A DNA stretch of 64,000 nucleotides from Candidatus Bathyarchaeia archaeon (GTDB lineage Archaea > Thermoproteota > Bathyarchaeia > Bathyarchaeales > Bathycorpusculaceae). Made by a program: the position numbers and the translations under genes. Shown piece after piece: positions 1 to 64,000 of the stretch. Under the pieces are notes generated by a model. That model had not been told where the DNA came from, did not search any database, and worked only from the letters and a program-made list of their open reading frames with translations. Every line of letters begins with the position of its first letter. The first letter of the stretch is position 1. The stretch covers positions 52,808-116,807 of the forward strand of contig JBEKWR010000004.1 of assembly GCA_049512935.1 (NCBI GenBank), read 5' to 3'.

Positions 1-330
1 CATTATCCCGCCTTTCGCGCCTCCGAACGGAATGTTAGCGATGGCGCATTTCCAAGTCATCAGCATCGCCAAAGCGGTGACATCGTCAAGCGTAACGGTG
101 GGGCTGTAGCGGATTCCTCCCTTGAACGGCCCGCGTGCGTCCCAATGCTGGACTCGGACGCCGCTGAAAACCCCGACGACCCCGTTGTCCATGCGGATGT
201 CGATGCTGACGCTGATGGAGCGTTTCGGCAGGCTAAGCATCCTGCAGATGCCAGGGTCTAACTCTAATTTTTTGGTTGCAAGTCTAAGTTGGGATAATGC
301 CACGTTTAATGTTGCATGTTCTTCCGCCAT
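1..330 (-). CDS. gdhA: Glu/Leu/Phe/Val dehydrogenase (glutamate dehydrogenase), N-terminal part; runs off the window edge
   Basis: Manual translation: MAEEHATLN...[17 protein letters not shown]...[20 protein letters not shown]. GPxKGGIR and GGAKGG motifs; not in the ORF track. Confidence 0.9.
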
Positions 331-504
331 AAAACCTCGCCTTCTATAAAGAGTGTTAATAAGCAGTGGCTAGATAAGATTTGCCTTCGCTGTTTCTGTG
401 TGTTTAGTTGATGCTTTCGTATACGGGGGTCTTACCGCCATTATTAATCAAAAAGAATTCTTTTGCGGTTTTATTGTTTGAAACAGAATCTAATTAGCGC
501 TAAC

Positions 505-798
505 TTATTTGAGTTTCTTGTCGCCGAATATTTCTAGGAAGCCTTTCATCTTCCAGTAAGTGTCTAAAAACTCTAGCCCGCGAGGGGTAGCAAAGTACAG
601 AGTCTGCTCCTCGACCGCAAGTTTCCTAGCCAAGCCGTAGCTGCTCAGCGCATCCAGCATTTTTCTAAGACGATCCACTGGGACGCCTACGCCGTAGGAG
701 ATGCGGGTGATTTTGCCGCCTTCAGGGTAACGAATGAGAACCTCCAGCACTTGAGCGTACAGGTCGGTTCTCGAACGCTTAGTTTCATGGTCTCTCAT
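505..798 (-). CDS. winged helix-turn-helix protein (archaeal HTH_45/ArsR-like)
   Basis: 97 aa; RSRxD...ITRISYGVG helix-turn-helix and YFATPRG wing signature. Confidence 0.75.
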   Translation of the reverse strand: MRDHETKRSRTDLYAQVLEVLIRYPEGGKITRISYGVGVPVDRLRKMLDALSSYGLARKLAVEEQTLYFATPRGLEFLDTYWKMKGFLEIFGDKKLK

Positions 799-822
799 GC
801 ATGCGCATCTCCCGTAGGTATG

Positions 823-2172
823 TCAAAATGGGGGTTTAGGAAGTGTGTCCACTTTTTTGGGCTCTTCGCTTACCGCTGCGCCAAAATCCATCTTTAACTC
901 TCTGGTGTAAGTTACTTGTTCTGCAGCTGAACCCTGCTCAAGCCTAACCGTATCAGCGAATATCTGCCCGGCCCTGCACATCGGGCCAAGCAACACTTCT
1001 ATCCCATAAACGTCATCAACTCTTGCCATGCCCCCACCCGTCCATAGACCCCTCGCTGCCAATGCCTGATTGAGAAGAGTGGCGTGGTGTTCGATAAGCC
1101 AATTGATTCCCCCACCACCATAACTTAAATCCACGCTTTTCCCAATTTCCACCCGCTCGCCAATCAACACGCCTTCGCATCGGCTGCCGCCCCGTACCGT
1201 CACCAGTTTGGCTTTCAATCCATTTTTTGTTTCTATTTTGCCGCTGATATCTGCCTCTTCTTTGACTGTAATCTTGGTTGCCGTCAATTTGCCGCTGACT
1301 CGTAGCTTTGTACTTTCAAAGTCGCCAGTTACTTCTATCACGCCGTAGCCTTCAAGTTTGTCCGAAACAAAGAGTGACCCCGTCACCTCAAATTTTCCGC
1401 CAACCTCGACATATTCAGCGTGGCAATCGCCGCGTATTTCAATGACGCCGCCTACCTCGATGTGGTCGCAAGTTATGTTTCCTTCGACTTCCAGTTTGCC
1501 GAAGGTTGAAACTTTGCGTCCCTTGCAGCCGTCAGGCAACGAGCCTTTGCCGTAGACTAATAGTTCGCCGAACTCAAGCGGTGATTTGCTGATGAATTTT
1601 CCGCCGACTCGAATGTTGCCCGATATGGATCCGCCGCCCACTTCGACTTCGCCGCCTACATTGAGGTCGCCTAGTTTGACTTTGCCAAGCGCGACTACTT
1701 TTCCGCCTACGTCAACGCTTGAGGCTTCAAACATGTTTTCGATGTCTGCGCGTCCGCCGACTCGGATTCTGCCGCATTTTATGGCGCCTGCTTGTATTCT
1801 TCCGCCCACGTCGATATTTCCGCTGTCTATTAAGCCTGTGACTTTTACTGAGTGGCTGACGTTGAGTTGTTTGTGAACGGTCAAGTTGCCGTTTACCTCG
1901 AGTTTTCCAACATATCGCCCTGTCACGTCTAGCCGTGCGCTTTCAGAATCCCAATCGAACTCTTTGCTTTTTGAAAGGAAAGCCCTTGATTCCAGTATGT
2001 CACATTCAAGATCGCAGTTTACGTATGCTTTGCCTTCCAAGTAGACGCCTCCAGTGACGACGACGTTTTTGCCGTTGCTGGCTTCGATCGTTGCGTTGTT
2101 GCCTATTTGGACTTCGCCGTCTACAATGTCGAGTTTGACGGTTTGTCCGCGTGGGATACGTAAATTCGACAT
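823..2172 (-). CDS. bactofilin-like / polymer-forming cytoskeletal beta-helix repeat protein
   Basis: 449 aa of repeated VGG/VxG beta-helix units (IDVGGRI, IRVGGRA, VDVGGKV, IEVGGVI). Confidence 0.65.
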   Translation of the reverse strand: MSNLRIPRGQTVKLDIVDGEVQIGNNATIEASNGKNVVVTGGVYLEGKAYVNCDLECDILESRAFLSKSKEFDWDSESARLDVTGRYVGKLEVNGNLTVHKQLNVSHSVKVTGLIDSGNIDVGGRIQAGAIKCGRIRVGGRADIENMFEASSVDVGGKVVALGKVKLGDLNVGGEVEVGGGSISGNIRVGGKFISKSPLEFGELLVYGKGSLPDGCKGRKVSTFGKLEVEGNITCDHIEVGGVIEIRGDCHAEYVEVGGKFEVTGSLFVSDKLEGYGVIEVTGDFESTKLRVSGKLTATKITVKEEADISGKIETKNGLKAKLVTVRGGSRCEGVLIGERVEIGKSVDLSYGGGGINWLIEHHATLLNQALAARGLWTGGGMARVDDVYGIEVLLGPMCRAGQIFADTVRLEQGSAAEQVTYTRELKMDFGAAVSEEPKKVDTLPKPPF

Positions 2173-2245
2173 GGTTTTTAGTACTCCTCCAGTGCTTTTA
2201 AGGTTGATTCACATTGCGTTACTGTCGTCATTCTTTGATTCTCCT

Positions 2246-3106
2246 TTACTCTGCTTTCAAAGCTCTCCGCGCAATCAAGTATCCAATCACAGCAAAGACT
2301 ACAGCGAAGACGACTAAATATAGCATGTTTCCAGCAAGCGTTGACAGTTGCCCTGAGGAGGGATTGCCGTTTACTATGAGTAATCTGGCGGTTTCGCAAG
2401 CTTTTGTGATTGGGTTAACTTCAGCTATGCCTTTGAGCCATGATGGGAAATTTCCCAGTGGAAATATGGCGCTGCTTATAAAGATCAAGGGAAAAGCCAG
2501 GAAGTTTACGATCGCAACAAGTGAATCAACTTGTTTTACTGAGTAGGCAAGTGCGGTGAAGAGACAGCCAAATCCAAACGTTAAGAGTCCGAAAGCAGCA
2601 AAGATGCCGACGAGGTTAAGCACTCCGAAGCCCGTGCCAACTTGTAACCCGTTTGGAAGAAGAAAACCGATTATGAATGTTAGCAAAGCTATGAACATGG
2701 CTTTCACAAAGTTCTGCATTACGCCCGAAAAAAATATTGATGCTCTGGATATCGGTGCGCTCAGTAGAGAGTTAAGGTAGCCTAGCTGTCTATCAAGTAC
2801 TAAGTCGATTCCGCCGTAGGCAGCGTTAATTATAACTACGAACGAGATTACGCCCGCTGTGAGGAACGTTATGTAGTTTGCTGCACCGCCGAACACTGAA
2901 GTTATGGCGGCCCTTATCTGTTCAAGCAAAACAGGCGACAACGCGGTGCCACCGATTTGTGAGGGAACAAGATTGACGGGGTTAAATGAACTTCCAAAAA
3001 GCACTAGCCAAAAGACAGCCATGAATAATCCAGGCATCATGGCGGCGGGGTTTCGTATCCATTTTTTTAGGAAACGATTTGTCAAAGCTATAGTGTCGCC
3101 GAACAT
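2246..3106 (-). CDS. ABC-2 type transporter permease (DrrB-like)
   Basis: About 6 hydrophobic segments, DRQLGYL/APISR motif, NPIT motif; coupled to the upstream ATPase. Confidence 0.9.
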   Translation of the reverse strand: MFGDTIALTNRFLKKWIRNPAAMMPGLFMAVFWLVLFGSSFNPVNLVPSQIGGTALSPVLLEQIRAAITSVFGGAANYITFLTAGVISFVVIINAAYGGIDLVLDRQLGYLNSLLSAPISRASIFFSGVMQNFVKAMFIALLTFIIGFLLPNGLQVGTGFGVLNLVGIFAAFGLLTFGFGCLFTALAYSVKQVDSLVAIVNFLAFPLIFISSAIFPLGNFPSWLKGIAEVNPITKACETARLLIVNGNPSSGQLSTLAGNMLYLVVFAVVFAVIGYLIARRALKAE

Positions 3107-3107
3107 T

Positions 3108-4103
3108 TTACTTCATCCTCTCAATCAGAACCCGCTGTCCAAACGAATCGCCGTTTCTTCCTGCGTCTCGCATTGTGTTGCCTGTGATTTGCAGGAAGAC
3201 CTGGTTAAGTGTCGGTTTAGCCAATGTTATATCGGAGATTTTGAGCCCTTTCTTGGTTATGGCTTCAACTATCGCCGGTAGCGCCGTCTCCGTTCTGGTG
3301 AGCTTAAGGTGGTAAATTTCTCCTTGTTTCGCTACTTCGGCAACGTCTTGGATTCCTCTGAGCATCGCGGATACGTCAGCGCCGTCCGTAAGCTGCAAAG
3401 TCAAGACTGTTCCGGCAAGTTTGCTTTTAAGCTCTGAAGGAGAACCCGACACTTTGATTACCCCGCTGTCGATTATTGCGACTCTGTCACAAAGAGAGTC
3501 GGCTTCTTCCAAGTAATGTGTCGTCATGAATACGGTGATCCCGCCTTCACGGTTAAGTCGTCGAATGTAAGCCCACATGTTCTGCCTCGTTTGGATGTCC
3601 AACCCCAATGTCGGCTCGTCTAAAAACAGGATTTTCGGCTCATGAATCAAACCCATGGCCAACTGTAGTCGTCTGCGCATGCCGCCCGAGTAGGTTTTAA
3701 CCTGTCTTTGCTCAGCACTTTCGAGCTCCAAAAGCTTCAGCAAATCCTGTGCCTTCTTGCGGGCGGTATCGTTCGGGACATGGTGGAGCTTGGCTGAGAG
3801 AAGCAGGTTTTCTATGCCCTTGAGTTCATCGTCTGCCGTAAGTTCCTGCGGCACAATGCCTATGGTCTTGCGGACTTCTGCTGGCTTACTGTTTACATCG
3901 TATCCAGCAACGGTTGCTTTTCCCGAAGTTATCGCCGCCAAAGTCGTCAGCATCTTGATTGTCGTGGTTTTTCCCGCGCCGTTAGGTCCAAGGAAACCGA
4001 ACAGTTCCCCCTCTTCAACCGAGAAGGAAATGTCGTCCACGGCTTTGACCGATTTCTTGTAGATTTTGGTGAGGCCCTCAGCCTCGATTATCTTATTTTT
4101 CAT
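3108..4103 (-). CDS. ABC transporter ATP-binding protein (DrrA-like)
   Basis: Walker A GPNGAGKTT, signature YSGGM, Walker B LFLDEPT, H-loop TTHY. Confidence 0.95.
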   Translation of the reverse strand: MKNKIIEAEGLTKIYKKSVKAVDDISFSVEEGELFGFLGPNGAGKTTTIKMLTTLAAITSGKATVAGYDVNSKPAEVRKTIGIVPQELTADDELKGIENLLLSAKLHHVPNDTARKKAQDLLKLLELESAEQRQVKTYSGGMRRRLQLAMGLIHEPKILFLDEPTLGLDIQTRQNMWAYIRRLNREGGITVFMTTHYLEEADSLCDRVAIIDSGVIKVSGSPSELKSKLAGTVLTLQLTDGADVSAMLRGIQDVAEVAKQGEIYHLKLTRTETALPAIVEAITKKGLKISDITLAKPTLNQVFLQITGNTMRDAGRNGDSFGQRVLIERMK

Positions 4104-4216
4104 CCGATTCACTTCTTTCAGGGTAAATCGGCGAATTTCAATAAATAGTCAGTTCACACACGGTAAACACAGCGAGTACACACAACAAGTTAGTAATGTT
4201 AAAAAAGCGAAGAGCG

Positions 4217-4555
4217 TTAGAATTTCTCAAGGTATTCTTCGAATTGTTTTCTGTCTCTGAGGCATTGGGGGCAAACGCAGCTGAGCGGGAGGTTCTTGGT
4301 GGTGCATAACTCGCCGTATTTGCAGTCGGCGCATGGGAACTCTTTTCCGCATCGGGTGCAGCTTTGCAGGAAAACCACTTCCGTGTCCAGTATGCCCGTG
4401 AGCGTATCCATGAGCTTCTCGATGTTGTTGCAGTTTTTTACTGAGAAGACGCCTAGCTCCCTGTTGTAATCTAAACCGAGATTCATTAGAAGGACGAATT
4501 TTTCCCTCTCGACCCTTGGAAGCTTGAAAGCCTTCGGGTTTAAAACTGCCACCAT
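4217..4555 (-). CDS. hypothetical protein with Cys-rich (Zn-binding) C-terminus
   Basis: CTRC..CADC..C..CVCPQC; 15 bp downstream of rfcL on the same strand. Confidence 0.7.
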   Translation of the reverse strand: MVAVLNPKAFKLPRVEREKFVLLMNLGLDYNRELGVFSVKNCNNIEKLMDTLTGILDTEVVFLQSCTRCGKEFPCADCKYGELCTTKNLPLSCVCPQCLRDRKQFEEYLEKF

Positions 4556-4570
4556 CCCAACGTTTCCTCC

Positions 4571-5812
4571 CTAGTACCTGCTCATTTTAGCGAGGAAATC
4601 AGCCTCTTCAGGCGTGAACTTAAACCAAGAAGCCAGCTGGCTTGATTTTTTCTGTTGAAGCAAAGTTTTGACGTAGGGTACGAAGTCGTGTTTGGCTTTT
4701 TCGTGGGAAACGTGGCATTGAGCTCCTATCTTGCCGCAGATGGCGTCCAGCGTTGATCTTTTGCCCTTTGTCCAGAACAGCGTGATGATGCGAATGGGCG
4801 GCGTGATGAATTCGAAGGGAAGGTAAGATTCTGGCGCAACTGAAGCGGCTTGGGACATGGAGTTGTAGAAGTACTTTAGGAGATGCCAGTTTTCCGTTCC
4901 GATCCTTCCGCGGTACATGTCGGCTTGCGAGACGAAATCGTAGGCTGCGGCAAGCTCCTCTGGGTTGGTGTACCGTTTGGGTAGGTTGTCGCTTACCGAC
5001 ATAAGGAGCTCGTCGTAGTCAACGTTTGAGCGGCTAAGCAAGGCTGATGCTTCAGCGATGGATTTCGCCGAAAAGAACCCTCGGAGCGTTTCGTCCATGC
5101 TGATGTCCTTGTTTCTTGAGCTCAAAGTCATGGTGTCCTGAAGGGTTAGGACGCGGTTTTGTTCGCTTAGGCTTTGAAGGTCATTTATGGCTGACCGAAC
5201 GTCGCCCCTGCTGTTTTGTGCAATGTGTTCAAGTGCTTCAAACTCGGCTTTCACATGTTCCAGCAGGCAGATTCTCTGGAGCAAGGCGATGAGAAGCGGT
5301 ATTCTTATCTGCTGAAACCGTATGAGCAAGCAAACCTTCTTGAGCGGTCTAAGCTTGTCTATGTCAGGGTCGTTTGCCGCCATGATGACTGGGACTTGGG
5401 ATTTCTCAACGATTTCTATTATGGCGCTTACTCCGCCCCTGTCCTCGTTGCCTGCTATGCCGTCGACCTCGTCGAGGAAGAGAATGTTGCCTTTGCTCTG
5501 TGTTGATGTTGAGAAAGCGTCTAAGGCGACGTATGAAGTTGCGGGTTTCGCAACGGCATTTATGGCTTTTTCTGACCGCGTGTCGCTGGCGTTCATTTCG
5601 ATGATGGTGAACCCGTACTCTTTCGCGGCGGCGTTAGCCAGCGCAGTTTTTCCCACGCCCGGCGGCCCGTAAAGCAGCACTGCTTTTTTTGTTTTGCTTT
5701 TGCGTTTGCCTCTGAGCCACTCGACAAACGTGGCTTTCGCTTCTTCGTTGCCGACTATGTCCTCTATCTTTTTTGGACGGTACTTTTCAACCCACAAAAG
5801 GTCATTTCGCAT
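4571..5812 (-). CDS. rfcL: replication factor C large subunit
   Basis: WVEKYRP, GPPGVGKT, EMNASD, DEVD, GDVRSAINDLQ; overlaps rfcS. Confidence 0.93.
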   Translation of the reverse strand: MRNDLLWVEKYRPKKIEDIVGNEEAKATFVEWLRGKRKSKTKKAVLLYGPPGVGKTALANAAAKEYGFTIIEMNASDTRSEKAINAVAKPATSYVALDAFSTSTQSKGNILFLDEVDGIAGNEDRGGVSAIIEIVEKSQVPVIMAANDPDIDKLRPLKKVCLLIRFQQIRIPLLIALLQRICLLEHVKAEFEALEHIAQNSRGDVRSAINDLQSLSEQNRVLTLQDTMTLSSRNKDISMDETLRGFFSAKSIAEASALLSRSNVDYDELLMSVSDNLPKRYTNPEELAAAYDFVSQADMYRGRIGTENWHLLKYFYNSMSQAASVAPESYLPFEFITPPIRIITLFWTKGKRSTLDAICGKIGAQCHVSHEKAKHDFVPYVKTLLQQKKSSQLASWFKFTPEEADFLAKMSRY

Positions 5813-6806
5813 AAGTTTCCTCTATGCCTCTGCCGAACTTCGCGAACTGGGCAAGCAACGCGCTCAGCTGGATGTCGCTGTTTGCGCCCTGAGTTAATCG
5901 GTAATCGTACTCGCCGATCAGGTTTGAAAGCTCCGCCTTTTGCTCGGGCGTCAAGTCTGACATCTTGAAGATTTCCCGCTGGATTTGCCGTATTATTTCG
6001 GATCCTGAGAAGCCGTATGAACCCATTATCTCGTACATCTTTTTTCTTGCCTCCATGAAGTCGCCGAACAACGCTTTCCTAATCATCTGTTGCACCTGCA
6101 TGGGGCTGGCTTCCCCTATTACCAGCAGAACCGTTTTCTCGTCAACCAACCCTTCCTTGTAGGCTGAAGCCGTCTGTAAAGCGTTGATGGCGTGTCTCAA
6201 GTCGCCTTCAGCGTAATCCACTAATCTCTCAGCCGCTGCCTGCTCCAGCCTAACGTTCTCCTGCTTGGACATCCACTGAAGATGATCAATCATCGCTTGC
6301 CTGTCAAGCCTTGAAAAGCGGTAGATGGCGCATCGGCTCTGAATCGGCTCAATTATCTTGCTTGACTGGTTACAAATCAAAATGAACCTTGATGTGCGGG
6401 AACCCGTTTCCATTATCCTTCTCAACGCTGTCTGTGCGGGGCCCGTCATTTGGTCGCACTCGTCTAGAACAATCAGGGAGAAGGGCACGTTTTCGAAGCC
6501 TGCGCGGCTGTAACGTGAGAAGTCTTTTATTCTTTCGCGGACGGTGTCGATGCCTCTTTCGTCGGACGCGTTTAGCTCCAACGTGAAGTTTTTCCAGTTT
6601 GCGCCGAAAAGCTCATGTGCGATGCATAGGGCGAGCGTGGTTTTTCCCGTGCCTGGTATGCCTGCGAACATCAGGTGCGGCATGGTTTTGGGGTTTTTCA
6701 TGAAGGCTTTGAGGCTTTCGACGATGTCGCGTAAGTCTACGACTTCGTTGAGGTTTTTCGGTCGGTACTTTTCGACCCACATAAGTGCTTCTTCGTTAGC
6801 TGCCAT
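5802..6806 (-). CDS. rfcS: replication factor C small subunit
   Basis: WVEKYRP, GIPGTGKT, ELNASDERGID, DECD, SRC motif (IQSRC). Confidence 0.95.
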   Translation of the reverse strand: MAANEEALMWVEKYRPKNLNEVVDLRDIVESLKAFMKNPKTMPHLMFAGIPGTGKTTLALCIAHELFGANWKNFTLELNASDERGIDTVRERIKDFSRYSRAGFENVPFSLIVLDECDQMTGPAQTALRRIMETGSRTSRFILICNQSSKIIEPIQSRCAIYRFSRLDRQAMIDHLQWMSKQENVRLEQAAAERLVDYAEGDLRHAINALQTASAYKEGLVDEKTVLLVIGEASPMQVQQMIRKALFGDFMEARKKMYEIMGSYGFSGSEIIRQIQREIFKMSDLTPEQKAELSNLIGEYDYRLTQGANSDIQLSALLAQFAKFGRGIEETYAK

Positions 6807-7048
6807 TAACTAAACACCTTTCACAACAAATTATCCAATAACGAGTTGGGATTTACCCATTTAAGTTTTCCCCAGTAGCCCATTTTTTTCTTCAGTTGGC
6901 TTTTGCTGTTTTGGTTTTTTTTGGGTTGGTTTTTGTTTGCAATATTTTTTAAGTTGCGACTTTTGCTACGGTAAAGTTGCTACTTTCGCGGGTGGCAGGT
7001 TGCGTTCCCTGTTGCTTTTTTGGTTTGGGGTTTGAGGCTGTTTGAACG

Positions 7049-7121
7049 TTGCGACTTTGGGATGGGCGGAATGCGACTTTCAATGTTGACTCCATGTAGG
7101 CGGCATTGTCGGATATGGGCG
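7049..7121 (+). repeat. dispersed intergenic repeat, copy 1 (partner at 46759-46831)
   Basis: 64/73 nt identical to 46759-46831 by manual ungapped alignment. Confidence 0.85.
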
Positions 7122-7266
7122 CTACGGGTTTTTCTGTGGATCAGGTTGCACCTTGCTGTCGCTGAAAGAGTGGGCGCACAAGAAACAGTCTCAAACGACA
7201 AAGACTTTGACAAGACAGAAATAAAAAGAACAATGTAACCGAATCAAACTCAGATTGGTGGCGGGA

Positions 7267-7302
7267 CTGCCCGTCCCCATACCCAAACGTGTTCAAAACC
7301 TT
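7267..7302 (+). repeat. 36-bp direct repeat, copy 1 (left edge of AT-rich island)
   Basis: CTGCCCGTCCCCATACCCAAACGTGTTCAAAACCTT; 33/36 identical to 17009-17044. Confidence 0.85.
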
Positions 7303-7529
7303 GAGCTATTAACAATAGGAGAGAGCGCGCGAGCATCAATTTACCAATAAAAACTGCTAGAAAAAGCCGTTGAATGCAAAGCACGCCTCACGAAGATCAA
7401 GCAATGAGGCAAAGATTTAGATGCCCTCCTTAACATTAGGTCAGCGCACAAATCGTCTATACACAAACAAATAAGAGGAATCAGTTCAGGGGGATTCTTC
7501 GTGATAAAGATCTAGCGTGCGCTGGCATC

Positions 7530-8540
7530 TCAAAAAGTCTCCTTCTTTCCTGAAAGGAAGTCACAATTAATTGAAAAGCCTTTGTTAGCTGAATCTATCA
7601 TTGCTTCAGCGATTTTGACGGCTTCAACTGCTTCTTCTGGAGGAATCCTGTTTGGTTGTTCATTTTTCTCTATGCATCCGGCAAAGTACTCGAGTTCACT
7701 TCTCAGGGCACCACTGAGATTGTCATTGATATGTGCCTCCATGTGGAAGTCGAAGTAAGACATTTGTGAGTTTGACCATATTTCGATATCTGGAAAGTGC
7801 CTAACAAATGCTGTTTCGTTAGTTCCAATAATCTCAACTTCGTAATCATTTTTAAATGGAGAATTCTCGGGAAGATGAGAAACGTTTTCGAAGAAGCCTA
7901 CTGCCCCAGTGTCTAAAACCAACATAGCCCATGTTGCGTCTGGCATCATTCGTCTAAGGAAAAATGATTGCCTAGCGTGGATTTTAACCACTTTTCCACC
8001 TATTAACCAGTTAAATAGGTCAATGTCATGTATCGTCGAACTAAGAAAAGGATGCACTTCTGAATACTTTTCAAAGGTTGAGGGCTTGTAATTTCTGCGT
8101 GCGTAGAAAGAAACAATTTCTCCAAAGGTGCCGGTTTCAATCTCTTGTTTGATTTGCGCATATCTATTATCAAATCTGAGGGTATGCCCTACCATTAGCA
8201 AAAGACCACTTGTTTTCGAAAGCATAAGCAGTTCCTCAGCTTCTTTTGAAGAAACGGCAAGTGGTTTTTCCACGATAACATGTTTGCCCGCGGTCAAAGC
8301 CTCCTTTACTAGGGCATAATGGCTTTTTTCATTAACAACAATATCCACTGCTTGAATGTTACTTTTCTGTAAAATCTCCTTATAATCGGTGTACTTCTCT
8401 ATTTCCTCTTTTTCAAAAGCGTCGAGTTTTGATTTATCAGAATCGCATACTGCGTAGAGGTCGACTCCTCGCATATTCAAAAAATTATTCGCATGTAACT
8501 TACCAAAGTTGCCTAAACCAATCACGGCAATTTTTATCAA
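7530..8540 (-). CDS. Gfo/Idh/MocA family oxidoreductase
   Basis: GLGNFG Rossmann motif, HVIVEKP, GHTLRF, IHDID. Confidence 0.92.
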   Translation of the reverse strand: MIKIAVIGLGNFGKLHANNFLNMRGVDLYAVCDSDKSKLDAFEKEEIEKYTDYKEILQKSNIQAVDIVVNEKSHYALVKEALTAGKHVIVEKPLAVSSKEAEELLMLSKTSGLLLMVGHTLRFDNRYAQIKQEIETGTFGEIVSFYARRNYKPSTFEKYSEVHPFLSSTIHDIDLFNWLIGGKVVKIHARQSFFLRRMMPDATWAMLVLDTGAVGFFENVSHLPENSPFKNDYEVEIIGTNETAFVRHFPDIEIWSNSQMSYFDFHMEAHINDNLSGALRSELEYFAGCIEKNEQPNRIPPEEAVEAVKIAEAMIDSANKGFSINCDFLSGKKETF

Positions 8541-8879
8541 TTAGGTCCCTTTACTGCAAACGTTCGTTTCCTAATAAATATCTTTACGCAGCTGGAAGTT
8601 AGGATAGTTTGAACTTCATGAATAACAAAAACATAAAGTCTATTTTAATGGATTTTCAGGTTTATGTTTTTGACTAAACCGTATGACTTTTGAAATCGAC
8701 TTTGAGAGGCAATAGACAACTTATACAGTGTCTTTTTGCTCAAACTTGCTAAACATATGTATTTTTGCAAACTTTTGACAATCTGAAGTTGCTAACCCCA
8801 TGCGTACACTTTTCAATATCGCTGAACTTGAGAAAAGCTCAAATTGACTTTTCGAGAATTAGTTAATTACTCTTGATTC

Positions 8880-9746
8880 TTATACTATTGAAATAAGGGC
8901 TAAACCCGCTAAAATAGCAACTACTCCAATTTTTTGATTGTTCACCACTCTCTCTTTCAGAAATAAATATGCAAGCAAAATTGTTACAGCCGGATACGTA
9001 GCTGCCACAGGACTTACTATGGATACAAATTCTGTCGTTATTCCAACATTATAAGCTGCGAATCCAAAAGTGTCAAGAGCACTGACAATGATTAAGAACA
9101 GAAATACCAGTTTCGTCGGGCGTGAAATTTTTTTTCCTGAAAATCCAACCCACGAAAACAAACTTAGTGTCCCTACAGCCCGAAGAAGGAATAGCGCCAT
9201 AATTGGTCCAGCTGTACTGACTACAGGTTTAATTACTGCGTAGGCAATTCCCCAGGCAATCATCGATATTATGCCATCCATAATCCCGTTGTACCTCACA
9301 TGTTTTATGCTCTTTTTTAACTCGGCTAAATTTGTGGATGTAAGAAAGACGCCAACAAAAATAACTATGATGCCGATGATTTGTAACAACGTTAGTTCTT
9401 CTTTAAAAAGAAAAATTGCTAACAATGTTGTTATGACTGCCCAACTTGCAGAAATAGGAGAAACAACCGATACTTTGCCTTTTTGAAACCCCCTGTATAA
9501 AAAAATATAGCCGATAATTCCTAAAACGCCTGCGACCACTGTGATCGACACTAAACCAATTGTTATTGGTGGTATTTTGGAAAATAAAACTGCAAAAACG
9601 AGAATTGGCCCTAAGGAAGCGGACAGATTAAACACGAGGGTGGTAGTGCAACCTATTTTGTCAATTACTTTCTTCGCAAAAAAATCAGCTGTTCCCCAAC
9701 TCAGCATAGAGACAATTGCGAACAGAATCCCTATCTCTAAAGTCAA
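8880..9746 (-). CDS. EamA/DMT family transporter
   Basis: About 10 TM segments in two repeats; SVVSPI..FLFKEEL and IVSPV..LFLKER. Confidence 0.9.
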   Translation of the reverse strand: MTLEIGILFAIVSMLSWGTADFFAKKVIDKIGCTTTLVFNLSASLGPILVFAVLFSKIPPITIGLVSITVVAGVLGIIGYIFLYRGFQKGKVSVVSPISASWAVITTLLAIFLFKEELTLLQIIGIIVIFVGVFLTSTNLAELKKSIKHVRYNGIMDGIISMIAWGIAYAVIKPVVSTAGPIMALFLLRAVGTLSLFSWVGFSGKKISRPTKLVFLFLIIVSALDTFGFAAYNVGITTEFVSIVSPVAATYPAVTILLAYLFLKERVVNNQKIGVVAILAGLALISIV

Positions 9747-9992
9747 GTTTCAGTTGCACCTGTTCTAATCAACTATCAAATGATGGACTTTGAATATAAA
9801 TTCTGTTGATTCCTTTATCCCTGATACTTCCTCGCGCGCTAATTGTTAACAAGCTATGAAAAAGCTAGTGATCAGAATTTTTCGAAGGAGAATGAGCACA
9901 TCTGGGCAGAGCTGGTCTTACCAGATGACAGACGAATAGCAAAATGATAGAAATCTACGTGGGTTTTAAAAATTAACCAGAGTTATAGTAGA

Positions 9993-11036
9993 ATGAGGCT
10001 AATAATAACGGTTCAAATTCAAACGGTCAATGGTCCCTTAGATCCAACTTCCCTAGGAATCACTCTATCGCATGAACACGTCAATATAAATTTTGAATGT
10101 GCTTGGGTTCCTCCGCCTACTGGAAAAGAATATCTCAGAGATTTAGAAGTCACGATTGAACGGATGAATGAGATAAGAAATAACGCGCATTATGTCAAAT
10201 CTAACTTGATTTTGCACAACGAGATCGCTGCCATTAAAGAAATTAGTTATTTCAAAAAAGCAGGTGGAAATTCAATAATTTCCTTAACAAACGTGGGCCT
10301 TTACCCTGACCCCTTATTTCTGCAGGGCGTTTCCCAGTCAACGGGCATAAACATAATTGCTGGGTCTGGTTATTACAGGCGTATCTCACAAAAAAATTCA
10401 GTTGTTTCAAAAAAATCTGATCAAATTGCACGTGAAATTATCTACAGCATCTATACTGGAATTGGCAATACCAAAATTCGCGCCGGAATTATTGGTGAAA
10501 TAGGCACTTCGAGTCCACTGCAACCCTTCGAAAAAGAATCTCTAATAGGAGCAGTAAAGGCTCAACAAGCGACCGGAGCAGCACTTAATATTCATCCTGA
10601 AGTCTGGGGACATACACATCTTGATTTACTCGACATTGTTGAAGATGCAGGAGGCGATTTGACTCGAACAATTTTAAGTCATATGGATGAGCTTACCGAT
10701 TCAAATTACCACCTTAAAGTGGCTGAACGTGGAGTTTATTTGAGCTTCGACACATTTGGCTCAGAGTTTGTTTGCGATGGTATCTCGGAGCCTAACGATG
10801 AAGATCGGATTAGTTGCTTGGTCGCATTGTTGAAAGCAGGTTACAAAGATAAAATCGTGCTATCTCACGATATCTGCTACAAGGTTCAGTTGAAGGAGTA
10901 CGGAGGAAAAGGATATGACCATATTATCGTTAATATTATTCCTCGCCTCAAGAGAATGGGCGTTACTGACAATGAAATTCGCAGCATGATGGTTGATAAT
11001 CCTAAGCGTATTTTAGCTTTTAAATTGCAACAATAG
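9993..11036 (+). CDS. phosphotriesterase-family amidohydrolase (PTE/PHP-like lactonase)
   Basis: GITLSHEH metal motif, GIIGEIG, NIH, LSHMD, LSHD, DNPKRIL. Confidence 0.9.
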   Translation: MRLIITVQIQTVNGPLDPTSLGITLSHEHVNINFECAWVPPPTGKEYLRDLEVTIERMNEIRNNAHYVKSNLILHNEIAAIKEISYFKKAGGNSIISLTNVGLYPDPLFLQGVSQSTGINIIAGSGYYRRISQKNSVVSKKSDQIAREIIYSIYTGIGNTKIRAGIIGEIGTSSPLQPFEKESLIGAVKAQQATGAALNIHPEVWGHTHLDLLDIVEDAGGDLTRTILSHMDELTDSNYHLKVAERGVYLSFDTFGSEFVCDGISEPNDEDRISCLVALLKAGYKDKIVLSHDICYKVQLKEYGGKGYDHIIVNIIPRLKRMGVTDNEIRSMMVDNPKRILAFKLQQ

Positions 11037-11236
11037 CAGTCCTCTCTTTTAACATCTCAATTGGTTCGCGGTGCTTTGGGAAGGCTTAAACAACGGCATA
11101 GCTTGTGATTTTTGGCATAATTATCAAGCGAAATACCAACATAATTCTTAATTAGATTACAAAATCAAGAGATAATTGAACATACAGGAAAAACCAAACT
11201 GCAAGAAATAATGCTTGAAGATATTTCATTTAGTAA

Positions 11237-11686
11237 CTAAAATGGGAGAAGCAACAAAATGAATCCAATTATCACCAGAATAATAGACGAAGCTAAATAA
11301 AATGAGAGTTTTCTTAATTTAGGACTAAAGATTTCTTGCCTCGCCTCTTCTCGATCTTTGTACAAAGAGAGTTTTAGTTTTGCGTTATTCCGCTGTTCCA
11401 AAAATTCTGCAGGTAGACCGTCACGTGTTGGAGCAGAATTAATCAAGTCATTTAGTTTTTCCAAACTCATCGAAAGGATCGTAAATAGAAAAGCAGACAC
11501 CAAGAAAAAACTAGCTGCAAGAACCACAGTCCATTTGCTCAAGTGAACGGGTAAAACATTCAATGTAGCACTAGCGAAACAACTAGTTGAAAGGGAAATA
11601 AGTATGCCTCCAACCAAGCTAAAGTAGTTTGCCTTAAGTCTGAAAACTAAATCCATTGAACGCCCAAATGATTCCTGCAATTTCAT
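11237..11686 (-). CDS. hypothetical membrane protein
   Basis: 149 aa, 3 hydrophobic segments, GGAG SD upstream. Confidence 0.65.
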   Translation of the reverse strand: MKLQESFGRSMDLVFRLKANYFSLVGGILISLSTSCFASATLNVLPVHLSKWTVVLAASFFLVSAFLFTILSMSLEKLNDLINSAPTRDGLPAEFLEQRNNAKLKLSLYKDREEARQEIFSPKLRKLSFYLASSIILVIIGFILLLLPF

Positions 11687-11805
11687 CTAGTTCTTTATTT
11701 CTCCTTTATGCTATTTATTTGGTGCCGCGCGCAAGCTAAGCCACTAAAGAATATTTAGAGTGAACCAACCACAATTCATTTTCTCACATTGCCTAATACT
11801 TTCAC

Positions 11806-12630
11806 TTAAAGCCCCCTAACCTCATCTTTAATTGAATCGAGGTCCTCGAGCTTCGTGGCAGAAGAAACTTGATCAAGCAAACTATTCTTTCGTTTTTTCA
11901 GTTCGCCCTTCAATGCATCACTTCTTGAAATAACTTCTTCCCTCGACTTCTTTGCAAAATCTCCGCCTATTTCTTTCGATTCTTCCGCCCATCTCAGATT
12001 GCATTTTTCTGCATCACAAATCTCGTCTTCTTCTTTCTTGAAATGCTGCTTTATCTGGTCCACCAAATCCCGTTTTTCATACTCCAATAATTTCTTATTT
12101 CTCTCCACTTGTTCCATCATCAATGCGTGCCAAGTACGATAGTTTGATAATAAGGTGTCGACGTCAAAACCCATATCGAGCCCCACTTCAGCTTGTAAAT
12201 AATCTTTTGTCTCTTCGTCATAAACTCTGAAGCAGTTCGTCAAGACAGTCACAGTCCCACCATTTTGTTTTTTATCTCCAGCCAAGAAATTTACTTGACG
12301 ATAGTTTTTATCAATTATTCTCAAGCAGTCCATCTCAGACTGCGTCCTCTCATATTCATCAACAAATAGATCAAGGTAATTCTTGCCTATGGCCTCCTTT
12401 GCGGAAATATTGTACATTTTTTCACAATTTCCCGCCCAAACAATTATGTTGAAGTTTCTGTCGCATGCCCAACAGGAATAAGGGGCTTCGTCTAGTATTG
12501 CCAACTTTATCTTGTCTTCCCGTGTCTTAGGTGGATTGCTTGCCAGTTCACTCTTTAATTCGCAAATAATACCGTTTAGTCTTATGTTCTCTTTGATAAG
12601 ATCTTCTTTTGTCAAATCCTTGTATTCCAC
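11806..12630 (-). CDS. PAS-domain protein with coiled-coil flanks and no evident output domain
   Basis: ILDEAP...IIVW...EKMYNISAKEAIGKNYLDLFV PAS signature; GTG start with GGAGG SD. Confidence 0.7.
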   Translation of the reverse strand: MEYKDLTKEDLIKENIRLNGIICELKSELASNPPKTREDKIKLAILDEAPYSCWACDRNFNIIVWAGNCEKMYNISAKEAIGKNYLDLFVDEYERTQSEMDCLRIIDKNYRQVNFLAGDKKQNGGTVTVLTNCFRVYDEETKDYLQAEVGLDMGFDVDTLLSNYRTWHALMMEQVERNKKLLEYEKRDLVDQIKQHFKKEEDEICDAEKCNLRWAEESKEIGGDFAKKSREEVISRSDALKGELKKRKNSLLDQVSSATKLEDLDSIKDEVRGL

Positions 12631-12809
12631 TTTTCCTCCACCCTCTTATCAATTAGATGATTTTGTCCGTCGCAATTTACTTACAAGCGATTTTTCTACT
12701 ATATACACCTATTCAGTACTTAAGATTTTTTCAAGAAAACTATCTAAAACTTCAGATTACCCTAAAATTAATAAGCAAAAACTCTACAGAATCAACTGAG
12801 CGGGTACAA

Positions 12810-13574
12810 ATGAAAAAAGCGCAAAAAACAGCTCTTGTGACAGGAATGTCTCGAGGGATAGGGAAAGCAATCTGTGAGAAACTCGTGAAAGAGGGCTATT
12901 TTGTCTATGGCACGTACAATACGGGTGAGCAAGAAGCAAAGATGGTTAAGGAAACGCTCAAGACTGTAGAGATCTTTCAAGCAGATTTCAAAGACAGAAA
13001 ACAAACCTTAGCTGTGATAGAAAAACTGGGCAAAATCAAATTTGATGCGATAATCAACAACGCCGGAACGTTCGAAGGCGAATTGTTCGATGAGTTTGAC
13101 TTTAAGATATGGGATGACATAATCGCCGTCAATCTGACGACCCCGTTATTATTTTCCGTGAAACTACAAAAGAACATCAAAAACGGAGGAAGTATCGTAA
13201 TCATTGCTAGCACTGACGGACTTCAAGGTTCATTTGCAAGCATATCGTATTCAGCTAGTAAGGCTGGACTGATAAACATAACAAAAAGCCTAGCAAATAA
13301 TCTTGGCAGCAGAAACATTAGGGTGAACGCAATAGCTCCCGGATGGATTAACACGAAAATGGCCACTGAATCCTCGTATAAGGCAGCACAGATCACACCT
13401 TTGGGTAGAAATGGCAAACCTGAAGAAGTGGCGGACCTCGCACATTACCTGATTACGAACTCGGCAAGTTTCATAACAGGGGCAACAGTGATTATTGATG
13501 GCGGTTACACTTGCGTCGATACAATTATGAAGATGGAAGCGGAAGAATTCAAAAAGACAGACAACTCTAACTAG
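12810..13574 (+). CDS. short-chain dehydrogenase/reductase (FabG-like)
   Basis: TGMSRGIG, NNAG, YSASK, VNAIAPG, DGG; start refined to ATG 12810. Confidence 0.93.
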   Translation: MKKAQKTALVTGMSRGIGKAICEKLVKEGYFVYGTYNTGEQEAKMVKETLKTVEIFQADFKDRKQTLAVIEKLGKIKFDAIINNAGTFEGELFDEFDFKIWDDIIAVNLTTPLLFSVKLQKNIKNGGSIVIIASTDGLQGSFASISYSASKAGLINITKSLANNLGSRNIRVNAIAPGWINTKMATESSYKAAQITPLGRNGKPEEVADLAHYLITNSASFITGATVIIDGGYTCVDTIMKMEAEEFKKTDNSN

Positions 13575-13600
13575 TCACTTGGGAGAGCAGAAATACTAAC

Positions 13601-14572
13601 ATGAAAATATTGGAGTATGATGAAATCGAGTGGCAACAAGCACTAGAACTGAATCTTGTGGGTTTCGATTGGTATCTCACACCAGATTTGGTGGAAAAGA
13701 TACTTAAAGCAGATAAACGAGTACCCGAAGGTTACGCAATCTACGCTACTGAAGGTAAGACAGTTCTTGGTCAGGTTGGCATCCTAGTAGATACTGTTCA
13801 AACGATAAGTGGCATGGAAAAACTTGGATACCTTTGGACAATTGTTACTAAGCCAGGTTCGACCAACAAAGGAATTGCGACTCGTCTCATCGAGGAAGCC
13901 CACTCAAGATTAATCTCACAAAATGTTCGATATTCGTTTCTTGGCACTCAGAAATCTCTTGTAGCTTACAACCTTTTCAAGAAACTAGGCTACTCTGATT
14001 TGATAGACCACAATATGGGACTCAAATCCTGTTCCAACGTTCCACCAAATAGCGCCGAGCATAAGTCAACTGGAATCCGACTCCTGCGCGAAATCCGCAC
14101 ATCTTTTGACGATGAGACAATAATGAATATGTTTTCAAAGTACGCAACGGGTCTTTTGGGGTTCGTTCACAGGCCGCAAAATTTTCTCAGCATTCGAAAA
14201 GCCTGGGGATGGATGCCAGTAAACTTAATCTGTGTTTTTCAAAAGGAGAACGAATCAGTGGGATATTTATTGGGAACTAAGGAAGATAATAGTATTAAAA
14301 TTAGAGAATTAATTTGTGTGAACCCGCTTGACCTATCGGCTTGTATTCTTGCCGTCGAGAAAGAGTTGAGGCCCCGTTACATAATATTTGATTTTACATC
14401 GAGAGAATGCGTAATTTCGAAACTCGCAAATGTTGGTTTTAGATTCATTAGGCCAACTTATGCCACATATATGATAAAAGACTTGACGAGAGAGCGAAGC
14501 ATTGAGGAGATAAGAAATTCATTTAGCGTAAAAAACGATAAATTTCAAATGTCGATAATCGACTATTATTAG
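13601..14572 (+). CDS. GNAT family N-acetyltransferase (tandem GNAT, Eis-like)
   Basis: IVTKPGSTNKGIATRLI acetyl-CoA motif, AYNLFKKLGY; length fits two GNAT domains. Confidence 0.8.
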   Translation: MKILEYDEIEWQQALELNLVGFDWYLTPDLVEKILKADKRVPEGYAIYATEGKTVLGQVGILVDTVQTISGMEKLGYLWTIVTKPGSTNKGIATRLIEEAHSRLISQNVRYSFLGTQKSLVAYNLFKKLGYSDLIDHNMGLKSCSNVPPNSAEHKSTGIRLLREIRTSFDDETIMNMFSKYATGLLGFVHRPQNFLSIRKAWGWMPVNLICVFQKENESVGYLLGTKEDNSIKIRELICVNPLDLSACILAVEKELRPRYIIFDFTSRECVISKLANVGFRFIRPTYATYMIKDLTRERSIEEIRNSFSVKNDKFQMSIIDYY

Positions 14573-14655
14573 TAATTACTTTACCAGAATTCCTCTTGGT
14601 AAGAATTCGACATTCATCTTGATCGTACCAGCTTCCTTTCTAGGAAATATCGCCC

Positions 14656-15738
14656 TTAGGGATGGCTAAACTCATATTTGCAATCTTCGGGAGTGAGGTT
14701 CTTTAGCAAGTATCTAATGGGCGCGCACACTCTTTCTTTTTTGCCGAACATACTTCCAGTTTCGTTAGTCACTTCTCCAAGGCAATAACCAGCACAATGG
14801 TATTTCGCGACGCATCCTTCACAACCGGGCATATTGTCTGCGCATCTGGAACGCAAGGTTTTCATTTTAGCATCGTCGTAAACAATTCTTTTGTTTCTCT
14901 TATCCCATTTTCCATATATTAAAGCTGATAAGGGGTTTTTATCTTCACCAAATAAAGCCATGTCGCATGCTGACACGTAGCCATCTGTTGTCAAATGAGG
15001 TACGGGTAAGCAAGCTCTACAGGCATAGTTGACTTCTTCGTCAAAGTTGCATGCTAGGAAGCTTCCATAAAACATCCCCTTTCTCTTGGCATGCTCCCTT
15101 GCTTTTAGGAACTGGTCGGCATACTCCATAAGACTCATCGTGTCAGTGAGTTCCTTTTCGCCAACGCTTGGGAAAATAGGGTCTGTCCAGATATGTCTAA
15201 CACCTAAGCTGTAAAAATAGTCAATGTTAGCTTTTTGGCTGAACACATTGTCAGATGTTATAGTCGATCTGATGCCGGTCATTCCTTTGCAAGCCTTCGT
15301 TAGGTACTTAACATTCTCTTCAAGTAATTTTGAAGTTGGAAGTCCACTTTTTGTTTTGCGATAACGGTCTTGTTGTTCAGGCAAACCGTCGCAGGAAATC
15401 CAGATGTTATCGACATTCTCAGATAGCCAATCTCGTATTCCTTGCCCAAAGGTGCCGTTTGTCTGAATTTCAGATGTTAATTCGTCGCCTACAATCCCGT
15501 AAGCGTATTCAGTTATTTTCTTCATTAACTCAAAAGCGCAAGTTGGTTCTCCTGGTCCTTGGAACCTTATGTGCTTTTTCATGTCAGTTTGGAAATAATC
15601 GTCCATTCCAACCTTCGCAAATTCAAAATCTAGCGTTTGATTTGCGTGCTCAGATCGGTCTACATAGCAATAACTGCAGCTCAGGTTGCAATTACTTGTC
15701 ATAAAGAAAGAAATCATTTGTTTTCTGAAATGCCCCAT
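14656..15738 (-). CDS. radical SAM protein with SPASM-type C-terminal domain
   Basis: CNLSCSYC (CxxxCxxC), GPGEP, QTNG; C..C..DGYVSAC..CEGC..CAGYC..C. Confidence 0.9.
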   Translation of the reverse strand: MGHFRKQMISFFMTSNCNLSCSYCYVDRSEHANQTLDFEFAKVGMDDYFQTDMKKHIRFQGPGEPTCAFELMKKITEYAYGIVGDELTSEIQTNGTFGQGIRDWLSENVDNIWISCDGLPEQQDRYRKTKSGLPTSKLLEENVKYLTKACKGMTGIRSTITSDNVFSQKANIDYFYSLGVRHIWTDPIFPSVGEKELTDTMSLMEYADQFLKAREHAKRKGMFYGSFLACNFDEEVNYACRACLPVPHLTTDGYVSACDMALFGEDKNPLSALIYGKWDKRNKRIVYDDAKMKTLRSRCADNMPGCEGCVAKYHCAGYCLGEVTNETGSMFGKKERVCAPIRYLLKNLTPEDCKYEFSHP

Positions 15739-15890
15739 AGATTTTTCCTCTTTTGATGCTTTGTATAAATCTAAGTTGCACTTTGCATTTTTAAGTTTTA
15801 TTTAATGATGGCGTTATTACTGACTTTTTGAAGCATGCGGAAGAGATTCAAGCGATAGTTACTATGCGAGAACATCCCAAATGTTAACTC

Positions 15891-16883
15891 CTATATGATT
15901 TCGTTGAAAAAATCATGGTCATCAGCGAGTTGTCTTAATCCGTCTCGCCCAAGTTGTAGATAATGCTCAGTTTCCTTTGAGAAATTTTGATTGACTGACT
16001 TTTCGTAGGTCGTAAGCAGTATGTGCATTCCAAATGCCAGTTTGATGTACTTTGGAAGGGCTTTACGCTCGAACTCGGTCAAGGGTTTTGTTTTTTGATA
16101 TTCGTCAAGTGCAATCCTGTACTTTCTTCGAGTTTCGCTCCTGTTTTTTGAGTCAAAAAGAAAGTCGCTGGCAAGAACAGAAATCTCTTGTATGCGTGGG
16201 TAGGTATTTGAAACAGAAAAATCAATTATCCAAATTTCGCCTTTTCGATCCTTCATTATGTTCGTACGCACTAAATCCCCATGTACAAAACAATGTGGCA
16301 ATTTTCGAATCTTCAGGTGATCGAACTCACGATACAGTGAGCTTAGCTGCCTTAAATCTTCCAGCGATAGATATTTTGATTTTCTATCAAACTCTTTTTT
16401 GAAATTAGTTACCGCCCAAGCGTCATAGACAAATGGAGGTCTTAACGCAATTGAGTTGATTAGTGCAGCCTGCTGCGCCACCCTTCTAATCGCAACGTCA
16501 TCCGGTCTCTCTGACAAGTTGAAGAAGTCTTTTCCATCTACATATTCGAGCAAGCAGAATCTAAGATTTGTTTGACCCAACGAGAGAACGTTCAGATATC
16601 CGTTTCTTGTTCTTATGAGACTGGGGGTCTTCACGCCTGAGACTATCACCTTTGCCATAATATCTACATACCTTTTGCAATCAAGTATTGTCTTTGAGGT
16701 TGCGAAAACTTTTACAAAAAACCTGTTGCGTGTTGTATCCAAAACGAAATTAAAGTCTTCGTATCCGGTGAGAACAAGTTCATTTCCAAGAAAACTCCCG
16801 AGTTCAAAATCATTACAAATTTTCCTCGATAAATTATCTAACACATCGTGGTATCCAATTCTCGAGCCAAAACTGGGGTCCAT
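15891..16883 (-). CDS. aminoglycoside phosphotransferase / type II homoserine kinase family
   Basis: FFVKVF, Brenner motif HGDLVRTN, IIDFS. Confidence 0.85.
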   Translation of the reverse strand: MDPSFGSRIGYHDVLDNLSRKICNDFELGSFLGNELVLTGYEDFNFVLDTTRNRFFVKVFATSKTILDCKRYVDIMAKVIVSGVKTPSLIRTRNGYLNVLSLGQTNLRFCLLEYVDGKDFFNLSERPDDVAIRRVAQQAALINSIALRPPFVYDAWAVTNFKKEFDRKSKYLSLEDLRQLSSLYREFDHLKIRKLPHCFVHGDLVRTNIMKDRKGEIWIIDFSVSNTYPRIQEISVLASDFLFDSKNRSETRRKYRIALDEYQKTKPLTEFERKALPKYIKLAFGMHILLTTYEKSVNQNFSKETEHYLQLGRDGLRQLADDHDFFNEII

Positions 16884-17008
16884 GGATTATCAGTATCATT
16901 CAAAGATGTATAAATAATCTCCCAAGCGCTTCGTCATAAATTAGCTCGCGCTAAATAATCATTAACATAATATCGGGACAAACCAGCGCTAATATAGGGC
17001 ACGCGCGG

Positions 17009-17044
17009 CTGCCCGTCCCCATGCTCAAACGTCTTCAAAACCTT
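17009..17044 (+). repeat. 36-bp direct repeat, copy 2 (right edge of island)
   Basis: CTGCCCGTCCCCATGCTCAAACGTCTTCAAAACCTT. Confidence 0.85.
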
Positions 17045-17064
17045 TCTAACCCGAAGGAGGTATT

Positions 17065-17163
17065 ATGACTTCAAAAGTGGTGTTGAGAGGGGGATCCCAG
17101 CACCATTTTACCCGTAAAAAGTTAACTGAGCTGGGTTCTGAAAGTAGCCTAAAATGCTTTTGA
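17065..17163 (+). CDS. putative 32-aa small ORF between repeat copies 2 and 3
   Basis: AGGAGGT at 17055-17061 precedes the ATG; MTSKVVLRGGSQHHFTRKKLTELGSESSLKCF. Confidence 0.3.
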   Translation: MTSKVVLRGGSQHHFTRKKLTELGSESSLKCF

Positions 17164-17201
17164 TGTGGCGGATGACAGCAGCTGCGCGCGCCGACCTTAG
17201 G

Positions 17202-17237
17202 TTGCCTGTCCCCGTACCCAAACGGCTTCGAAATCTT
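17202..17237 (+). repeat. 36-bp direct repeat, degenerate copy 3
   Basis: TTGCCTGTCCCCGTACCCAAACGGCTTCGAAATCTT; 29/36 identical to copy 1. Confidence 0.7.
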
Positions 17238-17263
17238 TTACGCTTGAATCTCTGGCGGTTGGG

Positions 17264-17605
17264 TTACCCGATTTTGCTGCCTTCTGCGATGTCTTTCTCC
17301 GGCATCAGCACAGAAACGTGGTCTTCGTTGTCTTCCGCCGCCAGAATCATGCATTGGGATTCGACGCCTGCCAAAACACGCCTTTGCAGGTTGAGGAGGA
17401 AAACGCATTTTTTTCCAAGCAGCTGTTCCGGGGTGTAGTATTTTAAGAGCCCTGCAACCGCTGTCCTCTTCTCGGAGCCGAAATCGACCGTTAACTTGAT
17501 GAGTTTCTTGGATGCGGGAACTTGAGTTGCCTCAACTATTTTGCCTATGCGGAAATCAAATTTTTGGAAGTCTGCGAAGGTTACTTCTTCAGCCAAACAT
17601 TTCAC
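17264..17605 (-). CDS. stand-alone tRNA-binding OB-fold protein (Trbp111/CsaA/MetRS C-terminal-like)
   Basis: DFRIGKIV..KLIKLTVDFG..NLQRRVLAGVESQCMILAA..G. Confidence 0.88.
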   Translation of the reverse strand: MKCLAEEVTFADFQKFDFRIGKIVEATQVPASKKLIKLTVDFGSEKRTAVAGLLKYYTPEQLLGKKCVFLLNLQRRVLAGVESQCMILAAEDNEDHVSVLMPEKDIAEGSKIG

Positions 17606-17623
17606 GCTCGCTATAGCGTTAGT

Positions 17624-18313
17624 TCACGATTCGGCGATATTTACTTTGCTTTCCAGCGCAAGCCTGATTCTTTCCTGGGTCGCTGACTTATGTACCTGCA
17701 AGGTTGGCTCTGGGATACGATTTTTCGCGCAGTGCTTAACGATTTTGACTGCTGTTTCAAGGGAAACCATGTGTCCGACGCTGACGTAAATGGGCTTGGC
17801 GCCAAGCTTAGTTGTGACCACGGCGCCGATGACTTCGCCTTTGTCAACCAAATACGCTTGCCCGTTTATTTCTGCAGGTTCGCCGATTAGGCGGCTTTTT
17901 GCGGCGCCGACGGTCGGTTTTCCAAGGGCGAGTCCAAGGTGGCTGGCGAATCCGCACCTGAAGGGATGCGCGTACCCTTGCGCGTCAACGAGTAGCACGT
18001 CGGGTTGAATCCTCAGTTTTCTTATGGCAGCCATTGCCGGCGGGAGTTCCCTGAAGGAGAGCAACGTCGGGATGTAGGGCATTTTTACTCGGCATGTCGC
18101 AACTTGGGACTCCAAAAGCCTGAGCGATTCATAATCCAAGACAACTGCTGCTCCGACGGCGACGTTGCCGACGTACGAAACATCTACGCCTGCCACCGTT
18201 GTAATTGGGCAGGGCAGCCTGTCCTTCAGAATTACTTTTTGCGACAAGCAAACCTGAGCGTTACGCGCCTTTTCAACCGAGAAATTCTTCATTAATCTGG
18301 GCGCTTGACTCAA
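17624..18313 (-). CDS. nfi: endonuclease V
   Basis: AGVDVSY, PYIPTLLSFRE wedge, LVDAQGYAHP, GAAKS, PIYVSVGH, RIPEP. Confidence 0.93.
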   Translation of the reverse strand: MSQAPRLMKNFSVEKARNAQVCLSQKVILKDRLPCPITTVAGVDVSYVGNVAVGAAVVLDYESLRLLESQVATCRVKMPYIPTLLSFRELPPAMAAIRKLRIQPDVLLVDAQGYAHPFRCGFASHLGLALGKPTVGAAKSRLIGEPAEINGQAYLVDKGEVIGAVVTTKLGAKPIYVSVGHMVSLETAVKIVKHCAKNRIPEPTLQVHKSATQERIRLALESKVNIAES

Positions 18314-18981
18314 GTTTTTGCCTTTCGCGTCTTTCGTTTAGCCGCTGGTTTTGAAGGGGTAAACTTTTTCAAGTAGTCTTCGAGGGATTTTCTGCGGATT
18401 TCAAGCGTGACGTCGCCGCGTGTGGCTTCGATTATTCTTCGTGCCGTGTCGGACTTGTGCCTGAGTCCTGGGACAAGCATGTAAGCCTCGTCAAGAGCAA
18501 GCAGTTGAATGAAGACTTGATCCATGATTTCGAGGCAGTCCTCAGCCTTTTTGACGTCGCCCTCGCGCAGGTTGTCAAGCGCCAACCGCCTGTACTCGCC
18601 TATGACGTCGGCTAAACCGAGAACGTAATCGGTGCAGGGCACGTTAATTTCGGAGGGGTTAACGAAGCGCGACTCCTTAACCAGCACGAAAAATATGCGG
18701 GCTTCCGAGTATTCCTGTAGCGCCGCGCTGAACATCCCGCCGTAAATGATGTCTGGATAATCCTTCGATAGCGTCTGAAGGCTTGAAATCTTGTCTTTCG
18801 CGTCCGAAATGAATTTTTCAGCCTCCTCGTACTTTTTCTGGTGGATCAGCAGGATGGCTTGTTTGGAGAGGCTTGTGGCTTTGCGCATGCACTCATGCGT
18901 TTCTTCCCGGACGCTGTTTTTTTGCATAAGCTCGTTTTTTACTTCTTGAAGCACACTTTCCAAAGAGGACAAACGCATCAT
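18310..18981 (-). CDS. translin/TRAX (C3PO) family protein
   Basis: ALQEYSEA and YVLGLADVIGEYRR catalytic acidic motifs, LRHKSD. Confidence 0.85.
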   Translation of the reverse strand: MMRLSSLESVLQEVKNELMQKNSVREETHECMRKATSLSKQAILLIHQKKYEEAEKFISDAKDKISSLQTLSKDYPDIIYGGMFSAALQEYSEARIFFVLVKESRFVNPSEINVPCTDYVLGLADVIGEYRRLALDNLREGDVKKAEDCLEIMDQVFIQLLALDEAYMLVPGLRHKSDTARRIIEATRGDVTLEIRRKSLEDYLKKFTPSKPAAKRKTRKAKT

Positions 18982-19078
18982 CCAGCCTAAACGGTATTGT
19001 ATCGTGGTTTATTTCAATTTCTTAAAAAGAAGCCGGCGGTTTAGGCTTCGGGCTGGAAGGGGAAGAGTTTGTTTTGTG

Positions 19079-20137
19079 CTACGGTTTGGGCTGGGCTTTG
19101 GCGGCTGCTGTGTCATGTTTCTTCTTTGTCAGCTTAAGTAGCAGTCCCTTTGAGAAGGATCCTTCTTCAAGCGGCTTCGATTCCAAGAACCCTGATTTTT
19201 CAGCGTTACTGAAGAGTTCTTCGCCTTTTTCAGTGCGGATGATCGTGAACGTCCAACCGTCGAGTCCAAGTCCACCCACGGAGACGTCTGCGAGTTCGTT
19301 GCTGAAGTCTTCACACACACTGCAGCTGGCTCTCACGTAAGGCTTTATGTCGGCAAGCGGTATGGCTGTGGTTCCCGCTGGCGTGGTCACAAGCATTTTT
19401 CCTTTTATGTTCATTTTTGTTATGTCGTTGAGGTTGATGCCGAGTTTTCCTTTTATGTGGGTTTCCATGAGTCCTTCGTAGTCGAAGCATTCCGAGCACA
19501 TGAGCCCCACGAGGTACTTGATGGGTGCGCTCATCTTTTTCACGTTGTTCATCTGCATTTTTCGGACGGCTTGAATCTGGCAGGGCGTGCCCACCAACGC
19601 TACCTGGGTTTTTTTCTGTTTAATCACTTCAGGCAAAGCGAGAAGCGCTGAGGAGCACGTGTACTTTGTACCCGCCGACTCTACGATTTTCTCGGGAGTT
19701 GTCGCTAGAACTGGGACTGGAAGGAAGGGTTTCTCTTGGCTTTTCCCAGAAACCACTGCGCCGTCGATTAACCCGTTCTTCAAGGCGGCGACAAGCATTG
19801 CGGTGGCGGCTCCGCCGTCTTGGCGTGCCTTCAGGATGTCGGTTGGCTTCGCCTGTGCGATGGCTATTCGGCGGTAAACTCCGAATTCTTCCTGTGGATT
19901 TCTTATCTTGCTGAAAGTGAATGCTTCAGCTTTTTCCATAGCCCAGTTGTACCGCGGACAGGCTTGAGCGCATATGCCGCAGACCTTGCATTCCTTCACC
20001 AAACTGGGTTTTCCCTTAGCCATTTCGAGGCTGCCGAAGGGGCAGGTGACAACACATGTTCCGCAACTCGCGCATTTTCCAGTTTCAACAACTTCGGTTA
20101 ATAAAGAGTTTCCAAAACCAATCTTTTTAGTGCTCAT
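19079..20137 (-). CDS. coenzyme F420 hydrogenase/dehydrogenase beta-subunit family protein with N-terminal 2x[4Fe-4S]
   Basis: CASCGTCVVTCP, CKVCGICAQACP, QDGG, GTKY, VGTPCQ, GLMCSE, ADVSVGG. Confidence 0.9.
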   Translation of the reverse strand: MSTKKIGFGNSLLTEVVETGKCASCGTCVVTCPFGSLEMAKGKPSLVKECKVCGICAQACPRYNWAMEKAEAFTFSKIRNPQEEFGVYRRIAIAQAKPTDILKARQDGGAATAMLVAALKNGLIDGAVVSGKSQEKPFLPVPVLATTPEKIVESAGTKYTCSSALLALPEVIKQKKTQVALVGTPCQIQAVRKMQMNNVKKMSAPIKYLVGLMCSECFDYEGLMETHIKGKLGINLNDITKMNIKGKMLVTTPAGTTAIPLADIKPYVRASCSVCEDFSNELADVSVGGLGLDGWTFTIIRTEKGEELFSNAEKSGFLESKPLEEGSFSKGLLLKLTKKKHDTAAAKAQPKP

Positions 20138-20241
20138 AACTATTCTTTATAGAAGTGATTCTATTTAAATTTTAAATCATTAACGTTTTCCGGGAGGCTG
20201 GTGGAACTTCGCTAAAACCAAGCAGATAGCAGCTGGAAATT

Positions 20242-20796
20242 CTAAATGAGGTTCAACGGGTAAACAGATTCCGAGAAGCTTGCGGCAAGCGCATTTGTGT
20301 TCGATGTGCCAAGAATCGCGTACTCGCCGTCAGTCAGTTGAATTATGAGGTCAGTTGAATTGTCAGACACAACATACGCATTTTTTCCATTTCCAAGCGT
20401 AAAAGCCCCAACGTTGAAATGGTCATAGTTTGTTCCATGCTGCTTCGACAGAGTAAAATTTCCTGAACCTATCTGCCCAACGTAAGCAGACGCTATTTTG
20501 TCGGCAGCGATGTTCATGTCGCCAGCTCCGAAGAAGCTGGGCGACTTCACACTCACGTATCCTAAGCCGACGGTTATTGTTGAAGGAGTGTTGGAAGCAA
20601 AAAACAGAAAAATGCCCGATCCAATGACTGCCACCCCTATAATCATCAGCACGACAAAAGTGCCCTTGATGGTTTTTGCTCTTCTTCCCGTAGCAAGAGC
20701 TAACGCCAAGAGAACAGTTCCCATCACCACAAGGATTGCCAAAGCAATAGTTCCAATAAAGGAAGCTGGCTGAACCGTAAACTGCTCAACAGACAT
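20242..20796 (-). CDS. hypothetical membrane protein (2 TM plus a beta-rich, PH-like domain)
   Basis: Two hydrophobic helices, then a HGTN..VGAFTL motif. Confidence 0.65.
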   Translation of the reverse strand: MSVEQFTVQPASFIGTIALAILVVMGTVLLALALATGRRAKTIKGTFVVLMIIGVAVIGSGIFLFFASNTPSTITVGLGYVSVKSPSFFGAGDMNIAADKIASAYVGQIGSGNFTLSKQHGTNYDHFNVGAFTLGNGKNAYVVSDNSTDLIIQLTDGEYAILGTSNTNALAASFSESVYPLNLI

Positions 20797-21204
20797 CTAC
20801 GTTGCCTCCTTGGGCTTGCTGTTCATGTTTTGGCTTGTCTTCAAGAAAAGATAAGCAACGTAGGAAAATAGCCAGGCAACTCCGATCGCTAGCAGAATCG
20901 TGAATGCAACGATGTACCCATACGTGAACAGCAAAAAGCAACCTATGGCGGCAAATGCCACAAATGGAGCGAACAGCAGAACCATTATCCTTCCGCCGAT
21001 GCCCGTTTCTGAGTTGTCCCCGTGTGTCGGCAGCGAAGGGTCTGTTCCGATGTGGGTGACGTTAAATCGGTGAAGGTCCCTGCATTGCGGGCACTTGAGT
21101 ATCCTCTGTGTTCCAAGACGTATCGAGTAGAATGAGACTGACGGGATGAACTCGTAATTGAATCTGTAATGGCAATGCGGGCACTCTACGATTGAAGTAG
21201 TCAA
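20797..21204 (-). CDS. hypothetical Zn-ribbon membrane protein
   Basis: CPHC and CPQC, then 2 TM helices; abuts the next gene. Confidence 0.7.
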   Translation of the reverse strand: MTTSIVECPHCHYRFNYEFIPSVSFYSIRLGTQRILKCPQCRDLHRFNVTHIGTDPSLPTHGDNSETGIGGRIMVLLFAPFVAFAAIGCFLLFTYGYIVAFTILLAIGVAWLFSYVAYLFLKTSQNMNSKPKEAT

Positions 21205-21384
21205 TTGCTTTCACCTCTCACATAGACACGGGCTTGATTAGCTGACTTGTTGACGGAGATTTAAAACTATAGGCAGATTTCTGGTTAACCTGAGTCATCC
21301 GCGAAGTAGCTCTAAACGCGAGGATTATCGTGTGATGTTAGACTTCAGCGTCCCTTTTGAAGTTGTGTACGGAAGTAAACGAGT

Positions 21385-21492
21385 TTAATGTTGGTCATTA
21401 ATCAACAGGGCAAACACGAAAAACCACGCTAATGCAAAAACCACGTAAAGAAGCGGTATCAGAGCTAAACCCCCGTTAACAACGGGTGTCAT
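21385..21492 (-). CDS. putative 35-aa single-TM small protein
   Basis: MTPVVNGGLALIPLLYVVFALAWFFVFALLINDQH, found manually. Confidence 0.3.
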   Translation of the reverse strand: MTPVVNGGLALIPLLYVVFALAWFFVFALLINDQH

Positions 21493-21528
21493 GACCAAAT
21501 TCCATAAAGCGACAAGCCGTGTTTCTTG

Positions 21529-21873
21529 CTAAGCAGTCCAGAAGGAAAAAACATCCAGTTTCTCATTCTCAAACTGCTTTTTCAAGATTCCCTTGACTTC
21601 ATCCTCATCCAAGTTAAAAACGCCTTTCTTATCTTTGTGGAGGGGAATTCCTGTTTCCCTGAGTTTTTCGCCTTTCGGGAAGTCCAAAAAAATGTAGTAG
21701 CGCTTGTCGTGGAGCATTATGAGCCTCAGCACGGTTAGTTCCTTGTTTGGAGAAAACCCGTTTTGTTCAAGGATGAAGACTATTGAGCCAGGCTTCTTTT
21801 CTGTGACTAAGCGTTTGAATTCCTCCCAGCCTTTGACTCTAACTTGACCTTCATCCACGTGTTTACTTATCAT
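21529..21873 (-). CDS. conserved hypothetical protein, paralogue A (see 24989-25336)
   Basis: High similarity to 24989-25336 (LEQNGFSPNK, IFLDFPKGE.LRETGIPLHKDK); GGAGG SD. Confidence 0.8.
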   Translation of the reverse strand: MISKHVDEGQVRVKGWEEFKRLVTEKKPGSIVFILEQNGFSPNKELTVLRLIMLHDKRYYIFLDFPKGEKLRETGIPLHKDKKGVFNLDEDEVKGILKKQFENEKLDVFSFWTA

Positions 21874-21945
21874 CGACCCTCCTTGTCTTCAACTGAAGAT
21901 GCTGCGTTTTCAGGTTTTGGCAAAAAGATAAACTTTTTCATTCCT

Positions 21946-23268
21946 TCACAGTAAGCGGCGATTCTTGCGCCGAAGCATAACCACAAAAAAGGCGAAGAGC
22001 GCCAAGACAATTACAACAACTACTGGGTAAATGAGTTCTGCAGGAATATACAGTCTCGACTGGCTTTTTTGCAGAGGCGGCGGCGTGCCAAAAGCGTAAA
22101 CGTGATGATCCCATGATCCCACGTAAACGATTCCTTCCCAAACGGCAGGCGAAGAACTCACATGGCTCCCAGTTGCGTAGGTCCACACGTCAGCTCCGCT
22201 CGACGCGTTCAGGCAGTAAACGTTTCCATCCCAGCCTCCCACGTAAACGTAGCTGCCAGCGACTGCAGGGGAAGAATCTACCCCGTTTTGGGTGGTGGAG
22301 TTCCAGATTTTCGCTCCCGTCAAAGCATCGAGGCAGTAAACGTTCTTATCCGGGGTCGAAGACACTCCCGTGCCAACGTAAACGTACCCGTTGACGACAG
22401 CGGGGGAGGAATCAACCCAACTTTGAGTTGGGAAGTTCCAAATTTCGTCGCCGCTTGATGCGTTAAGGCAATAGACGTTATCGTCTTCCGACCCGATGTA
22501 GAGGCATCCATTAACAACCGCTGGAGAAGACTCCACTATGCCGCCCGTTGTGTAGTTCCAGTTTTCCTCGCCAGACGATGCGTTGAGGCAATAAACGACG
22601 CCGTTCGCAGAACCAACATAGACGCAGCCATCAGCGAATGCAGGGGAAGACTCTACCAGCCCGCTTGTTGAATAATTCCATATTTCGGAGCCGTTGGAAG
22701 CGTCGAGGCAGTAAACGTTTCCGTCCCATGACCCCACGTACAAGTAGCCGCAGGCAACTGAGGGGCACGACTCCACCACGTTTCCAGTCGTGAAGTTCCA
22801 GACTAACCCGCCTGTTGAAGCGTTCAGGCAGTACACGTTACGGTCGTAGCATCCAAAGTAGACGAGGCCGTCAGCAACCGCCATTGAAGAACTTATCGCC
22901 ATGCCTTCCCCGCCGAGATGCACTCGGCTTGTGCGCACTGAGAAATTCCACACTTGGGATCCGTCCGACGCGTTAAGACAGTAGGCAACTCCGCCGTCAG
23001 AACCCACGTAAACGAGGTCATCAACGACTGCAGGCGAGGCGCTGACTACGCTGTTTGTCGTGTAATTCCAAAGTAAGGTATCGTGTGTTGCGGTCGGTTT
23101 GCTGGTTGAGTAACCCGTGTGAGCTAGGTCGTGATGAAACATCGGCCAGTCATCCGTGGAAGAATTCGCGTAGGTAAACGAAGCTGGGGACAACAAGAGA
23201 AACAAAAACGCCGATGCTACCATGACTGTGGAGACGGAAATAACCAGGGGGCGGCTGGGTTTTTTCAT
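21946..23268 (-). CDS. PQQ-like beta-propeller repeat surface protein
   Basis: Signal/TM N-terminus, DWPMFHHD..HTG, repeated SSPAV..G.VYVGS.DGNVYCLNAS.G...W blades, C-terminal TM with basic tail; start refined. Confidence 0.88.
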   Translation of the reverse strand: MKKPSRPLVISVSTVMVASAFLFLLLSPASFTYANSSTDDWPMFHHDLAHTGYSTSKPTATHDTLLWNYTTNSVVSASPAVVDDLVYVGSDGGVAYCLNASDGSQVWNFSVRTSRVHLGGEGMAISSSMAVADGLVYFGCYDRNVYCLNASTGGLVWNFTTGNVVESCPSVACGYLYVGSWDGNVYCLDASNGSEIWNYSTSGLVESSPAFADGCVYVGSANGVVYCLNASSGEENWNYTTGGIVESSPAVVNGCLYIGSEDDNVYCLNASSGDEIWNFPTQSWVDSSPAVVNGYVYVGTGVSSTPDKNVYCLDALTGAKIWNSTTQNGVDSSPAVAGSYVYVGGWDGNVYCLNASSGADVWTYATGSHVSSSPAVWEGIVYVGSWDHHVYAFGTPPPLQKSQSRLYIPAELIYPVVVVIVLALFAFFVVMLRRKNRRLL

Positions 23269-23464
23269 TATGGCGTCATCTTCAATAACCATTGCTCTAT
23301 CATGGTACTTAAATTTTGATATAATCCAAGTTCCTTTCCGCCTAACACGCCAACCCTGAACGGTCACCGTGAGCTAATCCGAGCCTTCAAAGGAGGAGAC
23401 AAGGTTTACCTGACGAAATGGTAATGTTTTCTTGGGCTCTCAACCCGGAGTTCATGATTTCCCA

Positions 23465-24040
23465 CTAAAGTGAGCCTTTGTACTTGTTAGTTGCTGGGCA
23501 CCCGACGCATTTATGTAGCTCATATCGTATGCATGGGTCGCAGTCTACGCTGCATGGAGCAACCGCGGTTCCTTTGTGCGTCAAGTCTTCTCTTACTTGC
23601 AGGTAAGGCGTGAAGTAAGTGTCGCTTATGGGGTAAAATTCTGATCGGCGTATGCCCGGACCGCTGCGCATTGAACATTTCTCCATCGATATGCTTTCCA
23701 ATGTTTCCTGGTTCTCCGCAAGGACTAACGCGATTAGGTTGAAGCCGCCTACGGTTTTGAATATTTGGATTACCCGCGGGCAATCTTTGAACCTGTCTAG
23801 AAGGTTTTGCATGGCTTGTGCATTTTCCATTTCCAGCATCACGATGGCTGGGTGTAGTCCGAGTTCGGTTGGGTTTAGCTGGGCTGATACTTTGACGGTG
23901 CCGCTTTTTACGAGTTTTTCGAGTCTTTTTTTGGTTCCCATGCTTGTGTACCCAATTTTTTTGGATAGCTCCTTCAGTGTTGTTCTTCCGTCTGTTTGCA
24001 GTTGGGTTACTATTTTTCTGTCGATTTCGTCCATTTTCAC
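23465..24040 (-). CDS. Lrp/AsnC family regulator with Cys-rich C-terminal extension
   Basis: MDEIDRKIV..LQTDGRTTLKELSKKIG HTH; tail CSVDCDPC..CVGCP. Confidence 0.88.
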   Translation of the reverse strand: MKMDEIDRKIVTQLQTDGRTTLKELSKKIGYTSMGTKKRLEKLVKSGTVKVSAQLNPTELGLHPAIVMLEMENAQAMQNLLDRFKDCPRVIQIFKTVGGFNLIALVLAENQETLESISMEKCSMRSGPGIRRSEFYPISDTYFTPYLQVREDLTHKGTAVAPCSVDCDPCIRYELHKCVGCPATNKYKGSL

Positions 24041-24046
24041 TCACGA

Positions 24047-24092
24047 GTTTATATTATAAACGATAATTATTAATAGCATTTATGAAATAAAC
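24047..24092. promoter_or_regulatory. two palindromic putative operators (TTTAT-N3-ATAAA) between divergent genes
   Basis: GTTTATATTATAAAC (24047-24061) and ATTTATGAAATAAAC (24078-24092). Confidence 0.5.
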
Positions 24093-24128
24093 TCTTTGGT
24101 TATAGACAAACATATTGAGGTAAAGAAA

Positions 24129-24512
24129 ATGCCTAACAGACTCATAATTCCAGTAGAAGACAAATCGGGTTTAGACGCGAAAGTTGCGGAACACTTCGGA
24201 AGAGCACCCTACTATGCAGTAATAGACCTTGACGAAAAAGGAAAAACACTAACCGTTAAAACAGAGCCTAACACAAACGAACACATGGGCGGCACAGGTC
24301 ACCCACACGACAGCCTACTTACCCTAAAGCCAACTGCTATCGTTGCCCGCGGCATGGGTCCAGGCGGCCTGCAGAGTTTTCAGGGCGCAGGCGTAACTGT
24401 GCTCAAAGCAGTTGATGACACCGTTAAAGCAACCCTTGCTTCTTTCAAAGAAGGCAAGCTCACCGAGCTTACAGGCGGATGCGAACACGCGCATCATCAT
24501 GAGCACTTTTAA
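24129..24512 (+). CDS. NifB/NifX (dinitrogenase Fe-Mo cofactor biosynthesis) family protein with His-rich tail
   Basis: VAEHFGRAPYY, GMGPG, C-terminal CEHAHHHEHF. Confidence 0.85.
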   Translation: MPNRLIIPVEDKSGLDAKVAEHFGRAPYYAVIDLDEKGKTLTVKTEPNTNEHMGGTGHPHDSLLTLKPTAIVARGMGPGGLQSFQGAGVTVLKAVDDTVKATLASFKEGKLTELTGGCEHAHHHEHF

Positions 24513-24540
24513 TCAATTTAGATGAAGGAAATAGGAAGAG

Positions 24541-24966
24541 GTGAAAAAAATGCCAAAGATAAAGGCAAAGGCAACTTGGGTTGAAAACGTGCGTTCTATG
24601 GTGGACAATCAAAGAACTCACAATGTAGTCTGCGATATGTCAACAGCTGCAGGTGGAACAGATTGCGGGCCAACAGCGCTGGAGCTTAGCATGATGGCTT
24701 TAGCTGACTGCGGAGTCACAATCTTCGCTGACGTCTGCAAGAAAAGCAATATACAGCTAAAGAAAGCCGAAGTAACCGTTGAAGCCGATAAATCCCCTGA
24801 CTCACCTATGGTGACCGCGGTGTCAATGAAAGTTAATGTTGTTTCAAGCGCCCGAAAGGAACTCGTGGACGCGGCGTGGAGACGCACAGAAGCAAACTGT
24901 CCTGTCCTATTGATATTCAAAAACCCAACTCCTGTCCAGGTTGAGTTCGAAAGCAAAACAGAATAA
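24541..24966 (+). CDS. OsmC/Ohr family protein
   Basis: GGTDCGPTALEL..ALADC and NCPV Cys pair. Confidence 0.85.
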   Translation: MKKMPKIKAKATWVENVRSMVDNQRTHNVVCDMSTAAGGTDCGPTALELSMMALADCGVTIFADVCKKSNIQLKKAEVTVEADKSPDSPMVTAVSMKVNVVSSARKELVDAAWRRTEANCPVLLIFKNPTPVQVEFESKTE

Positions 24967-24988
24967 TCACGACATTTTCGGTTATCTA

Positions 24989-25336
24989 TCAAGCGCTGAC
25001 CTTAGGGCTATATTGTCCAGAAAGAAAAACATCTATCTTCTCTTTTTCAAACTCTTTTTCTAGGATAGCTTTAACCTCGTCTTCGTCAAGGTTGAGGATG
25101 CCTTCCTTGTCCTTATGGAGCGGAATCCCTGTTTCTCTTAGAGTTTCGCCTTTGGGGAAGTCAAGAAAAATGCAGTATCGCCACTTATGGAGCATAATGA
25201 CTCTGAGTGTGGTTAGCTTTTTGTTGGGTGAAAACCCATTTTGCTCTAGAACATAAACGATTGAGCCAGACTTCTTCTCACGCACTAACCGTTTGAATTC
25301 TTCACAGCTTCTAACCCTCACGTGACCCTCACTCAT
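24989..25336 (-). CDS. conserved hypothetical protein, paralogue B (C-terminal -1 frameshift relative to A)
   Basis: Paralogue of 21529-21873; one T missing in a T-run changes DVFSFWTI* to DVFLSGQYSPKVSA. Confidence 0.75.
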   Translation of the reverse strand: MSEGHVRVRSCEEFKRLVREKKSGSIVYVLEQNGFSPNKKLTTLRVIMLHKWRYCIFLDFPKGETLRETGIPLHKDKEGILNLDEDEVKAILEKEFEKEKIDVFLSGQYSPKVSA

Positions 25337-25340
25337 GAGC

Positions 25341-25667
25341 CTAACCTTTCTCTTCAGGCGACTGCTTCTTTGCCTGCTTTAACAGGTAGGATTTGCGAAG
25401 GCCCTTGATTATTTCCTGGGTCTGTTTTTTTGAAGGGTGTTTGATGGCGCCGGATGGGCATATGCTGTCGCAGCCTGTGCAGAGCACCACGCAATTGTTC
25501 GGGTTCTTTACGATTGGCTGTTTTTTCCCGTTTTTCTCTTCGAATTCGTAGGTGCCTAGTTTGCAGTAATCTACGCATTTCCCGCAGCTGACGCATTTTT
25601 TGTAGTTTATCGTCGGGTACCATGGGATTTTGCTTCTGGGGATGCCATGCCATGTTTCTTCCGACAT
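25341..25667 (-). CDS. 2x[4Fe-4S] ferredoxin family protein
   Basis: CVSCGKCVDYC and CVVLCTGCDSICP; WHGIPR..IPWYP N-terminus. Confidence 0.88.
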   Translation of the reverse strand: MSEETWHGIPRSKIPWYPTINYKKCVSCGKCVDYCKLGTYEFEEKNGKKQPIVKNPNNCVVLCTGCDSICPSGAIKHPSKKQTQEIIKGLRKSYLLKQAKKQSPEEKG

Positions 25668-25797
25668 TTTGATGCCTCTTAAACAGCCAAGCGTTCATAG
25701 CAACTTTTGAATGTTGTTATCGATACGAGCAAACTATGCCCAATAAAGAAGAAACATAAATTAACCCTGAAACGGAATTTATTTTAGTTGTGAGATT

Positions 25798-26577
25798 GTG
25801 AAGGTAGCGGTTTCTGGTAAAGGCGGCGTTGGAAAAACCCTTATCGCGGGCGGCTTAGCCCGTGGCTTTGTTGAGCGCGGCTTGAAAACAATAGCGATTG
25901 ACGCGGATTCTTCTCCAAACCTCGGTTTAACTTTGGGCTTGTCCGCTGAGGAAACCCGTAAAATCGTTCCTATTTCCGAAAACAAAACGCTTGTTGAATC
26001 TAAAACAAGCACGGGTTACTCGGGAGTTTACAATTTAAATTTCACCGTTGACGACATAGTCAAACAGTACTCTGTTCCCACTCCGCTGGGCGTAAGTTTG
26101 ATTGTTATGGGTACGGTGCAGTCAATGGGTGCAGGATGCATGTGTGCCCCGAACGCTGTCATACGCGCCTTGCTTAGGCATCTGGTTGTGGAGCGGGATG
26201 AGGCGGTTGTTTTGGATTTGGAAGCCGGCGTCGAACATATTGGCAGGGGCACGGCTCGGCAGGTTGATGCGCTGCTTATCGTGGCTGACTCTAACTTGAA
26301 GTCTTTGGAGATTGCCAAGCACATTTATGACATGGCTAAAGAGGCGGGGATGCAGCAGCTTTACCTTGTCGGAAACAGGGTTATGAACGACGCCCAGAAG
26401 CAAGCAATCACCGGGTTTGCCGAAAAGAACGGTTTGCCCCTGCTCTCTTTTGTGCCGTTTGACCAGAAAGTCATCGAAGCTGACATGCTGGGTGAAACTC
26501 CGCTTAAAAACATGGAAATTGAAGCCGTTAAAACCATAGATAATATATGCGAGCTTTTGCTAAAGAAATCACATTAA
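25798..26577 (+). CDS. cooC: CO dehydrogenase/ACS nickel-insertion ATPase (CooC/AcsF)
   Basis: SGKGGVGKT, IDAD, GCMC metal motif, DLEAGVEH. Confidence 0.9.
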   Translation: MKVAVSGKGGVGKTLIAGGLARGFVERGLKTIAIDADSSPNLGLTLGLSAEETRKIVPISENKTLVESKTSTGYSGVYNLNFTVDDIVKQYSVPTPLGVSLIVMGTVQSMGAGCMCAPNAVIRALLRHLVVERDEAVVLDLEAGVEHIGRGTARQVDALLIVADSNLKSLEIAKHIYDMAKEAGMQQLYLVGNRVMNDAQKQAITGFAEKNGLPLLSFVPFDQKVIEADMLGETPLKNMEIEAVKTIDNICELLLKKSH

Positions 26578-26592
26578 CTTTGAGGTTTTAAC

Positions 26593-27357
26593 ATGAAAAC
26601 TCTTGTAACAATAGGACGCGGCGGAACAGGAAAATCCAGTTTCACAGCCCTAATGACCAAATCCCTTATTGAATCAGGACAAGCACCCCTGTTGCTGGTT
26701 GACGCTGACCCAGACCAGAACCTAGCGGAAATGCTTGGAATCGACCTCAAAGAGGCGGGAAAATCAACCATCGCCGAGTTGCTCGTCAGCACGTTCATTG
26801 AGCAGGGAGGCACCACAGTTGGCGTTCCCCCAACCGAACGCATCGAAAGTCGCATCTGGGAAAACGGCCTCTACGAAAGCAAAAACTTCGATTTTCTCGC
26901 GGTAGGCACAAAATGGGTTGAGGGTTGCTACTGCATGCCGAACTCCGCGTTGAAAGGTGCCTTGGAATCGTTAACTAAGAATTACAAGTATATTCTGGTT
27001 GATTCTCCAGCTGGACTTGAAAACCTGAACAGGCGGATTACCTCAAACGTTGACGATATATTTGACATCTTAGACCACTCTAAGAAATCCCAAGACCACG
27101 TAAAAAGAGCCTTCAAAATAGCAAAAGAAGTTGACATGAAGTTTGACAATTTCTACTTGATCGGCGGCTACCGTTTTCCAGCGGAGTTGGGGAAGCAGGC
27201 TGAGGCTGACTTGGGATTCAAGTACTTAGGGAAAATCGCAGAAGACGAAACATTGGACGAGTATGTGCTTAACGGGAAATCGCTGCTTGACCTGCCAAAT
27301 AACAATGAAGCCTACCTTTCAGTGAAGGCTATCATGAAGACGCTTGGCTACTTGTAG
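26593..27357 (+). CDS. cooC: second CooC/AcsF nickel-insertion ATPase
   Basis: GRGGTGKS, VDADPD, EGCYC, DSPAGLE. Confidence 0.88.
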   Translation: MKTLVTIGRGGTGKSSFTALMTKSLIESGQAPLLLVDADPDQNLAEMLGIDLKEAGKSTIAELLVSTFIEQGGTTVGVPPTERIESRIWENGLYESKNFDFLAVGTKWVEGCYCMPNSALKGALESLTKNYKYILVDSPAGLENLNRRITSNVDDIFDILDHSKKSQDHVKRAFKIAKEVDMKFDNFYLIGGYRFPAELGKQAEADLGFKYLGKIAEDETLDEYVLNGKSLLDLPNNNEAYLSVKAIMKTLGYL

Positions 27358-27510
27358 CCAGCGGTTTACATTCTAAACTCGTTTCTTTACACAATTTTTC
27401 GGAACCTTTGCTTTTCTGCATTTGGAACGTGACTTTTGCCTAGAAATCTGGAAAGGTTTAAAAACAAAGTATGTCAGTCTTTAGTTAAACCTTTACAGAG
27501 GTTCCATAAT

Positions 27511-29862
27511 TTGACAACTAAAAACGTTAACGTAAAAATAGACGAAATGAAGACCAACGTTGGTCTAATTAAAAACCTCGAAGTCTCCATCGGCAAAGTT
27601 GTCAACGACAACTACACTGAAGAGCCAATGGGACCGACCCCTATGCCATCTATAACTGCCCTTCGGGATTGGGACATGAAGCTTCTCAACAAATACAAAC
27701 CCTTCTACATGCCCGACTGTGATCTTTGTTGTCTCTGCACTTTTGGAAAATGCGACTTGACCGCTGGAAAACGCGGCGCATGCGGCTTAGACATAGCCTC
27801 CCAATCATCCCGTATTGTGATGATCGCCTGTGCCATTGGAGCGGCATGCCACACAGCCCACTCACGACATCTTGTTCACCACTTAATTGAGAAATACGGT
27901 CGCCGGTACCCGTTGGACGTAGGCGGCTTAAACGTAAAAGTTGAAGCGCCCGTCACACGCCTCGTTACAGGCATAAAGCCTCAAACGCTCGGCGACCTTG
28001 ACGATGTTTTAACCTATACCGAAGAGCAAATCACTCAAATCCTTGCCGTAGCGCATACAGGTCAAGAAAGCAACAACTTAGATTTTGAATCCAAAGCCAT
28101 GCATGTTGGCATGGTTGACCACGTAGGCATGGAAGTCGGCGACATCGCGCAAATTTCAGTTCTCGGGTATCCGAAAGCTGATCCTGAAGCTCCACTCGTA
28201 AAGCTGGGCATCGGAAGTGTCGACCGAACCAAACCAGTCATTATGTGCATTGGCCACAACGTTGTGCCCTCAGTAGGAATAATCGACTACGCAAAAGACA
28301 CCAAAGTCGACGATCAAATCGAAGTTGTCGGCTTATGCTGCACTGCCCACGACATGACAAGATACTATAACCGCGCCAGAATCGTCGGGCCAATCAGCTG
28401 GGAGCTAAGATTCATCCGTGCAGGATTAGCGGACGTAGTGGTGCTTGACGAGCAATGTATTCGAACAGACATCTATGACGAAGCAACAAAAGTAAACGCG
28501 CCAGTCATCGCTGCTTCAGAAAAGAACTGTGTGGGATTCAAGAACCGCACAAACGACCCAGCAGACGAAATCGTCGCTGACCTCGTAAGCGGTAAAGTCA
28601 AAGGAGTCCTGATTCTTGACCCAGAAAAAGTCGGCGAAGTAGCAGTCCGCGTCGCACAGAAAGTAGCTCCAACACGCAAGAGAAAGAGCGTTCTTCCATC
28701 AATCGAAGAAATCCAACAAATCGCAAAAACCTGCACCCAATGCAAGAGTTGCCAACGCAACTGCCCACAAGACTACGCAATTCCAGCAGCCATGAAGGCA
28801 GCAGCAAAAGGCGACCTAAGCCTTCTGGAAGACCTATACGAACAATGTATCGGCTGCGGAAGATGTGAAGAAGCTTGCCCGCAGAAAATCATGATACACA
28901 GCCTCATCGTCAAAGCAGGCGAAAAAGCAATGTACGCAGAAAACAACCTGTGCCGCGTAGGCAGAGGTGCAGTCTCAGACGTCGAAATCCGCAACGTGGG
29001 CAGCCCAATCGTCCTCGGAGAAATCCCCGGCATCGTTGCAGTTGTAGGCTGCAGTAACTATCCTAAAGGCGGAAAAGACGTATACGACATATGCAGAGAA
29101 TTCGCGCTTAGACGCTACATCGTTGTCCTGTCAGGATGCTCAGCCATGTCCGCAGGCAGTTACCGCAACAGCGACGGACAAACACTCTACGAAGAATTCC
29201 CAGGCGGATTCGAAGCAGGAGGCGTCATGAACGTCGGCTCATGCGTTGCAAACAGCCACATCGCAGGCGCAGCAATCAAAGTAGCAAACATCTTCGCAAA
29301 ACGCCCACTAAAAGGAAACTACGAAGAAATCGCAGATTACATCCACAACCGCCTCGGCGCAGTCGGCTTAGCTTGGGGTGCATACTCACAGAAAGCAGCA
29401 GCCATCGGCGCAGGATTCTGGCGCCTCGGAATACCAGTCCTCGTCGGTCCACACGGTGTAAAATACCGACGTATGCTCCTTGGCAGAAAAGACCATCCAG
29501 AAGACTTTGAAGTCTACGATGCACGTACAGGCGACAAAGTTAGAGTCGGACCCGCACCAGAACACCTCTTCAACTCGGTAGAAACCAAAGAGGAATGTAT
29601 GGTTGCAATCGCCAAACTCTGCATAAGACCAAACGACACCTGGAAAGGACGAAGCATAAAACTAAGTCACTATGTGGACTTAAGCAAACGCTACATGGGA
29701 GTTATGCCCACAGACTTGCACTTGTTCGTTAGAACAATGGCTGATGTCCCAATGACGATGAAAGACGAATTCACCAAGATACTGGAAGCGCACGACTGGA
29801 AAGAAACAGTAATTCCAGACCCAACATTGCTTCCAAGAATGATCAGAAAAATGAAGGAGTGA
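27511..29862 (+). CDS. cdhA: CODH/ACS complex alpha subunit (CO dehydrogenase)
   Basis: CDLCCLCTFGKC, GHN, CCTAHD, 2x[4Fe-4S] insert, GSCV; TTG start with GAGGT SD. Confidence 0.96.
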   Translation: MTTKNVNVKIDEMKTNVGLIKNLEVSIGKVVNDNYTEEPMGPTPMPSITALRDWDMKLLNKYKPFYMPDCDLCCLCTFGKCDLTAGKRGACGLDIASQSSRIVMIACAIGAACHTAHSRHLVHHLIEKYGRRYPLDVGGLNVKVEAPVTRLVTGIKPQTLGDLDDVLTYTEEQITQILAVAHTGQESNNLDFESKAMHVGMVDHVGMEVGDIAQISVLGYPKADPEAPLVKLGIGSVDRTKPVIMCIGHNVVPSVGIIDYAKDTKVDDQIEVVGLCCTAHDMTRYYNRARIVGPISWELRFIRAGLADVVVLDEQCIRTDIYDEATKVNAPVIAASEKNCVGFKNRTNDPADEIVADLVSGKVKGVLILDPEKVGEVAVRVAQKVAPTRKRKSVLPSIEEIQQIAKTCTQCKSCQRNCPQDYAIPAAMKAAAKGDLSLLEDLYEQCIGCGRCEEACPQKIMIHSLIVKAGEKAMYAENNLCRVGRGAVSDVEIRNVGSPIVLGEIPGIVAVVGCSNYPKGGKDVYDICREFALRRYIVVLSGCSAMSAGSYRNSDGQTLYEEFPGGFEAGGVMNVGSCVANSHIAGAAIKVANIFAKRPLKGNYEEIADYIHNRLGAVGLAWGAYSQKAAAIGAGFWRLGIPVLVGPHGVKYRRMLLGRKDHPEDFEVYDARTGDKVRVGPAPEHLFNSVETKEECMVAIAKLCIRPNDTWKGRSIKLSHYVDLSKRYMGVMPTDLHLFVRTMADVPMTMKDEFTKILEAHDWKETVIPDPTLLPRMIRKMKE

Positions 29863-29869
29863 AAATGAA

Positions 29870-30412
29870 ATGTCATGTGAACCCTGGCAATGTGCAGAAA
29901 TAGCCTCAACTAAAAAAGCAAACCCAATAACTAAACCCGAGATAGCAGTAGCGATGATCAAAAAAGCCCAACGCCCCATACTTATTGTGGGCAGCAACGC
30001 CACTGAAAGATACATGGAAGGCAAACAACTAATCGAATATGTAATCGACCTCGCAAAAGCATCAAAAGTACCAGTCGTAGCCACAGCCCACATGGTTGGC
30101 GAATTCATAAAACGCGGATATCAACCAGCGGCATTTATGAATGCGATGGAGATTGGCAACCTGGTGGTTGATCCAACCTGGCAGGGCTTAGACGGCAAAG
30201 GACACCCAGACCTGGTTCTAGTGATCGGGCTGCCTTACTATGTTGAATCATTATTGCTCTGCGGACTCAAACACTTTGCACCTGACCTAAAAACCATGAC
30301 ACTGGACAACTTGTTCCATGTGCATGCAAGCTGGTCTTTCCCAAACGCAACCCCAGAAGAGTGGGCTGCAAACCTCAAAGTCATAACTTCAAAATTTGAA
30401 GGAGGACAATAA
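29870..30412 (+). CDS. cdhB: CODH/ACS epsilon subunit
   Basis: PWQ..A, KKAQRPILIVG, WQGLDGKG..D, LKHFAP; follows cdhA. Confidence 0.93.
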   Translation: MSCEPWQCAEIASTKKANPITKPEIAVAMIKKAQRPILIVGSNATERYMEGKQLIEYVIDLAKASKVPVVATAHMVGEFIKRGYQPAAFMNAMEIGNLVVDPTWQGLDGKGHPDLVLVIGLPYYVESLLLCGLKHFAPDLKTMTLDNLFHVHASWSFPNATPEEWAANLKVITSKFEGGQ

Positions 30413-30416
30413 AAAA

Positions 30417-31832
30417 ATGTCAATGTTTAAAGATATACCCGTTGATGTAGGCGTAATCTACGAAGGAGAACGCATCAGAAGAAACGACATGCAAATAGAA
30501 CTCGGTGGACCAACAGTCAAACAGAAATTTGAACTCGCAAAAGTAAAACCCATGGATCAAATCGACGACGGAAAAATCACCATAATCGGCCCCGACATCA
30601 AAGACATGAAGGAAGGCGGCGCGTACCCGCTAGGCATCCTTGTTGAAGCTGCAGGCTCAAAACTCGACCAAGGCTTAGAAGGAGTCATTGAAAGACGCAT
30701 CCACGGCTACCTAAACTACATTGAAGGATTCATGCACCTGAACCAGCGTTACGACATCTGGATACGCCTCGGCAAAAAATCGTTCCAGAAAGGCTTAAAC
30801 AGCTTTGAACCAATCGGCAAAGTATTGTACCGCCTCTTCAAAAGTGAACTGCCAATCATCGAGAAAGTACAAATCACCTTCATAACTGACACGGCGAAAC
30901 TTGACGAAATGTACCCAGAAGCAATCCAAGCTTACGAGTCTCGCGATGCCAAGGCAAGAGGTCTCAAAGACGAAGACGTCGACACATTCTACGGCTGCGC
31001 ACTCTGCCAATCATTCGCGCCAAGCCACGTCTGCGTCATCACCCCGCAAAGGTACAGCAACTGCGGCGCCATCAGCTGGTTCGACGGCAAAGCCTCAGCA
31101 AGCATCGACCCCAAAGGTCCAGTCTTCGCTATACCCAGAGGACAAATGATAAACGCGGAAAAAGGCGAATTCAGCGGCGTCAACGAAGCAGCAAAGAAAC
31201 GCAGCATGGGCGAAGTCCAGCAAGTCTGGCTTTACACGGCTTTTGACCACCCGCACACTTCCTGCGGATGCTTCGAGGCAGTAACCTTCTACATCCCTGA
31301 AGTCGACGGATTAGCAGTAGTTCACAGAAGCTTCAAAGGACCAACAGTAAACGGCTTACCCTTCAGCACCATCGCGGACTCAGCGGCAGGCGGAAGACAA
31401 ATCGACGGCTTCCACGGAATGTCCATAGAATACATGAGAAGCAAGAAATTCTTCGCAGCAGACGGCGGATGGAACCGAATCGTTTGGGTACCTAAAGAAG
31501 TCAAGGAACGCGTTAAAGACTTCATTCCGCCAGAACTCGTTGACAAGGTAGCAACTGAAGAAGACGCAAAAACCGTTGACGAACTCAAAGCCTTCCTAAA
31601 AGCCAAGAACCACCCAGTAGTCGCAAGATGGGCAGCCGAAGAGGCACCAGCAGCACCCGAAGCGCAAGCAGTACAAGTCACCGAAGAAGCAGCAGGCACA
31701 ATGATGCCAGTTGCAACAGCAGGCACACTACCCATAATGGCAGGCGGGTTCAGAATCATCCTCAAAGACGCGAAAATCTACGCTAACAAAGTAATAATCC
31801 AAATAGTCAAAGACGACAAAGACAAGCGGTGA
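30417..31832 (+). CDS. cdhC: acetyl-CoA synthase beta subunit
   Basis: YEGERIR, CALCQSFAPSHVC, HTSCGCFE A-cluster motifs. Confidence 0.96.
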   Translation: MSMFKDIPVDVGVIYEGERIRRNDMQIELGGPTVKQKFELAKVKPMDQIDDGKITIIGPDIKDMKEGGAYPLGILVEAAGSKLDQGLEGVIERRIHGYLNYIEGFMHLNQRYDIWIRLGKKSFQKGLNSFEPIGKVLYRLFKSELPIIEKVQITFITDTAKLDEMYPEAIQAYESRDAKARGLKDEDVDTFYGCALCQSFAPSHVCVITPQRYSNCGAISWFDGKASASIDPKGPVFAIPRGQMINAEKGEFSGVNEAAKKRSMGEVQQVWLYTAFDHPHTSCGCFEAVTFYIPEVDGLAVVHRSFKGPTVNGLPFSTIADSAAGGRQIDGFHGMSIEYMRSKKFFAADGGWNRIVWVPKEVKERVKDFIPPELVDKVATEEDAKTVDELKAFLKAKNHPVVARWAAEEAPAAPEAQAVQVTEEAAGTMMPVATAGTLPIMAGGFRIILKDAKIYANKVIIQIVKDDKDKR

Positions 31833-33082
31833 CCAAGTTGCCTCAAGACGGCGACAAGAAAAAAGACAGCGAAGAACTAATACTCAGCAAAGAGTTGCTG
31901 GACGCGCTTGCGAAGTTCAAGCAAATCGAGATTGAAGACTTCGAGATCGACGTCAAAGAGCTAGAGCTAATCTTTGAGCCTGGAATGGCTGGGCAAGTGA
32001 TGCCCAAGCTAAAGCTTCCAGCCCCAGTTGCGGCAGGCGGAAAACCCACAGCCATGCTTCAGACGGCTTTCATACCGCCAATCGAAACCTACCCGAACAC
32101 GATAACAGAAGTCAAACTCGGCGCAACCCGAAGCGAAGGCGGAACACGCGGAAAATCATTCACCATAGGCGGCGAAACGTCACCCCCATTCTACAATTTT
32201 GAGCGACCCACCACTCACAAACCAGTAGTCACTTTGGACGTTTTCGACATGGAAGTGCCATTGAGCAAAGCCGTGAAGATGCACGTTAAAGACGTCGTCG
32301 GCGACCCAGCGGCATGGGCAAAACTTGCGGTAGACCAATTCAAAGCAGACATGGTTACAATCCATTTAATCAGCATCGACCCATTGCTCAAGGATGCAAC
32401 ACCGAAAGACGCGGTCAAAACGGTTGAAAAAGTTCTGCAAGCCGTGGATGTTCCCTTAGTCATCGGCGGCTGCGGGGACGCAGTAAAAGACGCTGACGTT
32501 TTCCAGGCGATCTGCGAGGCTTTCCCAGGCGAACGCTTCCTCATCAGTTCAATCACGCGGGACATGGATGTTGAACGCTGCGCAAAGTTCGTTAAGAAAA
32601 ACGGGCATGCTGCGCTCTCGTTCACACCGATGGACCTGAACCTGGCAAGGGAGCTTAACAGGCGGCTCTACGATTTCCTCGGCAGAGAAGACATTGTCAT
32701 GGACTTGACCACCGCGGCGCTTGGCTACGGCTTAGACTACGCATTCACAAACATGGAACGCGCAAGACTCGGCGGATTAATGGGCGACATGGAGCTGGCT
32801 CACCCGATGTCTTCGGGAACAACAAACGCTTGGGCTGCCCGTGAAGCCTGGCTGAAAATGTCTGCTGATTGGGAACCGCGCGAACTCCGAGGTCCACTGT
32901 GGGAAGTAACAACAGCCTTAACTCTTCTGCTTGCTGGCGTCGACCTGTTCATGATGATGCATCCAGCAGCCGTCAAAACACTCAAAGACGTAACCAACTA
33001 CCTGACAAGCGGCAAAAAAGCAGACCCAGCTAAATTCGCAGATTGGGTAACCATGAAAGCTCAAGGGGTTGGAAAGCAATGA
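31829..33082 (+). CDS. cdhD: corrinoid Fe-S protein small (delta) subunit
   Basis: LGATRSEGGTR, ALGYGLDY, NAWAAREAW, MMMHP. Confidence 0.95.
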   Translation: MTKLPQDGDKKKDSEELILSKELLDALAKFKQIEIEDFEIDVKELELIFEPGMAGQVMPKLKLPAPVAAGGKPTAMLQTAFIPPIETYPNTITEVKLGATRSEGGTRGKSFTIGGETSPPFYNFERPTTHKPVVTLDVFDMEVPLSKAVKMHVKDVVGDPAAWAKLAVDQFKADMVTIHLISIDPLLKDATPKDAVKTVEKVLQAVDVPLVIGGCGDAVKDADVFQAICEAFPGERFLISSITRDMDVERCAKFVKKNGHAALSFTPMDLNLARELNRRLYDFLGREDIVMDLTTAALGYGLDYAFTNMERARLGGLMGDMELAHPMSSGTTNAWAAREAWLKMSADWEPRELRGPLWEVTTALTLLLAGVDLFMMMHPAAVKTLKDVTNYLTSGKKADPAKFADWVTMKAQGVGKQ

Positions 33083-34500
33083 GCGAGAAAAAAAGAGCCA
33101 GCTTAAAAGAATTAAGCCCCATTGACATTTACAAGCTTCTTCCGAAAACTAACTGCAAGGAATGCGGTCAAGACAACTGCATGGCGTTCGCGACAAAAAT
33201 CGTTAACCGCGAAGTAGAAATCGACAGCTGCAAACCACTGTTCAAGCCCGAAAACGCGAAAGCCTACGCCAAACTCAAAGACCTGCTTAAGCCCGCCGTT
33301 AAGGAAGTCATCGTCGGCGTCGGCGACAAATCAAAGAAGCTCGGCGGCAAACTTGTCATGTACCGCCACGAGTTCACTTACAAGAACCCGACAGCTATCG
33401 CGATTGACGTGACCGACGAAATGCCAATGCAGGAAGTCGTCTCGCGTGTACAGTACACGGAGAACTTTAGCTTCGAATACATTGGTAACACGCTTAGGCT
33501 GGACATGATCGCGGTCAGATGCACTTCAGGAGACGCAGACAAATTCAAGGCAGTAGTCCAGAAAGTCGCGGAAACAACCAAACTTCCAATGATACTTTGC
33601 ACCCTGAACCCCGTGATCGCTGAAGCAGGCTTAATGGCGGCGCCAAAGGCGAAACCGCTACTGTACGCGGCAACTCAAACCAACTGGAAAGACATGGCTG
33701 AACTTGCCCTAATGTACGAGTGCCCGCTAGTTGCTTCTGCACCAAACGACTTGAACACGCTGGTTTCCCTTGCAAAGACACTTATGGCTTACGGAGTAAC
33801 CGACTTGGTTTTGGACCCAGGCACCTTCCCAAACGAAGGGTTACCTGACACAATCAACAACTTCACGATGCTGCGAAGGGCAGCATGCAAAGGCGGCGAA
33901 GAACTAGCAGGTTTCCCACTTATGGGCGTCCCGATGGTCGCTTGGAACGATAGCGCCTCGGCTGAAGACCTGCTGAAATGGCGTGAAGCATACTTAGCAG
34001 CAATGCTCATAGTTCGATACTCAGATGTGCTCGTGATGCACAGCGTAAGCGGCTGGTCACTTTTGCCAGATACAGTGCTGCGCCAGAACATCTACACTGA
34101 CCCACGCAAACCCGTCGCGGTCGCCCCAGGACTCAAAGTGTTCGGGACACCAGACGAGAACTCGCCAGTAATGTTCACCACAAACTTTGCCCTAACCTAC
34201 TACACCGTCGCCTCAGACCTCGAAAGCAGCAAAATCAACGCCTACCTAATCGTCGTTGAAACAGAGGGCTCAGCCATCGACAGCGGAGTCGCAGGACGAA
34301 AACTAACCGCGGAACGAGTAGCCGACGCAATCAAAGCCTCAGGCATCGAAAGCAAAGTCAAACACCGAAAACTCATAATCCCAGGCAAAGCATCACGAAT
34401 CAGCGGCGAAATCGAAGAACTCAGCGGCTGGAAAGTACTGGTCGGACCAAGAGACAGCAGCGAAATACCCAAATATCTCATAGAGAAATGGCAACCATAA
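33079..34500 (+). CDS. cdhE: corrinoid Fe-S protein large (gamma) subunit
   Basis: LPKTNCKECG..CMAFA, YTDPRKP, TNFALTY, VGPRDS; ATGA overlap with cdhD. Confidence 0.95.
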   Translation: MSEKKRASLKELSPIDIYKLLPKTNCKECGQDNCMAFATKIVNREVEIDSCKPLFKPENAKAYAKLKDLLKPAVKEVIVGVGDKSKKLGGKLVMYRHEFTYKNPTAIAIDVTDEMPMQEVVSRVQYTENFSFEYIGNTLRLDMIAVRCTSGDADKFKAVVQKVAETTKLPMILCTLNPVIAEAGLMAAPKAKPLLYAATQTNWKDMAELALMYECPLVASAPNDLNTLVSLAKTLMAYGVTDLVLDPGTFPNEGLPDTINNFTMLRRAACKGGEELAGFPLMGVPMVAWNDSASAEDLLKWREAYLAAMLIVRYSDVLVMHSVSGWSLLPDTVLRQNIYTDPRKPVAVAPGLKVFGTPDENSPVMFTTNFALTYYTVASDLESSKINAYLIVVETEGSAIDSGVAGRKLTAERVADAIKASGIESKVKHRKLIIPGKASRISGEIEELSGWKVLVGPRDSSEIPKYLIEKWQP

Positions 34501-34512
34501 GCCATCCACTCT
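34487..34512 (+). repeat. direct repeat covering the cdhE stop codon (partner 35261-35286)
   Basis: AATGGCAACCATAAGCCATCCACTCT vs AATGGCAGCCATAAGCAATCCGCTCT, 23/26. Confidence 0.75.
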
Positions 34513-34639
34513 TCTCACTTTATTTGTTACAACTTTATTTTGCGGACTCTTTCTTAATCAAGATATCAAAATGCTTTTCATAAGAGATTTAAGTGCATGT
34601 TGAGTGTAACTCCAATAGCACAGGTATCTGGTGGTTTGA

Positions 34640-34867
34640 ATGGAAGAGTTGCTTGATAGGATAACTGTCGATCCTGATGTTCTCGTTGGAAAGCCCGTTA
34701 TTAGAGGAACCCGCATTCCTGTTTACCTCATCGTAGAGTTTGTAGCTAACGGGATGACAAATAAAGAAATACTAAAAGAATACCCGCGGCTAAGAGAAGA
34801 GGACATCAAGGCAGCGCTAATTTATGCTTCTAAACTTGTAGAAAGCGAAGTCACTGTCACTATCTAA
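34640..34867 (+). CDS. DUF433 family antitoxin
   Basis: RITVDPDVLVGKPVIRGTRIPV...EYPRL..EDIKAAL.YA signature. Confidence 0.92.
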   Translation: MEELLDRITVDPDVLVGKPVIRGTRIPVYLIVEFVANGMTNKEILKEYPRLREEDIKAALIYASKLVESEVTVTI

Positions 34868-34884
34868 AAAGAAGAACTGAGTAA

Positions 34885-35244
34885 TTGACGCAAACAATTA
34901 TAGTTGACGAAAATATCCCCCAAAGCGTCGCTAAATATCTTAACACGAAGGGCATAAAGACTTTTAGCATTTCCGACGATTTCCTGAAAAGCGCAAAAGA
35001 CTCAGTCATAGCTTCGTACGCATCAGAAAAAGGAATGCAGATATTGACGCTAGATTCTGACTTTGCTCAGTTGTATCACAACGTCTTCAGGGGCAGGATT
35101 ACCGTTTTACTTGTGAAAGCAAATCCAACAACCGCCGAAAACATAATCGATATTCTTGATGCAGCGCTAAATAAAATAAGAAAAACTGAAACCCCAAACA
35201 AGCTTGTCATAATCACAAAAAAGAGAATTAGAATAGTTTCTTAA
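34885..35244 (+). CDS. DUF5615 / PIN-like toxin
   Basis: IIVDENIP, D..I, ILTLDSDF PIN acidic motifs; follows DUF433. Confidence 0.88.
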   Translation: MTQTIIVDENIPQSVAKYLNTKGIKTFSISDDFLKSAKDSVIASYASEKGMQILTLDSDFAQLYHNVFRGRITVLLVKANPTTAENIIDILDAALNKIRKTETPNKLVIITKKRIRIVS

Positions 35245-35260
35245 CATCTGTCTCTCAGAG

Positions 35261-35286
35261 AATGGCAGCCATAAGCAATCCGCTCT
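35261..35286 (+). repeat. degenerate duplicate of the cdhE 3' end
   Basis: 23/26 identical to 34487-34512. Confidence 0.75.
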
Positions 35287-35735
35287 CTTATTTTTGGTTT
35301 TTCACTTAATGTTTTTAGAGAAAAAATCTGTTGCTTACAGGGTGTAAGTACATGCGGGACGTAAGTTCTCAAGATAAAGCCTCAGGCATGAACAGTAAAA
35401 TTCGCATTTCAAGCATGGTAGACCACGGGGTAGATGTTGCGTACGTCTGGGATTCTTCAGGGGTGCTGTTTGTCTGTCTATTTGGCTCTTCTAGATGCTT
35501 CTATTTGGATCATCTAGAAAACCGTAGGGGTAGCTGGGACAAGAAAAGAAAAATGACCCTATAGGGGTCCCTACTATTTGTGGCATAATTCAACCACAAA
35601 AAGCGCTTCTCAAATTCATCTTTGCTTTAAACCTTAAAGTGTTAAAAAAGCCATTGTTTTGACTTAAATATGTACTAAAAGCTGATAAACCCCTTCATGC
35701 ACTACTCCCCCATTCAAGGGTAGAAGGGACGAAAG

Positions 35736-37217
35736 ATAGGCTGCGGTATCTTCGGAGCAAAAAACTTTGAAAACCAAACGGTCTTTCCATACGTTTATTG
35801 GGGTCTCCGCGCCCAAAACCATCGAGGACACCAATCACACGGCTTCCTCACGTACGACAACAAGCAGTTTCATGTTTACAAAAGCTTGGATCTGGTTCCC
35901 CGCCTGAAAAACGAGGCTATCCACGAATGGTTCGACCGCCTGCCCGGTTCCGTAGGCATCGGCAACGTGCGTTACACCACGTCGGGCAAATGCGATGACG
36001 CCTCAATCATCGAGGGCACGCAGCCAGTAGCCGCTTCCGCAGGCGGGATAAAGATTGCGTTGTCGTTTAACGGCAACATCGTTAACACTCTGCCCCTGAA
36101 AAAGGAAATGAGCGAAAACTTCTCAGACTTCTACTTCAACTGCGACTCAGACGTGGTCTGCCACAAGCTGCTCCTCGGGCTGAAACAGGGCAAAGACCTG
36201 GCGTCTGCGGTGCGCTCTGTCATGGAAAGCCTCGACGGCGCGTTCTCCGTGACGGGCTTAACGGGCGACGGCGACTTTTTCGCCTTCAAAGACCCGCGTG
36301 GAATAAAACCCCTCTGCGCAGGGCACGACCCCCAAGGGGCAACCTACGCTTTTTGCTCTGAAACCGTCGGGTTAGACATGAACAGTTTCGTCAGGGACTT
36401 TGAATTGAATCCTGGCGAGCTGGTCACGGCTTCAAAAGACGGCTTCAAACGCACACAAATCATCCAAAATCCCCATCCAGCCTTCTGCGCTTTCGAGTAC
36501 GCCTACTTCGCGAGGCCCGACTCAAGGTTTGACGGCAAGTACGTTTATGAAATCCGCGAGGACTTCGGAAGAAACATCGTTAAAGAGTATCCAGACGTGG
36601 TGAAGGACGCTGACATCATCATGTCGGTGCCTGAGACAGGCGATGACCCAGCCATGGGCGTCCATGAGGCGTCAGGTTTACGGTGGGAACGCGCTTCAAG
36701 AAGGCACCGCTACGTAACCGAACGCGCCTTCATCCTTCTTAACACCGAGCGTTTCTCGACCATTGACAAGAAAATCAACATCTTAGGCTCCAAAGTAGAC
36801 GGCAAACGCGTCATAATAACTGAGGACAGCATAGTCCGAGGCGACACCACAAAAGTAATCATAGACAAGCTCCGCAGGGCAGGAGCCAAAAAAGTCTACG
36901 TCTTCGTCACGTTCCCAAGAATCATCGGTCCATGCTTCTACGGCATCGACATGTCAACTTACGGGCAACTCGTCGGCTCAAAACACGACGCAGACGGAAT
37001 CGCCAAAATCATCGGCGCAGACGGGGTATGCTACCAGTCAATTGGAGAGCTGGTGAAAGCGACAGGTCAAACCGAAAATGAACTCTGCATGGCCTGCATC
37101 ACAGGCAAGTACCCGACGCCCTGCGCTCAAAAGATGGCTGACGCCATGAAAAAGAGGTTCCTTGAAGGCTACGAGGAAAAATCAAGAATCTACGAGACTG
37201 AGGACGTTCAGCCGTAA
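35736..37217 (+). CDS. purF: amidophosphoribosyltransferase; apparent ATA start
   Basis: In-frame extension of the tracked ORF gives (M)GCGIFG..QNHRG; RYTT, NGN, CAFEYAYFARPDS, EDSIVRG, CFYGID, CMAC. Confidence 0.92.
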   Translation: MGCGIFGAKNFENQTVFPYVYWGLRAQNHRGHQSHGFLTYDNKQFHVYKSLDLVPRLKNEAIHEWFDRLPGSVGIGNVRYTTSGKCDDASIIEGTQPVAASAGGIKIALSFNGNIVNTLPLKKEMSENFSDFYFNCDSDVVCHKLLLGLKQGKDLASAVRSVMESLDGAFSVTGLTGDGDFFAFKDPRGIKPLCAGHDPQGATYAFCSETVGLDMNSFVRDFELNPGELVTASKDGFKRTQIIQNPHPAFCAFEYAYFARPDSRFDGKYVYEIREDFGRNIVKEYPDVVKDADIIMSVPETGDDPAMGVHEASGLRWERASRRHRYVTERAFILLNTERFSTIDKKINILGSKVDGKRVIITEDSIVRGDTTKVIIDKLRRAGAKKVYVFVTFPRIIGPCFYGIDMSTYGQLVGSKHDADGIAKIIGADGVCYQSIGELVKATGQTENELCMACITGKYPTPCAQKMADAMKKRFLEGYEEKSRIYETEDVQP

Positions 37218-37277
37218 GAACGGCAGCAAAAACATTAAGCCTGCCCTTAACCTCTCGCAGTAACCTGGTGATGTCTT

Positions 37278-38693
37278 ATGGAGAAAATAGGTGTACTCGT
37301 CGTTTCCTACGGCGCAAGAGAAGTCGCGATGGCTGACGCGCTTCTGCAGAGCAAACGCTACCAAGTGGAACTCTACGTCGCCGACAAGCAGCGCAACCCC
37401 TTCAACGCGGAAAAAGCCGCAAAACATGCTGTCATACCAAGCCTTGACGTGGGAGAAATCTGCAAGTTCGCCGAAGCCTACAAGGAAAAAATCGACTTCG
37501 CCTTGGTCGGGTCAGAAAAACCCATAATCGAAGGCGTCCGAGACCAAGTTGAGAAACGCACAGGCATCCCCGTCATCTGCCCCAAGCAACAATATGCCAT
37601 CGAAGTCAGCAAAGTTGAGCAACGCCAGCTTTTCGACGAGATTGCGCCAGAAGCGAACCCGCGCTTCAAAGTTTTCAACCCAGCCGACTACGCGAACAAA
37701 TTAGACGTTAAACCTGCCGTTTACAGCTGGCTAGACGAACTTGACAATCAAGCCGTCGTGAAGCCTGATAAGCCAGCCCTTGGAAAAGGCGTAGGCGTTT
37801 GGGGCGACCACTTCGCCAACCGAGAAGAACTTTTTGAGCATTTCATGTCCAACTTCCAGTACGGCAGCGTCATAATCGAAGAAAAAATCGACGGAGAAGA
37901 ATCCAGCTTTATGGCTTTCTGCGACGGCAAACACTTCGTGCCGCTGCCTGACACGCGGGACTACAAACGCGCCTTCGACGACGATCGAGGCCCAAACACG
38001 GGCGGCATGGGCTCATACAAAGACGCAGACGACAAGCTGCCCTTCTTAACGGCGGCTGAACGAGAGGCGGAGCTGGCTTTGGCGAACAAGATTTTCAACG
38101 GGTGGAGCGCCAAAATCAAAGATTACTCCGCGCTTAGGGGCGTGCCCCTGTATCTTGCCTTCATGCACACGGGGCACGGAATCAAAGTTCTCGAGAACAA
38201 CAGTCGCCCAGGCGACCCAGAAATAATCAACCTTCTCGCGTTGATCCAGGACGATTTTGTCGACGTCTGCCTCAAAATGATTGAAGGAAACCTGACAAGC
38301 ATCAAACTGGAAAAGGCTGCGTCTGTCTTGACCTACAAGGTGCCACTTGACTACGGCGGCTACGCAGAAGTCTTCCCGAAAAAAGCGGACAAGACGGCGG
38401 TTAACACTCCAGTTGACCTCTCAAAAGCCTATGCGCTGACAAAGAAGTACGGCAGCCGCATCCGCATTTACCCTGGCTCAATGGAAACAAGAGACGGCAA
38501 AAACTACGCGCTCAAATCGCGTGCGGTGGGCGTTTTAGGCATCGGCGAAAGCATCGAAGAGGCACGCAGCATAAGCCTGGAAGGAACCAAAGCCATCAGT
38601 GGCGGCGCCTTGTGGAGTCGAACAGACGTTGCCTCAAGACAGCATATCGCGAAGAGCGTAAGTCACATGGAAAACCTGAGGCGCAGCGTGTGA
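37278..38693 (+). CDS. purD: phosphoribosylamine--glycine ligase
   Basis: GARE, GKGV, IEEKIDGEE.S, DYKRAFDDDRGPNTGGMG, NSRPGDPE. Confidence 0.92.
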   Translation: MEKIGVLVVSYGAREVAMADALLQSKRYQVELYVADKQRNPFNAEKAAKHAVIPSLDVGEICKFAEAYKEKIDFALVGSEKPIIEGVRDQVEKRTGIPVICPKQQYAIEVSKVEQRQLFDEIAPEANPRFKVFNPADYANKLDVKPAVYSWLDELDNQAVVKPDKPALGKGVGVWGDHFANREELFEHFMSNFQYGSVIIEEKIDGEESSFMAFCDGKHFVPLPDTRDYKRAFDDDRGPNTGGMGSYKDADDKLPFLTAAEREAELALANKIFNGWSAKIKDYSALRGVPLYLAFMHTGHGIKVLENNSRPGDPEIINLLALIQDDFVDVCLKMIEGNLTSIKLEKAASVLTYKVPLDYGGYAEVFPKKADKTAVNTPVDLSKAYALTKKYGSRIRIYPGSMETRDGKNYALKSRAVGVLGIGESIEEARSISLEGTKAISGGALWSRTDVASRQHIAKSVSHMENLRRSV

Positions 38694-39769
38694 AGCGCAT
38701 CTTTATATCCGACTGTGAGGGACCGATCAGCAAGAACGACAACGCCTTCGAGTTAGCTTCAAACTTCATTCCCAACGGTGACAAACTTTTCGTAAACGTA
38801 AGCAGGTACGACGATGTTTTGGCGGATGTTCTGCACAAGCCCGGTTACTCTGCAGGCGCCACGTTGAAGCTCATCTTGCCCTTCTTTAAGGCGTACGGCG
38901 TCACCGACAGGCAGATGGAAGAGTACTCAGCCAACAACATAGTCCTAATCACTGACAGCCAAACAACCCTTAGGCACGTGCAATCCATTGCCGACGCCTT
39001 CATCGTCAGCACAAGCTACGAACACTACATCAAAGCCCTCTGCAAAACCGTGAGCTTTCCTTTCAAGAACACGTACTGCACCAAAGTAAGCCTCGACAAG
39101 ACCGCCATCTCCCCGCAGGAAAAAGAGCGCTTAAGAACCATAGCCCAAGAAATCGCGCTGATGCACAAAGTTGACATTCCGAAGGCGGCAAAGGCGCTTG
39201 AAGATTTTTCCGAAAGCGACCAAGCGGTCATTCAACGTTTAGACGAGATATTCTGGAGCGAAATTCCAAAGATGTTTGTCGGAAAATTCCTCGTTGACGT
39301 GGTGACGGTCGGTGGAGAACAGAAGGCTGAGGCAATCCGCGATGCGGTTCGACGTTCAGGCGCGGATTTGGCGGGTGTCATGTATGTGGGGGACAGCATC
39401 ACCGACGCGGAAGCCTTCAAACTCGTGCGTGCTAACGGCGGATTAACGGTTTCTTTTAACGGCAACGGATACGCGGTTAGGACCGCTGAAGTCGCCATAT
39501 TATCGGAGAGCAGTCTCGTCACCGCCGTGGTTGCGGACTTGTTCTGCAGGTTCGGGAAAGAAAAAGCGGTAAGCACGGTTCAAGAGTGGGGTTTTGAAAC
39601 GCTCAAAAACAGCGGTGTTGACTCTTCACTGCTTAAACAGCTTTCACAACTTTGCCCTGACGTGTTGCCTAAAGTTGAAATAGTGACGCCTCAAAATATG
39701 GAGGCGTTGGCAAAGGAAAGCAGCGAGTTCAGAGGGAAAGTGCGGGGAGTTGTGGGGAGGCTCGGGTAA
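38690..39769 (+). CDS. HAD-superfamily hydrolase (EhaR-like)
   Basis: Motif I variant FISDCEGP, motif II IVSTS, motif IV YVGDSITD..A, SFNGN; GTGA overlap with the purD stop. Confidence 0.8.
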   Translation: MKRIFISDCEGPISKNDNAFELASNFIPNGDKLFVNVSRYDDVLADVLHKPGYSAGATLKLILPFFKAYGVTDRQMEEYSANNIVLITDSQTTLRHVQSIADAFIVSTSYEHYIKALCKTVSFPFKNTYCTKVSLDKTAISPQEKERLRTIAQEIALMHKVDIPKAAKALEDFSESDQAVIQRLDEIFWSEIPKMFVGKFLVDVVTVGGEQKAEAIRDAVRRSGADLAGVMYVGDSITDAEAFKLVRANGGLTVSFNGNGYAVRTAEVAILSESSLVTAVVADLFCRFGKEKAVSTVQEWGFETLKNSGVDSSLLKQLSQLCPDVLPKVEIVTPQNMEALAKESSEFRGKVRGVVGRLG

Positions 39770-39770
39770 A

Positions 39771-40679
39771 ATGGTGAAGGCGGAAATCGAGGACACGTAC
39801 GCTGAAGCTTTCACTGGACTCTTTTGCCGCGTAATCGTGACCGCCGACGACGAGGAAACCCTTCGTAAGGCTGCTGCGGATTCTACGGCAACCCCATCGG
39901 TCGTTATCGGCAGGACAGAAGGCGGAATCGAAAAGTACCTTACCCAAAAAGAAACCCCTGACCAGCGCTTAGGCGCGTTGCTTCAGTTCTGGGGCGAAAT
40001 TAACCCGAAGAAAACCTTTGAGCAGTCGCTCAAGAAGTTTGAATCTGAGCTTTCCTACCGCATCCGCCAAGACATTCTTGTTAAGCCTTTCACCGCCGTC
40101 TACGACGCCCTGCCAGACGCTGAGGGCAAACTGGACATGATGGAGACTGTTGGACACTGCGGCGACGGGTACGAGTGGATTGAAAAACGCCGTGGCAGAG
40201 AGGTCATAGTTGTCCCCTTGATGGTTCCCGACTTCGTTATTGAACGGTGTTTAGGCTACGCGCGTGGCGTTATGGGAGGCAACTTTTGGGTTATGTGCAA
40301 AACCAAGCAAGCCATGAAACAGGCGGGAAAGAAGGCTTTAGCCGCAGTCCACACGGTGCTCGGAGTCGTGACACCTTTTGACGTTTGCTCCGCAGGCTCT
40401 AAACCCGAAACCCATTTTCCAAAGATCGGTCCAACCACCAATCACCTGTACTGCCCGTCGCTTAAGGCGCGGTTAGGCACGGAATCCCATGTTCCCGACG
40501 GCGTAGGTTACATAGCTGAAATAGTCATTGACGGGGTTTCTTTGGAAGCGGTCAAAAAAGCAACTAAAGCGGGAATCCAAGCGGTACGGGACATTGACGG
40601 GGTCGTGAGGGTTTCCGCTGGCAATTACGGTGGCAAACTGGGCGACTACAAAATAAGTTTGCGGGAGTTGTTTCCATGA
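39771..40679 (+). CDS. formylmethanofuran:H4MPT formyltransferase (Ftr) family protein, divergent paralogue
   Basis: IEDTYAEAF, ETPD, GDG.E, GGNF, GSK, TNH.YCP.L, SAGNYGGKLG; starts 1 nt after the HAD stop. Confidence 0.88.
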   Translation: MVKAEIEDTYAEAFTGLFCRVIVTADDEETLRKAAADSTATPSVVIGRTEGGIEKYLTQKETPDQRLGALLQFWGEINPKKTFEQSLKKFESELSYRIRQDILVKPFTAVYDALPDAEGKLDMMETVGHCGDGYEWIEKRRGREVIVVPLMVPDFVIERCLGYARGVMGGNFWVMCKTKQAMKQAGKKALAAVHTVLGVVTPFDVCSAGSKPETHFPKIGPTTNHLYCPSLKARLGTESHVPDGVGYIAEIVIDGVSLEAVKKATKAGIQAVRDIDGVVRVSAGNYGGKLGDYKISLRELFP

Positions 40680-41593
40680 CAAAGTTTGATGTTGTCGGCT
40701 TTGGCGCGCTTAACGTTGACATGCTCCTCAAAGTCGATAGGCTTGCAGGCGCGGAGGAAGAAAGTTTTATTGCGGATTACGCTGAGGCTTGCGGCGGCTC
40801 AGCTGCGAACACCATGGTTGGGCTGGCGAGGCTCGGGTGTAAAGTCGGGTTCATAGGAAAAGTGGCGAACGACCGTGAAGGCAAACTGCAAATTGACTGT
40901 TTTAACAGTGAAGGCGTTGACACGGGCGGCATCATTCAGGCAAAGCATGGGAAAAGCGGTTCAGTTTTGGGCTTCGTGGACAAGAAAGGCGCAAGAGCCC
41001 TGTACATTAACCCAGGCGTTAATGACACAATTGAGCCTCGGGAAATAAATTACGGTTACACCTTGGAAACGAAATTTCTGCATTACTCATCTTTTGTTGG
41101 AGAAAAATCTCTTCGTGCGCAAAAAAAGCTCTTAGGTGCCCTGCACAGCGATGTTAAAATCAGCTTTGACCCAGGTTCAGTTTATGCACAGAAAGGTTTT
41201 GCCGCAATAGAACCGATAATTCGCAGTTCTTATGTTTTGATGCCTAACGCTGGTGAACTTGAACTTTTAACTGGAGAAGCTGATGTCCCCAGAGGCGCCG
41301 ATTTGATGCTTGATGCAGGCGTCAAAATCGTCGCAGTTAAGCTCGGCGACAGGGGCTGCTACGTCACTGACGGGCAGGAACGGCTGAAAATCGAGCCTTT
41401 CAAAGTTAAAGTCGTCGACACAACCGGGGCAGGGGACGCTTTCTGCGCGGGATTCCTCTACGGCTTAATCAACGACAAAAGTCTCCAAGAATGCGGGCGA
41501 CTGGGAAATTTCGTCGCTTCAAGATGCGTCATGCAGATGGGTGCGCGTGCAGGTTTGCCTTACGCTAAAGATTTAGTGGCATTTCTTGGTTAG
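40676..41593 (+). CDS. PfkB/ribokinase family kinase (nucleoside kinase-like)
   Basis: GGSAANT..GLARLG, VVDTTGAGDAF; ATGA overlap with the Ftr-like gene. Confidence 0.93.
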   Translation: MTKFDVVGFGALNVDMLLKVDRLAGAEEESFIADYAEACGGSAANTMVGLARLGCKVGFIGKVANDREGKLQIDCFNSEGVDTGGIIQAKHGKSGSVLGFVDKKGARALYINPGVNDTIEPREINYGYTLETKFLHYSSFVGEKSLRAQKKLLGALHSDVKISFDPGSVYAQKGFAAIEPIIRSSYVLMPNAGELELLTGEADVPRGADLMLDAGVKIVAVKLGDRGCYVTDGQERLKIEPFKVKVVDTTGAGDAFCAGFLYGLINDKSLQECGRLGNFVASRCVMQMGARAGLPYAKDLVAFLG

Positions 41594-42394
41594 GTTGTCG
41601 ATGATGCTTTGGAAGATTAGTTTTCCGTCGCCGTACTGCGTCATCTGCTGTTGCCTTGTCCAGTCAGGCTGCTGCCACCAGTACATCGCCCTCTCCGGGT
41701 GAGGCATAAGCCCGAAGACGTTTCCTTCCCTATTGCACAGGCCCGCGATGTCGAAGGTTGAGCCGTTCGGGTTGACTGGGTACTTGCCGTCCGCTACGTC
41801 GCCGTTTTTGTCGCAGTAGCGGAAAACCACCATGTCTTTATCAGCCAGTTCCGCAAGCAACTCCCTCTCTTTCTCTTTTGGGAAAAGCAGTCTGCCTTCC
41901 CCGTGAGCAATGGGCATCCTCAGCACTTTTCCAGCGGGGATTTTGTTTGTGAACGCGCATTTTCCACGGTTTTCATGCTTCAGGTAAACCCACTGGCACT
42001 TGAAGCCTGCAGGTTCATTGTTGGTTAACGTGGCTTCTGGGTAAGTGCTCACGCCTTTGAAGCCTGGCAGCAAACCGTACTCAACCATTATTTGGAAGCC
42101 GTTGCATATGCCCAGAATGGGTCTGCCTTCGTCGATGAATTTTTCCATTTCCTTGCCGAGCTTGGCGCTGAGGTGCCTCGCGAAAATCACGCCTGAACGC
42201 ACATAGTCGCCAAACGAGAAGCCGCCTGGAAAAACCAGAACCTGATAATCCAGCAAACTGTGAAGTTTCGCCAGTTCGTTAACCTGCAAGACGTCCGCTT
42301 GGATGCCTAGCTCCTGAAAAGCCCGCTGGGTCTCAGCGTCACAGTTGGTTCCGCCGACACGCATCACGCAAACTTTGATTTCTTCCTGCTCCAT
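41573..42394 (-). CDS. purQ: FGAM synthase glutaminase subunit
   Basis: GTNC, PGGFSFGD, GICNGFQ, AHGEG, MPHPER. Confidence 0.96.
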   Translation of the reverse strand: MEQEEIKVCVMRVGGTNCDAETQRAFQELGIQADVLQVNELAKLHSLLDYQVLVFPGGFSFGDYVRSGVIFARHLSAKLGKEMEKFIDEGRPILGICNGFQIMVEYGLLPGFKGVSTYPEATLTNNEPAGFKCQWVYLKHENRGKCAFTNKIPAGKVLRMPIAHGEGRLLFPKEKERELLAELADKDMVVFRYCDKNGDVADGKYPVNPNGSTFDIAGLCNREGNVFGLMPHPERAMYWWQQPDWTRQQQMTQYGDGKLIFQSIIDNLTKKCH

Positions 42395-42395
42395 C

Positions 42396-44786
42396 TTAGG
42401 AACCTCCACTCAACGTTTTCTTCCAGCTGCCCCGCAGCTCTGCAAGCGAAGCGTCGACAGCGATTTTTCCTTTTAACCCGTTAATGACTAGACGTTGGTC
42501 TTCGGTTACCCTGCCAATTTGGGCGCAGGGCTTGCCTTTCATTAGAAGTTCAAAGTCCCGCTTATCCTGCTCTGGCACTTCCAGCAGGAAACGGCTGTTC
42601 GACTCGGAAAACAACACAAAATCATCGCGCTCCACTCCTTTAGCGGGCACTTTGCATAAATCCAGCTGCAAACCGTAGCCGCCAGCAAACGCCATCTCCG
42701 CCGCCGCCACCGCCAACCCTCCTTCCGAGAGGTCGTGGCATGACCTGATTAAGCCCGAGTCTATGGCTTTAGTTACTGTTCTGAACGTGCGTTTGGCTTT
42801 GGCGCCTTTAACTTTTGGAACGCTTGCGCCCAAGTAGCCTTTAAGCCTGTAGTATTCTGAACCGCCAAGCTCGCTGAAGGTTTCGCCAGCGACGTAGAGC
42901 AGGTTGCCTGGCGCTTTCAAATCCATCGAAGTGACAAATTGGATGTTTGGAATTATGCCCACAGCGGTTATCAGCAGTGTCGGCGTGACTGGTCCCATCG
43001 GAGACTCGTTGTAGAGGCTGTCTTTTCCCGAGATAAACGGCGTCTTGAACGCCACGGCAAAGTCGTAGCATGCTTGGCAGGCTCTCACCAAAGTGCCTAG
43101 ACGCTCTGGCTTCTCAGGGTTGCCCCATGTGAAGTTGTCCAGCAGCGCTATTCTTCTTCCGCCCACGGAGATGTTGTTGCGTACCGCTTCGTCAATGGCT
43201 GAAGCCGCCATCCAGTACGCGTCGATCTTGCCGTAGTTCGGGTTCATTCCGCATGAAATTGCTAAGCCTTTCCAAGAGTCGTCAAGAGGTTTGAGCACGG
43301 CGGCATCGTTTGGACCGGCATACTCGCCTTGCAGGGGTTTAAGCGTCGTGTTTCCCTTTACCTCATGATCGTATGTTCGTATGACGCTTTCTTTGCTGGC
43401 GATGTTTGGCGCCCCAAGCAGCTGAAGCAGGGTTTCAGTCAGGTTTTTTGGCTCTGGAAACTCGGGTTCAACGAAGTTTTGTCTTTCAAGTGTCGCTGTC
43501 TTCGTGCTTTTGCACGGATTAAACAGGAAATCCATGTCCATGTCAGCAACTTTTTCCCCGTTGAAATCAAGCTCAAGCCGACGCAAAGGGGTGAGTTTGC
43601 CTATCGCTGTGGCTTCTACGTCTTCTTTTGCGAAAATCGCCATCACTCGCTCCAAGTTCTCAGGCGGCACGGTTATGAGCATTCTTTCCTGTGATTCAGA
43701 AATGTAAATCTCCCACGGCGCTACACCTTGATACTTGAGCGGCACCCTGTCAAGTTCAATCGTTACTCCACACCCGAATCTTTCAGCTGTTTCTCCAACA
43801 GCAGAGGATAAACCCCCGCCGCCAAGGTCAGTCGTCGCCGACGCAAGCTGCAGGTCGCGGATTTCAATTATTGCCCGTTTGACTTTCTCCTCTTCGATTG
43901 GATCGGCGATTTGCACGGCTGGACGGGAAATCTCCTCCGACTTCTCGGTTAATTCCGCAGAGGCGAAGGTAACGCCGTGTATGCCATCGCGTCCAGTTTT
44001 TCCACCTGCCAGAACAACGATGTGCCCTGGCTTGGCGTTTTTTGTGAACTTGTCAAGTGGCAAGATTCCTATGCATCCGCAGTAAACGGTGACGTTGCCC
44101 GTGTAGCTTTCATCAAAGTAAATTGCCCCGTTCACGGTTGGGATGCCCATGTTGTTTCCGTAGGCGCTGATGCCCGCCGTGACGCCCATGTAAACGTATT
44201 TTGGGTGTTTCACGCCCGCGGGAAGCTTGTTGTAATCGTAATCCAGCGGTCCGAAGCCTAAAACGTCCGTGCAGGCGATCGGGTCAGCCCACACGCCGAG
44301 GATGTCTCTGATTACGCCGCCGACGCCTGTGGCTGCTCCGCCGAATGGTTCCACAGCGGACGGGTGGTTGTGCGTTTCAACTTTTGCTGCTATGCCGTAG
44401 CCCCTGTCGAATCGGACGATGCCTGCGTTGTCTTCGAATACGCTGAAGCACCATGGCGGGTTGATTTGTTTGGTGGCTTTTGCGACGTAGGTTTTGAAGA
44501 GGCTGTCGATTTCTTTGCCGTCGAAGAAGATTTTTCCTTTGAAAGTCTTGTGGCAGCAGTGTTCTGACCAGGTTTGGCTGATGGTTTGCAGTTCAACGTC
44601 GGTCGGGTTTCTGCCTTCACGTTTGAAGTACGCTCGGATGCTCTTCAACTCTTCAAGGCTTAAGCCTAAGGCTAGCTCGTCGCTGGCTTCGGCGAGTTGC
44701 TGCTCGCTGGCTTCGGCTAAGGCTACCTCGTACAGCAGATAGCCCGCTTTGCGTGGGACGTAGAGGTTGGCGTTCTTAGCGTTCAT
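42396..44786 (-). CDS. purL: FGAM synthase subunit PurL
   Basis: QTWSEHC.H, ETHNHPS, DLGGGG, SESQERM, SGKDS, HDLSEGG. Confidence 0.97.
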   Translation of the reverse strand: MNAKNANLYVPRKAGYLLYEVALAEASEQQLAEASDELALGLSLEELKSIRAYFKREGRNPTDVELQTISQTWSEHCCHKTFKGKIFFDGKEIDSLFKTYVAKATKQINPPWCFSVFEDNAGIVRFDRGYGIAAKVETHNHPSAVEPFGGAATGVGGVIRDILGVWADPIACTDVLGFGPLDYDYNKLPAGVKHPKYVYMGVTAGISAYGNNMGIPTVNGAIYFDESYTGNVTVYCGCIGILPLDKFTKNAKPGHIVVLAGGKTGRDGIHGVTFASAELTEKSEEISRPAVQIADPIEEEKVKRAIIEIRDLQLASATTDLGGGGLSSAVGETAERFGCGVTIELDRVPLKYQGVAPWEIYISESQERMLITVPPENLERVMAIFAKEDVEATAIGKLTPLRRLELDFNGEKVADMDMDFLFNPCKSTKTATLERQNFVEPEFPEPKNLTETLLQLLGAPNIASKESVIRTYDHEVKGNTTLKPLQGEYAGPNDAAVLKPLDDSWKGLAISCGMNPNYGKIDAYWMAASAIDEAVRNNISVGGRRIALLDNFTWGNPEKPERLGTLVRACQACYDFAVAFKTPFISGKDSLYNESPMGPVTPTLLITAVGIIPNIQFVTSMDLKAPGNLLYVAGETFSELGGSEYYRLKGYLGASVPKVKGAKAKRTFRTVTKAIDSGLIRSCHDLSEGGLAVAAAEMAFAGGYGLQLDLCKVPAKGVERDDFVLFSESNSRFLLEVPEQDKRDFELLMKGKPCAQIGRVTEDQRLVINGLKGKIAVDASLAELRGSWKKTLSGGS

Positions 44787-45034
44787 TGCTGCGCCTCAAG
44801 GGTCACCGTGTAATTGTCTTTGGTCGGGTTTGCCAGAAGGCGCTTGCACATTTCTTCCGCCTTTGCCTTTGCCTCTTTAGGTGTTGCTGCGTCAAGCGTC
44901 ACAGTGTAGACTTTGCTCACGTCTACGGCTTCCACCTTGTAGCCGAGTTCCTTCAGTAAACGGGCTGTTGTTTCCCCTTCAGGGTTGCTGTGCCCTGGCT
45001 TTAGGCTGACTTCGATTTTGGCTTGGTATTTCAT
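44783..45034 (-). CDS. purS: FGAM synthase subunit PurS
   Basis: LKPG..NPEG, MCKRLLANP; located between purM and purL. Confidence 0.93.
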   Translation of the reverse strand: MKYQAKIEVSLKPGHSNPEGETTARLLKELGYKVEAVDVSKVYTVTLDAATPKEAKAKAEEMCKRLLANPTKDNYTVTLEAQQ

Positions 45035-45092
45035 AAATCCTTTAAATTATCCTACAGGATTTAAACGCTTTCGACATAAAAAAAGCAAAACT

Positions 45093-46172
45093 TTACGTTA
45101 AAACCAGCCTTTTATTTTGGTACTCTATTACCACCGTTTGCTTGTCCGTCACTTTGCCTATCAATTCAGGCTGTGCACCTTGCCGTTCCAGCGTGCTCAT
45201 GGCTTTATCAACCTCCGCTCTGCCGACAATTATGCCGAAGCCCCATCCCATGTTGAAAGTTTTGAACATCTCCTCATCAGAAATGCTGTAGCCCAGTTCC
45301 AGAGCGGTTTTTTGGATTAACCCAAATATGGGTTGAGGTTTGAAGTTTGTGAATTTAAATCCTATTCCAGGCGAAAAATTGGCAAGGTTGCCAAATTTCA
45401 TGTAAGCGTCGCCCGTTATGTGAACCGCGGCTTTAACCTTAACCTGCTTGGCTACTTTGAGAAGCGGTTTAACGTAGATTTTTGTGGGCTTCAGCGCCTC
45501 AAGAACGATCTCCGTGTCGAAGCCGTCGGGGATGTCGTTGGGTTCGTATTTTCCGCCCCACAGCTTAAAGAGAATCTTTCGCACCATCGTCAAGCCGTTG
45601 CTGTGTACCCCGCTGCTTGCCAAGCCTATTATTGGGTCTTCGGGCTTGATGTTTTCGCCCGTGATGATCTCCTGCCTTTCAACGGTGCCGACCGACGTAA
45701 CCACCATGTCAAAACCGACCCTTTGAGCCAAGCCCTTTATTATCTCCGCCACGTCGCCCGTTTCGCCTCCCGTGACTGGGCACTCGGCGTCGGCGGCGCC
45801 TTGAATTATCCCCTTCAGGAGTTCTCTGACAAGCTTAGGTTTGCTGGCTTGCACGTGGATGTTGTCGGCTATGGAGAGTGGTCTGGCTCCTGAACGTATC
45901 ACGTCGTTGACCGCCATCGCCACGGCGTCCACGCCTATTGTGTCGTACTTGTCGGCTAGCTGCGCGAGCAGCACTTTGGTGCCAACGCCTTCGATGACAA
46001 GGTCCAGGAAGGTGTTTTCTCCCACTGGGAAGATGTTGCCGTATGGGAGCCTCATGACGTTTCCGAAGTGGCTGTGTTTGTAGGTCTCCGTAAGTTTTTT
46101 AAGCGCCTTTTTGGATTCGACGCGTTGCTCCCGGTTTACTCCTGCGTCCGTGTATGTGTAGTTTTTAGGCAA
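45093..46172 (-). CDS. purM: AIR synthetase
   Basis: YTDAGV, EGVGTK, GGET, SSGVHSNG, HITG, TFNMG. Confidence 0.95.
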   Translation of the reverse strand: MPKNYTYTDAGVNREQRVESKKALKKLTETYKHSHFGNVMRLPYGNIFPVGENTFLDLVIEGVGTKVLLAQLADKYDTIGVDAVAMAVNDVIRSGARPLSIADNIHVQASKPKLVRELLKGIIQGAADAECPVTGGETGDVAEIIKGLAQRVGFDMVVTSVGTVERQEIITGENIKPEDPIIGLASSGVHSNGLTMVRKILFKLWGGKYEPNDIPDGFDTEIVLEALKPTKIYVKPLLKVAKQVKVKAAVHITGDAYMKFGNLANFSPGIGFKFTNFKPQPIFGLIQKTALELGYSISDEEMFKTFNMGWGFGIIVGRAEVDKAMSTLERQGAQPELIGKVTDKQTVVIEYQNKRLVLT

Positions 46173-46758
46173 GCTGCTTCTCCTCGCGTATTCTTTCTGA
46201 CACGTTAAAGATAACGATTGTGCTTGCTTTTTCGCTGAGGCTACTTTTTTTTGGTTTTTTGCTGGATTAATTCAAGTTCTTGAGGCTTAACTGGCTTCTC
46301 CAAAAACGATCCGCTTGTCATGATGTTTTTTGTCAGCCTTCACTTAAAAAACTGTTATTCCAAAAAATGGAATACGCAAACAAGAACTAATGTGTTGCCC
46401 CGCTTTCTTTGTTTCGGGGTTGTGTTTTTTAAGTTGAGGCTTTTGTCCTGAGAAAAGCCGTGGTTTTCCGCCTCAGCGCGACCCATTTTTACATTGGAAT
46501 TTTGATGTAAATACTAGACCCCCTCCCCTCGGTCGATGGTTTTGGGAAGGACTCAATTCTGGTTGGCTTTTTGGTTTAGAGCCGAAATTAAGCTGAAAAG
46601 ATTTCTTGTTCTCACGCAGAAGACAAAGAACTAGCCGAAAAAACAGGTATAAACCCATTGATACCTGATTCGCGGCATCTGTTCCTTGCGACAGGTCGCA
46701 CAAGTCAGGGTTTGTTTTGGGTTGATTTGTTGGTTTAGGCTTGGCTTCAGCTTTTTCA

Positions 46759-46831
46759 TTGCGACTTCCGCATGGGCAGAATGCGACTTTCCATGTTGAC
46801 TCCTTGTTAGCGGCATTGTCGGTTATGGGCG
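46759..46831 (+). repeat. dispersed intergenic repeat, copy 2
   Basis: 64/73 identical to 7049-7121. Confidence 0.85.
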
Positions 46832-46990
46832 AATCGGGTTTCGGGTTCGGTGGGTTTTGGAGCCGTAATGGAAGGATTCGAGGTTTTCACGGCTGCTGCT
46901 TTTGGGATGGGCGGCTGCGGTGTCCCTGCGGCGCGTAGCAGAGAGTCATTCTTTATATTTTAGCCATCAATTTCAATTACTGCATCCCGC

Positions 46991-47067
46991 GCGGTCGTAG
47001 TCTAGCTTGGTTAGGACATCAGGTTCCCAACCTGACAACCCGGGTTCAAATCCCGGTGACCGCACCA
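46991..47067 (+). tRNA. tRNA-Gly(CCC)
   Basis: Acceptor GCGGTCG/TGACCGC, anticodon arm TCAGG-TTCCCAA-CCTGA, T-arm CCGGG-TTCAAAT-CCCGG, encoded CCA. Confidence 0.95.
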
Positions 47068-47079
47068 TCATGCTACACA

Positions 47080-48456
47080 CTAAAGAACGGTAAACCGTCT
47101 GGTTTGATTTGTGCCGTCTGTACCAGTTCTTACCGACACTTTTGAGTTTTCAGACGCGGCATTCTTTTGGGCTTTGATTCTTTGCTTTTTGTTCCTAACC
47201 TGTTTTGCAACTACCGCTATTAGGATAATGACTCCGACGACAACCAACACCACCACCGTTAGCTGAACCCATTGGCGACTTAAGGCAACGTTTGATTGAT
47301 TTGAGTTGCCCAAAACGATTATTTGATAGTCAACTGAACCGATGTATATTTTTCCGTCCGCGACCGCGGGGGAAGAAGCCAAGTAATCACCAAAACGAGG
47401 ATTGCTTGATTGAAGACGGAAAGTCCACAACGTATTGCCGTCCGAGCAATTAAGCGCGTACAGGTTCCCATCGGTAGAACAAACTAAAACCATACCGCCA
47501 ACAACAATTGGAGAAGCCTGCACCCCTTTATCAATACCACCGCCAGCCTCAGCTATTTTGCTGCTCCAGACTTTTTCGCCGCTGTAAGCATTAATTGCAT
47601 ATACATTTCCGTCGTAAGCGCCTATGTACACAATTCCGTTGGCAACTGCGGGGTAAGATGAACTGCCTAGATATGGTGCATCAACAGCGTAATTCCATAC
47701 GGGTTTACCCGTGGAATCGTTGAAACAGTAGAGAACAGCGTTGACTTTTACGTAGACGAAGCCAGAAGAGACGGCGGGGGAAAAGCTAACTGGCGTGGGA
47801 GACGGAAACTCCCATGTTTGAGTGCCGGTGGAGGCGTTTAGGGCAACGAAGTTGTCTTCTGTCCCGAAGTAAAGGCAGCCGTCTGCTACTGCAGGTGAGT
47901 CGTACACGTAGCTGTAGTTTGCGCTTTTCCAAATTAGATTGCCCGAAGCAATGTTGTAGTCTACTAGACAGCCTTCGTTCATCCCGTAGAAGTATCCGTC
48001 GCCAACCGCAAGGATTGTGGCGTTAAAAATGGAGGAAGAACCAGTTAGTGTGGCTCCAGTAGAAGCGTTGTAGGCGTGTATGCCGAAGGTTCCTGGTGTT
48101 ACAGCGTAGATAATATCGTTTTCTATGAGTGGCGTAAATTCAACGCTGGTGTTAGCCCAAAGTAGTTTTCCAGTGTCTGCGTTGTAGGCGTTTGAGTCAA
48201 TATACACGATGCCGTTAGCTACAACTGGCGAGGCAACGTAACTTCCGTAAGGCACACTCCACAAAACATGAGGCTTTGCAATTGGCACCGAACTGTTCGT
48301 TGCTCCTGTATGCTCGGGGTCATGTTGAACCATTGGCCAATCGTCTCCCATAGAGGCTATGTTTGTGCCTGTCGCTGGGGCGGGCAATGCTGAAACTGTT
48401 GAAAGTAAAAAAATAGCGGTAAACAGCAAGCCAGAGATTTTTCTCGAGACTTCCAT
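47080..48456 (-). CDS. PQQ-like beta-propeller repeat surface protein
   Basis: Signal peptide, DWPMVQHD..HTG, SPAV..G.VY.G..DG..YA.NA..G..W blades, C-terminal TM. Confidence 0.88.
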   Translation of the reverse strand: MEVSRKISGLLFTAIFLLSTVSALPAPATGTNIASMGDDWPMVQHDPEHTGATNSSVPIAKPHVLWSVPYGSYVASPVVANGIVYIDSNAYNADTGKLLWANTSVEFTPLIENDIIYAVTPGTFGIHAYNASTGATLTGSSSIFNATILAVGDGYFYGMNEGCLVDYNIASGNLIWKSANYSYVYDSPAVADGCLYFGTEDNFVALNASTGTQTWEFPSPTPVSFSPAVSSGFVYVKVNAVLYCFNDSTGKPVWNYAVDAPYLGSSSYPAVANGIVYIGAYDGNVYAINAYSGEKVWSSKIAEAGGGIDKGVQASPIVVGGMVLVCSTDGNLYALNCSDGNTLWTFRLQSSNPRFGDYLASSPAVADGKIYIGSVDYQIIVLGNSNQSNVALSRQWVQLTVVVLVVVGVIILIAVVAKQVRNKKQRIKAQKNAASENSKVSVRTGTDGTNQTRRFTVL

Positions 48457-48574
48457 AGCGGTCAGGGTGGTTGCTTCTTAATAAAAGGCTTCTCGTAAAG
48501 GTTTTTTTACTATTTTTAGTCAAGAAACCTTGACTGGACTGCTTCCGCTCAACACCGACTTTCCAAACTAATAT

Positions 48575-48603
48575 ACCCGGGTTCAAATCCCGGTGACCGC
48601 ACC
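48575..48603 (+). repeat. att-like duplicate of the tRNA-Gly 3' end
   Basis: ACCCGGGTTCAAATCCCGGTGACCGCACC is identical to 47038-47066 (29/29). Confidence 0.9.
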
Positions 48604-48858
48604 TGAAAACATCTCTCAGCAACACTCGGAAAAATGGAAAGATCCGTCTCGGATTCTCCCATTTTTGGGGTGTATTGACGAATTGTATCATCTTTCCGTA
48701 TCTACAATTGACCCCTATAGGCTACTGTTGCACGCACACAAATCAGCGTTCACGGGCTCAGCCAACCAGCTTGTCTGCCTACATGGTTCAGAGAAAGATA
48801 AAAGAGCGACGTTTCGTTGCATGATTATAGGTGTTAAATCATACTTTCCGCTTACCTT

Positions 48859-49110
48859 ATGGTTCCCGTCCCATCTTACGCTCAGCCGCAGTACGTGAGG
48901 TGCCCGAACTGCGGGTCACAGGTCACAGCGAACTCGAACTACTGCAACATCTGCGGCGAACCCCTGCATCAACCAGTTCTGCTTAAAATCTGCCCCCGAT
49001 GCAGCAACCGCATTCCCGCAAGAGCCAAGTTCTGTCCTGAGTGTGGAAAAAAGCAGCCGGGCGTGATTGTCCAGCAGACGCTCACGGAGAAGGCGGTAGA
49101 CCACCGCTAG
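48859..49110 (+). CDS. double zinc-ribbon protein
   Basis: CPNC..YCNICG..CPRC..FCPECG. Confidence 0.75.
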   Translation: MVPVPSYAQPQYVRCPNCGSQVTANSNYCNICGEPLHQPVLLKICPRCSNRIPARAKFCPECGKKQPGVIVQQTLTEKAVDHR

Positions 49111-49190
49111 CTTTTTTGCTTAAGTGTTTGCAGGGTTTACAGCAGGTGTATTAGGAAGATTAATCTATTTTTCATTGAGGCTGTTTTGAC

Positions 49191-50093
49191 GTGTCAATGG
49201 ATGCAGAAGACTTCAAAGTGCCATCGGGCAAAAAAGTCAGCTTGAAAGATTACGATTCAGGGTGGCTGCCCAAGTGGGCTAAAAAGGAGGAAGAGAAAGA
49301 GGGCAAGAAAGCAGTGAAGCAGCAGGCAATGGCTATTCTTGAAGGCAACCGGCAGAAGCTGGTTGAGATGCAGGAGCTTTTTTGGGCAAACGGCACTTAT
49401 TCAATGCTTATTGTTCTGCAAGGTATGGATGCGGCTGGGAAAGACGGCACGATACGGCATGTGATGTCGGGGGTGAATCCTCAAGGCTGCCAAGTTACAG
49501 GCTTTAAAGCGCCATGCGAAGACGAGTTGATGCATGATTTTCTCTGGCGAAACGTGAAGGCTCTTCCAGAAAGGGGAATAATAGGCATTTTCAACCGCTC
49601 GTACTACGAAGACGTGCTTATAGTCAAGGTTCGCCCAGAGGTCCTGCAAAGGGAGAAGCTGCCGCAGGGGCAGGAAGGAAAACAATTATGGAATCAACGG
49701 TACGAGGACATAAACATGTTTGAACGCCACCTGACAAGGAACGGCACGGTTGTTTTGAAGTTCTTTCTTAACCTTTCAAAGAAGCGGCAGAAGCAGCGGC
49801 TGCTTAAGCGTCTGGAGAACCCTGACAAGTACTGGAAATTTTCGCTCAACGACCTCTCCGAACGTTCTAAATGGGACGATTATGCTGCAACGTACGAGGA
49901 GATGCTTAGCATGACGAGCACCGACTGGGCGCCATGGTACATCATTCCCGCAGACAAGAAATGGGTTGCCCACGCCTCAATCTCCGAAATCATCGTGTCT
50001 CAGATCAAGAAGCTCAACTTGAAATATCCAGTTTTAAGCAAAGACCAAGTTGCAGCTTTGGAAAAGGCGAAGGCTGAACTGGAAAAAGAATAA
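49191..50093 (+). CDS. ppk2: polyphosphate kinase 2 family
   Basis: QGMDAAGKDG, FKAP, FNRSYYE, WKFS..D, WYIIPAD.KW. Confidence 0.93.
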   Translation: MSMDAEDFKVPSGKKVSLKDYDSGWLPKWAKKEEEKEGKKAVKQQAMAILEGNRQKLVEMQELFWANGTYSMLIVLQGMDAAGKDGTIRHVMSGVNPQGCQVTGFKAPCEDELMHDFLWRNVKALPERGIIGIFNRSYYEDVLIVKVRPEVLQREKLPQGQEGKQLWNQRYEDINMFERHLTRNGTVVLKFFLNLSKKRQKQRLLKRLENPDKYWKFSLNDLSERSKWDDYAATYEEMLSMTSTDWAPWYIIPADKKWVAHASISEIIVSQIKKLNLKYPVLSKDQVAALEKAKAELEKE

Positions 50094-50110
50094 ACCCACT
50101 TCCTATATGT

Positions 50111-51691
50111 TTACGGGCTAGGCACAACTGTGCAGTGGACGTCTAGTTGCTTTTTGAAGGCTTCATAGAACGCTTGCCTGTTCTGTATGACGCTCCATGC
50201 CTCGAAGCTGCAGTCTGACTCTGAGTAGAACGACAGCAACACTTGATCCTTGTTGACCTTGACGAATTCGGCTTTTTTAACCAGCCCAGTGTGGCTTCTG
50301 TCCAGCTTCTCTGCAAACCTGAGAAACGTTGAAAGAATGCCGACGCACTCCTTGGTTTTTTCATCTAATCCTGAAGCTTTCATGGCTTTTTTTGAAGGCA
50401 ACTTTTTCCTGTGAAAACGCGCGATGTTGCCCATTATTTGGATTTCTTTGCGGTCAAAACCGAGAAGTTCAGCGTTGCAGATGATGTATTGGGAATGAAG
50501 CTGATGGTTGTTAAATGAGAGAAAGTCGCCGACGTCATGCAGGATGGCTGCGTATTTTAAGAGTTCTTTTTCGTCTTCTCCCAGGTTGTGTAACCCAATT
50601 TGCTTCGCGCTGTCAAAAAGTTGCGTTGCCAAAGAAGCCACTGCCTCTGAATGTTTCTCGTCAAAGTTGCAGGACCTACCCAAATGCAGAACGCTCCTGT
50701 TCCTCATCGGTGTCTTCTGGAGGTTTCGGAAGCCTTCAAAGTTCGACAGGTAATCAACCAGCATTCCATCCCGCAGTTCTCGGTGGCTAATGTTGATTTC
50801 TTCCAAGCCAAGCTCCTCCATAATTGCCTCCATTATGGCTGCCCCAGCAATTATGATGTCGGCTCGGTCAGGATTGACGGCGGGAAAGTTTCTTCTTTCT
50901 TCAAGCGACACGGAGCAAAGAATGGGCGCCAGTTTCTTCAGGTTCTTCCTCGATAACGTCGGGCTTTCTCCGTTGCCGTTCTTCTTGAAGAGTTTGCCTG
51001 CGATCTCCGCCAAGTTGATAACGGTGCCTGATGATCCCCATGCCAGCCGCACACCGTACTCTTGGACTTTTGCTTTAACCACTCGAGACTTGCTGCAAGC
51101 GTACTGCTTTATCTGCTTGTAAGTGTTAGCCGCCACGGGTCCAGTCCAGCCTTCCCCGATGAACTGCGCCGTAAGCCTGATAGCGCCTAACCTGAGACTG
51201 TTCACGTAGAAGCATTCATACTGGTTTCCGATGCAGATTTCGGTGCTGCCTCCGCCTAAATCTATGAAAACGGCTTTTTCTTCGCCGATGTCTATCCCGC
51301 TTGATACGCCGAGGCAAATCAAACGGGCTTCTTCCTCACCAGAAATCACTCTTACATTAAGCCCCGTTTCATTCTGAAGTTTTTGGAGGAACTCACTCTG
51401 GTTTTGAGCTTCCCGAATTGCCGACGTGCCAACCGCTATTATTTCGCTGGCACCGTAAGTTTTAGCCAACTCGACAAATTTTCCGCACACAAAGATGGCT
51501 CTTTCCATGGCTTCTGGCTTCAGCAAGTTGTCTTTGAACTCTTCTTCTCCTAAACGGACAACTTCCTTTTCTTGGCTAATGGTGGTGTAGGAGAAGTTAG
51601 GGTTTATTCTTACGACTAAAAGGCGCACGGCGTTGGTGCCGACGTCTATGAACCCCACTACTTTCTCAGAAGATTTCACTGTTGCTTCCAT
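50111..51691 (-). CDS. ppx: Ppx/GppA exopolyphosphatase with C-terminal HD domain
   Basis: IDVGTN, TSAIREA, ISGEEEA, DLGGGSTE, LRDG, LHDVG. Confidence 0.92.
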   Translation of the reverse strand: MEATVKSSEKVVGFIDVGTNAVRLLVVRINPNFSYTTISQEKEVVRLGEEEFKDNLLKPEAMERAIFVCGKFVELAKTYGASEIIAVGTSAIREAQNQSEFLQKLQNETGLNVRVISGEEEARLICLGVSSGIDIGEEKAVFIDLGGGSTEICIGNQYECFYVNSLRLGAIRLTAQFIGEGWTGPVAANTYKQIKQYACSKSRVVKAKVQEYGVRLAWGSSGTVINLAEIAGKLFKKNGNGESPTLSRKNLKKLAPILCSVSLEERRNFPAVNPDRADIIIAGAAIMEAIMEELGLEEINISHRELRDGMLVDYLSNFEGFRNLQKTPMRNRSVLHLGRSCNFDEKHSEAVASLATQLFDSAKQIGLHNLGEDEKELLKYAAILHDVGDFLSFNNHQLHSQYIICNAELLGFDRKEIQIMGNIARFHRKKLPSKKAMKASGLDEKTKECVGILSTFLRFAEKLDRSHTGLVKKAEFVKVNKDQVLLSFYSESDCSFEAWSVIQNRQAFYEAFKKQLDVHCTVVPSP

Positions 51692-54000
51692 ACCAGCACC
51701 AATTTCTTTGCAAAGACCGCTTCAAACAAGTCTTTCTTCTTATTAAAAGCGCGCTCTTCCTCTGTTGATTTAGTTTCACATAGGCATTCGGCAGTGATTT
51801 TTTTGGTGCCTAATCTGAATTTCAATGCTTTTACGTTTGACTCGTGAGTGTAATCTAAGCTGTCTGCCACTCGTAACAGGCTGGATAGAATCTTTATTAC
51901 TTTTACGGTTTGACGGTCTAAACTTTTGAGGTTAAAGTGTTTTTGTTTGGGCAAGCCTTTCCGGTGATAACGAGCGATGCTTGCTACTATGCGCCTTTCC
52001 CTTGACGTGAAAGGCAATTTCAAATCGTTAAGGATGAGCCTTGCTGATTCCTTATGGTGCCCGCCACGCCCCTTTGACAAGCCTACGTCATGCATGATCG
52101 CGGCGCATTCAAGCCAGCATCTTTCCTTCCTGCCCAGATTGTGAACGCTGCCCAATTTGTCAAAGAACTCTAAAGACAGCTTGATTACCTGCTCGTAATG
52201 ATCCGTGTCCCGCCAGTACCTCTTGGCAAACTCTCGAGCGTCTGCAACTAGTTCTTCGCAGTTTTCAGTTTCCGTCTTTTCTCTTGCGGCGTCCTCTTCG
52301 ATTATTGCTTCAAGAGAAACGCCTCGAAGCAGCATCTGGGAAAAACTTTCAGGTAACGATTTTTTTCTTAATGCGTCCGCGGCGGCTTCGACGTCATAAT
52401 CTAACCGAATCCACTCAACTTTGAAAGGATTAAACTTCAGCATCACGTAGGCTGCCTGCGGGTTTCCGTCGCCAGGTCTCCCCACGCTTCCTGGGTTGAT
52501 GAAGGAGATGCCGTTTATCTGCCGCAGTAGCTGTTCATGCGAGTGTCCCACGATTATGACGTCAGCCTTAGAGGTTTCGGCAAGAATTTTCAGCCGCTCA
52601 ACTGGCGTGTCCTTGTAAATGTGCTCTTCAATGTTCTCGGGGCTTCCATGAGTCACCAGCAGTTTTACGCCTGCGGCTTCAAGCCTGAGCTCCCGAGGCA
52701 AAGAATGGAGGTACTGCTGGCACGACTTTGCTAACTCTTTCTTGGTAAACTTGTAGGCAACCTTTTTTTCGCCTTTAGCGTCGGCTTTACCCTCGACGAC
52801 TTCGGCATCGTAGTTCCCCAAGACGCTTAGAACGTTTTTTTCACATAATAGCTCAACAACCTCGTTTGGGTTTGCCCCGTACCCCACTGAGTCTCCTGCG
52901 TTGAGAAAAACGTCTGCGCCTCTTTCTTGAGCGTCTTGGATAACTGCCTCTAAGGCTTGAAGATTAGCGTGGACGTCGGATAAAACTGCGACTTTAACGT
53001 CGGGGTTTGCAAGGATTTGGTTTGTTTTTTCCTCAGTCAATGTTAATCCAGCCTTAACTGTTTCTCTGAGGTTTTCAAAAAAGTTTTCCTTTTTATTATC
53101 TTCCCAGAGTTGCACAAATCTTCTATAATGATCCGTTCTTTGATCCTTTATGAAGGCTAAAAAGTTCTTTATGGCTTGTTCAAACTTTGCCTGGTCCAAT
53201 TTTCTGGCGTTTTTCGCTTTGGTTTCCTTCACAAACTTTGGAAGATATTCTATCCAAACCTCAAGGTCGTGCTTTTCGCCAAGTATGTCCTGATAAGCTT
53301 TTGCTGTTTCGATTTCGTTCTTAAGCTTGTTCTTGTACAACGGGGCGAAAAACTCCATGGTGTAACGCAGCTTCTTAGCGTTTATCCTCATTTCATGGTG
53401 CTTTTGGTTTGCGTTTTCCTCGTGGACGTACTTTTCAAGCGATTGGAAATCATCAAGTCTGAAGGATATGTGCCACCGAGCTTTTTCGAGCACTCGGTTT
53501 TGATCAAAACTTACATTTGCTTGCTCCGCAACCGTGTCTTTACAAAACATGCCCATATCTTCCAAAACGCCTGATGCCTTCAACTTGTCAATTCCGACGG
53601 TGACCAAAGGTTGAATGCTTTCTCTCTTGTCAAGACGGTTACGAAGCAGAATGTTGACCCATTTTTTTTCTGCTGGATTAACGTTTTTCAAGTATTTTTT
53701 GACAAAGGCAATTTGGACATCAAGATCCCTTGCCTCTCCAAGCAGCCGAGTGACTTTTTTTATTTCATTGTTCCATCTTTTGTATTTCTTGCGGGGAAGG
53801 CACGGTTGGAACAACGGCAGGGCTGCTCTGAGCTTGCGTGATGTGACGCGGGTTTTGTGGATGCATTCTATGTCCTCGTTCTGTATTACGCCGTCAATGT
53901 TCTCTTCGAACCCGCCAAGTAAATCAATAATCGTTTCACAGCCGAATTTGCAGTAGCTTGTGTCAGTTCGGCATTTTTGATTATTACTTGGGTCGTTCAT
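51676..54000 (-). CDS. CHAD + calcineurin-like metallophosphoesterase + HD domain fusion
   Basis: CHAD (IHKTRVTSRKLRA, HEMRINAKKLRY, QDILG..HD); MPP (SDVHAN, GDSVG, GNYD, HGSP, GHSH, NPGSVG); HD (MHDVG, RYHRK, ADSLD). Confidence 0.88.
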   Translation of the reverse strand: MNDPSNNQKCRTDTSYCKFGCETIIDLLGGFEENIDGVIQNEDIECIHKTRVTSRKLRAALPLFQPCLPRKKYKRWNNEIKKVTRLLGEARDLDVQIAFVKKYLKNVNPAEKKWVNILLRNRLDKRESIQPLVTVGIDKLKASGVLEDMGMFCKDTVAEQANVSFDQNRVLEKARWHISFRLDDFQSLEKYVHEENANQKHHEMRINAKKLRYTMEFFAPLYKNKLKNEIETAKAYQDILGEKHDLEVWIEYLPKFVKETKAKNARKLDQAKFEQAIKNFLAFIKDQRTDHYRRFVQLWEDNKKENFFENLRETVKAGLTLTEEKTNQILANPDVKVAVLSDVHANLQALEAVIQDAQERGADVFLNAGDSVGYGANPNEVVELLCEKNVLSVLGNYDAEVVEGKADAKGEKKVAYKFTKKELAKSCQQYLHSLPRELRLEAAGVKLLVTHGSPENIEEHIYKDTPVERLKILAETSKADVIIVGHSHEQLLRQINGISFINPGSVGRPGDGNPQAAYVMLKFNPFKVEWIRLDYDVEAAADALRKKSLPESFSQMLLRGVSLEAIIEEDAAREKTETENCEELVADAREFAKRYWRDTDHYEQVIKLSLEFFDKLGSVHNLGRKERCWLECAAIMHDVGLSKGRGGHHKESARLILNDLKLPFTSRERRIVASIARYHRKGLPKQKHFNLKSLDRQTVKVIKILSSLLRVADSLDYTHESNVKALKFRLGTKKITAECLCETKSTEEERAFNKKKDLFEAVFAKKLVLVWKQQ

Positions 54001-56098
54001 TCCAGATGCCCCTGTTCTTGATAAGCCACGCTTGACTGTCAATGACCTCCTCTTCTCCCTGAGGTTTCACCCTCTCGTAAGTTCCATTCGGCATCAGTCT
54101 TCTCGCTTTCACGTTGTCGTGAAGATGAATTTTAAGCATGTTTTCAAGGAGGGCGCTGCGCATGAAGGGGTCAGGCACGGACAAGAGAACTTCGATTCTC
54201 TCGTTGAGGTTTCTAAACATCATGTCGGAGCTGCCGATAAGAACTTCGTCTTCCGTCTCGCCACGGAAGTAATAGATTCTTGCGTGCTCAAGGAACCGTC
54301 CGACGATGGATATTACCGAAATGTTGTCGCTGATTCCTGGAATTCCAGGTCTTAAGCAGCATAAGCCCCGCACGTTGAGGTCAACTTTTATTCCAGCCAT
54401 TGACGCCCTGTACAGGGCTTGAATAATTTCGGTTTCTTCCAGATTGTTCAATTTAAAAGCCAGGTACCCTTTCCCAGTTTTCTGGTGGAAACTAATTTCC
54501 TTATCTATTCGCCGCAGAATTTCTTTCTTAAGCGTTTTCGGCGCTACAAGCAGGTTTTTGAACTCTTTTTCCTGAAGCCCGTTTATGATGATGCTGAAAA
54601 GCTCGTCAAGCTCCATTCCCACTTCAGCGTTCGCCGTTAAATAGCCGATGTCGGCGTAGATTTTCGCCGTCACCGAATTGTAGTTACCTGACCCGATGTG
54701 CGAGTACCTTATGTACCCACCGTTTTCTTTTTTAACTATCAGGCACAGTTTTGCGTGAACCTTAAAATTGGGAAAATTGTAGACGGCATTTATTCCGCCT
54801 TCTCTTAGCTTCGAAACAAGGCGGATGTTGTTTTCCTCGTCAAACTTGGCTTTCAACTCCACGATCGCCGTAACTTTCTTGCCTTGTTCCGCAGCCTCAA
54901 CGAGCGCGTCAACGACTGGCGAGTTATGATCCATGCGGTACATGGTTATGCAGATTTCCAAGACATCTTTGTCCCGCGCGGCTTCTTTTAGCAGATTAAT
55001 GAGTACGTCAAAACTGTCATACGGGTGATACAGGACGAAGTCTTGTTTGGATACGCTTGCGAGGATGCTTTTTTCCGAAGCAAGAAGGGGCGAGATGCAT
55101 GGTTGGAAAGTCTTATCTTTAATGTCGGGACGATTTATCTTCAGCAACTGCCAAAGATCCACAAGTCCAAGCGGACCATCAAACTCGTAAGTGAGATAAT
55201 CCTGCAAGCCTAACTCCGTGGCTATCGACTCTTTGATTACTGCAGGCACTTTTCTTTCAAATTCTAGCCTGCTCGGGAACCCAGTTTTCCTAGTTGACAA
55301 ACTCTTTTTTACTGAATAGAGCAAGTCTGAGGATTCTTTCATTAAAATGGCTATTTCGCCATTCCGTGTAAGCCTAAACTGGTAAGCGGTGAGGTTTTTT
55401 TCGTTCGGGAAGATCAGATCCAGATTGTTCACCATCAAGTCTTCAACAAAAACGAAGTTGTACTCTACTTGCTGGCTGTAAACGCTCTTCGGAATTCTTA
55501 TCAGCCTTCCGAACTCTTCGGTCGGGGCATCAACTAAGCAGTGGGCATCTTGTTTTGAGAAACCTGTCACGTACAGCGTTATGTGAAGGTTCTCGATTGA
55601 TGCGTTGTCGAAGCCCTTTGTAATCTGGACAAAAGGAAGAATAGACTGCTTGAGGAACTCCCGCAAGTTTTCCTTGTCTTTTAAGCCTAAATCGTTGAAT
55701 TTCCAAATGAAAATTTTTTCTTTTGCTAAAGCTGGAAGAAGCTCGTCTCGCCAGCAAGCCGCATGCTTCTTGATCAGCGGTAATATTTCTTTTCTTGTAG
55801 CTTCAATCTGTTCGCGGGCTGACATTCCATCCATCGATTTCTCTTCAGACCCCACCTTGATTTTCTTCATAAGCCTCGGGATTCGCGTCATGAAGAACTC
55901 GTCAAGGTTGCTCCCGCAGATAGCGATAAATTTGACTCTTTCCAGAAGGGGATGCCTCAGGTCTTGGGCTTCCTCAAGAACACGAACATTAAACCTTATC
56001 CAGCTGAGTTCTCTGTTGATGAAGTAGTTTGGATTGTCTAGTGGTTTTTTCTGGCTTGAGGCAGTTTTTGCGTCAGAATCAACGTTCGGGTCAGCCAA
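53984..56098 (-). CDS. ppk1: polyphosphate kinase 1
   Basis: NRELSW.FN, SNLDEFF, HPYDSF, KVHAK, GNYN, GRFLEHAR. Confidence 0.95.
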   Translation of the reverse strand: MADPNVDSDAKTASSQKKPLDNPNYFINRELSWIRFNVRVLEEAQDLRHPLLERVKFIAICGSNLDEFFMTRIPRLMKKIKVGSEEKSMDGMSAREQIEATRKEILPLIKKHAACWRDELLPALAKEKIFIWKFNDLGLKDKENLREFLKQSILPFVQITKGFDNASIENLHITLYVTGFSKQDAHCLVDAPTEEFGRLIRIPKSVYSQQVEYNFVFVEDLMVNNLDLIFPNEKNLTAYQFRLTRNGEIAILMKESSDLLYSVKKSLSTRKTGFPSRLEFERKVPAVIKESIATELGLQDYLTYEFDGPLGLVDLWQLLKINRPDIKDKTFQPCISPLLASEKSILASVSKQDFVLYHPYDSFDVLINLLKEAARDKDVLEICITMYRMDHNSPVVDALVEAAEQGKKVTAIVELKAKFDEENNIRLVSKLREGGINAVYNFPNFKVHAKLCLIVKKENGGYIRYSHIGSGNYNSVTAKIYADIGYLTANAEVGMELDELFSIIINGLQEKEFKNLLVAPKTLKKEILRRIDKEISFHQKTGKGYLAFKLNNLEETEIIQALYRASMAGIKVDLNVRGLCCLRPGIPGISDNISVISIVGRFLEHARIYYFRGETEDEVLIGSSDMMFRNLNERIEVLLSVPDPFMRSALLENMLKIHLHDNVKARRLMPNGTYERVKPQGEEEVIDSQAWLIKNRGIWNERPK

Positions 56099-56377
56099 GT
56101 CCTTCGCCTAGCATGTTCTCAGGGGTCGCTGATTGATCAAGCATACTCTTTAACTATTAGGAATCGTGGTTTATCAACTAATCTAAAAACACTCTTAAAT
56201 TGAAGCTTGAACCGTTGGTTTTCAGCGGTCTTGCTTTCTTGGTAGATCGTTAGCTTCTACGCATTTTGCTCTGCGAACTGTGAAAGTTTCATACTTGAAG
56301 AGTGGAATCTGTTTGTTCATGTTAACTGTCTCCTTGACCCTTCATAAGGAAAGACGTTGTGATTAAGGGCTCCGAAA

Positions 56378-56424
56378 ATAGTCTATATAGTACTATATAG
56401 ACTATATAGCTGTTATCTATATAG
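56378..56424. promoter_or_regulatory. 28-bp perfect palindrome plus four CTATATAG octamers upstream of ppk1
   Basis: ATAGTCTATATAGT/ACTATATAGACTAT (56378-56405); octamers start at 56383, 56393, 56402, 56417. Confidence 0.6.
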
Positions 56425-56459
56425 CAAAGGTTAAATTCCGCATCGAATTACTAAAACGC

Positions 56460-56936
56460 ATGAATTCTTTAACTCTTAAAGAAAAAGGTTTTGCAGAATT
56501 TGTTCCTTTGAAAGGACTCCCCTTTTCCAGTCTTCCCTTCGATAAAGGCAGCGTCTTCGTTCTAGCAGACAGCACACTCACTGGAAAACCCACCTCAGAC
56601 ATACTGTACATTGGCAAATCAAAGAAACCGACAAAAAGAATCTTCGGCGGCTACTTAGCTGGGTACGGCGGAAAAACAACCCGGAAAATTAATTCAAAGC
56701 TGCTCGACGACGGCTTCATCGAAAAAGTCTCAGTCAGCTGGATGCTGAGTGAGGATCCGAAGTTGGCACAGCAAGAGTTGCTGGACAGCTTCAAAAAAGA
56801 ACACGGCGAATACCCCGCTTGGAACGCCGCAAAGAAGCCTCAGCAGAATAGCAAGCCAGCCCCGGCAAAGGTTCCCAAAACACGACGCGCAAACAAAACC
56901 GCCAAGAGCGCTGCTCCTCAAAAACCCGCGGCTTAA
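56460..56936 (+). CDS. GIY-YIG-like protein with Lys/Ala/Pro-rich tail
   Basis: SVFVL..ILYIGKS..KRI..E..YPAWN pattern; basic low-complexity C-terminus. Confidence 0.55.
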   Translation: MNSLTLKEKGFAEFVPLKGLPFSSLPFDKGSVFVLADSTLTGKPTSDILYIGKSKKPTKRIFGGYLAGYGGKTTRKINSKLLDDGFIEKVSVSWMLSEDPKLAQQELLDSFKKEHGEYPAWNAAKKPQQNSKPAPAKVPKTRRANKTAKSAAPQKPAA

Positions 56937-57472
56937 CGAGTCTTGCCTTTACCTCTTGAATAGTGCTGGATTAATTCAGTAGTTGACCATGGCAAACAGT
57001 CTTCAACTTTGTACCCTAATAGCTGCGCGTACCTGTGGATTAAACCTGCATTTTCAGCCTCTATCTCCATGAACTCAGGGATGTAGGCGTAGATGCCGAA
57101 GTAGCGGTCGATGTCAAAACGCACGTCGGTAAGCGTATAGCTGACCCGGTGTTTTTGCATGCTTTCCGTTACCGATAAACCGAGGTTTTCCAAGATCCGC
57201 TTCACCGTTTCCAGACTTGAGACTTCAACAGTGTACTCTTCCGCCGTTTTGGCTGTCTGGGTGACGTGAACTTTCTTGTAAGTCAATTCAGGCTTGTCTT
57301 GCTCCATTCTTAAGCGCAAGACGTCTTTCGCCTTGATTATTCTGCCGTCTTTGAAGTCAAAGAAGAAGGTTTGGATGTCGCCGTCGAAAACCTTTTTTGC
57401 ACCCAGACCGATGAGAGTCTGCTCCACCTTTCTTCTGTCAATCTCGAGAATTTTGACTTCGACTTCCCGCAT
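56933..57472 (-). CDS. CYTH / triphosphate tunnel metalloenzyme (class IV adenylate cyclase-like)
   Basis: EVEVK (ExExK), LRLR, LTYK, K.R, MEIE. Confidence 0.9.
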   Translation of the reverse strand: MREVEVKILEIDRRKVEQTLIGLGAKKVFDGDIQTFFFDFKDGRIIKAKDVLRLRMEQDKPELTYKKVHVTQTAKTAEEYTVEVSSLETVKRILENLGLSVTESMQKHRVSYTLTDVRFDIDRYFGIYAYIPEFMEIEAENAGLIHRYAQLLGYKVEDCLPWSTTELIQHYSRGKGKTR

Positions 57473-57705
57473 AAAACCCAATGAAGAGCAAGGAAGTTAT
57501 AAACATGTTTACACTCAAAACCCGGGAGTTTCTCATGATCGAAATAACAGCTTTGCGCTCCCCTAACTTACCGAAAGCCCTCTAGCGGCACTGAAACGTT
57601 GACTTCAGCCAAAGTCCGCCCAAGCATAAAGAACAAAGAACTAAACCGAGTCAAAAGCGAGAACGCGTATGTCGCACTGGCAACGGAAAGGTTATTACTT
57701 TTAGA

Positions 57706-58497
57706 GTGAAATTACCGTATAGCGGAGAGACTAAAGTGCCCCTTGCGTTTATTATTGGAACAGCTGGTTCAGGCAAATCCCTGTTCACAGCAGCCTTCAG
57801 CGAATGGCTGAAAATGTCAAAACAAGACGTCGCCGTCGTTAACTTGGATCCTGGCGCGTTGAAGCTTCCTTACTCGCCTGATGTTGACGTGCGCAACTAT
57901 GTTGACGTCGGCGACTTGATGGAAAAATACGGGTTGGGACCTAACGGCGCGTTGATTATGGCTGCGGATTTGATTGCTGACGAAATCGAAAACTTGACCC
58001 GTGACATCGAGGAGGCGCACGCTGACATCGTTTTGGTGGATACTCCTGGGCAGATGGAGTTGTTCGCTTTCAGGGCAAGCGGACCCTACATCGTTGACGA
58101 GTTGACTAAGGAGCCTAAGGCTTTGATTTACCTCTTTGACGCCGTCTTCTCAGCTAATCCAATGAATTATGTTTCAAACATGTTCCTTTCAGCCGCAGTT
58201 TATAACCGCTTCTTCCAGCCGCAGCTTCATGTTCTATCCAAAATCGATTTGCTGCCGAAAAAGGACGTGCAGGCCATTGCCTCTTGGTCAGCTAACACTA
58301 GATTATTGGAGGATGCGATTGAAGAGAAACTTGAAGGTACAAAACGCCTTTTCAGCCGCAACATGATGCAAGCCATCAACAAGCTTGGCTTACAATTTTT
58401 GTTGATGCCGCTTTCATCTAAAACAAACGAAGGCATGACTAACATTAACACGACGCTTGAACGAATCTTAAATCAAGGCGAAAAATACACAACTTAA
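57706..58497 (+). CDS. GPN-loop GTPase
   Basis: GTAGSGKS, NLDPG, LGPNG, DTPGQ.E, SKID. Confidence 0.93.
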   Translation: MKLPYSGETKVPLAFIIGTAGSGKSLFTAAFSEWLKMSKQDVAVVNLDPGALKLPYSPDVDVRNYVDVGDLMEKYGLGPNGALIMAADLIADEIENLTRDIEEAHADIVLVDTPGQMELFAFRASGPYIVDELTKEPKALIYLFDAVFSANPMNYVSNMFLSAAVYNRFFQPQLHVLSKIDLLPKKDVQAIASWSANTRLLEDAIEEKLEGTKRLFSRNMMQAINKLGLQFLLMPLSSKTNEGMTNINTTLERILNQGEKYTT

Positions 58498-59120
58498 GCG
58501 GAAAGCAGCGACCAGCTTGCTGCGAAAGCTCCCCGCTTGGCTCTCAAAGCTGTGTCGGCGCCGGCGATGATGATGACGTCGTTGTCTTCAGGCGTCAGTT
58601 CCTTAAGAATCAGGGTTGCCGCGTTCGGGTAATCTTTCTCGATGCGGTCGCTGACGGATTCAATTCGTAAGTGCCCATCCTTGAAAACGATGACCAAGGC
58701 TTTTTTTGCCCCGGCGATGATGGCTGCGTCCCTCTGGTCAATTCCTGACTTCACCTTGTCTCCGCTGTTCTTAACTAAAAAGGCAAAGTTAAACTCCGAC
58801 GTGCTTAATTCTGACTTGGGGATTTCAACTCGTTTTGGGAAAACCAATTCAAACTGGCGCCAAGTTTCTAACCCTTTTTCTGTTAAGTTGCAGCCTTCTT
58901 TGCTGGTTTCAATCAATTCAGCGCTTCTGAGCCTGCTTATTATCGTGCGCACCGCCCCATCACCAACGTTAAGTTTCTTGGCAAGTTTGTTCCTGCCAAG
59001 AGGCTCCTGCGACAACAACTCCAGCGCGTAGAAAACATGGAAGACCGTAAAGCTTGTAGACGGTCCTGGAGCTTTTTTCCCCGCGATTTCCTGTATAAAT
59101 TTCTTTAACGACGTAGCCAT
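58494..59120 (-). CDS. wHTH transcriptional regulator (DUF2111/DUF4443-like)
   Basis: LGRNKLAKKLNVGDGAVRT HTH; SGIDQRDAAI..GA. Confidence 0.75.
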   Translation of the reverse strand: MATSLKKFIQEIAGKKAPGPSTSFTVFHVFYALELLSQEPLGRNKLAKKLNVGDGAVRTIISRLRSAELIETSKEGCNLTEKGLETWRQFELVFPKRVEIPKSELSTSEFNFAFLVKNSGDKVKSGIDQRDAAIIAGAKKALVIVFKDGHLRIESVSDRIEKDYPNAATLILKELTPEDNDVIIIAGADTALRAKRGAFAASWSLLSA

Positions 59121-59183
59121 ACTCTGCACTGCTGTAACATAGCGTTGACTAGGTTTTTATAATTTGTCAAAGACTTTGGCATC

Positions 59184-59561
59184 TTAGTCTTTGTAAGCGA
59201 CAGCGGAGACCTCGAGAAGGGCGCCTGCTTTCAACTCGCAAGCCACTGTGGCGCGCGCGGGGAATTCGCCGTCAAAGTGCTTTGCGTATTCCGTGTTAAA
59301 TTGGTCAAACAGGGTCATGGAGGAGAGGTACGCGACGGTTGAGACAACATCATTCATCGTGTAGTCTGCGGCTTCCAAGACGGCTTTTACGTTCTCCATA
59401 ACCTGCCTCGTCTGTGCTGCCATGTCAGCGACAACTATTTTGCCTTCAACCGGATCAATCGGCAACTGTCCCGAAACAAAGAGAAACTTGCCTGCCTTCA
59501 CCGCTTGCGCGTACGGACCCACGGGTTTTGGAGCATTTGCGCTGAACACTACTTTTTTCAT
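59184..59561 (-). CDS. ridA: RidA/YjgF family enamine deaminase
   Basis: APKPVGPYAQA, VSGQLP, FPARA. Confidence 0.88.
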   Translation of the reverse strand: MKKVVFSANAPKPVGPYAQAVKAGKFLFVSGQLPIDPVEGKIVVADMAAQTRQVMENVKAVLEAADYTMNDVVSTVAYLSSMTLFDQFNTEYAKHFDGEFPARATVACELKAGALLEVSAVAYKD

Positions 59562-59723
59562 CTTATCCCTCTCTTTGCTGTGCTGTCTTGGGGTTAAAAT
59601 TGTTTTTTGCTATGCAGCATATTACTGGTTGGTTTTTTAATTGTCTGTTTGGTAGAAAGATTTTTAAGAAAAACGGCAAGTATCTTATGTTCCTATAACA
59701 ACCTTGGATGGAAAGAGATTCCT

Positions 59724-60902
59724 ATGAGAATAAACGGAAAATACTTGTTCACTTCTGAATCTGTTGGCGAAGGACACCCAGACAAAGTAGCCGACCAAAT
59801 ATCCGATAGCGTGCTCGACGCAATATTCACGAATGATCCCAAGGCGCATGTTGACTGCGAAACTCTCGTTATGCAGGGAACCGTAATGATTACGGGTCAA
59901 ATCACCACTTGCACCTATGTGGACATCCCCAAAATCGTCCGCGGGACGCTCAAGGAAATTGGGTTTGACAACGCCAAAGACGGGCTGGACTGGGAAACCT
60001 GCGGCATCTTGGTTTCGTTGACGGCGCAGTCTCCCGACATTGCTATGGGTGTGACTGAATCGAAGGGTCATGAGCAAGGCGCAGGTGACCAAGGCATGGT
60101 TTTCGGCTACGCTTCCAACGAGACAAAGGAGCTTATGCCGCTGCCCATTATGCTGGCGCATAAACTTGTTAAGCGGTTGGCGGAGTGCAGAAAAACAAAG
60201 CTTATTCCATGCTTGCGTCCAGACTGCAAGTCACAAGTTACAGTTGAATACGTGAATGGCAAACCAAAATGCGTAAAAACCGTTGTCATCGCTGCACAGA
60301 ATAACGGTACACTTGATGATGCAACTCTCAAAAAAGAAATCATTGAAAAAGTTATCAAAAACGTTATTCCCGCGAACATGCTGGCTGAAGACGTAAATTA
60401 CGTTATCAACGGCACAGGAAGGTTCGTTATCGGCGGAACCCTTGCTGACTCAGGCTTAACAGGAAGAAAAATCATAGTCGACACATACGGCGGAGTTGGA
60501 AGCCACGGAGGCGGATGCTTCAGCGGCAAAGACCCCTCAAAAGTCGACCGTTCAGGCTGCTACATGGCAAGGTACATCGCCAAAAACATCGTTGCTGCCG
60601 GGATAGCTGACCAATGCGAAATCCAAATTTCATACGCCATCGGTGTCGCCCAGCCAATCTCCGTGCTGGTGAACACGTACGAAACTGGGAAGTTGCCGGA
60701 TTCGAAGATTCTTGAGTTGATCAAGAAGTACTTTGACATGAGACCGAAAGCAATCATCGACCAACTCAACCTGCTGAGACCCATCTACAAGAAAACCGCA
60801 TGCTTTGGGCACTTCGGACGAGAAGAACCAGACTTCACTTGGGAAAAAACCGACAAAGCCGGCGTTCTCAAAACGGAACTGGAAAACGCTAAAAAAGCGT
60901 AA
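59724..60902 (+). CDS. metK: S-adenosylmethionine synthetase, bacterial/eukaryotic type
   Basis: [53 protein letters not shown]. Confidence 0.95.
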
Positions 60903-60926
60903 ACCAGAAAACCCATTTTCATTTTA

Positions 60927-61748
60927 TTAAAAATCGCTTTTCAAAGATCGCTTTCCGCCGTTTTCTTCAACCAAGCGGGCAAGTTCATGCATGGCTTTTG
61001 TCAGCATTGCATCGGGTTTTTCTTCCTCTTTTGCCGCCGCGGTCAAGTGGATTTCGATGTGCGGTTTATTCTCTGCGCCCATGGGATGCGACTTGATGTA
61101 GACGCCTTTGTTGGCGCTCATAACCTTGTCGATTAGAGGCGCCAACTGCGACTCCATAATGTTCTCCAAAAACAAGCTTTTTTCGCAGAAAACCCTGTCA
61201 CCCACGGCTTCCTTAAGCAGGGGCGCTATGGTCTCAGTAAAAATCGCCTCCATCTCCGTAGGCACACCTGGCAGCGCAAACAAAACCGTTCCCTCCAAAT
61301 CCACGCGCACGCCCGGTGCAGTGCCGATTGGGTTGTTGACTGGCTCGGTTTTTTCTGGCAGAGTCGCCATTTTAACTCTGGCAGGAGTCATCTCACCCTG
61401 AGGTAGGTTTCTTTTTTTGGCGTATTCAACGTATCTAGCTTTTACCATCGCTAGGGCTTTCTCGTTGACTTCCAATTTGCGGTCAAACGCCTTCGCTACG
61501 CCTTCCAAAGTTTTGTCGTCAAAGGTTGGGCCTAACCCGCCGGAAGTAACGATAAACTGGGGTTTCCGCGCGACGGCTTCCCGTATTGCTTTGGCTATTT
61601 CGTCAACGACGTCTTGGACAACCGTTATGCGCTTGACGTTTACTCCGAGGTTCGTTGCTTGTTTTCCCATCCAGTAAGCGTTTGTGTTAACTGTTTTGCC
61701 GATTAGCAGCTCGTTGCCTACGCAGATTATTTCCATGTCCACCATCAT
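60927..61748 (-). CDS. CinA N-terminal-like / molybdopterin-binding domain protein
   Basis: GNELL.G..VNTN, SGGLGPT.DD.T, GTAPG, LPGVP.EM. Confidence 0.88.
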   Translation of the reverse strand: MMVDMEIICVGNELLIGKTVNTNAYWMGKQATNLGVNVKRITVVQDVVDEIAKAIREAVARKPQFIVTSGGLGPTFDDKTLEGVAKAFDRKLEVNEKALAMVKARYVEYAKKRNLPQGEMTPARVKMATLPEKTEPVNNPIGTAPGVRVDLEGTVLFALPGVPTEMEAIFTETIAPLLKEAVGDRVFCEKSLFLENIMESQLAPLIDKVMSANKGVYIKSHPMGAENKPHIEIHLTAAAKEEEKPDAMLTKAMHELARLVEENGGKRSLKSDF

Positions 61749-61949
61749 GGTCTTCACCGTCTTTGTTTTAATTAAAATTAGGTTGTTTTCTTTTATACCG
61801 TTTGCTTGAGGCGTTTAATGCTTCATCACTCCGAAATGCCGCATTAAAGAGGAATGCGTTTTCAGCACAACGATGGAGCTGTTAAACTCTGTTGGAACAA
61901 AAATAGTCAAAGCTAAAGAAAAGGTCGGGTAGCCCTCTTCTAAACAGAA

Positions 61950-62159
61950 TTATTTCTTTTTGCTGCTAAGATACCACTTGAGGTATTCTTTTCTGCGGTT
62001 TTGTTTCTGTTCTTCTTCTGTTTCTTCTGCTGGTCTGTTCTTATCTCGTAAATCATTGAGTTCCTGTTGTGTCATTTGCAACCCGCAGCTTTTGCAAATG
62101 TAGCGTTTGGTGCCTATTTCGTAATGGCATTCTCCGCCGCATTCAGGACAGTAAATCAT
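61950..62159 (-). CDS. small zinc-ribbon protein
   Basis: CPECGG..YICKSCG, then a charged helix ending EYLKWYL. Confidence 0.75.
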   Translation of the reverse strand: MIYCPECGGECHYEIGTKRYICKSCGLQMTQQELNDLRDKNRPAEETEEEQKQNRRKEYLKWYLSSKKK

Positions 62160-62261
62160 CTACGTTCCTCTCACGGGCAATTTTATAGGTTAATCGCCGA
62201 CGCAGACATATTAGTCTTCGCATAGACCGAGACAGTTTTAGCCAAAAAACCAGTGGAGTTC

Positions 62262-62435
62262 TCAAACTGGGCATAGACTTTGTCGCTGCTGTACCTGCCC
62301 GTGTCCCATCTCCTGCTCGATTTCCCGCAGAAGCAAAATCCGCTTGAACGTCGGCGGATGCATTGACAACAAGCTGTTAATTCGGTGCCACGGGCTTCTG
62401 GATTCCTTCTGCATCGCCAACTCTAACTCCCGCTC
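62262..62435 (-). pseudogene. C-terminal remnant of an HtpX/M48-family protease
   Basis: ERELELAMQKE..INSLLSMHPPTFKRILLL resembles the terminal (S/T)HPP..RI motif; no HExxH or N-terminus present. Confidence 0.5.
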
Positions 62436-62518
62436 GCGCGCGCTTAGATGGCGTTAGGAATTTAGCCTTCCCAACAGTTGCTAAGCTTAGAGAAACTGAA
62501 AAAATAAAAGAGAAGATT

Positions 62519-63502
62519 TTAGATGGGGTAAGCTCCGCAGGTTTTGCAGAACTGGATTTTGGTTTTGATGTAGCTCTTGCACTTAGGGCATTGGATGGCT
62601 CCTTCGACCTTGGGGAAGACGTCTTTGGGTTTGCCGAACTTCTTTCGGAAGTGCTCGTAGTAAAGCAGTTGTTCCTTGTCTTGGATTTCAACGTCGTCTG
62701 CCTTCTTGATGGCTGCCTTTTTCTCCGCGAACTCCTTGTCGGTTATCATGTCGTTAAAGTACGTTCTGAGCGCTTCTGTTCCTGTTCCCTGCTCAAGCGG
62801 CGCCTTAGGTCTCCAGATGATGTCTTTCGGAATCACGTCCTCGTAAGCCTTGCGCAAAATCCACTTGCTGAACTTAACGCCGTCGTGAGTGTTTATCTTG
62901 AGCTTGATAGGCAGCTTCATTGCCCAATCCATGAATTCTGGGTCACGGTAAGGAGCCTTGATTTGCATTCCAAGAGACTCCGCCATCGGGAACGAGGAGA
63001 AACCCATCTCAGCCCACATCTCCTGCTGCTTCACTGCGAACTCCGCCTCGGACAGATGGAACTGCCACGGGTACCCGAAGAGCTCGTCGAGCGCGTCGCC
63101 CGTGAACACGGTTTTTATTCCTTTTGGCTTAAGCAGCGTCAAGCCGATGTATACGGGTAGGCTGTTTCTGATTTCCATGGGGTCGAATTTTTTGAGTGCT
63201 TCCACGACTTTGGGGTAGAACTTCATCACGTCTTCTTTGCCGAACTGGTAGGTCTCCTGCTTCAGATGCAAGAGCTCAACCATCCGCTTCACGTACTCAG
63301 TGTCCTTGGGGGCTCCGTGTTTGAATGCTAAGGTGAGGCATGGAATGTCAGGTTTGTACTTTACCGCTTCATAAGCGATTATTTGGGTGTCGGTTCCAGC
63401 TGAGAACAAGAAGCCGTCAGCCATGTTTCTCTTGACAACCTTGTTTACTAATGTTCTAACTTTTGGCAAAAGCTTGGTATATTCTGAAGGGTCTAGCGTC
63501 AT
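62519..63502 (-). CDS. asparagine synthase C-terminal-domain-only protein with Zn-ribbon tail
   Basis: Variant PP-loop FSAGTDT, TGDALDELFG, KWILRKAY, WRPK.P..GTG; CPKC..CKTC; no Ntn glutaminase domain. Confidence 0.8.
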   Translation of the reverse strand: MTLDPSEYTKLLPKVRTLVNKVVKRNMADGFLFSAGTDTQIIAYEAVKYKPDIPCLTLAFKHGAPKDTEYVKRMVELLHLKQETYQFGKEDVMKFYPKVVEALKKFDPMEIRNSLPVYIGLTLLKPKGIKTVFTGDALDELFGYPWQFHLSEAEFAVKQQEMWAEMGFSSFPMAESLGMQIKAPYRDPEFMDWAMKLPIKLKINTHDGVKFSKWILRKAYEDVIPKDIIWRPKAPLEQGTGTEALRTYFNDMITDKEFAEKKAAIKKADDVEIQDKEQLLYYEHFRKKFGKPKDVFPKVEGAIQCPKCKSYIKTKIQFCKTCGAYPI

Positions 63503-63726
63503 ACTTTATCCTCGCATTACATTGTTTTTCATTCAACAAGTATTTAAGTTTACCGTATGCATACAAAAGGCATGAAATAATAAACATCTGTGTTGAAAGT
63601 GACCAAAATACTGAACAGACGAGGCATATCACGAAACAAAATCTCCTGCCGCTTAAAACATCACATTTAAAAGTTAAAAAACTGACAGTCATAACCACAC
63701 CCACAAAACCGCGGGAGAACCAAACT

Positions 63727-64000
63727 TTGAAGGCAAGTCTGCTCCACATGGAAATCCGCAACACACTGCAAGCCAACATAGCAGCAGCCAAGGCAGCAGT
63801 CGACAAAGCAGCCAAGCAAAAACCCGCCCTAATCGCTCTCCCCGAATATTTCACCGTCCCAAACTGCATGGCAGACTTCACCGACGCCCAAAAAATATCC
63901 CGCGAAACCTGCAAAGAAACCCTGCTTTTTCTCCAGGAAAAATCAAAACAGATCGGCGACATCTACCTTCTCGGCGGCTCGGTGCTTGAAGAAGACGGCG
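63727..64000 (+). CDS. carbon-nitrogen hydrolase (nitrilase family), N-terminal part
   Basis: Manual translation: MKASLLHMEI...LIALPEYF...YLLGGS; catalytic Glu motif LPE; runs off the window. Confidence 0.8.
   Translation, partial: MKASLLHMEIRNTLQANIAAAKAAVDKAAKQKPALIALPEYFTVPNCMADFTDAQKISRETCKETLLFLQEKSKQIGDIYLLGGSVLEEDG

Follow-up and report, generated by a model that had tools for sequence, protein, structure and literature searches.

Which enzyme converts GAR to FGAR in an archaeal genome that encodes neither PurN nor PurT? A sequence-only reading of the window (the whole 64,000-nt stretch of DNA that was analysed) had placed an Ftr-family gene in this vacant slot of a purine cluster. 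We confirmed that the observation is real: an Ftr paralogue lies within a pur cluster that lacks purN and purT.

The purine cluster and its missing third step

Pfam and NCBIfam assignments agreed with the gene content and coordinates that had been claimed for the cluster. The order was purF-purD-[HAD-like]-[Ftr-like]-[PfkB], convergent with purQ-L-S-M:

29870..34500, plus strand: CO dehydrogenase/acetyl-CoA synthase genes of CdhB, CdhC, CdhD and CdhE type (Pfam)
35736..37217, plus strand: purF, amidophosphoribosyltransferase, step 1 (TIGR01134, 291 bits, for the shorter ORF from 35886)
37278..38693, plus strand: purD, GAR synthetase, step 2, of a divergent type (GARS_A/N/C domains; TIGR00877, 242.7 bits, below the equivalog cut-off of 288)
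38690..39769, plus strand: HAD-like protein P0272, 359 aa (weak Pfam HAD matches; PDB 1Y8A, E=2e-33)
39771..40679, plus strand: FtrII, the Ftr-like protein P0001, 302 aa (Pfam FTR 149 bits, FTR_C 181 bits)
40676..41593, plus strand: PfkB (ribokinase-like) kinase P0273, 305 aa (Pfam PfkB, 176 bits)
41573..42409, minus strand: purQ, FGAM synthase glutaminase subunit, step 4 (NF002252, 311 bits, above cut-off)
42396..44786, minus strand: purL, FGAM synthase, step 4 (TIGR01736, 697 bits, above cut-off)
44783..45034, minus strand: purS, FGAM synthase subunit, step 4 (TIGR00302, 74.7 bits, above cut-off)
45093..46172, minus strand: purM, AIR synthetase, step 5 (TIGR00878, 260.6 bits, above cut-off)

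The N-terminal Cys motif of PurF was located upstream of the ORF start at 35886, in the same frame. The start given earlier, 35736, was correct in that 'IGCGIFG', with the catalytic Cys, opens at that position, where the codon is Ile and not ATG, GTG or TTG. The tight coupling described for purD-HAD-Ftr-pfkB was also present in the sequence, with a GTGA overlap between purD and the HAD-like gene (38690-38693), a HAD-like stop TAA (39767-39769) separated by one base from the Ftr ATG at 39771, and an ATGA overlap between the Ftr and PfkB genes (40676-40679). In this order, with its overlapping stops and starts, the HAD-like, Ftr and PfkB genes fall between purine steps 2 and 4. The cdh genes lay immediately upstream of the cluster, as had been noted, and carried the Pfam domains CO_dh; CdhC with ACS_CODH_B_C; CdhD; and CdhD with FeS. 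Since these genes are present, the organism runs an H4MPT-type Wood-Ljungdahl pathway.

Neither PurN nor PurT was among the Pfam and NCBIfam matches of the cluster genes, and the search of the rest of the genome, which is 93% complete, likewise found neither: PF00551 (PurN) had no matches, and the best two matches to the PurT profile (50.7 and 38 bits) were read as other enzymes. The higher-scoring one, a 1090-aa open frame, is probably carbamoyl-phosphate synthase, and the lower-scoring one was an MfnD-like ligase. The other purine genes in the genome were purF, D, S, L, Q, M, E, C and B together with two purP, which were tandem PurP-family genes 3' of purE-purC. PurH-AICARFT and FTHFS were not found in the genome.

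An Ftr paralogue and its two partners

The window gene belongs to an old and distinct clade of Ftr paralogues (FtrII). Phylogeny bore out the proposed paralogue status by placing the window copy in a separate clade (58 rows, 98% SH-aLRT) apart from the canonical Ftr clade (40 rows, 100% SH-aLRT). The genome also holds a canonical Ftr on another contig (C9), so the window copy is a second ftr and not the sole one; the two share 35% identity. With solved Ftr structures as targets, the canonical copy scored 305 bits and the window copy 183 bits. The window copy matched NCBIfam NF002554 above its cut-off (336.7 versus 297 bits) and the fhcD/ftr equivalog TIGR03119 below its cut-off (235 versus 292.6 bits). 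The Ftr signatures were retained, as the earlier reading had stated, in an alignment with 31 conserved core positions common to FtrII and canonical Ftr. One of them, E250, aligned with the catalytic Glu of Ftr, which we take to be Glu245. About 17 conserved positions were specific to the FtrII clade; four positions were fixed to different residues (FtrII/canonical: C130/F, A208/S, E213/G and P221/A), and 13 were conserved in FtrII only. The two peptides that had been quoted as divergent internal segments, STATPSVVIGRTEGG and RIRQDILVKP, were found in the translation and overlapped the clade-only positions P42, G47 and R99. FtrII shares the two-lobe FTR and FTR_C architecture and the approximate length of Ftr (PDB 1FTR/2FHJ, 1M5H, 1M5S) and FhcD (6S6Y), with no further domain detected. 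Unlike Ftr, it travels with the HAD-like protein and the PfkB kinase, and nearly every genome that carries it also encodes a canonical Ftr.

The HAD-like protein matched PDB 1Y8A, 'hypothetical protein AF1437', over residues 4-294, and 15 sequences from three phyla had invariant D8-x-E10-G-P, S107, K212, GDSITD (234-239) and a C-terminal R..R.....LG. By sequence, it is an atypical member of the HAD superfamily, in the family of Archaeoglobus fulgidus AF1437 and the Methanobacteria 'EhaR', and its putative function is likely that of a phosphoryl-transfer enzyme. AF1437 is a homologous structural-genomics entry with a HAD fold, and its alignment with the window protein has the DxEGP motif at the N terminus of both and tails that resemble each other at the C terminus. 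The structure carries no function, and the present analysis proposes its tie to FtrII, PfkB and purine synthesis. The best NCBIfam match of the kinase was ribokinase (167 bits, below the cut-off of 299.65), and the motifs N-x-D, GG and DTTGAGD were seen. A trio-type PfkB homologue (43-47% identity) occurred in 5/5 FtrII-positive genomes and in 0/5 FtrII-negative controls, where the best match was 29-32% or none. In a third-phylum sample, the HAD-like protein was present in 61/65 FtrII-positive versus 13/86 FtrII-negative genomes, and 8 of those 13 have PurN. FtrII, the HAD-like protein and PfkB co-occur in this phylum though their genes are unlinked, and they form a conserved trio that is co-inherited even without linkage. 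The grouping of the Ftr paralogue with its HAD and pfkB neighbours stood, and the unit to consider is a conserved three-gene module in place of Ftr alone.

Neighbourhood and distribution of the trio

Among 63 Bathyarchaeia-labelled loci, the trio was found in 53, and at least one pur gene adjoined the trio site in 58, so the pur linkage predicted earlier is conserved in Bathyarchaeia. Because related genomes repeat this order, the arrangement is not due to chance. Pur genes were linked to the trio only at loci of the Bathyarchaeia type. FtrII of Archaeoglobi and others lies by itself among neighbours that vary, and in Methanobacteria the trio closes the eha hydrogenase operon, after the hydrogenase genes. 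There it is annotated as EhaR (HAD-like; 'energy-converting hydrogenase A subunit R' in the JGI naming), EhaS (FtrII) and EhaT (PfkB). These last three eha genes of Methanobacteriales had 42%, 61% and 46% identity to the window trio (Methanobacteriaceae trio) in the identical order HAD-FtrII-PfkB, and by this homology the window module belongs to the family for which Methanobacteria annotations already use the names EhaR/S/T. The window trio and most Bathyarchaeia trios sit inside a purine cluster, whereas EhaR/S/T lie beside hydrogenase genes and are annotated as Eha subunits without demonstrated function.

We sampled 393 genomes (121 Bathyarchaeia, 121 of Methanobacteria type and 151 of a third phylum). 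A PurN or PurT-like gene was present in 7/231 FtrII-positive versus 129/162 FtrII-negative genomes, counts that come from related, not independent, genomes and from FtrII score thresholds chosen after the bimodal score distribution was seen. The mutual exclusion that had been predicted was thus near-complete but imperfect. FtrII was found in 45 Bathyarchaeia, and purN and purT were missing from these relatives too (PurN-type domain in none, a weak PurT-like match in one), while 51 of the 76 Bathyarchaeia without FtrII had PurN or a PurT-like gene. All 121 Methanobacteria-type genomes carried FtrII, and neither PurN nor PurT was found in any of them. In the third phylum, the 65 FtrII-positive genomes all had purD, with PurN in 6 and PurT in none, and 78 of the 86 FtrII-negative genomes had PurN or PurT. 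One Bathyarchaeia family (f10, 14 genomes) was mixed, with FtrII in 2, a PurT-like gene in 8, PurN in 1 and none of the three in 3. Overall, 25/121 Bathyarchaeia and 8/151 third-phylum genomes had none of FtrII, PurN and PurT.

Methanobacteriales species, Archaeoglobi and M. kandleri have been listed as lacking a GAR formyltransferase since 2011 (an excerpt of Brown 2011, PMC3261824), and ANME-1 is listed likewise (an excerpt of PMC9012536). FtrII is present in lineages so reported, with Methanobacteria (121/121) and named Archaeoglobi as carriers. Among the latter, A. fulgidus has an FtrII (P0425) that is 51% identical to the window protein and 38% identical to canonical Ftr, and it carries AF1437 as well.

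Proposed role and alternatives

On balance, we favor the reading that the trio formylates GAR with formyl-methanofuran or formyl-H4MPT as the donor, and the FtrII/HAD-like/PfkB module is the best candidate for the missing archaeal enzyme of purine step 3. Homology and distribution, all of it comparative evidence, support the interpretation first offered for this locus with three amendments: a module of three genes, a known EhaR/S/T family, and the choice of donor. Of the computational observations that had been listed as able to overturn that interpretation, each was checked and none was borne out. In archaea without PurN and PurT, the module would carry out the GAR to FGAR step, the origin of purine C8. 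FtrII would keep the chemistry of Ftr, in which a Glu assists the movement of a formyl group onto or off a primary aminomethyl amine, with the glycinamide amine replacing that of methanofuran as the acceptor. We infer both the substrate and the donor, and the formyl group may come from formyl-methanofuran or N5-formyl-H4MPT. The former could be the donor rather than the latter, and an excerpt of Brown 2011 (PMC3261824) holds that formyl-H4MPT is not believed usable as a formyl donor. The HAD-like protein and PfkB would participate as well; they might, for example, remove the phosphate from GAR and restore it once the riboside is formylated, making the transfer ATP-driven. A conserved, apparently active HAD enzyme and kinase are unaccounted for by a one-enzyme model. 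The proposed product and pathway position are those of PurN (folate-dependent) and PurT (formate/ATP-dependent), and the distributions are near-exclusive. FtrII is not homologous to either, having no Formyl_trans_N or ATP-grasp domain; its proposed donor is a methanogenic C1 carrier, and its module may need three proteins where PurN and PurT need one. Our literature searches found no prior proposal of the FtrII trio for GAR formylation.

It is unlikely, in our view, that the trio has no role in step 3 and serves instead as an Eha accessory, an anabolic Ftr isoenzyme or in methanofuran/H4MPT cofactor maintenance, with the PurN anticorrelation merely reflecting a folate-free, H4MPT-only lifestyle. 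FtrII does retain the whole Ftr catalytic core, databases give the trio Eha subunit names, and the trio that ends the Methanobacteria eha operon is reported to be co-transcribed with ehaA-R, which in the excerpt of Kaster 2011 (PMC3087415) is the sole argument against EhaR/S/T being a true formyltransferase or ribokinase. However, a cofactor-biosynthesis role predicts FtrII in all H4MPT users, and those that combine a canonical Ftr with PurT or PurN mostly lack it (FtrII in 0/17 PurT and 6/71 PurN genomes of the third-phylum sample), so lifestyle alone does not predict FtrII. In the present genome, moreover, the trio is part of the pur cluster, and the sole group-4 hydrogenase core lies on another contig; neither EhaL nor EhaM was found in this genome.

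Somewhat less probable is that a PurP-family ATP-grasp ligase formylates GAR from free formate and ATP, either through a second 'cluster II' paralogue or through PurP acting twice, and that the trio does something else. The tandem PurP genes of this genome fit such a role, PurP and PurT are both ATP-grasp enzymes dependent on formate and ATP, and cluster II proteins are without demonstrated function in the excerpt of Brown 2011 (PMC3261824). The same paper, however, places paired cluster Ib/II PurPs in Thermococci, Crenarchaeota and Thaumarchaeota and assigns PurN to Thaumarchaeota, and PurT is assigned to most Thermococci (PMC10025317), so paired PurPs do not follow the PurN/PurT gap. This main rival is further weakened because Methanobacteria have only one PurP: exactly one was found in 117 of the 121 PurN/PurT-less Methanobacteria-type genomes, two in 1 (one a 183-aa fragment) and none in 3. 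It also leaves unexplained the pur-operon position of the trio and its complementarity with PurN/PurT.

Least probable of all, and improbable in itself, is that FtrII is a formyl-methanofuran/formyl-H4MPT hydrolase or transferase freeing formate for formate-dependent ligases, like PurU in E. coli. The Ftr homologue FhcD (6S6Y, among the structure matches) presumably works within a formyltransferase/hydrolase complex, and this organism, in which FTHFS was not found, needs formate for PurP; yet a formate supplier should accompany PurT, with which FtrII never occurred in the third-phylum sample (0/17), and Methanobacteria, with their single PurP, would still be left without a GAR formylation enzyme. 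In addition, M. marburgensis formate-dehydrogenase mutants require added formate (an excerpt of Kaster 2011, PMC3087415), so that no alternative internal source suffices there.

If GAR formylation by the FtrII trio is correct, the CO2-reduction branch of the Wood-Ljungdahl/methanogenesis pathway would be the direct source of purine C8.

Genes of the pur locus and the missing third step

The pur locus at window positions 35736-46172 comprised nine genes by gene calls and domain models, with the genes of the two strands convergent:

35736-46172, first five genes, plus strand: purF, purD, HAD-like gene, Ftr-family gene, PfkB kinase gene
35736-46172, convergent with the plus-strand genes, minus strand: purQ, purL, purS, purM

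The purD stop overlapped the GTG start of the HAD-like gene (GTGA, 38690-38693), a single base lay between the stop of the HAD-like gene and the ATG of the Ftr gene (39771), and the Ftr stop overlapped the PfkB ATG (ATGA, 40676-40679). CODH/ACS genes lay immediately upstream of the pur stretch. The account of the locus in the sequence-only reading was correct. The purF frame opened past a stop, on an Ile codon at 35736 followed by the catalytic Cys motif GCGIFG ('IGCGIFG'), and ATG, GTG and TTG were absent upstream of the catalytic Cys (window 35736-35886), which points to a start codon outside the standard set or else to a very short propeptide. In a public metatranscriptome run, 5% of the sampled words were present and seven short contigs could be placed on the window; the sole exact contig (263 nt, 38472-38734) bridged the end of purD and the beginning of the HAD-like gene, which is insufficient for a claim of co-transcription. 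Around the cluster, a PIN-like DUF5615 gene (34885-35244) lay between the cdh and pur clusters, while genes for a PQQ/beta-propeller repeat protein (47080-48456) and a PPK2 polyphosphate kinase (49191-50093) were found downstream of purM. The G+C content of window 8001-16000 (0.37-0.40) was markedly below that of the remaining window (0.44-0.53), and this stretch may be a foreign island.

We analyzed the whole genome (2.30 Mb in 49 contigs, rated 93% complete, with the window on contig C4) for the enzyme of purine step 3. A domain search found Formyl_trans_N (PF00551, PurN-type) neither in the Ftr-family protein nor anywhere in the genome. The PurT model (TIGR01142, cut-off 502 bits) was matched at best with 50.7 and 37.7 bits, both in other genes. 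The 1090-aa open frame that holds one of these two matches is probably carbamoyl-phosphate synthase, and the other, an ATP-grasp gene on contig C38, was rejected as an MfnD-like ligase lying between MfnA and MfnF (methanofuran synthesis). Elsewhere in the genome we identified purB as well as purE, purC and two tandem purP genes, the latter four forming a second pur cluster (purE-purC-purP-purP, contig C3:126387-131000, loci L006 and L007). A search of the genome for a PurH-type AICAR formyltransferase and a formate-THF ligase found neither. This gene inventory indicated that the pathway is complete to FAICAR save for step 3, with no sign of folate-bound formyl.

The FtrII clade and its partner proteins

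The Ftr-family protein of the window contained both Pfam lobes of Ftr (FTR, PF01913, 149.1 bits against a cut-off of 27; FTR_C, PF02741, 181.2 bits against 25). It fell below the fhcD/ftr equivalog TIGR03119 (235.4 vs. 292.6) and passed the broader subfamily model NF002554 (336.7 vs. 297). The genome carried two Ftr genes, this one and a copy on contig C9, with a mutual identity of 35%; against three solved archaeal Ftr structures the C9 copy scored ~305 bits and the window copy 163-183 bits. When 1.84 billion representatives were searched exhaustively, only 644 Ftr-family clusters emerged. Our tree comprised 106 rows, made up of 47 out of 57 full-length representatives, 57 copies picked by hand from genomes and the genome's own two copies. 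It came from a quick LG+G4 run in which support was SH-aLRT only and the root was set at the midpoint, and the solved Ftr sequences were not among its rows. The tree contained a canonical clade of 40 rows (100% SH-aLRT) with the C9 copy, a clade of 58 rows (98%) with the window protein, which we refer to as FtrII, and a third clade of 8 rows. An earlier 59-row tree agreed on the separation of FtrII (99%). Judged by sequence, the window Ftr gene is a paralogue in a clade apart from canonical Ftr.

Thirty-one positions were conserved in both the FtrII and the canonical clades, including E250, which was kept at 85% or more in each clade, was invariant in 12 diverse FtrII sequences and aligned with the catalytic Glu of Ftr. 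By counting along the alignment, E250 probably corresponds to M. kandleri Glu245. Four positions in FtrII were fixed differently from canonical Ftr and thirteen were conserved in FtrII alone; the peptides that had been highlighted as divergent from the sequence alone do cover three FtrII-distinctive positions. Four long Ftr-family proteins (P0162, P0168, P0170 and P0142) were considered as Rosetta-stone fusions and rejected, as they had canonical-type architectures, in which Ftr stood alone or was joined to an FwdA-like amidohydrolase or an FwdC-like GXGXG domain. In the fetched locus L040 (8001-9818), FtrII and PfkB shared one 606-codon open frame; since FTR_C was truncated at position 101 of a 149-position profile, this is a frameshift and not a fusion, and it is probably a long-read-assembly indel or a pseudogene.

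The HAD-like protein matched PDB 1Y8A, 'hypothetical protein AF1437' of Archaeoglobus fulgidus (E=2e-33), and matched the Pfam HAD models weakly (PF08282 at 26.1 bits, over its cut-off of 20.9; the other models under theirs). Invariant across 15 sequences from three phyla were the Asp nucleophile, the Ser/Thr of motif II, the Lys of motif III, GDSITD of motif IV and a C-terminal R..R.....LG tail. In contrast to the DxDxT of the HAD superfamily, motif I was DxEGP, so that the nucleophile Asp was kept while Asp+2 was Glu. The PfkB protein had the N-x-D, GG and DTTGAGD motifs and belonged to the PfkB family (176 bits against a cut-off of 25.8); it passed no equivalog model, the nearest being ribokinase (167 vs. 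a cut-off of 299.65), and its PDB neighbours were fructo-, ribo- and adenosine kinases at ~100 bits. From their motifs, both partners look like working enzymes. A complex prediction for the HAD-like protein with FtrII gave 0.00 in two runs without controls and is neutral on binding.

The three-gene module and its distribution against PurN and PurT

We fetched 80 loci from named genomes with a 6-sequence FtrII alignment and probed them with the window's own proteins. Among the 63 loci labelled Bathyarchaeia, FtrII-PfkB occurred in 61 and HAD-FtrII-PfkB in 53, with purD upstream in 53 and at least one pur gene in 58; several of the remaining loci were short contigs. Linkage of FtrII to pur genes was confined to Bathyarchaeia-type loci. 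In Methanobacteriaceae the trio kept the identical order in 6 of 7 labelled loci and in 10 of 10 further loci, with FtrII identities of 57-64%, and came after eha genes (EhaJ-, L-, M-, N- and O-type plus two polyferredoxins). According to the portion of Kaster et al. 2011 (PMC3087415) available to us, the genes at the end of the eha operon, whose original annotation was Ftr and ribokinase, are transcribed together with ehaA-R, and on this ground its authors doubt a formyltransferase or sugar-kinase role. The JGI name for the HAD-like protein is 'energy-converting hydrogenase A subunit R'. The order and identity of the trio in the Methanobacteriaceae eha loci, together with that paper and the JGI name, identified the module as EhaR/S/T, and the window trio was orthologous in sequence to the Methanobacteria trio. 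Unlike Eha R/S/T, however, the window trio was not encoded with an eha hydrogenase: it lay on C4 in the pur cluster, away from hydrogenase genes, and the sole Eha-like core was on contig C37. BLASTP (E<=1e-3) found neither EhaL nor EhaM in this genome. The lettering is inconsistent in the accessible text of Kaster et al. 2011 (PMC3087415), where EhaS is Ftr and EhaT ribokinase, elsewhere the second Ftr CDS is EhaT, and a table lists MTH403 for Ftr. Gene order in the fetched locus L074 favoured S as the Ftr-like protein and T as PfkB. The number MTH403 falls in the eha range.

When the window protein was compared with whole genomes, the scores were bimodal, with FtrII-type matches at 48-100% identity and at least 258 bits and canonical matches at 35-44% and at most 215 bits; the dividing line was chosen afterwards. 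The sampled genomes were MAGs of varied completeness, and PF00551, used as the PurN proxy, covers further formyltransferases too. In the sample of this organism's class (121 genomes), 45 carried FtrII, two of them on fragments only. PF00551 was present in 0 of the 45, and their sole PurT-like match (genome G001, 175 bits) may be PurK. The other 76 comprised 39 with PF00551, 12 with a PurT-like match and 25 with none of the three systems, many of these 25 being small or incomplete; within one family (f10) the three solutions alternated (2 FtrII, 8 PurT-like, 1 PurN, 3 none). In the phylum of a Methanobacteriaceae genome, FtrII was found in 121/121 sampled genomes, PF00551 in 0/121 and PurT in 0/121 (PurT at E<=1e-30). 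A third phylum (151 genomes) had 65 FtrII carriers, 6 with PurN and none with PurT, while PurN or PurT was found in 78 of its 86 genomes without FtrII; purD was present in 149 of the 151, including all 65 carriers. Pooled, PurN or PurT-like carriage was 7/231 with FtrII vs. 129/162 without, an association overstated by Fisher tests, which ignore relatedness. PF00551 was also absent from 5/5 further FtrII carriers (MAGs labelled Promethearchaeota, Hadarchaeota or other).

We weighed three other explanations. The weaker of the two tandem PurP-family genes, which matched the PurP models far less well than the other (311 vs. 447 bits) and is probably the 'cluster II' PurP of Brown et al. 2011, could mark a spare paralogue that performs step 3. 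This was weakened by the single PurP in 117 of 121 Methanobacteria-type genomes and by PurP pairs in lineages with PurT or PurN, as far as the accessible parts of two papers go (PMC3261824; PMC10025317). That the anticorrelation is a lifestyle artefact was likewise weakened, as H4MPT users with PurT or PurN were mostly without FtrII. A formate-releasing role for FtrII does not fit its exclusion with PurT.

Exceptions to the complementary distribution of FtrII and PurN were two genomes (G320 and G336) with the trio and PurN together and four subclade IIb genomes with FtrII and PurN; in two Bathyarchaeia genomes subclade IIb stood in a purD-HAD-FtrII-PfkB row without PurN. Eight genomes had the HAD-like gene and PurN without FtrII, overlapping with those that carry a divergent sub-cut-off PurD like that of the window. 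The window PurD (37278-38693) scored 242.7 bits against an equivalog cut-off of 288, and this type (215-259 bits) occurred in ~31 genomes of the 151-genome sample. By manual reading of the lists, the HAD-like gene was present in all ~31, including those with PurN and without FtrII. This constant pairing hints that the HAD-like protein is tied to PurD/GAR perhaps as much as to FtrII.

The accessible text of Brown et al. 2011 (PMC3261824) reports that no GAR formyltransferase could be located in M. kandleri, in two members of the Archaeoglobi or in four species whose names place them in Methanobacteriales. ANME-1 was added in the available part of a later paper (PMC9012536), and M. kandleri is still without purT in that of a 2023 review (PMC10025317). 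The 51-54% FtrII subgroup of the third phylum was identified as Archaeoglobi by the public names of proteins 74-100% identical to one member (Ferroglobus, Geoglobus, A. fulgidus, A. veneficus, A. profundus and others). Since the A. fulgidus FtrII shared 51% identity with the window protein and 38% with canonical Ftr, and was distinct from the solved canonical A. fulgidus enzyme, A. fulgidus has canonical Ftr, FtrII and the HAD-like AF1437. FtrII in the third phylum seldom adjoined its partners (2/30 loci) and its neighbours varied. The HAD-like gene was found there in 61/65 genomes with FtrII vs. 13/86 without, and PfkB at 43-47% identity in 5/5 FtrII carriers tested; the best PfkB match in five genomes without FtrII (canonical Ftr plus PurN or PurT) was 29-32% or nothing. 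At loci L098-L109, L033 and L053, the FtrII of another phylum's group had 67-75% identity to copies from Bathyarchaeia, within which it nested in the tree, and 9 of 12 loci of that group had a decaying HAD-gene 3' end immediately upstream of FtrII. One third-phylum group has acquired FtrII from Bathyarchaeia, apparently in two transfers; the recipient genomes have their own, more distant HAD-like gene and PfkB elsewhere. A conserved mini-protein upstream of FtrII in this group was rejected, as the ORFs were HAD 3' remnants (stop in L103, frameshift in L101).

A candidate reaction and its meaning

The formyl group that Ftr shifts passes between two sites, the methanofuran aminomethyl amine and the N5 atom in H4MPT; GAR is a comparable primary CH2-NH2 amine acceptor. 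By this analogy, the simplest reading is that FtrII would be an Ftr with one substrate site exchanged. Either formyl-H4MPT would donate, with GAR occupying the methanofuran site, or formyl-methanofuran would donate, with GAR replacing H4MPT. Eha is held to supply reduced ferredoxin for the reduction of CO2 to formyl-methanofuran, so the second option would fit the attachment of the trio to Eha. Labelling and thermodynamic arguments are reportedly those of White in 1997 and Maden in 2000. Counting against the proposal is the view, relayed in the accessible part of Brown et al. 2011 (PMC3261824), that formyl-H4MPT is an unusable formyl donor.

The co-variation of a likely phosphoryl-transfer enzyme and a candidate ribose-5-OH-type kinase with FtrII suggests that both act on its ribotide. 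The boldest model that fits, a rather unlikely one, would be a three-enzyme, ATP-driven cycle via unphosphorylated intermediates. The HAD-like protein would dephosphorylate GAR to glycinamide riboside, FtrII would formylate the riboside from formyl-methanofuran or formyl-H4MPT, and the PfkB kinase would convert formylglycinamide riboside to FGAR. This phosphorylation would trap the product and drive a near-equilibrium formyl transfer forward, at a cost of one ATP, like PurT.

A full-text search, read at the level of listings and abstracts and with subscription journals and supplements outside its coverage, found no paper assigning a function to EhaR/S/T or AF1437 and none that puts forward a paralogue of Ftr as the enzyme of GAR formylation. 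Both fold and chemistry were known before; what is new is the reaction assigned to them, the grouping of three genes into a module and the link to the pathway. The enzyme of purine step 3 has been an acknowledged archaeal gap since at least 2011, first for Methanobacteriales, Archaeoglobi and Methanopyrus, with ANME-1 joining the list afterwards; these lineages include the chief methane producers of animal guts and power-to-gas reactors. The proposal makes the gap a claim that can be tested on named genes (ehaR/S/T) in cultivable organisms, and the same FtrII family is tied to purine operons in Bathyarchaeia, which are abundant sediment archaea. If true, FtrII would be a third, unrelated class of GAR formyltransferase, and Eha R, S and T would be a purine-synthesis module and not hydrogenase parts, so that three subunits would be re-annotated and metabolic models that now gap-fill step 3 corrected. 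It would also explain why carriers need neither folate nor a second formate-dependent ligase. Methanofuran- or H4MPT-bound formyl would then feed biosynthesis directly, against the prevailing view, and, should the three-enzyme cycle hold, purine C8 would stem directly from the initial intermediate formed in CO2 reduction.

Follow-up and report, generated by a model that had tools for sequence, protein, structure and literature searches.

Which enzymes take purine synthesis from GAR to FGAR (step 3) in archaea lacking both PurN and PurT? The window, a stretch of 64,000 nucleotides from a Candidatus Bathyarchaeia archaeon, holds a candidate answer. Between purF-purD and purQ-purL-purS-purM, as read from ORF translations and Pfam matches, lie three translationally coupled genes (38690-41593) for an EhaR-family HAD protein, a formyltransferase paralogue (Ftr2) and a ribokinase-like PfkB kinase. 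We argue that this trio is probably the module for step 3 in archaea without PurN and PurT. Our literature search found no publication linking the trio to GAR formylation. A passage of Brown et al. (2011, PMC3261824) reports purN and purT as not found in Archaeoglobi, Methanobacteria and M. kandleri. In passages of Chadwick et al. (2022, PMC9012536), Ftr2 is assigned to Archaeoglobales, M. kandleri, M. marburgensis and ANME-1, and ANME-1 is described as without PurN and PurT, the enzyme for the step being 'as yet unidentified'.

A coupled trio among purine genes

The genes run purF-purD-HAD-Ftr2-PfkB, their stop and start codons overlapping, and purQ-purL-purS-purM faces them (Table 1), so that genes for purine steps 1, 2, 4 and 5 flank the trio. 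The GTG start of the HAD gene overlaps the purD TGA as GTGA, and the PfkB ATG overlaps the Ftr2 TGA as ATGA. The Ftr2 reading frame opens at 39750; its likely start is the ATG at 39771, one nucleotide past the HAD TAA and with GGAGG upstream. The purD product scores 115 bits on GARS_A, 56 on GARS_N and 21 on GARS_C, the last below its cut-off, and its 242 bits on TIGR00877 do not reach the cut-off of 288. The purL name rests on the gene's place between purQ and purS and on reading of its sequence, without a Pfam scan.

No hydrogenase subunit turned up when the window's 51 larger ORFs were scanned with Pfam. The sole hydrogenase-related item in the window is an FrhB/FdhB-family gene at 19079-20137. 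An earlier, sequence-only reading had described a HAD protein with a DxE motif (DCEGP), an Ftr paralogue and a PfkB kinase coupled here, with no hydrogenase subunits nearby; ORFs, overlaps and Pfam matches bear this out.

Table 1. Trio genes, HAD motifs and flanking purine genes, in window coordinates
Feature	Position	Strand	Basis or remark
purF, amidophosphoribosyltransferase, step 1	35886..37217	+	GATase_7/GATase_6 matches; kept upstream of purD in related loci
purD, GAR synthetase, step 2, divergent subtype, 471 aa	37278..38693	+	
HAD, EhaR-family phosphatase-like protein, 359 aa	38690..39769	+	Pfam HAD matches; JGI EhaR name
HAD motif I, D-C-E-G-P (nucleophile Asp; Glu at +2)	38711..38725	+	sequence
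HAD motif IV, G-D-S-I-T-D	39389..39406	+	translation
Ftr2, paralogue of formylmethanofuran:H4MPT formyltransferase, 302 aa from ATG	39771..40679	+	FTR and FTR_C
PfkB-family ribokinase-like kinase, 305 aa	40676..41593	+	PF00294; co-varies with HAD
purQ, FGAM synthase glutaminase, step 4	41573..42409	-	GATase_5, 225 bits
purL, FGAM synthase, step 4	42396..44786	-	translation; orthologues in related loci
purS	44783..45034	-	PF02700, 78.5 bits
purM, AIR synthetase, step 5	45093..46172	-	AIRS and AIRS_C matches

The three proteins

The Pfam matches of the HAD protein are weak (Hydrolase_3 26.4 bits, HAD 24.5, Hydrolase 22.4). Its family profile matches AF1437 of Archaeoglobus fulgidus (PDB 1Y8A) with an E value of 5e-70, placing both in one family, and the predicted model (AlphaFold, pLDDT 97) superposes on that structure with TM 0.79/0.91. 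The nearest solved folds after 1Y8A are phosphoserine phosphatases. The HAD protein agrees with SerB/PSP-type phosphatases in core fold and motifs, but PSP has DxD where the HAD family has DxE, and the family also has a large insertion made of helices and a helical part at the C-terminus. Among 62 diverse members D8 is kept in 53, E10 in 57, G11 in 62, S107 in 56, K212 in 60, the motif IV residue D235 in 53 and D239 in 62. Judged from this alignment, the DxE motif I is a signature of the whole family and not peculiar to the window copy.

Ftr2 shares with Ftr (Ftr1) of the methanogenic/Wood-Ljungdahl C1 pathway both full-length domains (FTR 149 bits, FTR_C 181 bits) and a conserved Glu, which aligns with the catalytic Glu of Ftr and is invariant in 67 of 67 Ftr2 sequences. 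It is about 40% alike to the solved Ftr enzymes (PDB 1M5H, 1M5S, 1FTR), and scores 336.7 bits on NF002554 (cut-off 297) and 235 bits on TIGR03119, below the cut-off of 292.6. Ftr2 differs from Ftr1 in forming a separate clade (67/67 sequences apart from 12 Ftr1 sequences, support 0.97) on a long branch of 0.85 substitutions per site, and when aligned with the Ftr of 1M5H it shows an insertion of 9 residues. Unlike Ftr1, this second Ftr copy is linked to pur genes; the other Ftr of the genome lies on contig 9.

The kinase matches PF00294 over its full length (176 bits). Among NCBIfam models it scores best on ribokinase (167 bits, cut-off 299.65) and on ribose-1-phosphate kinases, as against only 72 bits on the nucleoside kinase model. 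'Ribokinase-like' is therefore more exact than the earlier label 'nucleoside-kinase-like'.

Distribution in Bathyarchaeia

The genome (93% complete) gave zero matches to PurN. The best match to the PurT model (50.7 bits, in a 1090-aa open frame) we take to be CarB, not PurT. No PurH was found, and PurP is present as two tandem copies. Because two PurP are present and PurN and PurT are not, GAR to FGAR is the only step without a known enzyme in this genome.

In one draw of 201 Bathyarchaeia genomes the HAD protein occurs in 117, of which 116 also have PurD. A PurT- or PurN-family match is absent from 110 of these 116, while 63 of the 66 genomes with PurD and without HAD have one. Those 66 divide into 9 with a PurT-like match, 54 with a PurN-family match and 3 with neither; 19 of the 54 lie above the curated cut-off and 35 below it, so that the latter are possibly not true PurN. 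PurD is also absent from 18 of the 84 genomes without HAD, and two HAD-less relatives (G010, G034) likewise gave no PurD match. The kinase follows the HAD protein, with matches in 112 of 117 HAD-bearing genomes and in 9 of 84 without HAD, all nine weak paralogues (identity at most 36%, E 3e-46 or weaker).

The distribution of the trio is thus complementary to that of PurN and PurT, although genome counts overstate independence because genomes of one class are kin. The exchange is also seen within one family (f13), where G068 has the trio and five relatives in the draw (G042, G153, G373, G437, G441) have PurT, and at a single position, since the slot directly after purD in HAD-less genomes holds PurT (G278, G337, G456, G472) or PurN (G466, G439, G443, G468, G512). 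Some HAD-bearing genomes have both systems: G542, with a PurT-like match of 186 bits, and G482, with a PurN-family match of 101 bits.

Synteny, transferase exchange and fusions

In Bathyarchaeia genomes, purD immediately precedes HAD at 79 of 80 loci (the remaining contig starts 95 nt before HAD), Ftr2 comes directly after HAD at all 80, and PfkB is next at 77; where the contig continues for 2 kb or more downstream, PfkB is there in 74 of 74 loci. Chance falls far short of explaining this order. The trio joins pur genes, not hydrogenase genes, here and in every Bathyarchaeia locus examined.

The transferase can be exchanged. G408, G076, G107 and G440 have a divergent PurN-like gene after purD and retain HAD and kinase; an Ftr scan of the first three found a single Ftr each. 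Locus L092 has a PurN-like transferase in place of Ftr2, with HAD and kinase still there. P0177 is a PurN-like::HAD fusion; TIGR00639 gives 53 bits for its N-terminal part, which also matches PDB GAR transformylases (E 3e-10). The ATP-grasp::HAD fusions P0200 and P0232 match PurT best, but weakly.

Metagenomes of other lineages show three further arrangements: HAD-Ftr2 convergent with canonical purD, without PfkB within about 5 kb; purF-purD-HAD facing PfkB, without a formyltransferase within about 5 kb; and purF-purD-PurN-like-HAD-PfkB. The metagenome loci with ATP-grasp and HAD and those with a stand-alone 'DWEGPW' HAD have no pur neighbours; in some metagenome loci stand-alone HAD genes adjoin FmdE. 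No hydrogenase genes were found in 13 loci scanned with Pfam; none was seen in the Bathyarchaeia loci either, which were screened with the window proteins as queries, a screen that Eha genes would escape.

Discussion

That the module acts in GAR formylation is, in our judgement, likely. From here we infer donor, substrates and order. Ftr2 would take a formyl group from the methanogen-type C1 pool (formyl-methanofuran or N5-formyl-H4MPT) and place it on the amino group of glycinamide, and the product would be a primary-amine formamide, chemically of the same kind as formyl-methanofuran. The EhaR-type HAD and the PfkB kinase would be obligate partners of the transfer: most likely the HAD would strip the 5'-phosphate from GAR, the transferase would formylate glycinamide riboside, and the kinase would put the phosphate back with ATP to give FGAR. 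This order of events is plausible, and we offer it tentatively. Because phosphate is removed and then restored, one ATP would be spent, as in PurT, and this cost could make a near-equilibrium formyl transfer irreversible and guard FGAR against deformylation.

The idea of a purine module had come with the rationale that a phosphate close to the acceptor group would not suit Ftr. Linkage to pur genes and complementarity with PurN and PurT support the module, but the rationale is weakened because some lineages have a PurN-like transferase in place of Ftr2 and nonetheless retain HAD and kinase. The same exchange, with the kinase tracking HAD, strengthens the case for an obligate partnership of phosphatase and kinase with formyl transfer.

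PurT and PurN share with the trio the proposed net reaction, the slot after purD and, in Bathyarchaeia, a complementary distribution; PurT also spends one ATP per formylation, as the trio would if the shunt is real. Ftr2 is homologous to neither, three proteins stand where PurT or PurN is one, and the donor would be formyl-MFR or formyl-H4MPT and not formate (with ATP, PurT) or 10-formyl-tetrahydrofolate (PurN). Riboflavin synthesis uses HAD phosphatases on ARPP and riboflavin kinase at a later stage. By analogy this may serve as a precedent for phosphate removal by a HAD enzyme, a dephosphorylated working form and a later kinase; pathway and enzymes are different, and the likeness is mechanistic only.

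Several observations count against the module. It would cost one ATP more than direct transfer, and the fusion of HAD to an ATP-using PurT-like ligase speaks against an ATP ratchet as its rationale. ANME-2a and ANME-2b carry both PurN and Ftr2 according to a passage of Chadwick et al. (2022, PMC9012536), and Brown et al. (2011, PMC3261824), in a passage on the donor, pass on the opinion that formyl-H4MPT does not function as one. The presence of both systems in G542 and G482, the 35 PurN-family matches below the cut-off, the kinship among the counted genomes, the metagenome loci with an incomplete module and the HAD family members without the nucleophile Asp (9 of 62) weigh against it as well.

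A different division of labour is less probable: Ftr2 or the PurN-like protein would formylate GAR directly, and HAD and kinase would form a side system for early purine ribosides, either an overflow valve when formyl donor is short or salvage and repair of dephosphorylated or mis-formylated intermediates. Repair or salvage had already been named as the alternative in the sequence-only reading. The linkage to step 3 is identical evidence for this arrangement, and certain loci keep just two of the three genes together. Salmonella has a PfkB-family aminoimidazole riboside kinase, by analogy a possible precedent for salvage of purine-intermediate ribosides. However, a side system should not track the type of formyltransferase so closely: HAD and kinase accompany Ftr2 or PurN-like proteins, none of the nine PurT genomes and no PurN above the cut-off. 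Nor would it be expected to be fused to the transferase, as in P0177, or translationally coupled between purD and Ftr2.

It is improbable that the HAD protein is instead a non-phosphatase, a GAR-binding or scaffold subunit passing the PurD product to the formyltransferase, with the kinase in an unrelated, ribose-linked role. In motif I a Glu takes the usual position of the general acid/base Asp, the nucleophile Asp is missing in 9 of 62 members, so that some cannot be phosphatases, and HAD is fused or adjacent to three kinds of putative GAR formyltransferase. Against this, the four HAD motifs are kept in most members (D8, S107, K212 and D239, counts above), the solved structures closest in fold, 1Y8A apart, are those of active phosphoserine phosphatases, and enolase-phosphatase E1 is an active HAD enzyme with a DxE motif I. 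A scaffold would also leave the kinase tracking HAD unexplained.

It is very improbable that the trio serves another PRPP or ribose-phosphate pathway (methanopterin or another cofactor), with its closeness to pur genes reflecting shared regulation only, or consists of true Eha subunits or accessory proteins: co-transcription with ehaA-R in Methanothermobacter, noted in the operon description of Kaster et al. (2011), and the FmdE neighbours fit such roles, but hydrogenase genes are missing from the window and the 13 scanned loci, complementarity and slot replacement are not predicted, and the PurN-like::HAD fusion points to GAR formylation.

The step 3 module also offers a reading of the eha operon. 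Its last three genes, EhaR/EhaS/EhaT, belong to the same three families as the trio, as likened by names and descriptions: the same account of Kaster et al. (2011) gives EhaR, Ftr-like and ribokinase-like proteins at the operon's end in Methanothermobacter, and JGI names close homologues of the window HAD 'energy-converting hydrogenase A subunit R'. The parallel drawn earlier therefore stands at this level. The Bathyarchaeia trio differs in being joined to purF-purD and facing purQLSM, with no hydrogenase genes nearby. The EhaR/S/T organisms are also without PurN and PurT in the survey passage of Brown et al. (2011, PMC3261824), and the gene distributions given in these published passages fit a purine role for EhaR/S/T of Methanobacteriales.

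The trio probably fills a gap in archaeal purine synthesis that has been open since 2011. If so, EhaR/S/T of Methanobacteriales would be a purine module and not hydrogenase subunits, co-transcribed with the hydrogenase that replenishes formyl-methanofuran.

Results

The genome, G000, comprises 2.30 Mb in 49 contigs and is 93% complete. It is of Bathyarchaeia type, the name borne by close homologues of the window's proteins. A scan of open reading frames with Pfam places a purine cluster at 35.9-46.2 kb of the window, and the trio lies inside it: a HAD-family protein, a formyltransferase paralogue (Ftr2) and a PfkB kinase. The plus-strand genes for PurD, HAD, Ftr2 and PfkB are translationally coupled. 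The GTG of HAD overlaps the TGA of purD as GTGA, the ATG of Ftr2 follows the HAD TAA by 1 nt and is preceded by GGAGG, and the ATG of the kinase overlaps the Ftr2 TGA as ATGA. The HAD motif DCEGP is encoded at 38711-38725, and Pfam detected no hydrogenase subunit among the 51 larger open reading frames of the window. The sequence-only reading had described a linked trio here with no hydrogenase genes nearby, and the gene positions, the coupling and the Pfam results confirm it on both points.

Features of the window and their positions
Feature	Position	Strand	Cluster or basis
CODH/ACS (cdh) cluster, complete, with two CooC-like ATPases	25798-34500		directly upstream of purine cluster
DUF5615/PIN-like protein, 119 aa	34885-35244		alone between cdh and purine clusters
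purF	35886-37217	+	purine cluster
purD	37278-38693	+	purine cluster
HAD-family gene	38690-39769	+	Pfam
Ftr2	ORF from 39750, probable ATG 39771, end 40679	+	Pfam FTR and FTR_C
PfkB kinase	40676-41593	+	Pfam PF00294
purQ, purL, purS, purM	41573-46172	-	purine cluster, convergent on trio
PPK2	49191-50093		polyphosphate cluster
Ppx/GppA with HD domain	50111-51691		polyphosphate cluster
CHAD-metallophosphoesterase-HD fusion, 788 aa	51676-54042		polyphosphate cluster
PPK1	53984-56098		polyphosphate cluster
CYTH protein	56933-57481		polyphosphate cluster

Two neighbouring clusters deserve mention. The cdh-pur neighbourhood was seen again in many related loci; the DUF5615/PIN-like protein may represent the toxin of a toxin-antitoxin pair. 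A polyphosphate cluster, recognized by Pfam, occupies 49191-57481.

Purine steps 1, 2, 4 and 5 are encoded in the purine cluster. AICAR formylation is covered by PurP, the formate-dependent AICAR formyltransferase, present in G000 as two tandem genes (L185 and L186, G000:C3:128530-130169); no PurH was found in G000. Step 3, the formylation of GAR to FGAR, is the known reaction of PurN and PurT. At 93% completeness, G000 gave no PurN match and no PurT, the top match to the PurT model (50.7 bits) being a 1090-aa open frame taken to be CarB. GAR formylation is the only step without a known enzyme in G000. The trio is located between the genes for step 2 and step 4.

This arrangement is widely conserved. 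A locus scan with a narrow HAD alignment found 80 genome loci; apart from a few that bear the names Thorarchaeota, Nitrososphaerota or "uncultured archaeon", all are labelled Bathyarchaeota or Bathyarchaeia. Ftr2 lies directly downstream of HAD in 80/80 loci, and purD directly upstream in 79/80, the last contig beginning 95 nt before HAD. PfkB comes next in 77/80, and in all 74 loci that extend 2 kb or more downstream; purQ/L/S/M are less than 10 kb away in 65/80. The trio and the pur genes are thus syntenic, as the purine proposal in the sequence-only reading would have it, in a set of loci whose conservation is partly inherited because all belong to one class.

Metagenome loci add further arrangements. 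In Group A (L105-L109, L112), HAD is fused to, or directly follows, an ATP-grasp protein of about 560 aa, the two being separate adjacent genes in L108 and L109; no pur neighbours were found at these loci, and the neighbours that were present gave no pathway clue. In Group C, HAD-Ftr2 is convergent with a canonical purD and beside purF (L120, L122; L124 is without Ftr2), with no PfkB within about 5 kb. In Group D (L123, L125-L127), purF-purD-HAD faces PfkB, with no formyltransferase within about 5 kb. Taken together, the genome loci and the metagenome arrangements put HAD beside purD in four different architectures. Group B consists of stand-alone HADs of a "DWEGPW" type near FmdE (L113, L116, L118). 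These adjoin an FmdE-zinc-finger protein, a replication factor C subunit and a MobA-like transferase, and the conserved loci hold no pur genes.

Genome searches covered the window's own phylum; the Eha-linked context of the trio is taken from the literature. In a phylum sample of 401 genomes, HAD was present in 53 of the 60 genomes of the window's class and in one of 341 from other classes, as a weak match of 62 bits (G335). That match, scored with the EhaR profile, belongs to locus L104 (G335:C4:20000-30000), where a PfkB gene and, directly after it, a distant HAD occupy 3630-5620. This HAD is 22% identical. The neighbour here is a xylose-isomerase-like TIM barrel instead of pur genes, and the two genes may be an unrelated kinase-phosphatase pair.

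Within the class, one draw of 201 genomes was searched with five queries. HAD was found in 117 and PurD in 182, counts that are not independent events because the genomes are kin; the pattern still includes switches within families. PurD accompanied HAD in 116 of the 117 genomes, and 110 of these 116 had neither a PurT-like nor a PurN-family match. A PurT-like match occurred in one HAD-bearing genome (G542, 186 bits) and PurN-family matches in five (G076, G107, G440, G408, G482). Eighteen of the 84 genomes without HAD were also without PurD. The other 66 had a PurT-like match in 9 cases and a PurN-family match in 54, of which 19 scored over the curated cut-off and 35 below it. Neither was found in three (G442, G445, G467), whose family relatives have PurN or PurT. 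Two close relatives without HAD, G010 and G034, gave no PurD, PurN or PurT match.

The kinase follows HAD. A kinase match (E <= 1e-30) was present in 112/117 HAD-bearing genomes and in 9/84 without HAD, the latter all at 36% identity or less and E 3e-46 or weaker. In the class sample the HAD-kinase pair was found in none of the nine PurT genomes and in none with PurN over the cut-off. A within-family switch can be seen in f13, where G068 carries purF-purD-HAD-Ftr2-PfkB (L101) and PurT is present in five relatives from the draw (G042, G153, G373, G437, G441). Among genomes without HAD, PurT stands right behind purD in G278, G337, G456 and G472, and PurN in G466, G439, G443, G468 and G512. PurT or PurN there occupies the slot held by the trio in the window.

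PurD itself falls into two types. On TIGR00877, most PurD proteins of HAD-bearing genomes stay under the cut-off of 288 with 222-274 bits, and most of those from PurN or PurT genomes reach 300-505 bits. G436 and G460 depart from this, with HAD and a score of about 397 bits, as do G390, G455 and G463, where HAD is absent and PurD scores about 245-253 bits. The window PurD has a weak GARS_C domain. Possibly the PurD substrate site evolved together with the module. Two PurN-family genes stand in tandem behind purD in G468 and G512. One exceeds the PurN cut-off and the other reaches about 81 bits; G446 has the same tandem pair on a contig other than that of purD. The second tandem gene may be a different formyltransferase.

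The transferase can change while the other two genes stay. G408 carries purF-purD-PurN-like-HAD-PfkB (L092), and G440 has purD, PurN-like, HAD and PfkB in the same order. In G076 and G107 the PurN-like gene comes after purD, and HAD sits with PfkB at another place in the genome. G408, G076 and G107 have a single Ftr each. A change of transferase type leaves the HAD-kinase pair in place. The PurN-like type seen here reaches 52-75 bits against the PurN model, over model positions of about 50-171 only. It shares 46-53% identity with the N-terminal part of P0177, a protein of 599 aa in which a PurN-like domain is fused to an EhaR-type HAD.

P0177 came from a search of cluster representatives, as did two further fusions, P0200 (899 aa) and P0232 (961 aa), in which an ATP-grasp domain is joined to HAD. 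The N-terminal domain of P0177 gives 53 bits with TIGR00639, and among solved structures GAR transformylases match it best (E 3e-10). The ATP-grasp domain of P0200 and P0232 matches PurT best, but weakly (NF006766, 33 bits; PDB 2CZG, E 0.06; atlas score 0.89-0.90). Fusions and adjacency together tie HAD to three kinds of real or putative GAR formyltransferase. No longer fused forms of HAD or Ftr2 were found in an index of 5.8 billion proteins, which is weak evidence.

The HAD protein is homologous to proteins annotated EhaR, a name used by JGI and KEGG. JGI labels many of its 120 best matches (72-83% identity) "energy-converting hydrogenase A subunit R", and the EhaR parallel drawn in the sequence-only reading holds. 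Among 1.84 billion cluster representatives it has 616 relatives at E <= 0.001 and 205 at E <= 1e-30. Among public sequencing runs, 24 DNA runs from peat and wetland metagenomes were listed as holders, and no RNA run.

Motif I of HAD keeps the nucleophile Asp and has Glu at +2 (DCEGP), departing from the canonical DxD. Across 62 diverse members the motif reads [ST]-D-C-E-G-P. G is found in all 62, E in 57 and D, the nucleophile, in 53, leaving nine without it; DxE is a signature of the EhaR-type family. Motif II (S-T-S-Y) has S107 in 56/62 and T in the remaining 6, motif III has K212 in 60/62, and motif IV (G-D-S-I-T-D) has D235 in 53/62 and D239 in 62/62. Activity with DxE is known from the HAD enolase-phosphatase E1, and the Glu is therefore no sign of an inactive enzyme. 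The single solved structure matched strongly by the family profile is 1Y8A (E 5e-70), that of AF1437 from Archaeoglobus fulgidus, an uncharacterised protein of the same family. The AlphaFold model (pLDDT 97.2) has a Rossmann-like core and a cap domain and superposes on 1Y8A in Foldseek with TM 0.79/0.91; the next matches are SerB/PSP phosphoserine phosphatases, ThrH and MtnX. Given the kept motifs and the superposition of the model on phosphatases, HAD is predicted to be PSP-like with extra helical parts, and it has every sign of a working phosphoryl-transfer site.

Ftr2 has both lobes complete, with FTR (PF01913, 149.1 bits, model positions 5-142 of 142) and FTR_C (PF02741, 181.2 bits, positions 1-149 of 149) above their Pfam cut-offs. 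It exceeds the cut-off of the subfamily model NF002554 (336.7 bits against 297) and falls under that of TIGR03119 (235.4 against 292.6), the equivalog for formylmethanofuran:H4MPT formyltransferase. Its alignment with solved Ftr enzymes covers the full length and shows a 9-residue insertion. The second copy in G000, Ftr1, which belongs to the C1 pathway, is on contig 9. A tree built from 67 Ftr2 and 12 Bathyarchaeia Ftr1 sequences sets Ftr2 apart from Ftr1 as one clade (67/67, support 0.97) on a long branch of 0.85 substitutions per site. E250 of Ftr2 is invariant in 67/67 Ftr2 sequences. Its aligned counterpart in PDB 1M5H is the Glu of "YEIVING", which we take to be the catalytic Glu of Ftr from structure work on the M. 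kandleri enzyme.

The kinase matches PF00294 over its full length (176 bits, model positions 3-300 of 302), and its translation contains "CGGSAANT" and "TTGAGDAF", presumably the GG and GAGD motifs of the PfkB family. The earlier description of it as a nucleoside-kinase-like PfkB stands for the family and needs correction for the specificity. No named NCBIfam kinase model reached its cut-off for the window kinase, which scores best as ribokinase-like (ribokinase equivalog TIGR02152, 167.1 bits, under the cut-off of 299.65) and not as a nucleoside kinase in particular.

Discussion

The proposal that the trio is a purine module and not a set of hydrogenase subunits is well supported by its synteny with pur genes and by its distribution, which is complementary to that of PurN and PurT. 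The substrates are putative, the ATP-grasp::HAD proteins do not suit the energetic argument given below, and some loci have two of the three genes together. We therefore consider a role of the trio in GAR formylation likely, and give somewhat less than an even chance to the particular route proposed, a good hypothesis in which the substrate would be dephosphorylated, formylated and rephosphorylated.

In this route, the EhaR-type HAD would take the phosphate off GAR. Ftr2, or a divergent PurN-like enzyme, would formylate glycinamide riboside, drawing on the low-energy formyl groups of the methanofuran/H4MPT pool. The PfkB kinase would put the phosphate back, trapping the product with ATP. The transferase would handle the dephospho form only, and PurL would meet FGAR only. 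A phosphatase and a 5'-kinase that accompany the transferase suit such a scheme. Such an ATP-driven ratchet would let a poor formyl donor feed purine synthesis at a cost of one ATP, equal to that of PurT.

Formyl-methanofuran and FGAR alike carry their formyl group on the nitrogen of a primary aminomethyl group, so a formyl transfer of the Ftr type to the glycinamide amine would be chemically natural. The formyl group on methanofuran or on N5 of H4MPT has a low transfer potential relative to that of N10-formyl-folate, as is familiar from Thauer's and Maden's reviews, and direct transfer would thus lie near equilibrium. The absence of the HAD-kinase pair from genomes with PurT, or with PurN over the cut-off, fits an ATP trap. 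The ATP-grasp::HAD fusions are at odds with this energetic argument. Riboflavin synthesis is a precedent for the logic of dephosphorylation followed by a kinase.

Eha reportedly supplies reduced ferredoxin that refills the formyl-methanofuran pool drained by biosynthesis. Co-transcription of the module with Eha in class I methanogens could then reflect the replenishing of formyl-methanofuran withdrawn by purine synthesis. We hold more tentatively still that a three-enzyme route to FGAR through a dephosphorylated intermediate operates in a large part of Archaea, its genes being co-transcribed with Eha in class I methanogens for this refilling. The lineages concerned would be Bathyarchaeia and, by published distributions, Methanobacteriales, Methanopyrus, Archaeoglobi and ANME-1.

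The literature holds the pieces of this picture separately. The Ftr-like and ribokinase-like genes of the Methanothermobacter eha operon are co-transcribed with ehaA-R, and on that ground their products were taken as hydrogenase subunits (Kaster et al. 2011). Excerpts of Brown et al. (2011, PMC3261824) state that purN and purT were not found in M. kandleri, two Archaeoglobi and four Methanobacteria, underline the purine prototrophy of M. thermautotrophicus, and list the GAR-formylation enzyme as missing in Methanobacteria, Archaeoglobi and Methanopyrus, as it has been since 2011. According to excerpts of Chadwick et al. (2022, PMC9012536), ANME-1 has neither PurN nor PurT, its enzyme being "as yet unidentified", ANME-2c has PurT, and an Ftr2 paralogue is described in the lineages with the missing enzyme. 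ANME-2a and ANME-2b, with both PurN and Ftr2, are exceptions. As far as these excerpts go, the list of lineages with Ftr2 and the list without PurN or PurT coincide almost exactly, and the excerpted text of Chadwick et al. does not connect the two. No assignment of GAR formylation to the trio was found in the literature collection searched; work outside that collection, and supplements, may add to this.

Comparative evidence now names candidate genes, and the question can be tested with three recombinant proteins. A long-standing gap in purine synthesis becomes a direct experiment on named genes. If the riboside shunt is true, it would bring a new pathway intermediate and a new case of ATP coupling through a phosphatase-kinase pair. 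If the trio does formylate GAR, it would be a third, non-homologous solution to a universal step, and it would tie purine synthesis to the methanofuran/H4MPT C1 pool. The Eha hydrogenase would lose three supposed subunits, and gap-filled steps in metabolic models of biotechnology methanogens would be corrected. Genes annotated as "EhaR", second Ftr and ribokinase would be re-annotated in thousands of archaeal genomes.
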